45,605 nt of DNA, from the IMG/VR virus record IMGVR_UViG_3300036546_000202, positions 1 through 45,605 of that record. One strand, 5' to 3'. Numbering within the stretch: the stretch's first letter is position 1; every line of letters starts with the position of its first letter. The DNA is from a virus (lineage: Duplodnaviria > Caudoviricetes). The notes beneath the pieces are model-generated. The model did not search any database, was not told the origin of the DNA, and saw only the letters and a program-made list of their open reading frames with translations. Position numbers and translations under genes: made by a program. Shown in pieces: positions 1 through 45,605 of the stretch.

Positions 1-1678
1 TATCCATGGCATACATGACAGCAGAAGAGCAAGTGATCTTTTCCAGAGCCTGTAACAAATATACCAGCAGTTTGTGAGGAGAATCCACATAGATTCTAGT
101 ACCCACCAGCGATTCGATGTAGCCCTCGCCCTTGTCTGCAGTCTTCCAATAGAAGTTCTCCAGCTTAGAGATCAGGTTCTTAAACCCTGGTACAGCAGAT
201 GTAAACCCTTTCTTTAGAGTATTGCCTTGTTTGGCTTTCTGGGTGCCAAAGATGTAACTCCACAACTTAGCGCCAGCAGCGCCAAACAAGAAAGCATAGA
301 GCACTCGTTTTGCTGCACTTCGAGGCACCTCATGCTGAATCCCCATTTCATACAATACTTCTGTCAGCTTGTCTGCATTGTACTGGTGCACATCACCATT
401 CAGGATCAAGTCAATGTACTCAGGAGACTGCAAATAGTAAGCAAGACCACGGGCTTGGTTGCCCGAAGAGTCACAACCAACTACTTTCCAACCCTTCCTG
501 GCAATGAAGAGCTTACGCATCTCAGGGCCGTATAGAGAGTCACTTCCAGGCACATTCACAATAATCGAGTGACGAGCACGCATGCTAGGTGTGCCGATCA
601 AGAAGCAATCACCCTTGATCACTGTCCCTTCGGGTGTTTCAACAAGATTTTCTAGCCAGGTTTTCAGTATACCATGCCTAGACTTGATAGTCAGGTATTC
701 GAGGTAGAGTTTACCATCACCTCCAAGAAACTCTAATGAGTCTTCTGTGATCTTTGGAGAAGTCCGCTCTTTCTTCAAAGTAACAGGATTCATCTTAAAG
801 TTATACTCGGTAGGCACCCAACCATTTCGGTATAGGAAGATCTTAACATCTCCTACAGAGCTCAGCTTCAAACGTGGAAATTCCACGCGGCAGTATTCGC
901 CCTCAACCAAGCGGTCGTCGTCCATACCTGTTTCAGGATCGATTTCAAACCATTTGGCAAGATGGTGATTGTAATTGCCATTGGCATTCCACTTAGGCTT
1001 CTTAACAGCAACGACACCCTTCACGCTATCTACTGCTACACATTTCCGCCCCAGCTTAGTCTCGACAATGCTTGTGATGTTGTTCAGTTTTTCTTCCATT
1101 TCAGCAAACAGCTCACGAGCATAGTCAGCATCGAAAGGCCAGCCGTTGTAGTTGGCCTTAGACACAAACTCAGAAGTTCGCATCTCCGCCCGGATGTACG
1201 TTGTTACAAGGCTGTTCTTCTGATAGGCGACAGAGAGCTCAGCAAGCAATATAGAATAGATCTCACAGTTAAGATCTACATCTCGTTCACCGTAGGTGAC
1301 CATTTCTTCACTGAACGTGTAGAAGTCATCATAATCCAGCTTAGGGTAGCCAAGAGCCTCACCCCAAACCTTCAATGAGTGGCCTTTGTTTCCAAAACGT
1401 TTGTAATTCAGAATCTGACTGAGAATTAGCGTGTCATGAATGCGGACGCATTTAGGCAGAGTAAAGCCAAACAGCTTGTGTAGTGCTGGTAAGTCAAAAC
1501 CAAAAATGTGATGACCAATCACAACCTCAGCATTGGATAGCACTTCCATCCAGCCAAAGTCGTGCTCTCTGTACGTGTAACGCTCCCCTGTGTCAAAATC
1601 TCTGACCATTACAAGCCAGCAACGGGTACACTCATGCAGAAGACCATTGGTCTCTATATCAAATACAACTCGTTTCAT
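1..1678 (-). CDS. Family A (T7-like) DNA polymerase, 3' end truncated by window edge
   Basis: Hand translation from ATG 1678 gives MKRVVFDIETNGLL...VIGHHIFGFDLPAL (ExoI/ExoII motifs), later VVGCDSSGNQARGLAYY (pol motif A) and RSAAKRVLYAFLFGA (motif B). It is absent from the ORF track, consistent with the frame running off the window. Confidence 0.93.
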   Translation of the reverse strand, partial: MKRVVFDIETNGLLHECTRCWLVMVRDFDTGERYTYREHDFGWMEVLSNAEVVIGHHIFGFDLPALHKLFGFTLPKCVRIHDTLILSQILNYKRFGNKGHSLKVWGEALGYPKLDYDDFYTFSEEMVTYGERDVDLNCEIYSILLAELSVAYQKNSLVTTYIRAEMRTSEFVSKANYNGWPFDADYARELFAEMEEKLNNITSIVETKLGRKCVAVDSVKGVVAVKKPKWNANGNYNHHLAKWFEIDPETGMDDDRLVEGEYCRVEFPRLKLSSVGDVKIFLYRNGWVPTEYNFKMNPVTLKKERTSPKITEDSLEFLGGDGKLYLEYLTIKSRHGILKTWLENLVETPEGTVIKGDCFLIGTPSMRARHSIIVNVPGSDSLYGPEMRKLFIARKGWKVVGCDSSGNQARGLAYYLQSPEYIDLILNGDVHQYNADKLTEVLYEMGIQHEVPRSAAKRVLYAFLFGAAGAKLWSYIFGTQKAKQGNTLKKGFTSAVPGFKNLISKLENFYWKTADKGEGYIESLVGTRIYVDSPHKLLVYLLQALEKITCSSAVMYAMD

Positions 1679-1717
1679 GCAATATGGGAGAGAGTTGCCC
1701 CTCTCCCCCTCCATCAA

Positions 1718-2311
1718 TTAGCGGCCAAGTTTCTTATGAATATCTTCAGCTAGGATAGGCTTCTTGCCATTCTTGATGAACTCAATGATGTAGTTCAAGT
1801 AGAAGTTGGCTTTTTCATACTCTTGCAGCTCATTGTCCTTACGGCCACAGCGATCCATATACTTGTCTACTTGGAGATGGACAGCATGGATGAAGCCATC
1901 AGGGTCATTCCGGTAGCGGGGCTTCCGGGACTCCACATCCAGCCATTGGTAGTGGTCAAGAAAGTCAGTATGGTGTTTAGGTCGAGCCGCATTCTGCTTC
2001 TCTTCTATGACCGGACTTGGTTCTCCTCTCATACGAGTAGGACGAGGATCGGCAGGTACAAAGTCCGCCTCTGCTTCCCGTCGCATAGACTCAGCGTACT
2101 CCAGTTGACTCCAATACTCATCAAATTCGTCTTCAGAGAAGAAAGCGATTGTGAGATTAGTCACATTATCTGTGACTTGAATATTGTACCCCATATCAAA
2201 GAGTTTGTCTATGGTTGAGACACCCAAGTCATTAAGAACATCACGGAGACTAGGATCAGTGGTAGTGGCTTTACGTTCACCGGCACGATAGACATCAAAA
2301 GTGTGTCGCAT
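1718..2311 (-). CDS. DUF3310-like (T7 gp1.7-like nucleotide kinase family) protein with N-terminal extension
   Basis: C-terminal PKHH...KYMDRCGRKDNELQEYEKANFYL matches the DUF3310 pattern; located in the replication module. Confidence 0.6.
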   Translation of the reverse strand: MRHTFDVYRAGERKATTTDPSLRDVLNDLGVSTIDKLFDMGYNIQVTDNVTNLTIAFFSEDEFDEYWSQLEYAESMRREAEADFVPADPRPTRMRGEPSPVIEEKQNAARPKHHTDFLDHYQWLDVESRKPRYRNDPDGFIHAVHLQVDKYMDRCGRKDNELQEYEKANFYLNYIIEFIKNGKKPILAEDIHKKLGR

Positions 2312-2368
2312 ACTTTACCTCTTGCATTTTAAAGGCTGCCATCATTACGATAGCAGCCGGGATGTTAA

Positions 2369-2971
2369 TCAGAAACTACGGGAAGGGTCTACTTTGGGAG
2401 ACGGTGAACGAGGTTTGAATGCATCATCCTCTGGTTCACTAGCAGCGGCATTTGCCTGAGAGTTGCTTTCTTCCTGCGGTTCTTGATGAACTACTTTTGT
2501 TCCTCCAGCTACAGTAGAGAAACTATCATCCGGACGGCTAGGTTTCGGAGTGTAAACAATGTGCTCAGTCAGCTGAACGCCCATTAGCACATTAGCGATA
2601 CCAGTAGATCCATCGTCACGAGTGTATTCATACTGGAAGATACGAACATTACCACGAGAACCATTGCCAATAGTACGTGGATCAACAGTGTTGAGATCAG
2701 CATCTACAACTTCAGGCGGTTCGCCCTGAGAGCCATCTGCCTTGATAACCTTCTTACGAAGAGTGGCAGTGAAGTAAGGAGCAGCACCATCTTCATCAGG
2801 GATGATGTCTTTTACTTTCAGGTTAGAAGCAATCCACTCTTTACGCTGTGCCTTGTCCGATGTACGGATTTGGACATCCCAACTAGGCTTTGCTTTAGAG
2901 AAGCGAGTGTTAGGACGAGAAGGGTCAAGATGAGCATACCACAGTTCAACATTTTCGAGGATCATTTTCAA
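2369..2971 (-). CDS. Single-stranded DNA-binding protein (T7 gp2.5-like)
   Basis: IGNGSRGNV and LMGVQL motifs, flexible acidic/Pro-rich tail ending in Phe, upstream of DNA polymerase. Confidence 0.75.
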   Translation of the reverse strand: MKMILENVELWYAHLDPSRPNTRFSKAKPSWDVQIRTSDKAQRKEWIASNLKVKDIIPDEDGAAPYFTATLRKKVIKADGSQGEPPEVVDADLNTVDPRTIGNGSRGNVRIFQYEYTRDDGSTGIANVLMGVQLTEHIVYTPKPSRPDDSFSTVAGGTKVVHQEPQEESNSQANAAASEPEDDAFKPRSPSPKVDPSRSF

Positions 2972-3020
2972 AGTTTCCTATTTGGGATAAGAGTATTGTA
3001 GGGCTGGAGCCTTTCAGGGC

Positions 3021-3037
3021 TAATTTAACGGGTTGGG
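3021..3037 (-). promoter_or_regulatory. Candidate phage-RNAP promoter, class 2 (CCCAACCCGTTAAATTA)
   Basis: 15/17 identical to 28417-28433; both copies are intergenic, in the same orientation, and head an operon. Confidence 0.45.
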
Positions 3038-3050
3038 TAGCAGGAGTTTG

Positions 3051-3416
3051 TTACTCCTCCTGCTGTTTAACCACATATTGACGCATAGGCTCTGTGGCTG
3101 TTTCCATGTCAACTAAAAGGAAGACACCGTAGCCATCATCGGAGATGATATGTAATTCTAGCCAGACTTGACCTTCAATAACCTCCGTATACTCTGGGGG
3201 CCAGTCTTTGTACTTGTCAATGTATGCGCTAACGCTGTGTGGCGATTCCGTGCCATCAGCAATCAGGATTTCTCCAAGCTCGGCCATTGACATGTCGAAC
3301 TCTTTCATACCAGCCCTGAATGACTGATTGTACACTTCCATAGCTGCCAGTTTTAGCACTTTGTTTTCTACTGATTGTATGTCAACCAGTGATGTAAGCT
3401 TTTTCATAATAGTCAC
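3051..3416 (-). CDS. Hypothetical protein
   Basis: 121-aa ORF abutting the RNAP stop codon. Confidence 0.7.
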   Translation of the reverse strand: MTIMKKLTSLVDIQSVENKVLKLAAMEVYNQSFRAGMKEFDMSMAELGEILIADGTESPHSVSAYIDKYKDWPPEYTEVIEGQVWLELHIISDDGYGVFLLVDMETATEPMRQYVVKQQEE

Positions 3417-5660
3417 CTAGATAAAAGCATATTCCGATTTGAGGACGTCTTTAATATTCAAAGCCCCTTTATCAAAGTCCACCTCCATGCCAATGTCAGC
3501 AAGGATGTGTCCGAGCACGTCATGAGAGTACAGCCTAACAAACTCTTCACGCACTATCCGGAAGAGATCGTCCATATCTCCCGGCAAACAACCAAACGAA
3601 TCGTGTATTGTTGTAACATCGAAGTCACACGCAACACAAGTCATGGCCAAGTGGGCGGCATCCAAACTGTGAATTATGTTTGGTGCTGCACCTTGAGCCT
3701 GCTTTCGCTTGGCTTTTTCTGGCAGCTCTGGGTGAGCCACCTTGATCTGGAGGGTGTTCTTATAGTACCCTGTGCTCAACCGCTCTCCTACCGGCGGCCC
3801 ATACTGCACCCAGATCTTTTTCACCGAGCCTTCTACATAATGTTGTACCACTAAGAAGTTGGTAATCGGCGTTGTCCAGTGTAAGAAATCGCCCCTGTCT
3901 TCAGCAGCTTGTCCTGCATCTGCAAAAGTGCTCAAAAGACGCATCGGCCTTTTCAAACACTCTCCACACACATCAAACAGCAGCCTGCCTAGAAAGGCAC
4001 CCCAAGAATGCTCCATCAAACTCAGGATTTCAATACCGTGTTTCCTTGAGTCAACGATTATTTGTTGCCCCAAGCCGTATGGCTTTGCCCCGTAGGGCAA
4101 TGTCATCGTACCTCGTTTTACTAGCTTGCGTCTGTCCTTGAGATCTTCAATACGAAGCCAGTAGAGAGGCGCTGCCCTTTTGATGATCTCTTTGTACTTA
4201 CTACGGTACCTAGAGATGTCCTCGGCCAGGCTCTTTCGTTCTGGGCTTCTCGGATCTGCTAGATCTGTACGTGCCTTTAAGTCTGTCAAAATGTGGATAC
4301 ATTGTTCTCCACTCTTGATGGCCTTTTCAGACATGCTCTCCCTGAGATTCATAAGGCGTTCCCACAAATTTTGACCTACATACCTGTAAAGGTCTCCTGG
4401 CATTTCTGATGGGACTAGGTTGACATGAGGTGCCGTCACTTCATCTAGGGTCAGGGCTGAGAGATGTTGGCTACCGTTGTTGCTTCCGTCGATATATACC
4501 ACAACTTGCGTAGGCATATCATAGTAGTCTTTTCCTTTTACAGCCTGAATTTCCCTGATACGTCTGAACTCCATACAGTTAGAGATCAGCTGCCACGGCT
4601 TATCTCCATTCATCCATCCTGGATAGACTTTAGGAGACGCGCCCCATTGAAGGATCATGTCTTCATTATCAAGCACCCACTGGTAACGATCGTCTGGTGG
4701 AATTTTGTCAGTCTTCTCACCATCTTCACGACCTGCATCATTCGCCCAGTTAGACGCTATACTGATACATAACCAATAGAACCCTCTCTCAGTTAGTGGT
4801 TTACCCTTAGCCCTCAGTATCAAGCCTTTGGCCAAGTCGCTGCCTTGCTCATTAAGGTATGCAGTAGAGCAATACCTACGGCCTCGGAAGTCAAGATAGT
4901 ACAGGTGGTAGAACTCTCTGTCAAGAAACATGGTTGCTATCGAGTTGATAGCCTTTATTTCCCGCTTCTTTGTTGCCATGGCTTCACGGCTGTGGGCTTT
5001 CCAGATATCATTAAATGCAGGCGCTCTGGTTTGAAAGCACCACATTTGCAGATCGTAGACTTCCCGATTAATACGCCACCCAACCCGTTGGGCGCGATTG
5101 ACTGACTCAAACATAATAGGCATGTTGCTGGGAGTTGCCCATTTTTTAACTGCCTTGTTTTTCGTCTTTATAAAGCGAGTCCCAGTTTCGGTATGAATGA
5201 AGCCTTCCCAATCCGCATAGGGCTTAGTGGAGGGTAGCTTAGTCAACCCCTCTGAATCAACACCCTCCCAGAGCTTTTGAATAGCATCATCATTAACAAC
5301 TGTAACAACGAAACTCTGATGTCCGCTCCGTCCAGCACCGAGCGAGACGTATAGCAGCTGCAACTCTTCAAAGGTGTAGACAATGAAAGCGCCTAGCTTG
5401 GCACACATACTAGAATCTTTTTTAATCCCCTTCTCTTCGAAGAAAGGATCTGCTACAGCCCTGCCCACTGCCATTATGATCTCGACAAAGAACAAAGGAT
5501 CGTCTGACCCTCTTTTGGGGCGAGTGTATAGGTACATGACTTCAATCATCTTATCATAATACTTCTCCCACTCCAACTCTTTAAAGATCTTCATCTTATT
5601 TCTTGATGATATTTCTTCTTCTACACGCCGTTGTAACGAATTTAAGATTGCTTGTTTCAT
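3417..5660 (-). CDS. T7-like single-subunit DNA-dependent RNA polymerase (747 aa)
   Basis: YYLDFRGRRY, motif A YIDGSNNGSQHL, motif B RKLVKRGTMTLPYG, APNIIHSLDAAHL, motif C TTIHDSF. Confidence 0.97.
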   Translation of the reverse strand: MKQAILNSLQRRVEEEISSRNKMKIFKELEWEKYYDKMIEVMYLYTRPKRGSDDPLFFVEIIMAVGRAVADPFFEEKGIKKDSSMCAKLGAFIVYTFEELQLLYVSLGAGRSGHQSFVVTVVNDDAIQKLWEGVDSEGLTKLPSTKPYADWEGFIHTETGTRFIKTKNKAVKKWATPSNMPIMFESVNRAQRVGWRINREVYDLQMWCFQTRAPAFNDIWKAHSREAMATKKREIKAINSIATMFLDREFYHLYYLDFRGRRYCSTAYLNEQGSDLAKGLILRAKGKPLTERGFYWLCISIASNWANDAGREDGEKTDKIPPDDRYQWVLDNEDMILQWGASPKVYPGWMNGDKPWQLISNCMEFRRIREIQAVKGKDYYDMPTQVVVYIDGSNNGSQHLSALTLDEVTAPHVNLVPSEMPGDLYRYVGQNLWERLMNLRESMSEKAIKSGEQCIHILTDLKARTDLADPRSPERKSLAEDISRYRSKYKEIIKRAAPLYWLRIEDLKDRRKLVKRGTMTLPYGAKPYGLGQQIIVDSRKHGIEILSLMEHSWGAFLGRLLFDVCGECLKRPMRLLSTFADAGQAAEDRGDFLHWTTPITNFLVVQHYVEGSVKKIWVQYGPPVGERLSTGYYKNTLQIKVAHPELPEKAKRKQAQGAAPNIIHSLDAAHLAMTCVACDFDVTTIHDSFGCLPGDMDDLFRIVREEFVRLYSHDVLGHILADIGMEVDFDKGALNIKDVLKSEYAFI

Positions 5661-5806
5661 AAGAATAGACCGAGAAGATTTTTAGCAGTAGTTGTAACTA
5701 CGAAGTAGATTCCGCTAATGATAAGTATTCCAGAAGCAACCCCTAGCACAACTCCTTTTAGGAAGCACTTCATTATCAACTGTAGGTGCACCCATTTTTC
5801 TCCCAT
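5657..5806 (-). CDS. Small membrane peptide (49 aa), not in ORF track
   Basis: MGEKWVHLQLIMKCFLKGVVLGVASGILIISGIYFVVTTTAKNLLGLFL; AGAGG RBS; stop overlaps RNAP start (ATGA). Confidence 0.6.
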   Translation of the reverse strand: MGEKWVHLQLIMKCFLKGVVLGVASGILIISGIYFVVTTTAKNLLGLFL

Positions 5807-5845
5807 GCGTAGCCTCTTATTTGAAAAAAAAAAATAAGGGGTAAG

Positions 5846-5875
5846 AAAAATAGAGTAGGGTTGCCCCTACTCTAT
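5846..5875 (-). terminator. Intrinsic terminator
   Basis: Stem ATAGAGTAGGG/CCCTACTCTAT, GCAA loop, followed by T-tract on the minus strand. Confidence 0.8.
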
Positions 5876-5878
5876 GTA

Positions 5879-6172
5879 TTATCCCTTAAAGTCATCTACT
5901 CGTTTCTTGCCCTCTTGAAGAGTTAGTTTTTCTTGCTCATTAAGATTTCCGGCTTTCTTATTTAATAGCCGCAAATACTTGATGTTAGCATCTGCTTCTT
6001 TTATTATCTTTCTATTTCTGGAAATGCTAGCTGCTATCTTACCCAATTCAAAGTTAGTGTCAGCCCCTCCTTTCACTAAATTAAAGAGTTTTCTTAAACC
6101 TTTTGCTATGTCATGTTCAAGCGTTTTTCCTTTCTCAAAGAAAGAATCCCAGATCACCATAGCTTCCACCAT
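5879..6172 (-). CDS. Hypothetical protein
   Basis: 97-aa basic ORF overlapping the upstream gene. Confidence 0.65.
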   Translation of the reverse strand: MVEAMVIWDSFFEKGKTLEHDIAKGLRKLFNLVKGGADTNFELGKIAASISRNRKIIKEADANIKYLRLLNKKAGNLNEQEKLTLQEGKKRVDDFKG

Positions 6173-6669
6173 TTGTTTTCTTGAGATTTTTCAGAAAAGT
6201 CTTTACTGACTGTTTCTATATAAGAATCCAGTCGGGCATCTGCCTCTTGCACTTTTCTTTGAACCTCCATATCCTGTGCCTCAATTAAGAGAGACAGTTT
6301 CGACATGGCTGCGCCATCACCTAGAGACAAGAGCTCAGAGTCAATATTTACCCTGCTTAAAGCATCGTCGAGGGTCATGTTAATCTCTACAAGTTCTTTC
6401 TGAAGGGATGAGATTTCTTGTTCCTTGAAGTCCGCCTCAGTATACGATTCCTGAAGAGCGTAGAGGAGAATAACAGCGGCTGCTATGACCACTAGAGCAA
6501 AGCCTGTTAAAAAGCCCATTAAGATGTTCTGAAACTCAATGAGCTTTAACAATTTCGCTTCACGATGCTTTGCAGCCATCTGCCATTCAGAAGAGGCGTC
6601 TGTTACTGCGCCCTCTTTTAACTCCAAGTTAACTTCTTCTAACTTTTTAATGATTTCTTCAATTTTCAT
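6154..6669 (-). CDS. Membrane-anchored coiled-coil protein
   Basis: One hydrophobic segment (ILMGFLTGFALVVIAAAVILLYAL) flanked by heptad-rich helices; AGGAG RBS. Confidence 0.75.
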   Translation of the reverse strand: MKIEEIIKKLEEVNLELKEGAVTDASSEWQMAAKHREAKLLKLIEFQNILMGFLTGFALVVIAAAVILLYALQESYTEADFKEQEISSLQKELVEINMTLDDALSRVNIDSELLSLGDGAAMSKLSLLIEAQDMEVQRKVQEADARLDSYIETVSKDFSEKSQENKWWKLW

Positions 6670-6720
6670 TTCGTTCTCCTAAATTTACTTTTCAGAGTAT
6701 TGGTTGCAATTACTTTGCAG

Positions 6721-6936
6721 TTATTTTACAATAGCTTGAAGAGCCCCAGCGAAACACCAGGTTCCTTCAGAGAAACCTATCACACTCTTTGGTGCTAGCC
6801 TTCTAGCCTCCTCCTCCTCGTGAGGGAAAAGACATTCCAGCGTACTCTCCGGCTTTGACAGAGGATAGCATGCGTTTCTCATTGTATGAGGGATAGCTGA
6901 CAGAGCGGCTAAAAAGGCAAAGAGCAGCTTCTTCAT
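6721..6936 (-). CDS. Hypothetical protein with hydrophobic N-terminus
   Basis: 71-aa ORF; AGAGG RBS supplied by the 36-bp repeat. Confidence 0.65.
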   Translation of the reverse strand: MKKLLFAFLAALSAIPHTMRNACYPLSKPESTLECLFPHEEEEARRLAPKSVIGFSEGTWCFAGALQAIVK

Positions 6937-6939
6937 AAG

Positions 6940-6975
6940 ACCTCTAGTTTAGGATTTATACTTTCCATATAAGAT
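6940..6975 (-). repeat. 36-bp direct repeat copy 1; candidate class 1 phage promoter plus RBS
   Basis: ATCTTATATGGAAAGTATAAATCCTAAACTAGAGGT; 35/36 identical to 7255-7290. Confidence 0.8.
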
Positions 6976-6977
6976 GC

Positions 6978-7247
6978 TCAATTTTCCGTATTTTTCTGCG
7001 CTACTCGACAGCTCCTTGCGGAGCCATTTGTGAAGATCCAAGTCTCTTCAATCAACCCTGTCACTTTCTCTGGCGCAACCACACGGGAGCCATTGGCAAA
7101 GTCACAGACCAATTCAACTTCACCTTTCTGAACTTGGCTTAAGAGCGCTCTCTGAGGGTCCAATGCCAGTAGTGCAGCAATGGCAGTGACAAAGAGAATT
7201 GCAGCCAGAACAACAGGAATGCGATTTTTAACTTCACTATGGTTCAT
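6978..7247 (-). CDS. Small membrane-anchored protein (89 aa; start MNHSEV)
   Basis: N-terminal TM segment and two Cys; start moved to ATG 7247 behind the repeat's AGAGG RBS. Confidence 0.7.
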   Translation of the reverse strand: MNHSEVKNRIPVVLAAILFVTAIAALLALDPQRALLSQVQKGEVELVCDFANGSRVVAPEKVTGLIEETWIFTNGSARSCRVAQKNTEN

Positions 7248-7254
7248 ATTACTT

Positions 7255-7290
7255 ACCTCTAGTTTAGGATTTTTACTTTCCATATAAGAT
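7255..7290 (-). repeat. 36-bp direct repeat copy 2; candidate class 1 phage promoter plus RBS
   Basis: ATCTTATATGGAAAGTAAAAATCCTAAACTAGAGGT. Confidence 0.8.
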
Positions 7291-7306
7291 ACCGTATTTT
7301 CCGCGT

Positions 7307-7777
7307 TTATTTCACGCGAGAAAGCACTTCAAACAGTCTCTTCGGCTCCTTGTGGTAGTAAACGTAGTCAGACTTTTGCTGTCGAACCCAGACAACACGA
7401 TTAGGGCGCATGTCCAGATGTATCATCGGCCTGGGCCCGTCATAGGCGGTGTCCACATACAGCCCAATCCCGCCAAAACCCATCGCCAGAGCGTGCATGA
7501 ACACGTTGAATGCGTCATCCCAATTGTTCAGGAAGATGTCTGTAGCGTCCGACTTCCGAGTCCATCCTTGAGTGGAGTGTCGGGAATTTCCACTGGCGCG
7601 GACATGAGCGCTGACCAGAGGGGACGGGCGCATAGAACACCCCGCACGCTTACGAAGTTTGAACAGCTCATCAAATAGCTCAGGAGCCATATCTTCGGTG
7701 ACATCTCCAGGCCACTCGCTCTTGGTAAAGAGAGCTCTGCCGGTCTTTTCGTCTATAGCTGCTGTCCAGTCAATCAT
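7307..7777 (-). CDS. Peptidase M15-family endolysin (Zn peptidoglycan peptidase)
   Basis: SRHS...DATDI and IHLDMR motifs typical of M15/Hedgehog-fold peptidases. Confidence 0.75.
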   Translation of the reverse strand: MIDWTAAIDEKTGRALFTKSEWPGDVTEDMAPELFDELFKLRKRAGCSMRPSPLVSAHVRASGNSRHSTQGWTRKSDATDIFLNNWDDAFNVFMHALAMGFGGIGLYVDTAYDGPRPMIHLDMRPNRVVWVRQQKSDYVYYHKEPKRLFEVLSRVK

Positions 7778-7796
7778 TGTAATACCTCTGAAGTTG

Positions 7797-7839
7797 AAAA
7801 AAGAAGGGGCCAGAGGCCACCGGAGTGGCCGCCTCTGGC
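7797..7839 (-). terminator. Intrinsic terminator at the end of the tail operon
   Basis: GC-rich stem GCCAGAGGC...GCCTCTGGC followed by CCCTTCTTTTTT. Confidence 0.65.
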
Positions 7840-7844
7840 GCGTT

Positions 7845-8375
7845 TCAGGAGGGCATGGGGGCAGCCATCCTCCTCCCCCGTTTTCGCCGGAGCGGGGCAG
7901 TTTGGTGCCGACTCGCTGGGGTAAGCCGTTTCAGCGCCAAGTAGCCCCGCCGTGTCCAGCCGAGTTTTTCCAGCATTCGTGTGAATATATAGGTTTCGTC
8001 TAAGTGAGAGCCAGTAGAAACGATAGCAGGGTAACCTTGTGTACGAGCGTACTCCTCCATCTCTTGGTGGAGGAGCTTTACCGCCCTAGCAGCAGCGATA
8101 CCTGTGTAAGAAGACGCAAAGAAGTATTGTTGGAAGATCTTTTCATCAGTAAAAGGGTGAGGCATGATTTTGCAGAGGATCCAGGCAGTGATATGGCCTT
8201 TATCTCTGATCAGACGGCACCACTCACCATTCTGTAAGGCTGCAGCTAAAGATTTACAACCCTTTTTGGGAGAGAGTTTAAAGAGAACATCACCTATCTT
8301 CGCTTCATCGTAGTCAACATAGAGTTTGACCATCTGGCGTATATCGTCTTGAGAGACTGGCCTTTCAATCCTCAT
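7845..8375 (-). CDS. GNAT-fold acetyltransferase-like protein (likely start MRIERP)
   Basis: GNAT-like layout (LLHQEMEEYARTQGY...MLEKLGW); GGGAG RBS before ATG 8375. Confidence 0.5.
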   Translation of the reverse strand: MRIERPVSQDDIRQMVKLYVDYDEAKIGDVLFKLSPKKGCKSLAAALQNGEWCRLIRDKGHITAWILCKIMPHPFTDEKIFQQYFFASSYTGIAAARAVKLLHQEMEEYARTQGYPAIVSTGSHLDETYIFTRMLEKLGWTRRGYLALKRLTPASRHQTAPLRRKRGRRMAAPMPS

Positions 8376-8385
8376 CCGTATCTCC

Positions 8386-10614
8386 CTAGCCACACATATA
8401 AATGCAGGCAATTTGTTTAATTTCATCTGGTGAATTGAAAATCACACGCTCACGGCTTTTCGCAACGGTATAGTTGCGTACGATATCGTCGTCCTGTTTC
8501 ATACCCTTGCCCGGCATGTCAGAGGTCACGATAAGGTCGCCTATTTCAATGTTGCCGTTCTGACCGCAGACATTGATCGAGCCCTCACCTACAGAGTTGA
8601 AAACTACCAGGTCGTAGTGTTCCTCAAACCCGCCCAGGGCCGGATCGTTTACATACCTCTTTGCGCTGTTACCCTCCTTGTCAAAATACTCCTCCAGAAC
8701 TACCGCGCTCGCAAGCCCACCTATGTCCTCTTTCAGGCCTGACCTTCTAGCGTAAACCCCTACAGCGGTTTTGTCATAAGCCGAACTGGACAGGGTGTTT
8801 GTACCGACTGCGTCTGACACCCCTTTTTTGAATATTATACATTCGTCTAGTAGGATGTCTCCAGGGGCAGGGTGCTCGGACTTTAGTAGCAGTCCTTGGT
8901 GAGCGCCGGTAAACGGGAGATACCCCACCCCACTGCTGTCGTAGTAGCCGCCAGACCTGACATCTACGCCCCCTGCAGATGAGGCCAACCACACCTCCCT
9001 GTCACCTGCTCGTCGTTGAAACTTCCCCGCAGAGCCACTGGAAGACGAGGTGTACACCCAAAAAGGAACAGCTACGGGGGAGCTTAGCGAGAGAGTGCTG
9101 CCAAAAATGTGCCCGTAGGACACAGTGGTGTCCAAGTATGTGTAGCCTGCCGAACTAACTAAGAAGCGACAAGCGGTCGTCCCGATAGGGTACGGTTTTG
9201 CCGGGGGGCTGTAGGTTCCTGTGTCAGGGTTTGGTATTGCCCTTGAATTCGATACCAAACCAGACGTGCCTGCCTGAAGTTGATTCAAAGAGCGAAGCGT
9301 ACCTGAAGTGATGCTATCCGCACTCAAGTTCGTGACACTGACCAGATTACCGTCCACATCAGTAATGAAAGTAGACCCTATCGTATCCCTGTAAGCAATA
9401 CTTCCTGCATTGTCGCTAGTGAATGTTGCCCCCTTGTTTGCGTTAGAAGCCACAGTAGAGGCGGAGTATCCGCTAATAGTTCCTGTCACATTGCCGGAGA
9501 AGGCTATAGAAGAGGAGGGTCTATAAGGAAACTCACCGGTACCACTCGGGTATCTGAGGGCGCTGTTAATCACGCCTGCAGAGTTGACACTCGAGTCCAC
9601 TTTGCGGTATGCTCCTATAGCGAAGGAATAGTACTTATTAGCAGCGGCTCCGTAAAGAATAAACGCACGTTTATTTGCAGGGACTTGGTATACAGTCTCT
9701 GCAGCGGGGACCGTGTTCATATAGTGCCTAGCAGAACTAGTACTACTATAAACGTAGACAGCAAAACCGTCAATACTCGCTTCACTGCCTGACCAAGACC
9801 ATTCAATTCCAATATCTGCTGAGCCATCCTCATTGACCACGTGGTCAATCGCATTGCCATCAGAGGCCATCGAGGGTGCAGTAATATAGCTAGTATCAAG
9901 GTTATTGAGGCTATTAAAATCTACGATCAGGTCGCCCAGGCTATCAGAAAGAGCCTGGACAGTGGTGCCTATATTTGCGGGTGGCCCATTCGAAACACGG
10001 TTGTAGTCAAGGGCTACGCCTGCAGAGAGAATTATATTACCATTGGCGTCTTTGATACTAAGCCCCCGGGAGTCGATCCTGTCAGCGCTCAAAATGCCAG
10101 TAGAAATGTTACTAGCATTCAAGTTAGTCACGTTGACAATGCTTGCATCCAACGTCCCAGAAGTTATGTCATTGGCGACGATCCTTTCTGCAACGGCGTA
10201 TTTGCCCAGATTCGTTACTTGACTGGCATCTACATTTTCCAAAAGAGCAAGTGCGCCTAAGCCGTCTATATCACCTGTGGCAAGCTTTCCTGTTACATCA
10301 CTGGCAAGGTCAATTTTACCTATACCGCTATGGCTCCCGCCAGTAATAGAAGAGGGGTACCAGTCGCTGATACGATTTCCAAAATCGTCAACAATATGCG
10401 CCCAGTAGTAATATTGAAGATTATTACCCGTGACATGCGTCACGCCTCCTGAACCTACCCCCACCAGCGTTGCACTGCCCCTGTTATTCATAGTACTAGC
10501 GTAGACAGCCATTTTGACAGGCTCGTTCCAAGAAATCTGGTTGGACTTTATTCCAGGGGTTATAGTAAAACTCTTGACTCCTGCTTGCTGGGCAGGCCTT
10601 ATGCTTATTCTCAC
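8386..10614 (-). CDS. Tail fibre/spike with C-terminal intramolecular-chaperone-like domain
   Basis: Ser/Gly/Thr-rich body with NASNISTG-type repeats; C-terminal PFTGAH...VGEGSINVCGQNGNIEIGDLIVTS...IACIYMCG; GTG start. Confidence 0.75.
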   Translation of the reverse strand: MRISIRPAQQAGVKSFTITPGIKSNQISWNEPVKMAVYASTMNNRGSATLVGVGSGGVTHVTGNNLQYYYWAHIVDDFGNRISDWYPSSITGGSHSGIGKIDLASDVTGKLATGDIDGLGALALLENVDASQVTNLGKYAVAERIVANDITSGTLDASIVNVTNLNASNISTGILSADRIDSRGLSIKDANGNIILSAGVALDYNRVSNGPPANIGTTVQALSDSLGDLIVDFNSLNNLDTSYITAPSMASDGNAIDHVVNEDGSADIGIEWSWSGSEASIDGFAVYVYSSTSSARHYMNTVPAAETVYQVPANKRAFILYGAAANKYYSFAIGAYRKVDSSVNSAGVINSALRYPSGTGEFPYRPSSSIAFSGNVTGTISGYSASTVASNANKGATFTSDNAGSIAYRDTIGSTFITDVDGNLVSVTNLSADSITSGTLRSLNQLQAGTSGLVSNSRAIPNPDTGTYSPPAKPYPIGTTACRFLVSSAGYTYLDTTVSYGHIFGSTLSLSSPVAVPFWVYTSSSSGSAGKFQRRAGDREVWLASSAGGVDVRSGGYYDSSGVGYLPFTGAHQGLLLKSEHPAPGDILLDECIIFKKGVSDAVGTNTLSSSAYDKTAVGVYARRSGLKEDIGGLASAVVLEEYFDKEGNSAKRYVNDPALGGFEEHYDLVVFNSVGEGSINVCGQNGNIEIGDLIVTSDMPGKGMKQDDDIVRNYTVAKSRERVIFNSPDEIKQIACIYMCG

Positions 10615-11051
10615 CCGGTAACCTCCAGTTGTCTTGTTGCTATCGTATAAGAGGCATTGTAGAAGGACACCTCATAAACACCAGCTACTGTAGAATCTAC
10701 GTCTACATAAGAATCAGTCACCGGTACGTTCATTACCCCATAAGCTCCGTTTGTCTCCATTGGCACAATAGATACACTAGTACCTGAGGGGATGTTTGAA
10801 AACCTCGCAACACTTACTCCGTCATTGGGGATTGATGCGACACTCTGCAAAACATTTGCAGGCACTTTTGCGGTGACAGTAGCGGGATCGCCGCTGCCGT
10901 CAGAGATGACCGTATCTGGCTCGTAATACTCTCCTACTACTGTCTCACCGACAGCGGTGTCAGCTTGATACTCAACCATATCAGCAGGACAGCTGCCGCT
11001 TCTTACAAAACTTCCTTGAGCATTAAAAACTGTGTATTTAGCATAGCTCAT
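10611..11051 (-). CDS. Tail-tip associated protein
   Basis: 146-aa beta-rich ORF coupled between tail tip and fibre genes. Confidence 0.6.
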   Translation of the reverse strand: MSYAKYTVFNAQGSFVRSGSCPADMVEYQADTAVGETVVGEYYEPDTVISDGSGDPATVTAKVPANVLQSVASIPNDGVSVARFSNIPSGTSVSIVPMETNGAYGVMNVPVTDSYVDVDSTVAGVYEVSFYNASYTIATRQLEVTG

Positions 11052-14000
11052 CGCTTAGCCCCCATCATAAATATCGTAGAATTATGCACTCTCATGTCGC
11101 CATCCTGCGAATACCAATAGAGTTCTGCTTTAATTATTCCGGAATTACAGAAACCGCTGGCTACCACTACAGGGCTGTCGTTAGGAGCCAGGCCGCCTGC
11201 AGAGCCAACGTAGGTATTGCCGTCAGAGTCTTCAAGCCTCAGCTCAAATTTCCAGTAACGCTTTCCATTCCCGAAACCCTGCGAGATTATCGCATGAGCG
11301 TATACAATACCTGGCTCATCAAGCTGCATCACAGCGCGATTTACTCGCTGTCTGCCGCCTAGTACTCCTTCTGGTGCCCACCCTGTGTGTCCTCCTGAAA
11401 CTCCTCCATAGTACCCACCATTAGATGTAACTGGAACAGTTACAGCAGAGCCTTTTATTTTCAGCGTTGATATGGCTGCATCATTTATCTCAGCCTCACT
11501 TACAGTCAATGTGCCTGCGGTAATCCGATCACCATTAATGCTTCCTGCCGCCATACTTCTTGTTGTCACAGAATTCGCAGCGAGATGATCTGCTGAGATC
11601 TCGCCAACGGCGATATGGTCAGCTAAGATAGCCCCTGCTAGGATCTTACCAGAGGTGACAGCATTAGCAGCAATTTCATTAGCGCCAACTGCCTCTGCAT
11701 CGATCTTTCCAGCAACGATGGCACCTGCTGAAATATGGGGCGACTTGATAGCATTGTCAGAGATTTGTGTCTCCGTAATCTCCCCGACCATGTCAGTGGC
11801 GTTAACAACCTTGACCCAGACATCTCCACGATTTTGATGAAGAATTGCGTCTGGTAGCAGGCTTACGTAGGCGCCTTCGGGGTAGATAGGGTCTGGCAAT
11901 GTCGGCAGACTATCCAAAAGCCTTATAGGGAAAGAGCCCCCTGCGACGTTGAAGTGCTCATAACCTAGGCTATTTAGCAAGTTCTGCTTAATCACATCCG
12001 CTGGTATAGCTGTCTGAGCGCTATGCGGCCCTGAGCGCGGTCCTGCAACGCCAGCCATAGACACAAAGTTCAACCAATAATAAACGGTTGCCTCTGTCCC
12101 TACAGGGTCAGAGAATATATTGCCCTTGGCTGTTCCCACAACTACGGCATCGGCAAAATCCGAAGTCGCTGATCTCCAAATTTCTGTATAATCATGGTTA
12201 CGGTAGCTGGGTGTCTCCCAAGCGGGATCCCAACGCAACAGAACGGTAGAATAGGCAGCGGCAATCTCTACTCCTGTAACTCCTGGAGGAGGAGTTCCAT
12301 CAGAGTAGTAGTCATAGTCGCCCGTGTAAAGGACACTCGCAACTTCTGACCAAGGACCAGGGACGCTCTCAGGATTTTCAGGATGAGTCACTCGCCCCCA
12401 GTAATGGTAACGACGGTGCGGTACTACATTACGATCACGGTAGCTATTGCCGCGCCCTCTTCCAACTGGCTCTGCATCAAGGATTGAAGGAACGTAAGGC
12501 AGCTCTTCCCCTGTATCAGGGTCTACGGGCAGTACCTCCGGTTCCAGTACTTTGACTATCTCCATAGAACGGCCACCCAAGAGTGACTGATCAGACAAGA
12601 CCCAGCTCAACTCTACTCCATCTTCGCTGTCCTGTGCCGTCAGCTCTGGGATAACAGATGTGTCAAGCGTCTCAAAGATTTTAACAGCCTCTGGACCAGT
12701 AGTCGCCATGACCGATTCTTTACCAGAGACTCTCCGGACAGCCTTGACACCGAATACGTAGGATGTATTAACGACTAAGTCACTGACAAAGAACTCGAGG
12801 CTTTCAGTTTCGCCAATTAAAATAAAAGAAGGCGCCCCATTCTCATCAAAAGAATCTTTCGTTAGAACGTAGACACGGAAATAGGTTCCCGACAGTCCGT
12901 CTGGATAGTCCCAAGACAGACGCCCTTGTGAGCCCTCCCAGATACCTAATGCATCCGGTGTATAAATAAGGGCAACAGGAGGGGATACGGTAAAGTCCAC
13001 TTCAGTGCCAGGAACTTCGTAGATGTGATCTGGAACGTTCCAGGCCAGCTGACTGTAGTCAAAACGTGTACCTTTGACTTCCGCTGTGTAGTTCTCTGTT
13101 GGACTTACTTCGTCTATTCGAACATAGTAAGGCTCTACGATACCAACATAGCAAGTCTCAGATTGCAGCCTGATGATATCCCCAGGTTCATAGAGCTTGT
13201 CTCTAAGATGAATCGTGAAGGCCACCTCGTCAGCAGTCCGGCTCATACGAACCATTTCCTCAGCTTTTGCCAAGGCATGATAATAGTCGGTACAGCCGTC
13301 AAAGAAGAAATCTTCTTCTAGCGCAACGCCGTTGTCCTCTGCCAGGAGAGCTTGGTAGATAGCATCACTAACAGGAGTGACAATGAAGTCTGCGTAAGCA
13401 GGGCTTCGCGTCGTCCAGATAAAGGCTTTAGTTGCGTCGTCTCTCAGGCGGCCTATAACAGCAGCAAGACCCTTGTTATTGGTAGCAGAGGCCTCGATAG
13501 TATAGACTGAATTTTGCTGGAGAGTGACGCCAATTGTTGCCCAGGAATTCCCACTAGAAGATAGTGTCTGATCGACACCTGGGCCAAAAATACGATAAGT
13601 CCCGGAATCATCTGCTGCCATTTCCAAGATTGCAGCGGTAGTGTCATAGCTAAAGAACTTCCAAGCCAACGTAGTGGTAAGCTCACTGCCAGACCAGACT
13701 CCATAAGTCGAGCCCACACTCCACGGCCCATCTGTATCAGACCAGCCACTGACAGGAGGATACCCAGTACCGCCGATGCCTTGGGCAACAACACCGTTTC
13801 GTTTTGGTGGCCAAGAGACGCTGTTCTCCTGAAAGGCGGCGGTATCATCATGGTAGCGAACCAGTGCGCTATTCAATCTTCTAGACATGTCAGGCGTCTT
13901 TATAGACACCGGCTCACCCAGAACCAGCTCGTCATCAGTAATAACGCCTGCCAGCTCGATCTGCTCATTAGTCTCTGGGTACTGCAGAGACAGTTTGTAC

Positions 14001-15220
14001 TTGCCTGCAGACCATACCAAACGAGCATCACCCATCGTGCCCAACAGGATTTCTATATTTTCCCTGAAGCTCTTCTTGGTATCTATGACAATGTTGCACT
14101 CATAGAGTCTCAAGGGCTGGAGATCGACTGATCGACTGCCATCCACTGGTTGCCAGAACTGCCCACCTACTGGGCGCTCTCCAACAATCTTGTCACAGAT
14201 AGCAGCAGCTTTCTCAAAGGAGACCAGATCGATCTCATCGGGGGACAGGCCTTTGCAACTGTGAAGAGTCAGATCTGGCTGCTCCAACAAGTAGTCTAAC
14301 AAACACCAAGCAGGGTTATTAGAGGCGACTCGGGCAAGCTGCAACTCTCCATTTACAACTGTCCTAACCATTTTGCCTTCAATCAGGTACTGCACATCAG
14401 GAACCGCACCCTGGAATTGAGGGTCATCCCGGTCAAGACGGACAACGTACATGGAAAAAGCCATGTCTGTGAATTTGGCTTGAGACCTATCTCCGAAGTT
14501 AGTGCTGGTTAGCAAATCCAATTGGGGATTCTTGCCGAAAAAGACCTCTGAACGAAAGGCTGCTTTGATGTCCTTTATTTCATAATAAGACACCGGAGCA
14601 TTGGTCGAGGAAGCTCCACTATCATAAGCTGAGTCAACCCCGGCAAAAATCCCGAGTTGGCTACTAGCATTACCATTAGTGGTATAGGTGCCCAATAAAG
14701 GGTCATCTAGCCGCATAGACTCATTAATAATAACATCGTGCACTGCTGAGATTGGGCCTTGGCAGAGCGCTTGTTGAATCCACAAAAACTCATTCTTAGA
14801 GCCGCCATAGCTTTTATTCAAAAGACCGGAAGGACGACCAGGTACCGTAACCTCAGTGGTGGTTACGACATGGTCATACCCATCGATCTTGGCCAACCAT
14901 TCATAAGAAGTCTCTTCAAAGGTATAAGTATAAGGAAGACGTTCTGGCGGCCCTGCATCAAATTTCTTATCTGCTGCAGAGTCAGCATAGATGAATCCGC
15001 CGGTTGTGTTATGAAAGACTCGGACGCCTCCGATCATGGCATAGCCATAGACAATAGGCAAATCTGTGGAGACACCCTCGGATACTACTTCAAAACCCTT
15101 ACGAGCTTCCTCAGCAGCTTTCGCCGCCTTCCTCATCTTACGTTGCTGTTGATATTGATAAGCTGCGGATGCTACTGTAACCACCCAGCTAGCTACTACC
15201 CAACCACTCACTGCTGCCAT
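11048..15220 (-). CDS. Central tail tip / host-specificity protein (lambda J-like, FN3 repeats)
   Basis: LPIVYG, SNNPAWCLLDYL, LYEPGDII motifs; FN3-like repeats; C-terminal A.AI.A.KI repeats. Confidence 0.85.
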   Translation of the reverse strand: MAAVSGWVVASWVVTVASAAYQYQQQRKMRKAAKAAEEARKGFEVVSEGVSTDLPIVYGYAMIGGVRVFHNTTGGFIYADSAADKKFDAGPPERLPYTYTFEETSYEWLAKIDGYDHVVTTTEVTVPGRPSGLLNKSYGGSKNEFLWIQQALCQGPISAVHDVIINESMRLDDPLLGTYTTNGNASSQLGIFAGVDSAYDSGASSTNAPVSYYEIKDIKAAFRSEVFFGKNPQLDLLTSTNFGDRSQAKFTDMAFSMYVVRLDRDDPQFQGAVPDVQYLIEGKMVRTVVNGELQLARVASNNPAWCLLDYLLEQPDLTLHSCKGLSPDEIDLVSFEKAAAICDKIVGERPVGGQFWQPVDGSRSVDLQPLRLYECNIVIDTKKSFRENIEILLGTMGDARLVWSAGKYKLSLQYPETNEQIELAGVITDDELVLGEPVSIKTPDMSRRLNSALVRYHDDTAAFQENSVSWPPKRNGVVAQGIGGTGYPPVSGWSDTDGPWSVGSTYGVWSGSELTTTLAWKFFSYDTTAAILEMAADDSGTYRIFGPGVDQTLSSSGNSWATIGVTLQQNSVYTIEASATNNKGLAAVIGRLRDDATKAFIWTTRSPAYADFIVTPVSDAIYQALLAEDNGVALEEDFFFDGCTDYYHALAKAEEMVRMSRTADEVAFTIHLRDKLYEPGDIIRLQSETCYVGIVEPYYVRIDEVSPTENYTAEVKGTRFDYSQLAWNVPDHIYEVPGTEVDFTVSPPVALIYTPDALGIWEGSQGRLSWDYPDGLSGTYFRVYVLTKDSFDENGAPSFILIGETESLEFFVSDLVVNTSYVFGVKAVRRVSGKESVMATTGPEAVKIFETLDTSVIPELTAQDSEDGVELSWVLSDQSLLGGRSMEIVKVLEPEVLPVDPDTGEELPYVPSILDAEPVGRGRGNSYRDRNVVPHRRYHYWGRVTHPENPESVPGPWSEVASVLYTGDYDYYSDGTPPPGVTGVEIAAAYSTVLLRWDPAWETPSYRNHDYTEIWRSATSDFADAVVVGTAKGNIFSDPVGTEATVYYWLNFVSMAGVAGPRSGPHSAQTAIPADVIKQNLLNSLGYEHFNVAGGSFPIRLLDSLPTLPDPIYPEGAYVSLLPDAILHQNRGDVWVKVVNATDMVGEITETQISDNAIKSPHISAGAIVAGKIDAEAVGANEIAANAVTSGKILAGAILADHIAVGEISADHLAANSVTTRSMAAGSINGDRITAGTLTVSEAEINDAAISTLKIKGSAVTVPVTSNGGYYGGVSGGHTGWAPEGVLGGRQRVNRAVMQLDEPGIVYAHAIISQGFGNGKRYWKFELRLEDSDGNTYVGSAGGLAPNDSPVVVASGFCNSGIIKAELYWYSQDGDMRVHNSTIFMMGAKR

Positions 15221-15801
15221 CAGTTCTTACCCCATCTTAGCGCCAATCTGCCTGAACCAATATATACTTGGTCGAAGGCACTGTCATTAGGAACGATATT
15301 CCTTAGATATTCTTTCGATGTATAGACGCTGCTCTTGGCGTCTAGCTTCCCCACAGGTGATGTACAGAGTATTGTGATCTTGGACGCGCCCTCTACATTC
15401 GTATCAAACTCTTTTGTGATCCCACTAATTCGTCCTCCGTATGTCATCAGCATTTGGTCTATGTCATTGATAGGGTATCCGCTCTCGGTTACAGCGGAGA
15501 GATAGACCTCAAGCCGTGCTCCTGCGAACTTCACAGAATCGAAGAACTCACTTGCCTCAAAAGTGTTGTTCGCCAATACAACCTTAAACTCAGCACGGTC
15601 GACAGTTGTGGATAGTGCTGGAGGATCGACAGCCAGCAGGTAGCCCTCATTGATAAAGGTTTCTCCCGTCGCAGTCTGGAGGGGAGCGTCGCCATAGCTT
15701 GTTAGTAAGGCAGGAGGGTCTGTATAGATCTTGACCAGATAGAACGTGTTTACGATATCCTGCTCCATCAGTTGCTGCATTGCGGGAGACAATGAAATCA
15801 T
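15220..15801 (-). CDS. Minor tail/baseplate hub protein
   Basis: Lies between Dit-like and J-like genes; ends in RWGKN. Confidence 0.65.
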   Translation of the reverse strand: MISLSPAMQQLMEQDIVNTFYLVKIYTDPPALLTSYGDAPLQTATGETFINEGYLLAVDPPALSTTVDRAEFKVVLANNTFEASEFFDSVKFAGARLEVYLSAVTESGYPINDIDQMLMTYGGRISGITKEFDTNVEGASKITILCTSPVGKLDAKSSVYTSKEYLRNIVPNDSAFDQVYIGSGRLALRWGKN

Positions 15802-16424
15802 AGAACCTCCAATAGCGTCAGAGTACCATTATCCATCAGAATACCGTCAATGTACACCATGCCGATAACACTCTCCGTGTCCAAGACCATCTCCGCAATC
15901 ACATCTTCACCTGTGACAAGGTCTACAGGAGCGCCCACGACATTATTTATGGGTGGGAACACCTTTGCCGAGAAAGTTGTAGTCGAGCGTGCTACCAGAT
16001 CTTCCATGAGCATATACACCTTATTTTGTCCTGCGAGCTGGAAGAAAGAGCCTGTAGGCAGCTCACCTCTAAGAGTAATCTTTGCCCGTCCTCTTAGCTC
16101 TAGAAGTTCTTGAAGGCTGGCAGGTGGTGTGTAAGTGGCTGTAAATACTTTAGCGTCCTTGACATGGGCTCCGTAGTTCTGTGGAAACCTCACCTTTATC
16201 GGGTTCGTATTTCCTGCGCCTACTAACGCAACCATCAGCTCGTTTGCTGAGTGTGAGAGAGGCTCTAGGTTTGTTGTAATCTCCCAGCGCTGAGCAGGAC
16301 GGCGCGAAGCCGTCCTCTTCAGAGACAGGGAGTCTGACACGAAGACAGGCTGATTGCTGCGCAGTGTCATTGGTGCTGCGAATCTGGCGACCAAGTCCCC
16401 GTTGTTGTTCAGAATCCCATACAT
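15798..16424 (-). CDS. Distal tail (Dit-like) protein
   Basis: Directly downstream of tape measure; AQRWEI motif. Confidence 0.6.
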   Translation of the reverse strand: MYGILNNNGDLVARFAAPMTLRSNQPVFVSDSLSLKRTASRRPAQRWEITTNLEPLSHSANELMVALVGAGNTNPIKVRFPQNYGAHVKDAKVFTATYTPPASLQELLELRGRAKITLRGELPTGSFFQLAGQNKVYMLMEDLVARSTTTFSAKVFPPINNVVGAPVDLVTGEDVIAEMVLDTESVIGMVYIDGILMDNGTLTLLEVL

Positions 16425-16425
16425 A

Positions 16426-19400
16426 TTACTTTTCTCCTCTTGTATAGCCCTTATTGGCGTTGTATTGATTCACACCCTGCGCAATATTTGGAAGCATTTT
16501 ATAAATTTCCGACTTAGTTTGACGAGATATGTCGCCGGTAATGGTTAAGTTTATTACTTGTTGCGATGCAGCACTATTCTGTGATACAGAGTTGAGCTGA
16601 CTGACAGAGTCATTAATTTGCGGAGCAGAGTGACCAACGAGACCACCTTTAGCAAAGCGCTGAGCTCGCCCCGCGTTTATAGCCTCAAGCATTGGCAAGA
16701 AACGGCGAGTTGACGCTGCATTTACGACATATTCACCATTAGAAACAGCAGCAAGGATGTTGTCAGAAGTGCCCGTTCCTGCCCCACGTATCAGACCGCC
16801 ATTGGCGAAGAATCCACCAAAGAAGCCTAAAATGCTTCCGAAGTTGAACCCGCCAGAGCCGGAAAACAGACTACCGATGCTTGAGAAGAGGCCTCCAAAC
16901 ATATCACCGATGCCGCTCAATCCTTTCTTGATCATGCCCAGGAGACCTCCCTCACCAAAGAGGTCTGCTATACCCCCCGTTCCCTCTTGGACTTTAGCAT
17001 GTACAGCCCCCAGTAGCCCTTCTGCCGCTGCTTCACCAGTGGCTTCTGGACTTTTTGCTGCTTTTCCATCTGACTCTTTCGTAGAAGGCATTAACAATTT
17101 AGCAATATTTGTTCCGAACGACTCAATATCTGGCATCAGCCCCTTGAAGAGACTCTCTGTCAAGCCTTTAGAGAAAGTCTCCAGAACAGACATAGTAAAG
17201 CTGTCTAGCAACGCTTTTGAAGCATCTTTAAAAGAGGACTTGCCAGATAGAAGATCAGTCAAAGAAGAGCTAAAAGAAGCCTTAGTATTTTCTGCAAAAG
17301 ACTTGCCAAGAGCCTTCGCAACAGGCTCTAGAGAAGAGATAGTGTCGATAAAAGACCGCAGTTCAGCTTCGCTTGTGTCGGCCGTCTTAGCTAATTTCAA
17401 TCGATTAGACGAACCATCCTCTAAAGCACGTGTATAAGCAACTTGCGATTCTTCAAACGCTTGTCCAAGCTCAACAAGACGCTCAATGTCAGAATCACTT
17501 ACGTACTTCAAGAGGCTGCTATCGATCTGCAAGGAATCCAGCACAAGCTTAGCAGACTTAGAGTAAGCATTGTTTTGGAAAGCAGCTCTCCGTACATTAT
17601 CTTCAGTAGCACGTAGACTGGCTGTGAACTCTTCAGTCCTCTTTTGGAGAGCTGTACTAGATAAAGCCGCAACCTTATTAGCTTTTGCCCTCTCGACTTC
17701 AGCCTTAGCTGCTTCAATCACTTCATCGCTGGCATCAGCTGGCATGGTTGCAAGGTTTGCTTCAGCACGAGCGATGGCAGCATCAAGCGCTGCGACGCTT
17801 CTTATAGTATACCCCTCCAGCTCGCTCTGTGCAGAGATCGTGTTCGTGACTGCTCCAGCAAGACTAATCTGGACTTCAGCAGGCAATTTAGAAAAATCTA
17901 AGAAAGATTGTCTTAAATCCGGTACTGCCTTAATCAAGTCATCGAAGATACCTTTAGCAGACCTAGGTAATATAACATCGTTAATAGGAGAGGTATCGAA
18001 ACTATCAGCAGCCGTTAGAGTGTTACTAATATTAGCATAAGCTTTTGAAATTATCTCTTCAAGCTTTTTAGAGGAAGTGCCATTTGCCCTCGCTTCTTCT
18101 AGTTTCTCCTGAGAAGAGGATATTTGCTGAATGCTTCGGAAAACAGCATCCCTTGCTCCTGTGCTCATCTCCCGGAAGGTATTCAAATCAGGCGCAAGAT
18201 TAGTACCATATACGGGGTCTTTCAAAAGGCCTTCTTTAAAGGCAGGCAATAGCTCTTCTAAGAGAAGTAGTGCTTTACCGTCGTCCCCTGCAGCATTCCA
18301 ATCGCCTCTAAGGGTGCCTTCCGGCGGATTATAATAATCAACAATGTCTGTAAATATCCCTTTGACGTCTGGGAAATAATCAAGAGAATCTCCCCAAAAC
18401 TCTTTAAGAGATGCAGTCAGATCTTTGGCGTTTTCTACAACAACAGGGATTGCAGAATCAGAGCTGGCTACACCAGAACCTTGGCTGAAGTGACCTACTC
18501 GCCCTGCATTTAGATGCTCTAGGAGAGGCTTGAACTTGGAAGTGGCAGAAGCATTAACAACGAATTCGCCGTTAGATATCATTGCAGGAATGCTATCAGA
18601 AGTGCCAGTCCCCGGTCCAGAAACATAGCCGCCTGTGGCAAACCTTTGAACTTCTTTTCCTGCGAGTTCCAAAAGTTTTGCACGTGATTGGAATCTACCA
18701 GGCGCCTGCTTTGCACCTTTAGAGTCTAGGACTTCTCTAGCAGCGCTGAAATAATCCTGTTCAAGCATCGCAGCACGAAGACGAGGCCAGCGTATCGAAC
18801 CTACTTGAAAGGCATGGTCAACCATGGCAAGCTTTGCAAATTTATGCAGATCAGCGAAATTACTCAAATCCCTACGAGCGATGCCCAGATACTTATCATA
18901 GTCTTCTTTGAATAAAGAATTAAGACGGGAGGCAGAATAAACCTTGTAGTTGTGGCTTCTCAAAAATTTATCATGAGGGTACGCGCCAGACTCATTAGGC
19001 GCAGTAGCGCCAGAGCCCTTAGGATTGACTTCAAAAGGAGCGTTCGCCAATGCTGTTGTTGATAGTAAATGACCCACACCAGTTGTCAGGAATCCTTGAG
19101 AATCTTGGTATACGCGAGGTACAAAACCCTCTTTAGCCTTAATGTAACTCTCACCGACTGAATCAGGTAGAAGCTTCATGGCGTCATTGACACCGTTCTT
19201 CTGCTTGAAAGCGCCTCTCAAATACCCGCTAATAGCGCCCATAATAGCGTAGAGGTCAGTATTGCCAGCATTGATATAACGGAGGAGCCAGCCTAGTTTC
19301 TTAGTAACTGCGGCATTAACAACAAATTCTCCATTAGACAGTTTTGCAGGAATGCTGTCAGAGGTACCAGTCCCCCGCCCAGAGACATACCCGCCCGTTG

Positions 19401-22400
19401 CAAAAGCAGGAACGCCAGGTTTTAGCCAATCCCGGCTCTCCAGTGCTTCAAAGATTCTTTTGTTCATTCGGTCTCTGCGAGCAGTCTCTTTTATGTTTTC
19501 TGCTGCTTCACGCAACTGCTTGGCTGCGTCTCTCACGAGGCTGTATGACTCGCCACGAGCACGGCCATCCAACTTAATGGCAGCTTCTCTTGCAGAAAGA
19601 ACTGACTCGATACCTTTGAGAATTTCTTCTCGATTCTCAGGTACAGTACCAGCATCAGTGCGAGCTATCTGAACAGCTTTCTCAATCGCCTTGCGAATGG
19701 AAGAATCCCTGGCGATGTCATTTACAGCAGAAGGGGAAACAGAGACACCTAGTGTAGTCAGCTTATCTGCAAGTTCTGACAGCCTATCTGAAAGTAGGGA
19801 ATATCTTTCTTTAGCTTCTTCCGTGAGTCCGCCTTCTTCAAGGCCGTACTTCACTGCAGCAGTAGTAGCAGAGCTCCCGCTAATGCTGAAGTCTTGGTCG
19901 AGATCACCACGAAGAATTTGAGCGCCTATGCTTCTAGAATCAGCGTATTCCTGAAATTCCTTACGAAGAGAAATTTCTTTCTCTATTAACTCAAAGATCT
20001 TCTTCTGTATGGCGGTTTGTTCTTCTGGCGTAGCTCCGCTTCTACTGGTTTCTAGCGCATTGATTTCATTTCTGTTCGCCTTTATAGCGGTATTCAATCT
20101 TTTAGCTTCTGGCTCTTCGTGGGCAGAAGTAAAGACCTCATAAATAGAAGACGCAAGGTTCTTCAGTTTAGTTCGAACTTCGTCCGAAAAAGCGGCCCCA
20201 ATAAGGGTACCCAACCCTATGACAGCTGCTGTAACTATTTTGCCTTGGAAAGAGGCCATGAACATAGCAGGGATGAGGCGTAAGAAGACCCCTTTCAGAG
20301 ATGTCCAGAAAATAGCAGAGAGGCCGCCCGAGAGGGCAGAGCCAAGCGCACCAGCTACAAACCCTGCAGCAATTTGCAGCCCAACCTTATGGAAATCATC
20401 CAGGAAAGGCATATTTACTGAAAGGTATTCATCTGCTGCCATAAAACCAACAGCACCGCCTGCAGCACCACCAATAGTACCCATCAAGCCCATCATACTT
20501 CTTTGAAAAACCGACCTCAGATTTTCAAAGTGGCGATTTATGACAGCGGACTGTCGAAGAAAATCAGAACGACTTTGCTTGAGAGCGCTGATCTGTGCCT
20601 TGCCCAGTGCTGCGCCTTCTTCGACAAGTTTTATGTTTTTGTCAGCTTTGCGGATTGCAACGCGGCTATTAAAATCTAACTGACGGCGGATACCAGAATC
20701 AGCTAACGCCTTGTCAATATCCCTTACTGTAAGAGTCCTGGTACCGCCGATGCCTAAGGCAGCTCGCAATGCGGGGTTTGTATTATTTGTTCTGGCAGCA
20801 GCCTGCTTAGCTGCCAAGAGGTTTCTAGCGGCAATATCTGTCTGTTTCTGTAAACTTGTCTCAAGACGTCGAATATCTTTTCCTAGACTAGCTGCCTCTA
20901 ATTTAAGAACCCCATTCTTAGCTCGCAATCCAGATGTAACTGCGACTCTTGCAGGCACCTTGGTGAGTTCGACGATGGTCTTCGCCCAAAGCGCTCTGGT
21001 GGTTTTTAGGAGGAGGCTAATACCAACTAGCACAGAAGCAAAACGTAAGGGATCGCTGGCTGCAAAATTAGAAATACCCTCAGATATACTAGAAACAAAT
21101 TTGGCTGCCAGCTCAGCAATGGCCCCGAAAACCCCCTCATTCTTAAATGCGGCAGTAATCCCCAAGCCAATAGTCAGAGTAAAAATACTCAAGAAGGCTG
21201 TTCTGACCCTCTCAGAGGATACTGCTGCAACTATTGCCCAGCTGATTCCCGTAATAAGCACGCCATTCATTAGTTTAGAAACAGCGTCGCCTGCTTTTTG
21301 AAAGATACCGCGAGGGTCTTCTGCTGTCCCTGACATGAGGTAAGACGCACTATTTGCAATGGCGTCTCTCATTTGAGTAGACTTGGTTGTGATCCACTCC
21401 CATGCCTGGCTGGCAGCGACTCCTGCTAGAGCGAAAGCATCTGAGAGAGCATCAGCTGCATTTTGAGAAATTGTCTCCAGAGTGCCAAATATAGCGTCCC
21501 AAGATGATTTCAAATTAGTGCCTAGACTAGAGAACAAGCCATCAATACTTTCTCGCCATTGTACAAATTTCTTGGAAACTGTATTGAAGTCTATGGCTTC
21601 AAAGAGTGTTGAACCGCTTAGCAAATAGCCTGTACCGCCCAAAAGACTTATGCCAGAAACGATGGCAGCAATCTTCAGGCCGAGCCCTCGCAGGACGAAG
21701 TTAGCAGCACGTACCCCTCTAAGGAGACCGTACATCGCCTTTCCTGCCTCGAACAACCCGTAGCCTACCGCTGAAAGACCCCCTGCTGACAGTGCATAGA
21801 ACGCGGCGTCACTTTCTCCTGTGAACCTTTTAACAGAGTCTAAAGACTTTCCTACAAGTTTCTTTGTCCAGCCCTCAACACCTTCAACTAGGTCAGGAAT
21901 CCAAGAGTTTCCAATCACCTTGTCATACAGCCAGAAGAAAGCTCTTTCTGCTTTTTCTGCAAAGTTTAGAACAACAGCGAGTGCCTTGTCAAGTCCAGGA
22001 ATAAAGGCCATTACGTCTATTTCTGGCATAGACCTCATTACCTGCCAGAAACCGTCAATAATTGCCCTGAAAGTATCCTCAAATATAGCGAAGTTCAGCA
22101 CAGATATACGTGCTCGTATCCCATCAAAAACGGACAAGATCTGTAGAGCAGCTTTGTTGAAAAAGCCTACTAAATCACTTAAAGGGAATGCCTTAGCAAT
22201 ACTAACGATTGTATATTTGATTTGGTTAAATATGCGAGATACCACATGTTGGAGTTGTCCTGAAGCACCTATCAATTTCCGAATCGTGTTGCTAGCGATG
22301 CCTACAAAATATTCTACTCTCTGAGAGATAGAATAGATATAGATTTCAGCTTGCAGCGAGTAGACTTTAAGGTTATTCGCAAAGTCAAAGATAGATCTAG

Positions 22401-23193
22401 CAAAATTATTTATTACTGCCGGAATCTTACTCTCTGCCCCTAAAAAGAGCTCAACAGTAGAATTGAAGAGGGTTGAAAAGGCCAAGCCTATGTTACTAAA
22501 TGCTTTGGCGTAAGTAATTCCGAAATCCTTGAACTTCTTATTTAGGTCATCTGCTTGAGAGTTAATAGCGTTAAAGACCGTGCTAAATGACAAAAGACCA
22601 GCTTCTGCCATAGAACGGATTTCCCCTATTTCTCTATTCATGCCCTTAGCTAGCGCCTGAATAAAAACAGGTGCGCTCTCAAACATCGCTCGTAGCTCTT
22701 CACCAGCGAGTCGGTTGGAGGTCAGCCCCTGCCCTAGCTGTAGCAAGGCAGATTGAGTTTCCCCGACAGTTGCCCCGGACAAGGCAAGAGACTGAGAAAC
22801 AGCCTTGGTAAAAGAGGCGATTCGAGCCTGACTGACACCGAAGCGTTGAGCAGCAATACCTGCCTTTTGGTAAAGCCCCGCAACTGCATCAAGCTTTGCA
22901 CCAGTGTCAAGAGCAATCTGCTTAGTTGCGTTAAGAGCAGCATTCATCTCATTGGTAGACCTGGTAACCAAACCAAGCTGGTTTCTAAGCTTGGTGTACT
23001 TGTCTAGCACCTTTGCGTTGGCAGAGAGAGACGCGCTAACGGCTACCATACCTGCGATAGCGGCTGTAGCGGTTCTGATACTACTAGCGACTTTGCTGGC
23101 AGATTGTTGAATACCGTCTACAGATGTTCGTAACTTTTGTAAGTCATCTCTAGCATGTCTGCTGTCCGAAACTGTTTCTATTTGTAAAGTCAT
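16426..23193 (-). CDS. Tape measure protein with embedded lysozyme-like domain (2255 aa)
   Basis: N-terminal tape-measure motif QLGQGLTSNRLAGEELRAMFE; Ala-rich helical body; three FAxGG...GTGTSD...SNGE.VVNA repeats; KEGFVPRVYQDSQGFLTTGVGHLL lysozyme motif. Confidence 0.93.
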   Translation of the reverse strand: MTLQIETVSDSRHARDDLQKLRTSVDGIQQSASKVASSIRTATAAIAGMVAVSASLSANAKVLDKYTKLRNQLGLVTRSTNEMNAALNATKQIALDTGAKLDAVAGLYQKAGIAAQRFGVSQARIASFTKAVSQSLALSGATVGETQSALLQLGQGLTSNRLAGEELRAMFESAPVFIQALAKGMNREIGEIRSMAEAGLLSFSTVFNAINSQADDLNKKFKDFGITYAKAFSNIGLAFSTLFNSTVELFLGAESKIPAVINNFARSIFDFANNLKVYSLQAEIYIYSISQRVEYFVGIASNTIRKLIGASGQLQHVVSRIFNQIKYTIVSIAKAFPLSDLVGFFNKAALQILSVFDGIRARISVLNFAIFEDTFRAIIDGFWQVMRSMPEIDVMAFIPGLDKALAVVLNFAEKAERAFFWLYDKVIGNSWIPDLVEGVEGWTKKLVGKSLDSVKRFTGESDAAFYALSAGGLSAVGYGLFEAGKAMYGLLRGVRAANFVLRGLGLKIAAIVSGISLLGGTGYLLSGSTLFEAIDFNTVSKKFVQWRESIDGLFSSLGTNLKSSWDAIFGTLETISQNAADALSDAFALAGVAASQAWEWITTKSTQMRDAIANSASYLMSGTAEDPRGIFQKAGDAVSKLMNGVLITGISWAIVAAVSSERVRTAFLSIFTLTIGLGITAAFKNEGVFGAIAELAAKFVSSISEGISNFAASDPLRFASVLVGISLLLKTTRALWAKTIVELTKVPARVAVTSGLRAKNGVLKLEAASLGKDIRRLETSLQKQTDIAARNLLAAKQAAARTNNTNPALRAALGIGGTRTLTVRDIDKALADSGIRRQLDFNSRVAIRKADKNIKLVEEGAALGKAQISALKQSRSDFLRQSAVINRHFENLRSVFQRSMMGLMGTIGGAAGGAVGFMAADEYLSVNMPFLDDFHKVGLQIAAGFVAGALGSALSGGLSAIFWTSLKGVFLRLIPAMFMASFQGKIVTAAVIGLGTLIGAAFSDEVRTKLKNLASSIYEVFTSAHEEPEAKRLNTAIKANRNEINALETSRSGATPEEQTAIQKKIFELIEKEISLRKEFQEYADSRSIGAQILRGDLDQDFSISGSSATTAAVKYGLEEGGLTEEAKERYSLLSDRLSELADKLTTLGVSVSPSAVNDIARDSSIRKAIEKAVQIARTDAGTVPENREEILKGIESVLSAREAAIKLDGRARGESYSLVRDAAKQLREAAENIKETARRDRMNKRIFEALESRDWLKPGVPAFATGGYVSGRGTGTSDSIPAKLSNGEFVVNAAVTKKLGWLLRYINAGNTDLYAIMGAISGYLRGAFKQKNGVNDAMKLLPDSVGESYIKAKEGFVPRVYQDSQGFLTTGVGHLLSTTALANAPFEVNPKGSGATAPNESGAYPHDKFLRSHNYKVYSASRLNSLFKEDYDKYLGIARRDLSNFADLHKFAKLAMVDHAFQVGSIRWPRLRAAMLEQDYFSAAREVLDSKGAKQAPGRFQSRAKLLELAGKEVQRFATGGYVSGPGTGTSDSIPAMISNGEFVVNASATSKFKPLLEHLNAGRVGHFSQGSGVASSDSAIPVVVENAKDLTASLKEFWGDSLDYFPDVKGIFTDIVDYYNPPEGTLRGDWNAAGDDGKALLLLEELLPAFKEGLLKDPVYGTNLAPDLNTFREMSTGARDAVFRSIQQISSSQEKLEEARANGTSSKKLEEIISKAYANISNTLTAADSFDTSPINDVILPRSAKGIFDDLIKAVPDLRQSFLDFSKLPAEVQISLAGAVTNTISAQSELEGYTIRSVAALDAAIARAEANLATMPADASDEVIEAAKAEVERAKANKVAALSSTALQKRTEEFTASLRATEDNVRRAAFQNNAYSKSAKLVLDSLQIDSSLLKYVSDSDIERLVELGQAFEESQVAYTRALEDGSSNRLKLAKTADTSEAELRSFIDTISSLEPVAKALGKSFAENTKASFSSSLTDLLSGKSSFKDASKALLDSFTMSVLETFSKGLTESLFKGLMPDIESFGTNIAKLLMPSTKESDGKAAKSPEATGEAAAEGLLGAVHAKVQEGTGGIADLFGEGGLLGMIKKGLSGIGDMFGGLFSSIGSLFSGSGGFNFGSILGFFGGFFANGGLIRGAGTGTSDNILAAVSNGEYVVNAASTRRFLPMLEAINAGRAQRFAKGGLVGHSAPQINDSVSQLNSVSQNSAASQQVINLTITGDISRQTKSEIYKMLPNIAQGVNQYNANKGYTRGEK

Positions 23194-23217
23194 TCTCTTA
23201 AGTCCTTTCGAAATTAA

Positions 23218-23241
23218 GCCCAGACAAATTAATGTCTGGGC
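23218..23241. terminator. Intergenic hairpin (possible terminator or processing site)
   Basis: GCCCAGACA-AATTAA-TGTCTGGGC perfect 9-bp stem; weak U-tract. Confidence 0.4.
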
Positions 23242-23247
23242 AGATAA

Positions 23248-23565
23248 TCAGCGTTCGCTTACAATGGTGCCAAGAGGACGGCCATAGCGAATCGCAGTGC
23301 GCTCGATAAACCTAGCAGGAGCTTGCTTAGAAGAACCCTTATTCAACATAGGGAGATAAGGAACATCATTGAATACAGTGATTGTATCCAGGCTCTTAGA
23401 GATCTTCCATCCTGCTGCGGCCCTGCCTGTATCTTTAGGCGTCACATCTGCTAGATCTTTCACTAGGCTTGACACCACTTTCTCATGGTGCTGCTCTAAC
23501 TCTTTGTTAAGTTGAGCATCTAGCATGGCGAAAGTAGAAGCAACACCCTTAATTCTCACCTTCAT
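23248..23565 (-). CDS. HK97 gp10-like tail completion/neck protein
   Basis: TPKDTGRAAAGW and LNKGSSKQAPARF motifs; start MKVRIKG. Confidence 0.8.
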   Translation of the reverse strand: MKVRIKGVASTFAMLDAQLNKELEQHHEKVVSSLVKDLADVTPKDTGRAAAGWKISKSLDTITVFNDVPYLPMLNKGSSKQAPARFIERTAIRYGRPLGTIVSER

Positions 23566-23566
23566 A

Positions 23567-23896
23567 CTAATCCTCTGGTATCTTGTCGCCACCTTTGGCA
23601 GAGAGCATTTTAGAGAATAAATAAGAGTTTTTCAAATTAGCTACAGGGTTCTTGGGCCGAGAGGCTGCTTCCATTTGAGCGAGGCTCGGAAACAAGTCTC
23701 CTGGCTTCATCTTGCCACCAAAGGCTGAGACTATGTAAAAAGTTCGCAGGTCTTCCCGCCAACCGACAGGACGGCTTTCGAAGTACAGTAGCCACCCCTT
23801 AAATGTGTCGTAGGGCATGTCAGCGACTTCTTCATAAGAAATGCCTAGAGTGTAGGCTAGCTCGAAAAGCTGAAACTGATCATCCGAAAGGTTCAC
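23567..23896 (-). CDS. Tail assembly chaperone, downstream (T-like) part
   Basis: ELAYTLGISYEEVADMP...W..YF pattern; in -1 frame relative to the upstream chaperone. Confidence 0.7.
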   Translation of the reverse strand: MNLSDDQFQLFELAYTLGISYEEVADMPYDTFKGWLLYFESRPVGWREDLRTFYIVSAFGGKMKPGDLFPSLAQMEAASRPKNPVANLKNSYLFSKMLSAKGGDKIPED

Positions 23897-24192
23897 TTCC
23901 CCTTGGGAGGATCGTCAGTGAGGCCTGAGAACTTCATAATCTCGGAAGATAGCTTGGAGATATCTTCCAGAGGCCAGGTGCCGAAATCTTCATCTGTCAG
24001 CTCGCTACCGCCCTCTACGCCTGCACGGATGACATCATAGATGAGATTCAGCTGACTTTCATCATCAGGCTGCATTTCAGCAGAAGCCGCCTGAATCTGC
24101 AGTGCTTGAGCGGTGGACAGCTTACGGATTGTAACCTGCTCATCCAGGAATTTGGTGGTTTTGGTAATACGACGACCAACAAGATTCTTCAT
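23893..24192 (-). CDS. Tail assembly chaperone (G-like)
   Basis: VTIRKLS motif; ends PKGK; between major tail and tape measure genes. Confidence 0.75.
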   Translation of the reverse strand: MKNLVGRRITKTTKFLDEQVTIRKLSTAQALQIQAASAEMQPDDESQLNLIYDVIRAGVEGGSELTDEDFGTWPLEDISKLSSEIMKFSGLTDDPPKGK

Positions 24193-24410
24193 TTGTCTTC
24201 TCCAATGAAAGAATTAAAAGATTCAATTTGCTTTTTCAAAGCATGTAAATCGGACAAGGTTTTAAAGATTTCTTCGGACTTTTCACGATCCGCTTCAAAC
24301 TCCTGTATCCGTTCAAATGTCTTGCTAATACTAAGATCGACACTTCGACGCATGTGCTTTAGGGTCAGCCCAATGACGTAGTCGCGACTAAATTGACGAT
24401 TAGAAGCCAT
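24189..24410 (-). CDS. Hypothetical protein
   Basis: 73-aa helical ORF with overlapping stop/start coupling. Confidence 0.65.
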   Translation of the reverse strand: MASNRQFSRDYVIGLTLKHMRRSVDLSISKTFERIQEFEADREKSEEIFKTLSDLHALKKQIESFNSFIGEDK

Positions 24411-24427
24411 GTAATCATCCCTACATG

Positions 24428-24459
24428 AAAAGTGGAAGAAGGCATTAGCCTTCCTCCAC
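24428..24459 (-). terminator. Intrinsic terminator after major tail gene
   Basis: GTGGAGGAAGGC-TAAT-GCCTTCTTCCAC followed by TTTT. Confidence 0.75.
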
Positions 24460-24487
24460 CAAAAGCTTGAACAGTACCACTTAAATC

Positions 24488-25087
24488 TTAAATGGTATAA
24501 GCGCCGTAGAAATCAGACTGAATGCTGATTGTCAGTGTTGCAGTATTGGCGTCAGTCAGCTGCGGGTTGACCATCAAGGCATCTACCTTGCCAATCCAGT
24601 AATACTGAGAGTTACCTACAGTGCCTACGCCCCCTGCAGTTGCTGCGTATTTTACATCACCAGAACCGGTCGGCTCAGCATTCATCAATGTAAACCGGAA
24701 AACGTACTGGTTACCATCACCAACCATAGAGCCAAGAATATTGGCAGGGTCATCTGCCCACTCAGCAGGAATATAGTTCAGAGTGATCTCCATAGAGGGA
24801 GCATCAGACTGACCCTGAATCTGCTGAGAAGTACGCTGCCCGTAGACAGGGACGTTGACAATATTCGGAGGGGTGCCCATAGAAGGATACTCACGAACGT
24901 TCTTAACACGAACGAAGGTGTTGGTACCCTTGGTTCCGCCAACAGACGGAATTTCGTTAGCAAACAGTGTCTGGAACTCAGCAGCGGTACCCAGTGCTGC
25001 AAGAGCTTCCGGAGACAGCGGTGTGCCAGGGGTTGCAACAGACAGGTCAGAAAACATGCCTGCGCCGATAGAGGAAATGTGTGCCAT
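24488..25087 (-). CDS. Major tail tube protein
   Basis: QIQGQSDAPSMEITLNY tail-tube pattern; highly biased codon usage; followed by terminator. Confidence 0.85.
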   Translation of the reverse strand: MAHISSIGAGMFSDLSVATPGTPLSPEALAALGTAAEFQTLFANEIPSVGGTKGTNTFVRVKNVREYPSMGTPPNIVNVPVYGQRTSQQIQGQSDAPSMEITLNYIPAEWADDPANILGSMVGDGNQYVFRFTLMNAEPTGSGDVKYAATAGGVGTVGNSQYYWIGKVDALMVNPQLTDANTATLTISIQSDFYGAYTI

Positions 25088-25091
25088 TTAT

Positions 25092-25493
25092 TCAACTCCA
25101 AAAAAACTTGAAAGGTATTGTGACAGATGTCATGCTGAGAGAAGGGTTGTCCTTGTCTCTAGCGGTTTCACCTGCGGTTAGTGCCCAAAATTGGATACTA
25201 CTAGTGTCTACACTGTATTGTTTGGAAGTGTAGCACTGGTTAAGCAGATCTAGAGCCGAAGCAACTTCAGCCAGACCAGCAGTAACAGGCACAAATACGT
25301 CTATTAGGACGATACCAGAACCAGAAGAGAGATTCACACCAGTACCGGCAGGAATCACATTGATTCTTACAAATTTCTGAGGTAGAGGATCCGGAACCAA
25401 AACAGCTGGATACGCTTTAATGCCAGAAAGAGTCCACACTTCTTCTGTAAGGGGGCGCATTGCCAGCTTCATGAGCTTATCGAACTTATTCAC
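25092..25493 (-). CDS. Tail terminator protein
   Basis: Size, position and GIVLIDVFVP motif. Confidence 0.65.
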   Translation of the reverse strand: MNKFDKLMKLAMRPLTEEVWTLSGIKAYPAVLVPDPLPQKFVRINVIPAGTGVNLSSGSGIVLIDVFVPVTAGLAEVASALDLLNQCYTSKQYSVDTSSIQFWALTAGETARDKDNPSLSMTSVTIPFKFFWS

Positions 25494-25837
25494 GAAACCA
25501 CCGTCCCTTCTACAAGAATTATGTAGTTCTTTTGGGCCAACACAGGCCCAATATCCAATGAAATGCCGCTTATTTCAATACGAGAGAAGTCGTTCATATC
25601 TTTAATGTCGTCAGTGACACGAAAGAGAAGCGTCCACTTCTCTGTGCCTTTGCTGACTCTTTTGTCTACGACTACGACTTTTGTAAAGGCGTCAGCGGCG
25701 TTTGTAACATTAGACTCTAGCGTTGAAAAGTCAAAATCACCAACAATTGCTCTTTTGAATATAGCGTCTTCCGCCAAGTCTTTCAACTGGCGAAAAGCCA
25801 ATGCCAGCTGAGAGTCGATGAGAGCCTTGTAGGACAT
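25490..25837 (-). CDS. Head-tail adaptor/closure protein (start MSYKAL)
   Basis: 115 aa; position after the connector gene; GGAGG upstream of ATG 25837. Confidence 0.6.
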   Translation of the reverse strand: MSYKALIDSQLALAFRQLKDLAEDAIFKRAIVGDFDFSTLESNVTNAADAFTKVVVVDKRVSKGTEKWTLLFRVTDDIKDMNDFSRIEISGISLDIGPVLAQKNYIILVEGTVVS

Positions 25838-26313
25838 CAGTTCGCCCTCCACCACATTCTTGCGGATGAGCGGGATGTCCAAAGAGGCTTCATGAGTTTC
25901 TCAGCTAACGCTGGAAGAGTCGATGTATTTTGAATATCCACCAGCTTGATCCCAGCTATGGACAAGCTGTCTACCTTTCCTGTACTATCCAGCAGACCAT
26001 CATTATTGAGCATATGATAGGCAGTTTCAGTGCAACCTTTAATCACACGAGAAGGAGTACCTTCTATAGAAACTGTCTTCCCAACAATTGGCTCAAAATA
26101 AGTGATCTTCCGAGGGAATGCACAAGATTGAGTATCTCTAACAGCAGTGCCCAGCCAAGGATACTCATTTAACAGAGTAGTTGCAGATATTAGAGCAGCT
26201 TCTTTCTGCTCTACAGTCGCTTCTACCCATGCAGCTACGTCAATCCGACCAGACATATAGTCTTCGGCCTCTTCGATCGTAACAAAAGAGTTTTCACCTT
26301 TGACTAAGGCCAT
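25837..26313 (-). CDS. Head-tail connector (DnaT-like phage family)
   Basis: NSFVTIEEAEDY...Q..AFPR motif, directly after the capsid gene. Confidence 0.75.
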   Translation of the reverse strand: MALVKGENSFVTIEEAEDYMSGRIDVAAWVEATVEQKEAALISATTLLNEYPWLGTAVRDTQSCAFPRKITYFEPIVGKTVSIEGTPSRVIKGCTETAYHMLNNDGLLDSTGKVDSLSIAGIKLVDIQNTSTLPALAEKLMKPLWTSRSSARMWWRAN

Positions 26314-26330
26314 GCTTACTCACCTTTCAA

Positions 26331-27515
26331 TTAAGAGTGGAACACCGGCAGGATGCCCAGGCTCAGTGCAGAAGAGGTCTTGCGAGTCCATACACCAGAG
26401 GTGCTAGCCAGCATATCGGCAGCGGCAATGAGCGGAGTCTGGACGCCAGCTTCCATAACAGAGCTGTAAGCTGCGTCAGTCGGGAAGTCTTCCTGCTCAC
26501 CAGTCCAGCTGTAGCCAGCAGGGTGCAGAACATAGCCCCAACGATGCCATACAGTGGTAGTACCGCCACCCTTGTAAGCACCAGCATTACGATCGATCTC
26601 GGTTGGCAGCGGTACATTCAGATTTTCCATTGCAATAGCGCTAGGCAGAACAATGAAAGAGCACTGAGTGCCAACCAGATCTACGCCAGTGCCGGTGTTG
26701 ATCTTAGCGATCTGAGCAGCGGTCAGGCTCTGGTTTGCACGAGTCTGGATCAGGCGGAACTTGCCCTGGAAGATGGTATTGAATTCAACATTGCCATCAA
26801 CAACACGGTCAGCGTCTACAAGGTTAGCAGAACGCAGGGAAGCCATCACTGCCGGAGAAGCGAACAGGTAGGCGTATTCCGGCTCGTAGTCTTTGAAGGC
26901 CATGCCGAACGCATTCAAGAAGCCGGTGGCACGCTGAGCACCAAGATTGGCAGCAGCAGCATCTGTAATGATCTTGCTGGCTCCCAGATCGACATAGAAG
27001 CCGTAACGCTTGTCAGTCGGATCGTTTTCGAAAGTCTGACCGCCCAGACCAGCTGCACCAGACGCATTGTGTGCGCCGTTCAGCAGTTCAGAGATAGCCA
27101 CACCTTTCAGGATAGACAGTACAGCATTGTGTTCATCCTGAGAGCGGGTCTCAGCCAGATCACGGCCAAATTTAGCCAGACCATCGTCCTGGGTGATCAG
27201 GTCTTTCATGTTGATGTTACGAGCACCATGAGTACGTACGGTCTTAACGTAGTTCAGGAATTCGGTGCCGTAGCTGGACAGTGCACCATCAGTAGCATCA
27301 GTGATAGATGCAGTGTTGACAACCTGATTGATCGGCTTTCTCCAGCGCAGCTGGCCGGTGAAGGTCTCAGTGTTCTTGTCGATCAGCGGGTTGGAGCCCA
27401 TGATACTAGTACTGGAGATCTTGCGAGCAGCAGTGTAAGCTTCATCTGAGTAAGCAGAGATAGCAGCCTGCAGTGCGTAGTCATCAGCACCGGCAATAGT
27501 GGTTTGAACAGTCAT
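26331..27515 (-). CDS. Major capsid protein
   Basis: 394 aa, after scaffold, strong codon bias; EIDRNA..GGG...WHRWGYVLHPAGYSW pattern. Confidence 0.85.
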   Translation of the reverse strand: MTVQTTIAGADDYALQAAISAYSDEAYTAARKISSTSIMGSNPLIDKNTETFTGQLRWRKPINQVVNTASITDATDGALSSYGTEFLNYVKTVRTHGARNINMKDLITQDDGLAKFGRDLAETRSQDEHNAVLSILKGVAISELLNGAHNASGAAGLGGQTFENDPTDKRYGFYVDLGASKIITDAAAANLGAQRATGFLNAFGMAFKDYEPEYAYLFASPAVMASLRSANLVDADRVVDGNVEFNTIFQGKFRLIQTRANQSLTAAQIAKINTGTGVDLVGTQCSFIVLPSAIAMENLNVPLPTEIDRNAGAYKGGGTTTVWHRWGYVLHPAGYSWTGEQEDFPTDAAYSSVMEAGVQTPLIAAADMLASTSGVWTRKTSSALSLGILPVFHS

Positions 27516-27525
27516 TTAAAAATCC

Positions 27526-28212
27526 TTAAAGTTTTCCTTCCCTTGCCCGTTTCAGGACTTCAGCCTGAGACAGCTCAAACAGAGATTTACTGGCAGAAGG
27601 GTCGGAGGGTTTCGGTGTCTGGAACTCAGTTCCTTTAGATTGCGGCTTGCTGAAAAGGAAGGAGTTAGATTCATCACCCACATAGTGGTTGACAAATTCA
27701 GACAAGGTTGCACCAGACTTGTGAGTCCATGTGCCGTCCTCAGATTGCACAAGTTGACTGGTGATTTCTTGAAAAGCCACATCTTGCGCTTTCTTGCTAC
27801 GGAAGGTTACACCTTCTAAAGCACTCAGCTCATTCTTCACCTCAACATCTCTTGTCAGCTCAATGTTTCGGGTACGAACAGCTTCAAGTTCACGCTGGAG
27901 TTGATCACGCTCCAAAGTCAGTGCTTCGGCTTCTTTACCTTCGTTACGCAGACGCTCAAGTTCAGCCTTACGGTTAGCTTCTTCTAGCTCTCTAACACGA
28001 GCCAGTGCAGCATCACGCTCAGCAAAAGCACCATCAAGTTTTTCTTTGATAGGTTTCAGACGTTCTTTCACAACATCATCAATAGAAAGGTTGTCTGACG
28101 GCTTTTCATCACCTTGCTGTTCACCAGTGGCATCGGGAGTCACAGCTCCATTTTCACCATCTGTTGCACCAGCAACCTTGGTTGCATCTTGCTCTTGTCC
28201 TTCAACTTTCAT
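27526..28212 (-). CDS. Capsid scaffolding protein
   Basis: Acidic N-terminus, long coiled coil, directly upstream of the capsid gene. Confidence 0.8.
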   Translation of the reverse strand: MKVEGQEQDATKVAGATDGENGAVTPDATGEQQGDEKPSDNLSIDDVVKERLKPIKEKLDGAFAERDAALARVRELEEANRKAELERLRNEGKEAEALTLERDQLQRELEAVRTRNIELTRDVEVKNELSALEGVTFRSKKAQDVAFQEITSQLVQSEDGTWTHKSGATLSEFVNHYVGDESNSFLFSKPQSKGTEFQTPKPSDPSASKSLFELSQAEVLKRAREGKL

Positions 28213-28416
28213 TTTATAACCTCTGAGTACAACTCAATACATTAGCAGACACAGCCTGCCCTTAAAAAATATAAAGCACCCTGAATATTGAATTTTACGG
28301 TCTTCAAGGTACTCGAATGGAGTGTGCTTTCTCTTTCGAGAGAAAGGATACTACAACTACGGTACAACAACAGCTAGCTAACAGCTGGTTGGGACCGGAG
28401 GGAGTAACTCCTCCTT
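28213..28416 (-). promoter_or_regulatory. Structured 5' leader of the scaffold-capsid operon
   Basis: At least five hairpins, including CTTTCTCT-CGAA-AGAGAAAG and two tandem TGT-loop hairpins next to the RBS. Confidence 0.5.
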
Positions 28417-28433
28417 TAATTTAACAAGTTGGG
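28417..28433 (-). promoter_or_regulatory. Candidate phage-RNAP promoter, class 2 (CCCAACTTGTTAAATTA)
   Basis: 15/17 identical to 3021-3037. Confidence 0.45.
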
Positions 28434-28470
28434 ATAAACAAAAAGTGAGATATTTCAACACTAATTGCTG

Positions 28471-31400
28471 TTAACCTACCCCATACCAGCCCTTGTCTTC
28501 CATGAATTCGTCATTGACTTCTTCCATAATGTCTTCCATTTTCAGGATATCTTCTTTTGTGATAACCTTACCGCCAATCTTAGACTTACCAGGAACCGGG
28601 ATCAGCCCTGATTCAATGGCTTCTTCCATATAGGCGTCATAGAGTTCTTTCGGAAGACCACGAGCTCTCATCTCATCTAGCGTTGCTTTGATAGAGTTCC
28701 TTGAGAGAACATTGCCATACAGCTTTCGAAGAGCTTCTCTGGCTTCAAGCATCTTAGCTGCATTGGTGAAGAACGCATCATGAATTGTCGAAGTGGCTAT
28801 GTTGTTTTTCTTTCCCCAGAGATGGAAGTTCTTGACAAGAGTTGCATCGTTACTATGGTTGCCATTAACTGCATAAGCAGTGCGAGCTTTAGTGACATCG
28901 GCAATGTCGTTTATCTTGCCCTTCTGATTTGTGAACTCTTCCCACCAAGTTGCTGAAGTTTTCTGAGGTACTTGGACAATATTTGTAATCCAGTTGCCAT
29001 TAGCATCTTTGTACCGAATCATTTCTTCATATTTTTGTGTGAAGTGCTGTTCAATAGTTTTGCCATCAAAGTTCACCCAAGGCACCTTGGCCCAGCTCTT
29101 AGGCAGCTTGTTAGCATAGAAGAGTTCAGCTTCCGACAGTGTTTTGGCACCACCAAGGATCTCTATCTTAGCGAATTTCTTGCCAGTACGTCTTGTCTTA
29201 GCTGATGGCATTCCGTAGAGGATGTGAGCAAGTGTGCTGTTAGGATCCCAAAACTCAAACTTCTCAAGAAATTGCCTAGATACGCTTTTCTTCGGGTCAA
29301 GACCCATCATACGGGCAACCCATTCAGGTCGAATCTTGTAACCATCTCTTTCATTTCCGAACAGCTTCAACTTGGCTATATGAACCCAGTCAAAATCAGA
29401 ACGAGACGGTTTAGCAGATTTAAGGAAATCCTCAGCCAGACGACCAAAGAACCTTGTGAAGTCTTTGAGGATGGGCACCTGAGTGTTCAGCTGTTCGCTC
29501 ATTATAGAGGCAATTAGCTTGAAGTCATCTGGTGTCACAACCTTGTTATAGCTATGGGTCATCTTCTCCACAAGATCTCTGGTCTTGGGGTCTAAGAAGT
29601 ACAGCTGTTCCATAATATCTAAACTTGGCGATTGGCCCTTGTTAAAGATATCACGGATTGTTGCCCTGAGGTCTTTCAGCTCTTGTGCTGTTATGGGATC
29701 AAACTTCTCATATCTCGCAATACGAGCGCTGATCTCATTTAGAACGGTGTCTCTGTCTGTAGCCTTTACAACAAGAGTGGCGTCCTGCTTGCCCAACACT
29801 TTAGCCAGTTTTCCTTCTACGTTAAGTATCCCTGTTCTTTCCCCAGCGCCGTAGAAAGAGACCATATTTTGCCTTATTGTTCCAGAGTGTATCGTTAGTA
29901 CACCTGCGTGTCATTCCTAGTTTGTATTAATAGATTTCCATAACACACCTCACATGTGCTCGGAATGACACAGCTATATGTTACCATATAGAGCAGACTA
30001 TATCATCACTCTCACGAGTGTCCCGCGCTTCGACTCACTTGAGTCTACAGGTTTCATAATCCGTTCTGGATCGTATGCCTTAGTCGTTGCACCTTCAAGT
30101 CTGTTCCCAGACAAGCTTGGCTCAGAGGTTGTCCCAGTGGGAGGTTCCCTGAATTCACGGGATTTTACAAGGCCCATTGTGTCAAGCCTTGGCGGCCTTC
30201 CTTAAATCTATTTCAGTCAACCCTAATCGTTTATTCAGCTCTCTGAATCGAGGATCGTTGAATGTAGCTGCAGCGATCTCATCGTATCAATATGTTCAAG
30301 CAATGGCGCAACCCATTGCCCAGCGCCTCTAAGTTAGATCAGTAGTTTTTCCAATTTTGTCCAGATCGAATTCGATAGATTGTTCCTCTGGCCACATCAT
30401 ATAGCTCAGCAATTTCTCTATCGCTCTTTCCGGCTGCAATCATCTGTCTGATTGTAGGTATGTCTTCAGCTGTAAGCTTTCTCTTACTGCTTTTTGACTT
30501 CATACCTGACAAATCGGGGCCAACGTTTTTCCAAGCCCTTCCCAGCTTTAAATTGCTAATTGTTCCTGGCGAAACTTGATATTTTTCAGCCAACCTTTGG
30601 GCAGGCACACCTGAAAGTATGGCTTCTTTTATTTCAACAACAGCAGACTCATCTAGCGTTGCCCACTTAGTAGAAGAGCCTTTACTTTTCAAACCTGTCT
30701 CGTAGGCATGGGTCGTGTTCTCAGACGATGTAACCCATTCTAAATTTTTAAAATGGTTATTAGTCTTATTACCATCTACATGGTTGACAACTAATTTCTT
30801 TGAAAAGCCGTCTACAAAAAGCTCTGCAACCATTCGATGCAATCTGTAAGACTTTTTGTCTTGGCTGTCATAAACAGATAAGTATCCGCCAGGATTCTTT
30901 GAAAACTTTCTAGGTTTTTTATTTTGCCAATTTCTGACATTTCCTAGATTACTTACTTCAAACTTAGTTTCTTTGTATCTTTTCCATATCTCTTTGCACA
31001 TGTTTATTTCCTCAAGTGCTCAGAGGCGCTTCTGCATGTTGCCATGCAGTTCAGACTATATCTTCACCCATCTTTGGGTGTCGGGCGCTTCCACCAGCAT
31101 CGACTTCTGGTGTACGGGCTTCATAATCCGGTCTGGATCGTGTGCCCTAGTCGTTGCACCTTCAAACCTATTCCTAGGTAAGCTTGGCTCAGAGGTTGTC
31201 CCATAGGGAGGTTCCCTGAATTCACCCGATTTAACGAGACCAAAGTCTAGCCTCCTCTTCTGATTGGTAGGCACTACATTGCTCAGCTCTGCCAACTGCT
31301 TATTGCGAGTTGTCAAAGCAATGATCTGAGCGCCGCTTGAACTCCATGTGTTAACAAAGGTCGTTAGCCTTTGCAAGAACTCTTCTTGTTAGTTAATAGT

Positions 31401-34400
31401 TTTTCCAGGTCTTTCCTGAAACTATTGCGTGAATTGTACCACTATGTACTTTAAAAGTACGACCTATCTCTGCTAAAGATTTGCCTTCCGAATACATGCT
31501 TCTTATTACAGGAATATCTTCTGCAGAAATCTTTCTCTTACCACGACTATTCCCCTTAGTTCCTTCTGACCTGTCAGGAAGGACCACATCAGGCATTACA
31601 TGGGTCCATCTCTTGCCATGTCGAATTTTAGAAATAGTTGCAGTGACCGTCCCAGTCAATTCAGATATTTCCTGATCATCAAGGTCGTTTAGCATAAGCT
31701 TTTTAATAAGTACAACGTCATCCTCTGTCAACTTGGCGCCTGGTCTCAAGCTTCCTAGCGGCATTAGACCTGTACTTATCGCATGCTCATGATTTTGCTT
31801 AGAAGTGACATACTCTAAGTTTTCTATGGAATTGTCAGTCTTAATGCCGTTAATGTGGTTAACTTGAAGACCGTTTGATTCACCAAGGAAGACTTCAGCA
31901 ACGAGTCGATGAACTCTCTTGTTGATCTTAGCACCATCAATGTATAAAGTCAGCTGGTGGTAGCCATACTGATTGACCTGTGGTGTTAAGACCTTGCTAG
32001 AGCGTTTACTATACACCCGACCCTTGTCACTTACTAAGTAGTTAGTATTCTTAAGTGGTTTCCAATTTTCCATAACAAGCTCCTCTTCATGTGCAAGAAG
32101 AGTTCTTCTGCATGTTGCCATGCAGAGCAGACCATATCTTCATACATTTCTGTATGTTCCGCGCTTCCCCGTCACTTGACAGGTACGGGCCTCATCCTCT
32201 GCTTGAGAGGGTACGCCCTGGTCGTTGCACCTTCAAACCCATCGCTGGGTAAGCTTGGCTCAGAGGTTGTCCCAGTAGGAGGTTCCCTGAATTCACGGAA
32301 TTTATAGACACCCGTTATTTTAAGCGTCTTGTTCTAAAGCCAATGCGGTCTTGTACTTGGAGAGCCTTTCAAGAGAGCGCTTGGAGTAATCTCCCCCAAG
32401 AAACTCATCCATCTTGGCCAGCTCAATAGCAAATCTAAAGAACTTACCCTGTTCCTCAGCATCAATCATTTGCACGAGCTCATTATCCAAGATGTCACGG
32501 ATATCTCTTGGTTTGGCTCTTCGCATTTGATTGCCGATCTTCACCATTTCATTGCGATACTTTTGGGCAATCTTCTGGCGCCCTGTGATCGTTAGAGAGT
32601 TGAAATTGCCCTCCAGCTTCTCACTGAGACCGCCGAGGAATGCACCAATCTGATCTTGGAAATTCAAGAAGTCTTTACGGCTGAAAGCATACTCTTCTGC
32701 AGTATTAAGGAACGGTCTAAACGTCTCACCACTCTGAGGGCTGATAAAACCCCTGTCGTAGATCCTTGCACGATGGTCTATGAACGGAGTATTGCTGAAC
32801 TTTCTATCAGTCTTCCGCAGCCACTCCATCGACTTAAATCGCTCATAAGAGTCACCACGAGAGGCAATGTACTTACGGTACTCATTCAGAGAGTTGTAGT
32901 ACTTGGCCCTGCCTCGGTCGTCTTCAAAGTTGAGCAGCTTATCAACAAAGTCATAGAAATCCTTGTCAATTCTGTACTCAGCTTGACCTGCCCAGTTCAG
33001 AGCGTCAACCAAATTCTTGTCAATAAACTCTTCGGGGAACTCACTGAAACTAGAGGTTGACGTGATTGGGATTCTGGTGTCTTCATAAAGACCCCACTTG
33101 TTTTTGATAAAGTAGGTCTTTCGGTTAGTCCGGAAATGCAACCGCTCGGAAGGGTCAGTCACAGCTACACGCAGTCCAACCTCAACCTTACGAGTTAGCT
33201 TAGAGTACTCCTGAATGCGAGGATCGACAATGCGAATATTGTAGCTAATGGTGTCAAAGTAAGGGCCAAAGTAAGCACCACTCATGCGGCTCTTCATCCT
33301 TCGCTTTTGAACACCGAAGGTCTCAAGCTCATACAGCTTGCTGACATTCTTAGACTGGAGGATTTTCATGCCAACCCTGTGCCACTCTTGCCGAGAGCCG
33401 GTATAGTTGGCAGCATTGTACAGATCACGACCAAGAGCAATTGCAAGCTGGTCTACATCAGGAGTGTCAGCTAAAGCCAACCGTCTGGCAAAGCGCTCAT
33501 AGAAGAATTTCAACTCTTTATCTGAGATTCTTAGCTTGATTTTAAGAGGGATAGCACTGTCAAACAGTGGCATCATCTCCTTAGCAAGCTTGGGGGCTAC
33601 TCTGTTTTCCCAACGGTTTTTCTTACGAATATTATCAAGAAAGGTGTCACCAAGCTCTTCTAATTGCGTAGCGCCTAGAACAGGGTCGATGTAGTTTGCT
33701 TGTTTTAGCTTCTTCAACAAGTCTGTATCTCTTCGGAGCACAGTCTCGATAGCGTCCGAAACGTTCATCACATCAAATTTGATCTGATTTTGAAGCACTG
33801 CTTTGAAGTTTCCCCAAGGCTCAGGATTCTTACGATATCGAGTAAAGATAATACGCAAGTTGTCAGTAATAACAGCAAGCTCATTAACACCAATTCGCTG
33901 ATCCATGTCTTTGATGAACTTTTGGATGAACTCTTTATCAGCCTTGGTGAGCTCAGTGGCTTCTTCTACCAGCCTGAGGTTATTTTCCAAGACTTGTGGT
34001 GCAGGCTGGTAAAGACGAACATCTTCGTAACGACCTGTCACAGGGTTAAAGCGCATCTGCTCTTCTGTAGGAGGTCTTGTCAAGACTCTTCTCTTAGTCG
34101 CTCGCTTGTTTCCAAGAGTGATGCCACGATAATTAGTCAGAGACAGCGTGCCATCGAGTTCCATAGACTGAAGTCTATAGTACTCCTTAAGACGTGCTTG
34201 CATTTTTGGATCGTTCAGCAAATCTTCAGGACGTGCAACTGGAAGCTTCAACATGTCCAATTCGAGCCTAGCTCTGGCAAACCTAGCAGTATCACCTTGA
34301 ACTGAAAACTCTGAGTCTGTCAGCTGGCGGAGTGCCTTAATGCCAATCGGCTTGCCCTGCATGTTGAGCAGCTGCGAACCAGTGACAGCACCCTTGTGAA

Positions 34401-36381
34401 AAGCATCGAGAGCCTCTTGGCTACCGGCGTGTTTCAACTGAATTGCCAGGGGCTGACGGCGAAGCCAATCATCATATCTAAGCTGATTTGGAACCAAGCC
34501 ATCATAATACTCACGTTGAGCTGGAGTTAACTTTTGCAGATTCCTCTTTCTAATCTGCATCACGTTATCAAGTTCGAAAAGCTTGTCCCAGCGTTTGACG
34601 ATCGGGGTCGTTGTCGAGCGGCAATTAGATCCCCAAATTGTCTTGCCATTTCTAGACACTAGAAGAGTGTGTTTTTCTGCCAACTCAAGATCTACAACAT
34701 TAAATTCTCCAGAAACCACCTCAACCTTGGCACTAGCAAATGTGCGATACGTGCTATAGTTCCAGGAGACCTTATGGACAGGGTGCCGCCCATTTATAAC
34801 CCGTCCGTCTTTAAGGTGGACAATCCTCGGTGGTTCAGTAGATAAAGTAGTGCTCCCACCAGCTTTTATCACCAGCTCAGCAAGACCATCTCTTAACCTA
34901 GGCGATGTAGTAGTAAAGGATCTTATTGGTTTAGAAACATAGTTACCGAAGTCGGAACCCTTGGTAGAGCAGCCATCTCCAAGTAAATAAAACTCTAAAA
35001 ATTTGTAAATAAGCTCTGAAGACAATTCTTTTATAAAATCAGGAATAAATTTTTCAGTGCTTTTACCAAATTGTAAGACATACTCTGCGAGGTCTTGGGA
35101 AACAAACCCAATCTTGTCTTTGCCCCAAGGACGAGGATTGAGTTCCGCCAAAACTTCCAGCATCAGCTCTCGATGAGTTTCTTGAGAGATAGCCACATTG
35201 TAATAGTTTTCACTTTTCTTTGTTACAGAGCCATCGCTTAAGTACCACGCCATGAAAGCAAGATAAGTTTCGATTGAGATGTCAATACTCTTGTATCTAA
35301 AACGAGAAACTCTTTCTCCGGTCCACTTTGAGGATAAGAAGCTTCTAAAGTCGGATTTCGGAACTTCTTCAAAACTTTCGTACTTTCTTGGCACCCACTC
35401 TTTGTAAGATCCTCGGTCTACACGCTTTTGACCTATGAAAGGGTGATCAAGACTGACAGCCAGGTCTAGACTCTTGCCGGTAATCTTGCGAATTTTATTG
35501 ACCTTCTTGGAAAAGGTCTTTACAACAGGTTGCCATGACAGGTCTTCTGTCTCTGGATCCAATGACAAACATAAATCTCCAACCTTTACGTCTTTCATTG
35601 GCACGAACCCGCTCTTGGTGTAAACTAGCGTGTCGTCCAGGTAGCAGCGAAAATGAGCTGGGGGAAGGTGTTTGACATCCCCAGTGGGGTAGACATGCCC
35701 GTGCCTGAAACGGCACAGAGGGGTCGTGCTAGAGTCCAGAATGGCCACGTACTGCCAGCCTTCCAGCGCCGGTTCGTTCGCTGCGTAGACGGCTTGGTCA
35801 GCCTGCGCTTGTACGGATGTAACCGCAGTGGTCACTAGCGCATCTGCATGCTGCTTAGTGATTTTGTGAATTCTGCCCTTTCGAATCTCCTTAGAGAGTT
35901 CTGCAGCAGTTGAGCCGTCAGCGATACCCTTGCGAATAATTCGTTCGATACGCTGGCGCTCGGAATTGGAAACTCTCGCCCAACCTTCTGCGAGAGTCTG
36001 GTCATCAGCAAGAGGGCGTTTTAAGACTATGTCTTCCCCTATTTGCCGAGATGCGGGTTTGGTACGCCAGACTTTGCTAAGTCCAGCGTCCATCACCTGA
36101 AAGGTGTAGCTCATCTGGTCATGCACCATCTCCAGCAGAGAGCGCTTAGAGACGTTGTACACCTGCTTATACGCTCTTTGCAATTCCTGATCTACCGCCT
36201 CACGCAGTGCAGCATAACCAGCATTAGAAGTTTTAGCAGAGCTAATGAGCTTGTCCAAACGGACAGTATGGTCGTCAACTATGACGAAAACCTTGTTCTT
36301 CAACATTTGCTCGTAGCGAGCAATCATTACAGCACGGTCTACTGTTTTATCGTAAAGCTCTTCATTCAAGCCAACGGCCAT
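28471..36381 (-). CDS. Spliced gene: MuF (SPP1 gp7-like) head protein fused to a T7-like RNA polymerase; exons 36381-32323, 31343-31249, 30287-30185, 29871-28471
   Basis: MuF motif WQYVAILDSSTTPLCR...PPAHFR|CRS; RNAP motifs FIDHRARIY, EQDA|SSSGAQII (A), LRKAAKA|QNMVSFYG (B), AVNGNHSNDA, STIHDAF (C). Exon lengths 4059+95+103+1401 nt keep one frame. Confidence 0.92.
29872..30184 (-). mobile_element. Group I intron 3 (313 nt, no intact ORF)
   Basis: P1 CAAGGCU/GGCCUUG with U.G at the 5' splice site; terminal G; P GAAUUCAGGGAA, Q AACCUCUGAGCC, R GUGCAACGACUA, S GAUAUAGUCU. Confidence 0.92.
30288..31248 (-). mobile_element. Group I intron 2 (961 nt) with HNH ORF
   Basis: P1 GAGGCU/GGUCUC; terminal G; same P/Q/R/S core; splicing restores KRRL-YDEIA. 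Confidence 0.92.
30339..31001 (-). CDS. Intron-encoded NUMOD4-HNH homing endonuclease with C-terminal HTH repeats
   Basis: EIWK...FEVSNLGNVR, LHRMVAELF, VNHVDGNKTNNHFKNLEWVT. Confidence 0.92.
   Translation of the reverse strand: MCKEIWKRYKETKFEVSNLGNVRNWQNKKPRKFSKNPGGYLSVYDSQDKKSYRLHRMVAELFVDGFSKKLVVNHVDGNKTNNHFKNLEWVTSSENTTHAYETGLKSKGSSTKWATLDESAVVEIKEAILSGVPAQRLAEKYQVSPGTISNLKLGRAWKNVGPDLSGMKSKSSKRKLTAEDIPTIRQMIAAGKSDREIAELYDVARGTIYRIRSGQNWKNY
31344..32322 (-). mobile_element. Group I intron 1 (979 nt) with HNH ORF
   Basis: P1 AGACGCU/GGUGUCU; terminal G; P7 GACCA/UGGUC is a compensatory change relative to GACUA/UAGUC in introns 2 and 3. Confidence 0.92.
31393..32073 (-). CDS. Intron-encoded NUMOD4-HNH homing endonuclease (start MENWKP, 226 aa)
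   Basis: YLVSDKGRVYS, VHRLVAEVF, VNHINGIKTDNSIENLEYVT; GAGGAG RBS before ATG 32073. Confidence 0.92.
   Translation of the reverse strand: MENWKPLKNTNYLVSDKGRVYSKRSSKVLTPQVNQYGYHQLTLYIDGAKINKRVHRLVAEVFLGESNGLQVNHINGIKTDNSIENLEYVTSKQNHEHAISTGLMPLGSLRPGAKLTEDDVVLIKKLMLNDLDDQEISELTGTVTATISKIRHGKRWTHVMPDVVLPDRSEGTKGNSRGKRKISAEDIPVIRSMYSEGKSLAEIGRTFKVHSGTIHAIVSGKTWKNY
34624..35646 (-). mobile_element. Intein (341 aa) with LAGLIDADG-type endonuclease, inserted in the MuF domain
   Basis: Begins CYLDDTLVYTKSG, block B VSLDHPF, endonuclease motifs MAWYLSDG and FYLLGDG, ends VVDLEL...IWGSN followed by extein Cys. Confidence 0.92.
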
Positions 36382-36389
36382 ACCTCACC

Positions 36390-37916
36390 TCATCTCATAA
36401 GATCAGCGCCTTCCACTCGGCCACGAGCTGGAACAGGGTCGCTATTGATTTCTTCTACGCCCTTCTCATCATCATAATCAGAAGGAGCAATGTCATTTTT
36501 CTTGATAATAGATAGCCAGATGCTGCGAGGAATGAGACCATCTTGGTACCACTCGGTGATCAGTCTCAACCAATCCGCACCCAAGCCTACAGTATCAAAG
36601 TCAGAGCTCAGATTGAATACAACATCACCATCCTTGAGTTCAAGATCGTAACGCCAGTTGATCATCTGAGCAATGATTTGCCTTACAGTAGCACTCAGCT
36701 TAGTGCATAAAGAGCCTAGCTGGGCTGTCTGAGCCGCATTTCGCAGCTGGAGCGCCACACCAGACTGAGCGGTCTCAGGGGACAACATTCGAACGCCTAA
36801 TTTAGCTAGCTCTTCGATAGACTTTTCAATCGCAGCCTCCATATCTGAAAGAGCTTCAGTCGGAGTCTTGAGGATGTCTGCCTTGTCATCTTTGCCTAAG
36901 TGCAGCCAGGTGCCGAGACCAGATTCCACAATCTTTTCAAACTCCTCGTCCATCATGTCAGAGAAGATGATAGGAGTATAGGTGGCAGCACCATACAGCA
37001 AATGATTTCGGCGGGAGATCTTGTTGTACAGAGAGACTTCTTTGTCAATAATAGAAGTCAACATCGGCTCGCCAAAGTCATACTCTCCATTCAAGGGCCA
37101 CAACGGAATGAAGTCAATAACCTCTCCACGAATCATTATGCCCTTATGGGTCTTCTCCAGTTTAAACTGGGATGGCATCTTTTCAGGATCCATTTTGATC
37201 TTGCCAGAAGCCACTGTGGCAGAAGCGTCTTTGTTAGCATGAAATTCACGAATCTGATATTTGCCATTGACGAGCTCATGCACCCATACTGTCTCTGTCA
37301 ACGTAGGATGGAATTCATCTTCTTTATAGACCTCTGTATAGCCACGGACAATTACAAACATTAGCTTGTTCTTGCCAGTGATGGGATCTTCTGCCACTCG
37401 GTGGTTGATCACTACGTCAGATCGAAGCCAAAATGGAAAAGGCTCAATAGGCGCATCTTCATCGTTGTTTGACGCGATGTTTAAGCCAACCCATGCACGA
37501 CTTGTCTGCACCTCTTCCCATAAAGAGGCGGCAAGAAAAGATAATATTGGAGAGTCATCTGCTCCAAAGTTGTCTCGAATCCAAGTCTCAGCGTCTTCGG
37601 GAACCTCTTTCCTGAAACGAATCTCAGGCGGCTTTCGCAAAAGACCACCAACCAGCATCTTAGCAAATGCAGATGTTATCCCAGGCAGCTCTGCTTCTGC
37701 TTTATAGAAGTTATACTGAGCTTGAGACATGGTGGGTGAAAATGGGATCAGAAGGTTCTCAAATGCAACAGTATCAACAGTGCCATCAAACTCTTTGACA
37801 GCCTTCTCTCCACCGCATACAGCTCGCGCCTTATCCCACATTGGCTTCATAGATTCGAAAGCGGGAGTCGGATCTCCAACACTTCTATTTCTGGATTGGG
37901 TTTGAATGACGCTCAT
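36390..37916 (-). CDS. Portal protein (DUF4055-like)
   Basis: 508 aa; directly upstream of the MuF gene; LVGGLLRKPP and SGVALQLR patterns. Confidence 0.85.
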   Translation of the reverse strand: MSVIQTQSRNRSVGDPTPAFESMKPMWDKARAVCGGEKAVKEFDGTVDTVAFENLLIPFSPTMSQAQYNFYKAEAELPGITSAFAKMLVGGLLRKPPEIRFRKEVPEDAETWIRDNFGADDSPILSFLAASLWEEVQTSRAWVGLNIASNNDEDAPIEPFPFWLRSDVVINHRVAEDPITGKNKLMFVIVRGYTEVYKEDEFHPTLTETVWVHELVNGKYQIREFHANKDASATVASGKIKMDPEKMPSQFKLEKTHKGIMIRGEVIDFIPLWPLNGEYDFGEPMLTSIIDKEVSLYNKISRRNHLLYGAATYTPIIFSDMMDEEFEKIVESGLGTWLHLGKDDKADILKTPTEALSDMEAAIEKSIEELAKLGVRMLSPETAQSGVALQLRNAAQTAQLGSLCTKLSATVRQIIAQMINWRYDLELKDGDVVFNLSSDFDTVGLGADWLRLITEWYQDGLIPRSIWLSIIKKNDIAPSDYDDEKGVEEINSDPVPARGRVEGADLMR

Positions 37917-37937
37917 TCAAGAACCTCCTAAGGTCTA

Positions 37938-38192
37938 TCAGTGCAGGCGTTTGTTAAACTCAGCGAGAGTGCCTTCAAACACCTCCCCGGTGTTAGAATT
38001 ACGAGCTTGGATGCGCTCTTCATCAGAAGGTACAATGATCCAATCTGCAGGGCAGCGGCCCTCAAAAGCAGCCAGTCGGTCAACCTGTACAGCAGCATCT
38101 TCATTCAATACCACTTCTTCATCCTCTGTAGTAACGGTAGTCTCTTCAGTGTTGATTTTCAAGTTTTTCATGTTCTTCTTCAACCTTATCAT
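37938..38192 (-). CDS. Hypothetical protein
   Basis: Acidic ORF; true start may be the internal Met of MKNLK. Confidence 0.6.
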   Translation of the reverse strand: MIRLKKNMKNLKINTEETTVTTEDEEVVLNEDAAVQVDRLAAFEGRCPADWIIVPSDEERIQARNSNTGEVFEGTLAEFNKRLH

Positions 38193-38637
38193 GACTTATT
38201 ACGATGGCCATTAATCGATCTTTTAACTCAGCAAAAGCCGCAGAGTCTAGGCTTGAATCTTCCTTTCCGGACACATACACATACATGTCTAGTGCCTCCT
38301 GTCTAATATCTTCGTGCTTAGCCTTCATCAGCCTCAGCTGAGTTTCTAATTCTGAAATTCGAGCGACTAGCTCTCTTCGCTCTGTTTTATGCTCTTCTTT
38401 TAAAGCAAATATATCTGCAGAGTGTCGGCTTTCCATATGGTTTACTCTGTCTGAAAGCCTTTGGACCTCTCCGCGAAGCATCTCAACAATAGATACTTCG
38501 GCACCATCTTTGGACACTTCAAGCTTTGCCTCTGCAAAACTCATCCAAAGCTTCCGAAGAAATAAAAGCATAGCGCCAACCGCACCAGCTCCTGTACCTG
38601 AGACAAATAAGATATCTAAAGTGTCTTTTTCATTCAT
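38146..38637 (-). CDS. Membrane-anchored coiled-coil protein (possibly lysis-related)
   Basis: N-terminal TM segment followed by a long coiled coil; AGGAG RBS. Confidence 0.65.
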   Translation of the reverse strand: MNEKDTLDILFVSGTGAGAVGAMLLFLRKLWMSFAEAKLEVSKDGAEVSIVEMLRGEVQRLSDRVNHMESRHSADIFALKEEHKTERRELVARISELETQLRLMKAKHEDIRQEALDMYVYVSGKEDSSLDSAAFAELKDRLMAIVISHDKVEEEHEKLENQH

Positions 38638-39055
38638 CTTTCCTCCTTAAACTGAGGACTACTCCAGATCTGACAAAAACCCAGGATGCTGCAAAGGCTA
38701 AAGCAACATTGCCGCTAGCGCCTGCAGGTGGCGTGTAAACACTAGCAAAGATGCCTATAACAACAAACCACCACAAGATTGCGTTAAATCCTGCGAAAAC
38801 TATTGAAAAGAAAGAATGAAAGGAATGGCAAAGAAGGATAAAAAGCTGAATAGAGGCGACAATCAAGAATAAGACACCCCAGCAAAATTCAGGCATGAGG
38901 AAATTGAGCCAATCGTAGCCTTGGGAGGAAAAGGTCTCCCCTGGAGAGATTAACGAGAGTCCCCAAAAAAGTTCCGCTAAAAACAACGCAAGTCTGATAT
39001 TGAGCAGCTCCGACGACGCCACCATAAAGGTCATTCGATCTTTAAATCGTTTCAT
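38630..39055 (-). CDS. Four-TM membrane protein (holin candidate)
   Basis: Four hydrophobic segments and a charged C-terminus (RRKDE). Confidence 0.55.
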   Translation of the reverse strand: MKRFKDRMTFMVASSELLNIRLALFLAELFWGLSLISPGETFSSQGYDWLNFLMPEFCWGVLFLIVASIQLFILLCHSFHSFFSIVFAGFNAILWWFVVIGIFASVYTPPAGASGNVALAFAASWVFVRSGVVLSLRRKDE

Positions 39056-39094
39056 CAGTCCACCTATCTTTGAATCAATCCCACCCTTCTCATT

Positions 39095-39595
39095 TCATTC
39101 TACTGACACACGGCCATTGCCATCGGACAGCTGTAGATAAGAATAGCTATCTTTATAAAAGCTCTTCTGATTTTCAGGGCACCATATTCGCTTGTCTTTT
39201 CTGCTATAGTACAGCCAGCCTGCGCTTCTCACTGCCGCATATACTAGCCACGCCCTCCATTTAGGCATGTTTTGCTGCAGGCAGAAATCATACAGCACCT
39301 CGTCAGACTGTTTTCTACTAACTGCTGCAGTACCACCTATAGCGGGTAAACAATAAAGAGCGTCATGTACGATAGCTGGTATTTTGATATGCCCAGCCTT
39401 TGTCACAACACTTCTTAGCGCCCTTGGGATACTTGCACCATCATACACGAACCACTCGCCAACAGTAATTGTTTTCTGCAGTCTAGCTGACCAGAATACC
39501 CATGGTTTCAGTACAACAAGCTCTTCAGGGCTTTCTGAGTGGACGTAGGGGACACTAACTCCCCATTGAAGAATCTGATCGACCTCTTTGTTCAT
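39095..39595 (-). CDS. DUF1353-family protein
   Basis: F.YDGASIPR...AIVHDALY...SRKQSD..L...AVR motif. Confidence 0.8.
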   Translation of the reverse strand: MNKEVDQILQWGVSVPYVHSESPEELVVLKPWVFWSARLQKTITVGEWFVYDGASIPRALRSVVTKAGHIKIPAIVHDALYCLPAIGGTAAVSRKQSDEVLYDFCLQQNMPKWRAWLVYAAVRSAGWLYYSRKDKRIWCPENQKSFYKDSYSYLQLSDGNGRVSVE

Positions 39596-40095
39596 AACAT
39601 GGCACCTATCTTGATAGCGGTATCAGCGAGCCTGAGTGCAGTTTGTAATGCAGTATTAGCTTCAAGAGCTGAAACCAGCCGCGAAAATTCCTTATCAAGA
39701 TGAATAGCAGCAGCATCAAACTCCTCAAATACCTGCCATTCCTCAGGCGTGTACTCATCTCGGTTGTCGAGCACTACCTGCCTGATGCTGAGATATGAAG
39801 ACTTGATCTTGGCATACTCAAAGCTAACCAGAGTGATGTCGGTCACAACCCGCTCAGGATCATCTGCGAGGGCTTTTAAGCGTGACTTAGAACGATCAAT
39901 CTGATCCAGAGCCTCCAACACTATCGTCACCTCCAGGTCGGTCAACTCCGCGTTGTCGATGAAATCAACTGCTTCGCCAGATTCATAGTGATATGAAAGA
40001 TCGGCAGCGGAGCTGATAATCGACAGCGTGTTAGCAGGCTGCAGAGAGCAACCGACCATCAAAGTTACTAAGCTACAAATAGCAAGCCCTTTCAT
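39592..40095 (-). CDS. Predicted lipoprotein
   Basis: Signal peptide with lipobox-like LMVG-C; helical body. Confidence 0.65.
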   Translation of the reverse strand: MKGLAICSLVTLMVGCSLQPANTLSIISSAADLSYHYESGEAVDFIDNAELTDLEVTIVLEALDQIDRSKSRLKALADDPERVVTDITLVSFEYAKIKSSYLSIRQVVLDNRDEYTPEEWQVFEEFDAAAIHLDKEFSRLVSALEANTALQTALRLADTAIKIGAML

Positions 40096-40649
40096 AGTTT
40101 AGTTGCCTCTATCTTTGCCACGTACTCATCCCGCACCAGTTCATTGATCCGGCTCTGCCGATGAATCATGTTCTGCAGCACGGCATCCATATCCTCAAAA
40201 GACCCGCGCAGTACCGCTTGTCCTGAGTCAATTGCCAGAAGCACCGCCTGGGCGCGAGGCAAGTAACGATCCCGGTCTTCCTGCGACATGGGGTCACCAC
40301 CCAGATAATCGGCTGACAGGCGCGCAAGCATCACATACAAGAATTCAATGATTTTGCTCTGGTCAGCAATCAGGTCGTGCAGATCGCCAATTTCGCCAGT
40401 AACGCGTTTGCGCAACCCCTGCTTCAACGCCGCTGCCATCTGGCTCTTTTTGATCAGATCGGACACGTCAACTGCCGGCTCTTCGCGCAGGTCAATCCCT
40501 GCGTGCTGCTCGGCAGCTGCTGTACCCACGTACCAGTGCCGCCCGTCACGCTCCCCGATGTAGTTCAGGCTGCTATCGTCAGCCGCCTTGGGTCGAAGGC
40601 TTGTACCGTTCGGCCCTGTTGTATCAACATGCAATGCTGAGTAGATCAT
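40092..40649 (-). CDS. Hypothetical protein, likely fibre-associated, in the GC-richer DGR module
   Basis: 185-aa ORF overlapping the end of RT. Confidence 0.7.
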   Translation of the reverse strand: MIYSALHVDTTGPNGTSLRPKAADDSSLNYIGERDGRHWYVGTAAAEQHAGIDLREEPAVDVSDLIKKSQMAAALKQGLRKRVTGEIGDLHDLIADQSKIIEFLYVMLARLSADYLGGDPMSQEDRDRYLPRAQAVLLAIDSGQAVLRGSFEDMDAVLQNMIHRQSRINELVRDEYVAKIEATKL

Positions 40650-41646
40650 TGTTCACGCTCTCCCGCTGAATGCGCTCTATAAAGTATCGGTGCGAGGCCG
40701 TATGCTTCGCGTTTGCCAGTATGCTGCGAACGCTGTCGATCTTCTCGGCACGCAGCGCCTTTGAGAAATTGCTCATTGATCGGCGCCGGACGAAACGTGT
40801 TGATCGCCAGGTGCGAAACCCCACGAAATTGATGCCCTGCTTCACCTTGGCAATGCGCCACTTGGATAACTTCAGCTCCAGGTTATCCGCCAACCACTGC
40901 TCAAGGTGTGCTTTCAAATCACGCGCTTCAGCCAGCGTAAGACCAACCAATACGAAGTCATCAACATAGCGCAGATAGCGCTTAATCTTGAGGTGCCGCT
41001 TGATGTGGTGGTCCATCCGATCCAGATAGATCAGTCCAAACAGCTGACTTAGTAGGTTGCCGATAAATAGCCCGGTACCACCAGCGCCGACAAACTGCAT
41101 CATTAAGTCAACCACTCGAGGGTCGCTCACTTTCCTTGCCACGCGCTCCCGCAGCAGGTCGTGGTTGATCGAGTAGTAGAACTTGCGGATATCCAGCTGC
41201 AGGTAATACTCCTCCCCGTCACATTGCCGCATAAACCGCTGCAGTTGATCTGCCGCCCTGTGCGTCCCCTTTCCTATCCGGCAGCCGTAGTTGTCATGGA
41301 TAAAGCCACGGTCAAACACCGGATACACAGCACGGTAAATACTGTGCTGCACCACCGAGTCATAGAATGCCGGAGCGTCGATCACCCGAGGCTTTGGCCC
41401 TGTCACCACAAACTGACGTGTCAGCCTTGGCCGGTAGCTCCCATCCAGCAACGCTTGCCGAGTGGCAATCAGATTCGCGCCCAGGTTGCGCTCGTAACGC
41501 TCTACCGGGCCGCGGTTACGCTTGCCTTTACGTGCATCAAGAAACGCCTGATACAGCGCCTCTTCCGACGCAATGTGTTCAAGAATGGGCATGCTATGTG
41601 ATTCAGAGCAGAGGCCCGCAGAGTTCGCTTTCGCAGGATGAGTCAT
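40624..41646 (-). CDS. brt: DGR reverse transcriptase (start 41646 or internal ATG 41592)
   Basis: GCRIGKGTH, LQLDIRKFYYSI, GLFIGNLLSQ (DGR-type SQ), YLRYVDDF, GINFVGF; adjacent to TR and avd. Confidence 0.96.
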   Translation of the reverse strand: MTHPAKANSAGLCSESHSMPILEHIASEEALYQAFLDARKGKRNRGPVERYERNLGANLIATRQALLDGSYRPRLTRQFVVTGPKPRVIDAPAFYDSVVQHSIYRAVYPVFDRGFIHDNYGCRIGKGTHRAADQLQRFMRQCDGEEYYLQLDIRKFYYSINHDLLRERVARKVSDPRVVDLMMQFVGAGGTGLFIGNLLSQLFGLIYLDRMDHHIKRHLKIKRYLRYVDDFVLVGLTLAEARDLKAHLEQWLADNLELKLSKWRIAKVKQGINFVGFRTWRSTRFVRRRSMSNFSKALRAEKIDSVRSILANAKHTASHRYFIERIQRESVNNDLLSIAC

Positions 41647-41690
41647 CCCTATCTCTCCAGTATTCCTGTTACGGATGTCAGGTTAAAGAA

Positions 41691-41813
41691 ATAGTCCGAG
41701 GCACGCGGCGCAGCGTTGAAGTAGTCGTACGACCGGAAGATGTTGAAGTTCCGGTAGAAAACGCCAGCGCTCGCCGCATTTGTCCAATAGCCGCCAACAA
41801 TCGGGAACATATT
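41691..41813 (-). repeat. DGR template repeat (TR)
   Basis: 123 nt, 113/123 identical to the 3' end of the target gene; non-coding position between avd and RT. Confidence 0.93.
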
Positions 41814-41819
41814 AATGGC

Positions 41820-42197
41820 TCACCCTTTTTGGCTGGCAATCCAGCCACCTATCATGGCGCCCACTTCGTTGATCTTGGCGGAGATCGCAGTGTAGCGCCG
41901 GACAGCCTCCTTCTGAGGCTCACACTTCTCGCTGCGCCGGTACTCGAAATACCCCAGCTCGAATGCCAGATTGAAATACATGCGCAGTTTCTCGTGCTCG
42001 ATATCGAGGTTGGTCAGCGTTGTCTTCTTGTGATAACGCTTCTCGCCCTCAACGATGTAACCATAGATATCGTACAGGCAGCACCTGATCTGCTGTGACA
42101 GCCCGTACTTCTCATGCTTCGGGAAATGATTCAGGTAGACATTCGCCAGCTTGATCATTTCCCGGCTTTTGTGGATCAGGTTGCTGTGTGGATTCAT
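41820..42197 (-). CDS. avd: DGR accessory variability determinant (125 aa; start MNPHSN)
   Basis: FPKHEKYGLSQQIR...LDIEHEKLR...EVGAMIGGW four-helix-bundle signature. Confidence 0.93.
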   Translation of the reverse strand: MNPHSNLIHKSREMIKLANVYLNHFPKHEKYGLSQQIRCCLYDIYGYIVEGEKRYHKKTTLTNLDIEHEKLRMYFNLAFELGYFEYRRSEKCEPQKEAVRRYTAISAKINEVGAMIGGWIASQKG

Positions 42198-42207
42198 GTC
42201 AGTTAAC

Positions 42208-42227
42208 GCCCGCGCTGTCACGCGGGC
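42208..42227 (-). promoter_or_regulatory. DGR target-recognition hairpin/cruciform downstream of VR
   Basis: GCCCGCG-TGACAG-CGCGGGC, 8 nt after the target stop codon; contains a GRNA-type (GACA) loop. Confidence 0.8.
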
Positions 42228-42235
42228 AAACATCC

Positions 42236-44146
42236 TTACTGGAGATAGGCCGAGGCACGCGGCGCAGCGTTGAAGTAGCCGTACGACCGGAAGATCTTGA
42301 AGTTCTGGCAGAAAACGCCAGCGTTCGCCGCATTCGCCCAATAGCCGCCCGCAATCGGGAACATATTGTGCCGGTTGTAACGGTTCAGATAGTCGTTGCC
42401 AAACTGATTTGTTCCTGTCGCACTGGTCGCATTATTGTCTTTCGGGATAAACCCTGCAGTGCTCCATGAGACACCGCTACCTGCCCCATCAATCACTTGA
42501 TTCGACCCATTACCCCAGTACACCACGCCGGTCGTACTGCCCAACGCATGCGGGCTAGTCACACTGTCATACAGCGTGTTCAGGTGCGCTGTATTGCCCC
42601 ACGCATCCGTACTGCCATCCCACCCGGCGGTCAGTGACGCCAGCGCAACGGACTCTTTCAACACGTAGATCGTGTCATTTGTGATTGCAGTTGTGCTGGT
42701 GGCGGAGGTGCCGGGGGCCGTAATACCCAAGGCGCAGTCAAAGAGCGAGCCATTCAGATCAGCTATGCCACAGTTTTGGCCGTTGTGTGTCGTCTTGGCG
42801 AATGGCACACCACTGCCGGCAAGCGGCTTGTCCGCGGTACCCGCGTCACCTGCGGTGGTGAATGTAACACCCGAATCATTTACATCAGACAACGAGCTGT
42901 TGCAGCCTTTCGGGAAGTTAGTCGTGCCGGTGGCGTCATACCAAGCGCAGGCCGCAGTGCCTGTGGCCATTTGGCCGTGAGCAAGTGACAGGATAGCCAG
43001 AGCGCCAAGCATAAACGCCGAACACTGGTTGTACTGACTGCCGCGCGCACGCCCCAGCACCACAGCATCGGCCAGAATCCCGGTGCAGCCAGTCATAGTG
43101 GACGATGGGTTATAGCTGGCGTTTGTGGTTAGGCCGATCGGTGACTGGTTCTTCACCGAAACCGCTGCGTTACCAGACTTACTGTTCAGGTACTTATCAA
43201 AAAAGAAGCCCGACTTCTCTGCACCACCGTCAATAAACGCACGATGCAGCACATACCCTGCCGCATTGGCAGAAGCGGTATCACTGAATTGGTCGATTCC
43301 CGCGATCTCAATGCTGTTAGCGCCGTAGGTCGCGTACTGCGGCGCAGCGACGTTACCAACGCGGTAGTAGAACTTCGGCACAAACACCATGATAGAGCCG
43401 TTGGTGTGCTGGTAGTTGCCGTAATTGTCGTGGGTCGGATCAGTGGTGCCGGTCATCGCCGACAGCCCAGCAGTAGCAAGATCGTCATGCGGGTAAGTAC
43501 CCGCACCGAAACCCTGCTGACCCGCTACGCCGATCAACCCGCCAAAAGTGTCTGCAGTTGTAAATTGCGCCGTGGTCATCCAGCCAGAGATCAGCGAGGC
43601 GCTTTTGTAGCGGACCCGCCAGTAGTACAGCGTGGATTCCACTAATCCATCGACCGTCCAGCTTTCCAAATTCACCGCATCATCCAGTGATTGCGCGATA
43701 ATATTGGTGAACCCGGAGTCTGTCGCCACCTGCCAATCACTGCTGACATGCGCTTCAAAGCCTGCAGGGGTAGTTGCATACATAGACGCAACCAGCTCAA
43801 CAGAACTACCCTGATCAATCGAGCCATTACTGGGCGCAACGAGTGTCGGCGTAACGATACCTGCAGGCTGTATTGGGAATTCCAGTGTGCGCCCGTTGAT
43901 TGTCAGAGTCTCCGTCCCGGCTGTCGCCGGAGCCGCGTAGGTCAGCGTGTCGCCGTCAATAGATACAGTGCCGAGCACAGCCGATACTGTATATTCGGTC
44001 AGACTGTCGTAGTTGGTGATCGTGCCGGTCATCGACTGGGTGATGTAAATTGAGCTGGTAGACCACTGAACCGTAATACTTTTAGTATTTTCTAACTCAC
44101 TCCTTATAGTATTGAACTCTTGCGCTATTCGTGTAGCTAAAGTCAT
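42236..44146 (-). CDS. DGR target protein: adhesin/fibre with Ig/FN3-like domains and C-terminal C-type-lectin-fold variable domain
   Basis: YYWRVRY FN3-like motif; GIADLNG and GGYW...AGVF...R C-terminal CLec pattern containing the VR. Confidence 0.88.
   Translation of the reverse strand: MTLATRIAQEFNTIRSELENTKSITVQWSTSSIYITQSMTGTITNYDSLTEYTVSAVLGTVSIDGDTLTYAAPATAGTETLTINGRTLEFPIQPAGIVTPTLVAPSNGSIDQGSSVELVASMYATTPAGFEAHVSSDWQVATDSGFTNIIAQSLDDAVNLESWTVDGLVESTLYYWRVRYKSASLISGWMTTAQFTTADTFGGLIGVAGQQGFGAGTYPHDDLATAGLSAMTGTTDPTHDNYGNYQHTNGSIMVFVPKFYYRVGNVAAPQYATYGANSIEIAGIDQFSDTASANAAGYVLHRAFIDGGAEKSGFFFDKYLNSKSGNAAVSVKNQSPIGLTTNASYNPSSTMTGCTGILADAVVLGRARGSQYNQCSAFMLGALAILSLAHGQMATGTAACAWYDATGTTNFPKGCNSSLSDVNDSGVTFTTAGDAGTADKPLAGSGVPFAKTTHNGQNCGIADLNGSLFDCALGITAPGTSATSTTAITNDTIYVLKESVALASLTAGWDGSTDAWGNTAHLNTLYDSVTSPHALGSTTGVVYWGNGSNQVIDGAGSGVSWSTAGFIPKDNNATSATGTNQFGNDYLNRYNRHNMFPIAGGYWANAANAGVFCQNFKIFRSYGYFNAAPRASAYLQ
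42245..42367 (-). repeat. DGR variable repeat (VR) with IMH end
   Basis: Aligns to TR without gaps (offset 554 nt). Confidence 0.93.
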
Positions 44147-44700
44147 ACTAGTGCTCCTTCAAAATCTGAAACTGCACCAACCCGGCTATCAATTATACTG
44201 TTTAGGTCTGCTATATTGGCCTTAGCATTCAACTCAGATTGAATTTTCTGGGATGACCAAGTGCTTGTCGTTGTAGTAGTTGAATCGTTAATCGTACCTT
44301 CTGGTACACTAGCTAGTATCTGGGAAACTTGGCCAATGGCCATTACTGCTGCGTCGTCGACATCTTGGATCGCTGTAGCGGTAATCTGCTGCGCTGTTGT
44401 TAATGTTGTTGCCGCATCAAGTGGCATCTCAACATAAGACGCAACCACCTTAACCCCCATCGGGGCCGTTACGTTAACAGCCGATCCCGCAGGAAGGTTG
44501 ATCTTCACGTCTACTGTAGTTGTTTCAGCATCACTAACACTGTAATTAAACTCAACGCCGCCAATCTCAAAGCCGACTGTAGATGCTGATCCTGTGGTGT
44601 TATCAACTAAGATAGAATGAATTGACCCTTCGATTAGGGAGTCAAGTGTGAGTAAATTTTCGACTGATCCGGAACCAGCTACTTGTGTCAGTTTAAACAT
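44143..44700 (-). CDS. Virion fibre-associated protein
   Basis: INDSTTTTTSTWSSQKI motif common in phage fibre proteins. Confidence 0.6.
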   Translation of the reverse strand: MFKLTQVAGSGSVENLLTLDSLIEGSIHSILVDNTTGSASTVGFEIGGVEFNYSVSDAETTTVDVKINLPAGSAVNVTAPMGVKVVASYVEMPLDAATTLTTAQQITATAIQDVDDAAVMAIGQVSQILASVPEGTINDSTTTTTSTWSSQKIQSELNAKANIADLNSIIDSRVGAVSDFEGALV

Positions 44701-44703
44701 GAC

Positions 44704-44976
44704 TTATCCCCCGAATACGATTGCCATAGCGACTGCATGGCTTTTTAAATTATCCCCATTACTACTTGCTAAACTGTCTACTTCAGCTTTGGTGTAGTAG
44801 GTGTCATCGTGATCGTGAGCCACAGGTGTTCTGGCGTCAGATAGGCGAACATCGTCGCTATTGACCTTCTGCCCTAACTCAGTATTGATGTTGAGGAAGT
44901 TCTGGTCAAGCTCCGCATTGGTTAAGAGGTCGCCTTTGGCGCTTGGCCCCACCTCACGAGTGATGATGTTCGCCAT
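44704..44976 (-). CDS. Short fibre-like structural protein
   Basis: KGDLLTNAELDQNF, RLSDARTP.AH.HDD.YYTKAEVD motifs. Confidence 0.65.
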   Translation of the reverse strand: MANIITREVGPSAKGDLLTNAELDQNFLNINTELGQKVNSDDVRLSDARTPVAHDHDDTYYTKAEVDSLASSNGDNLKSHAVAMAIVFGG

Positions 44977-44989
44977 TGTCTTCTCCTAT

Positions 44990-45448
44990 TTACGGCTGGT
45001 CACGTTTAAATTGGATCCCCCAAGTGATGCCAAGAGTATCTGCGGCTTCCTTAGTGACCGTTCCGAATGTCAGTCGAGACAGCATAGTGCCACCAACGTC
45101 TGCGGTAAGCAAAGCTGCTTCGTGCAGAGCGCCGGTGCCGACTCCAGGCCCGAAAGTGGCCATAAATTGGGCAGTGTCGTTAGCGACCTCTGTGGTGACC
45201 TGCGTAGGCGTCTCTACAGCAACTCGTGCAATTTCACCCAGAAGAGCTGTCTGCGTAGGAGCTGTTGCAGTAGCATCAGTGCCGACGGCCATATGGGTCA
45301 CAGGATCAGCAGTGCCAATCAGCCGCCCCGCCAGCAGTGCGAGACCTGCGTCACACACCATATTGAACTTCTTAAAGGCTTTCAGGTTACCTTCGCTGTC
45401 CCAAAGAGAGACTTCTACAGGGCCTACTACGGATGTTTCTTCAATCAT
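44990..45448 (-). CDS. Fibre/baseplate-attachment-like structural protein
   Basis: N.V...G...LA, THMAVGT, LHEAALL, TLGITW pattern. Confidence 0.65.
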   Translation of the reverse strand: MIEETSVVGPVEVSLWDSEGNLKAFKKFNMVCDAGLALLAGRLIGTADPVTHMAVGTDATATAPTQTALLGEIARVAVETPTQVTTEVANDTAQFMATFGPGVGTGALHEAALLTADVGGTMLSRLTFGTVTKEAADTLGITWGIQFKRDQP

Positions 45449-45449
45449 T

Positions 45450-45605
45450 TTATAACTCCAATTTCATACCAACATAGTCTGCCCCTACATAAGAGGCATC
45501 GACATATGTGACCATAGAAAGTTTAAAGACTTCTTTGCCTATTGAGTGTTCCGCAAAATCTCTAGACATTTCTTTAGAAATACTGGACGAGACTTCTGGC
45601 GTACT
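45450..45605 (-). CDS. 3' end of a gene entering from the right edge
   Basis: Open frame ...TYVDASYVGADYVGMKLEL-stop, ending 1 nt before the next ATG. Confidence 0.55.
   Translation of the reverse strand, partial: STPEVSSSISKEMSRDFAEHSIGKEVFKLSMVTYVDASYVGADYVGMKLEL

Follow-up and report, generated by a model that had tools for sequence, protein, structure and literature searches.

Twort orf142, a gene of a Staphylococcus phage, was reportedly described by Landthaler and Shub in 1999 as a gene with three introns. Intron endonucleases of the I-HmuI/I-BasI type share a NUMOD4-HNH-HTH domain layout, and subgroup IA2 of the group I introns is defined by two hairpins, P7.1 and P7.2, between P7 and P3'. 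The excerpts consulted of PMC10136302 and PMC11878797 place three group I introns in orf142, and those of PMC11878797 also describe IA2 as heterogeneous and the nuclease type of the Bastillevirinae introns as decoupled from the ribozyme clade. The intron-bearing RNA polymerases (RNAPs) of PhiPA3 (gp210), AR9 and PBS1 include a virion-packaged one (excerpts of PMC11620839 and PMC12350094), I-HmuI/I-BasI-type endonucleases nick (excerpt of PMC2988022), and how group I introns arrive at new sites is an open question according to the consulted part of a review (PMC3984707).

We analysed a 45,605-nt stretch of Caudoviricetes DNA (IMG/VR record IMGVR_UViG_3300036546_000202, the window), for which a sequence-only reading had proposed three sibling group I introns around the active site of an RNAP. 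The Rfam covariance search bore out the introns, with three matches to RF00028 on the minus strand (74.8–85.4 bits, gathering score 50) and no other Rfam match anywhere in the window. Intron 1 (31344..32322, minus strand, 979 nt, 74.8 bits, P7 variant GACCA/UGGUC) is in phase 0 after Asp1352-Ala1353 of motif A; intron 2 (30288..31248, minus strand, 961 nt, 85.4 bits) is in phase 2 within Leu1385, its insertion point immediately preceding the Tyr aligned with T7 Tyr571; and the ORF-less intron 3 (29872..30184, minus strand, 313 nt, 80.1 bits, z −3.3) is in phase 0 after Lys1418-Ala1419 of motif B. Introns 1 and 3 thus lie one codon past the motif A Asp and the motif B Lys, as had been claimed, and each of the three has, also as claimed, its own P1 guide, of 6–7 bp, closed by U.G and accompanied by a terminal G. 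Sibling cores carry 13 site labels in the gene family and amount to 74 distinct cores, a count that leaves out seven cores (three in RNAP genes) dropped by the anchors; P7 was paired in all 74, and 67 had an exact P3 complement across many sequence types. The compensatory change noted earlier in P7 is present as a C-G/U-A swap, but the variant is common in the family, the three pair types being carried by 65, 6 and 3 cores. The folds show P7.1 and P7.2 between P7 and P3', as in IA2, and the three introns are predicted to self-splice in a GTP-initiated reaction. Alternative 3' splice Gs that keep the frame open (five in intron 1, none in intron 2, two in intron 3) were rejected because they add or remove residues relative to the homologs.

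Removal of the three introns gave a single open frame of 1885 aa (the precursor), which aligned with intact homologs of ~1540 aa over all three junctions. On its domain matches and motif order, the host gene encodes a fusion of a MuF head protein with a T7-like single-subunit RNAP. Exon 1 (32323..36381, minus strand as for all exons) encodes aa 1–1353, with the MuF head domain (Phage_Mu_F, aa 144–246, E 4e-10), an intein and the RNAP N-terminal part to the motif A Asp1352-Ala1353; exon 2 (31249..31343, 95 nt) encodes the remainder of motif A up to Leu1385, exon 3 (30185..30287, 103 nt) continues up to Arg1414, Lys1418 and Ala1419 of motif B, and exon 4 (28471..29871) holds the motif B Tyr-Gly, motif C and the C-terminus (RNA_pol, E 1e-6). 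Motifs A, B and C occur in order with their catalytic residues and PF00940 was matched on intact homologs and on exon 4; the alignments of motifs A and B were each weak (E 0.21 and E 0.29) and were anchored to T7 numbering, and a PDB profile search gave no RNAP match at E 0.001. The 341-aa intein (Cys246-Asn586; 34624..35646, minus strand) has weak matches to LAGLIDADG_3 (E 2e-4, below the cut-off) and Hint (E 0.06), and was found neither in MuF-RNAP homologs (L013 among them) nor in close strains. The gene sits between the portal and scaffold genes, and by this position and the MuF fusion it is a candidate virion-packaged RNAP with a role like that of N4 gp50. Since the introns split the fusion, annotation shows a head protein and unknown ORFs in its place. 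A promoter and terminator scan gave a result no different from shuffles. The same genome encodes a reverse transcriptase, part of a diversity-generating retroelement.

Joints were read in contigs of strains ~99% identical to the window, covering 8 of 24 listed runs and deriving from short unitigs with a shorter side of 26–94 nt. Joints without intron 2 (961-nt skip, within 1 nt) and without intron 3 (313-nt skip, exact) were each found in 4 of the 8 runs, so that these sites are empty at the points predicted by the sequence-only reading, in agreement with its junctions and its 95- and 103-nt exons. Joints without intron 1 occurred in 7/8 runs and uphold the junction there with three flanking bases changed from those of the window, which is consistent with co-conversion; the type of Ser codon that follows site 1 in the window was found in only 2 of 78 intron-less homologs. 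ORF-less alleles were seen for intron 1 (2/8 runs) and intron 2 (1/8), and run X5 showed no joints. The window also has an empty site in Phe ~1221 (32720..32721, minus strand) that seems to be filled by a fourth sibling intron in close strains: a joint between 32309 and 32718 (3/8 runs, shorter side 30) leads into a core whose first 30 bases equal those of intron 1, with a 7-bp P1 closed by U.G. Two further joints are weak hints, one of an HNH-bearing intron 3 allele (3/8 runs, side 26) and one of a chimeric core in run X3. In RNA runs X23 and X24 (share 0.05–0.07), the contigs were those of a 90–95% relative with intron-less codons and not the spliced form. Chance or an assembly artefact as the source of the introns was ruled out by Rfam, the homologs and the independent runs.

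Introns 1 and 2 each contain, 3' of P9 in a peripheral loop, an intact NUMOD4-HNH_3-HTH ORF in which NUMOD4 and HNH_3 exceed the Pfam cut-offs; these ORFs, the MuF fusion and the intein had been passed over by the earlier reading. HNH1 (31393..32073, minus strand) encodes 226 aa from its second ATG, or 242 aa from an alternative start at 32121, with a Shine-Dalgarno sequence predicted to fall within a hairpin, and HNH2 (30339..31001, minus strand) encodes 220 aa; both are candidate intron homing endonucleases. HNH1 is 57–59% identical to the HNHs at site 1353 of other phages and HNH2 is 51% identical to one at site 1385, while the two are 41–42% identical to each other. In the HNH tree, where the true sites of L384 and L143 are 1385 and 1419, three site-1353 HNHs formed a clade with HNH1 (100/99), and the site-1385 HNHs of L384/L385 formed one with HNH2 (95/92); other site-1385 HNHs (L379, L394, L386) fell outside the latter clade. 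Sites 1353, 1385 and 1419 are all occupied by introns in other phages too, on labels assigned by patterns, of which that of L341 (1419) is uncertain and '1220' truly lies one base later. Scanning for the site-1 junction found RNAP genes at 3 of 18 loci, and the scan for the site-2 junction gave 27 loci, of which 9 have an intron there. With the best 80 of 411 homologs, 89 of 99 loci were intact, which is not a frequency because the homolog set is biased toward intact genes; the genome collection held just 2 loci.

We consider it probable that the three introns arrived as separate site-bound homing elements and that their ribozyme cores later exchanged sequence tracts. The near-identical core of the sequence-only reading is confined to a 42-nt P4-P5-P6(5') block (32254..32295, 31183..31224 and 30116..30157 in introns 1, 2 and 3, minus strand), which is 93–98% identical among the three, whereas their whole cores are 73.6–78.7% identical pairwise. 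Independent homing without any exchange between introns would make this block ordinary P4-P6 conservation or convergence, and P4-P6 is indeed the most constrained domain; same-site core pairs are also more alike overall than different-site pairs (0.695 vs 0.619), and the GAAGGTGCAACGAC stretch (P6'/P7 motif) is general to the intron class, with an estimated ~1500 stretches in IMG/VR. However, the block takes in the variable P5 stem and its diagnostic 11-mer occurs in 3 of 192 cores, all from the window, and in none of the other 189; a pattern with this 11-mer had 0 matches in the metagenome collection contigs. Between-genome, different-site pairs average 71% identity over the block, and the window's level was attained by 0–0.3% of the 1513 such pairs, a comparison that leaves out four further cores. 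Moreover, exact tracts of this order recur inside other genomes, with 46, 32 and 26 nt in different pairs of L272's own introns and 35 nt in L255, and tracts of at least 25 nt were shared by 7/35 within-genome pairs vs 50/1723 between-genome, different-site pairs, an excess contributed by the window together with two other phage types, the pairs being non-independent. The longest exact tracts (86, 46 and 45 nt) are those of between-genome pairs, which indicates that exchange is not exclusively local. Counting against exchange, mean within-genome similarity was not raised with the window left out (block 0.708 vs 0.710, p=0.66, n=19 pairs). Independent homing without exchange is disfavoured, and we regard it as quite improbable.

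The kinship of the cores could instead reflect local spread, in which reverse splicing or illegitimate recombination placed copies of one core at several motifs within this phage's lineage, the guide was changed and the resident same-site HNH cassette was acquired. In trees of ~200 columns with weak support, the whole cores of the window's introns were united in the best tree (AU p=0.54) and same-site clades were rejected (p=0.021, 0.0002 and 0.0004), as the claimed kinship would have it, but the clade lost its lead once the 42-nt block was removed (lnL 24 lower), and the site-1353 and site-1385 clades were no longer rejected. That the window clade was still not rejected (p=0.19), and that the nearest cores to intron 2 were then intron 3 (rank 1 of 58) and intron 1 (rank 3), would also be explained by an older duplication; introns 1 and 3, in contrast, stood 14th and 29th in each other's rankings of 58 cores, with the signal concentrated in the 42-nt block. 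Little guide change would be needed, since the 5' exons all end in GCU and those at sites 2 and 3 in AGGCU, and the fourth intron of close strains has at least 30 nt in common with intron 1. The genome's reverse transcriptase counts in the same direction, although it is that of the diversity-generating retroelement, and direct experimental evidence for the reverse-splicing route is lacking according to the consulted part of the review (PMC3984707). Against local spread, every one of the sites is occupied in other phages and the HNHs track the site, which would require extra swaps. We therefore find spread by retargeting unlikely, in particular the recent spread of whole introns that had been proposed. 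Finally, the cluster might be maintained as a regulatory device that adjusts the amount of polymerase through a splicing switch or through exon skipping: such skipping has been reported in Twort orf142 and in phage SIOphi (excerpts of PMC10136302 and PMC11878797), and from the sequence the guide of intron 3 could pair over 6 bp with the 5' site of intron 2. Nevertheless, each intron is missing from some close strains, skipping exon 2 or exon 3 breaks the frame (stops at aa 1356 and 1403) and with both skipped motifs A and B lose 66 aa, which makes such a device highly improbable.

Under separate homing followed by tract exchange, GTP-initiated splicing at every U.G site would restore the 1885-aa precursor, from which the intein would then excise. 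During co-infection, each HNH would nick the intron-less allele at its own conserved motif, the intron would be copied into the nicked allele along with a few flanking bases, and subsequent loss of the HNH ORFs would leave the ORF-less alleles. Short tracts of core would pass from site to site by recombination or gene conversion, as may be expected of sibling cores that are 60–80% alike and 1 kb apart, while selection would keep P1 and the HNH tied to the site. We tentatively suggest that the MuF-RNAP introns evolve as a recombining multigene family, with guide and endonuclease fixed to one site out of 13 or more and cores that trade tracts within and between genomes, so that a 'group I intron' here may be a set of modules that reassort, sampled mid-cycle in one living phage population. 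Because a single gene here offers 13 or more sites with sibling ribozymes, and close strains vary in intron presence and ORF, retargeting, homing and tract conversion become separable from sequence and simple assays.

The view that such a gene is unusual holds in part: the sources consulted already describe a phage gene with three introns (Twort orf142) and intron-bearing multi-subunit polymerases of phages (PhiPA3, AR9), and some other MuF-RNAP family members hold 4–5 introns. We found no paper on group I introns in a T7-type RNAP host gene; PMC5746245, PMC5418858 and bioRxiv 2025.10.29.685362 are, in the parts consulted, not precedents. The same MuF-RNAP gene lies between portal and scaffold genes both in EBPR siphovirus 1 (gp47-49, JF412302), with a sibling intron at site 1423, and in DSS3_VP1, as the 'minor head protein-like protein' (MN602266) that is uninterrupted across the three intron sites; neither record annotates an RNAP or an intron. 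The candidate endonucleases HNH1 and HNH2 resemble the I-HmuI/I-BasI type in being NUMOD4-HNH-HTH proteins encoded in phage group I introns, and differ in apparently having two HTH repeats. As far as the consulted parts of the sources go, the locus is like Twort orf142 in having three introns in one gene, and Twort has two highly similar IA2 introns separated by a 23-nt exon; in Twort, however, the host is a tail tube gene and exon skipping has been shown, whereas the gene studied here encodes a single-subunit RNAP and has 95- and 103-nt exons, HNH ORFs in two introns and predicted splicing. Likewise, the Bastillevirinae DNA polymerase and terminase genes carry 2–3 introns per conserved gene, but these are other host genes, and site-bound HNHs with genome-bound core tracts are not described in the excerpts of PMC11878797. 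The introns of PhiPA3 gp210 and the AR9/PBS1 RNAPs similarly combine a group I intron and an HNH beside conserved Asp residues (excerpts of PMC11620839 and PMC12350094), but in multi-subunit two-barrel RNAPs of jumbo phages, while the enzyme here is of the T7 type, comes from a small phage with a long tail and belongs to a family with 13 intron sites. The MuF-RNAP case thus extends the hosts of group I introns to T7-type polymerases, with elements that are themselves of a familiar kind.

The only Rfam matches in the window are three minus-strand group I introns (74.8-85.4 bits against a threshold of 50). As delimited by P1 and the terminal-G rules, intron 1 (32322-31344, 979 nt), intron 2 (31248-30288, 961 nt) and intron 3 (30184-29872, 313 nt) leave exons of 95 and 103 nt between them, and their removal yields a single 1885-aa frame. 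The three introns proposed in the sequence-only reading are real and correctly delimited, the two short exons were borne out, and its compensatory change in P7 was recovered: the pair is C-G in intron 1 and U-A in the other two. A minus-strand NUMOD4-HNH-HTH endonuclease ORF follows P9 in both intron 1 and intron 2 (HNH1 and HNH2, respectively). A predicted hairpin (32073-32105, minus strand) masks the Shine-Dalgarno sequence of HNH1, resembling the late-translation control of T4 intron endonucleases.

The interrupted gene (28471-36381, minus strand) lies between portal and scaffold in a long-tailed phage genome that also has capsid, tail and DNA polymerase genes. It encodes a MuF minor head domain, a 341-aa intein at the end of that domain (34624-35646, minus strand) and a complete T7-type polymerase, and this MuF-RNAP is a candidate virion-packaged polymerase. 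A second T7-like RNAP (3417-5660) is ordinary and uninterrupted; alignment through it placed Asp1352 at T7 Asp537 and intron 2 immediately before the Tyr571 equivalent, while motif B was aligned to N4 RNAP2, the alignments to T7 and N4 RNAP2 being individually weak (E 0.21, 0.29), yet colinear. When exon 4 was compared with longer proteins, 349 relatives were found among 8000 candidates, so that MuF-RNAP is widespread; most relatives, among the 120 listed of the 349, are ~1540 aa with PF04233 and PF00940, and the consensus of 27 of them is uninterrupted across all three window junctions. Named relatives are DSS3_VP1 and EBPR siphovirus 1, whose record (JF412302, locus L001) divides the gene into gp47 and gp49 and contains an unannotated 850-nt sibling group I intron with an HNH at site 1423 (10367-11217). 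L013, a relative of 97-99% identity, and close strains lack the intein, an intein-less allele being present in 2 of the 4 runs covering it. Elsewhere, a putative diversity-generating retroelement (40624-42367) comprises a reverse transcriptase (40624-41646) and a 126-nt, 91% identical repeat pair (41688-41813 and 42242-42367).

Pattern scans and an HMM, applied to biased fetches so that counts are not frequencies, identified 74 distinct sibling cores in the MuF-RNAP family and a further 118 outside it, in other genes. The 74 fall at 13 site labels, concentrated around motifs A, B and C. Each of the window's sites (residues 1353, 1385 and 1419 of the spliced protein) is occupied by introns in other phages too. 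At least three cores occur in 11 of 91 core-bearing loci (the loci overlap, and genomes are fewer), and in L272/L390 a single gene holds four introns, one of the exons in L272 being just 11 nt long. These multi-core loci and occupied sites indicate that introns have invaded the family heavily and that the window is typical of it. Related cores also lie in other genes (L407, L339, L020, L028, L411, L015, L019). Judged by eye from the flanking translations, the core of L407 follows motif A in a subunit of an N4-like RNAP, and the remaining host genes are terminase-like, reductase-like and capsid-like. Some loci (L007-L012, L143, L379, L383, L400) have a ~140-220-codon insertion near residue 1330, just ahead of motif A, which is not a group I intron and which keeps the frame in the two loci read, L010 and L143; a 690-nt insertion near residue 1450 (L021, L025, L031) did not match the core model.

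HNH1 shares 57-59% identity with site-1353 HNHs of other phages (clade support 100/99) and HNH2 51% with the site-1385 HNH of L384/L385 (95/92), other site-1385 HNHs falling outside the HNH2 clade; HNH1 and HNH2 are 41-42% identical. By these comparisons, the window's endonucleases group by insertion site. Polymorphism among close strains was examined in 8 of the 24 listed runs, with contigs of strains mostly 95-100% alike and alleles called from short unitig joints. Intron 3 is skipped exactly in 4/8 runs, intron 2 within 1 nt in 4/8, and intron 1 in 7/8 with three flanking bases different. The site-1 intron-less allele retains Asp-Ala-Ser but lacks the U that P1 needs, and only 2 of the 78 homologs without an intron have the window's Ser codon type at this position, suggesting co-conversion of the flanks on homing of intron 1. 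ORF-less alleles were present for intron 1 (2/8 runs) and intron 2 (1/8). A joint in 3/8 runs indicates a putative fourth intron close to residue 1221; it would have a 7-bp P1 of its own and match intron 1 over 30 bases of the core. Two RNA runs contained contigs of an intron-less relative only and showed no spliced product.

The sequence-only reading had inferred one lineage with near-identical cores, spread locally by guide retargeting. Whole cores are 76.7, 73.6 and 78.7% identical, so that 'near-identical' fits only part of them. With whole cores, same-site clades were rejected (AU p 0.021, 0.0002, 0.0004) and a clade of the window's three cores was not (p 0.54), suggesting that cores and endonucleases differ in ancestry; the history proposed in that reading is right only in part. 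Duplication of a core with HNH capture would also give such a clade, and with the shared block removed the window neighbours of intron 2 still ranked 1st and 3rd of 58. The signal nevertheless lies mostly in this 42-nt P4-P5 block, which is 93-98% identical among the window introns versus 71% background and whose diagnostic 11-mer occurs in 3 of 192 cores. Without it, the window clade was 24 log units worse (p 0.19), site clades 1353 (p 0.29) and 1385 (p 0.21) were no longer rejected, and 1419 still was (p 0.005). We consider duplication possible but rather unlikely.

That cores exchange nothing is less probable again. Exact tracts of at least 25 nt were shared by 7 of 35 within-genome pairs versus 50 of 1723 background pairs, an excess carried by three phage types, and in L272/L390 different pairs of introns share exact tracts of 46, 32 and 26 nt in a patchwork; on the other side, mean within-genome similarity was not raised once the window was left out (p 0.66), and the longest exact tracts are between genomes. 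A regulatory role of the cluster seems scarcely credible, as exon skipping would merely inactivate the polymerase. Starting from the observed intron structure, boundaries, polymorphism, site-bound HNHs and shared block, we favour as probable a combination of independent site-bound homing with loss of ORFs and with conversion of tracts between related cores. The introns would self-splice from the MuF-RNAP transcript, an HNH nick would initiate homing at motifs unable to mutate away, endonuclease ORFs would be lost afterwards, and sibling cores would convert short tracts between sites; these steps draw on established group I and HNH homing biology (PMC2988022, PMC11620839).

In the literature available to us, in which subscription journals are thinly covered, we found neither an intron in the gene of a T7-type phage RNAP nor a description of the fusion of MuF to an RNAP, and no account of introns of one phage exchanging core tracts. 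Introns are already known in multi-subunit phage RNAP genes. Twort orf142 is reported to contain three introns, of which two are highly similar, and to undergo exon skipping (PMC10136302, PMC11878797), and Bastillevirinae genes have two or three, with the nuclease decoupled from the ribozyme clade (PMC11878797). Compared with these systems, the window introns are a known kind of element in a new host gene, and of greater interest is that endonuclease and core have separate ancestries, seen alongside live presence-absence variation.
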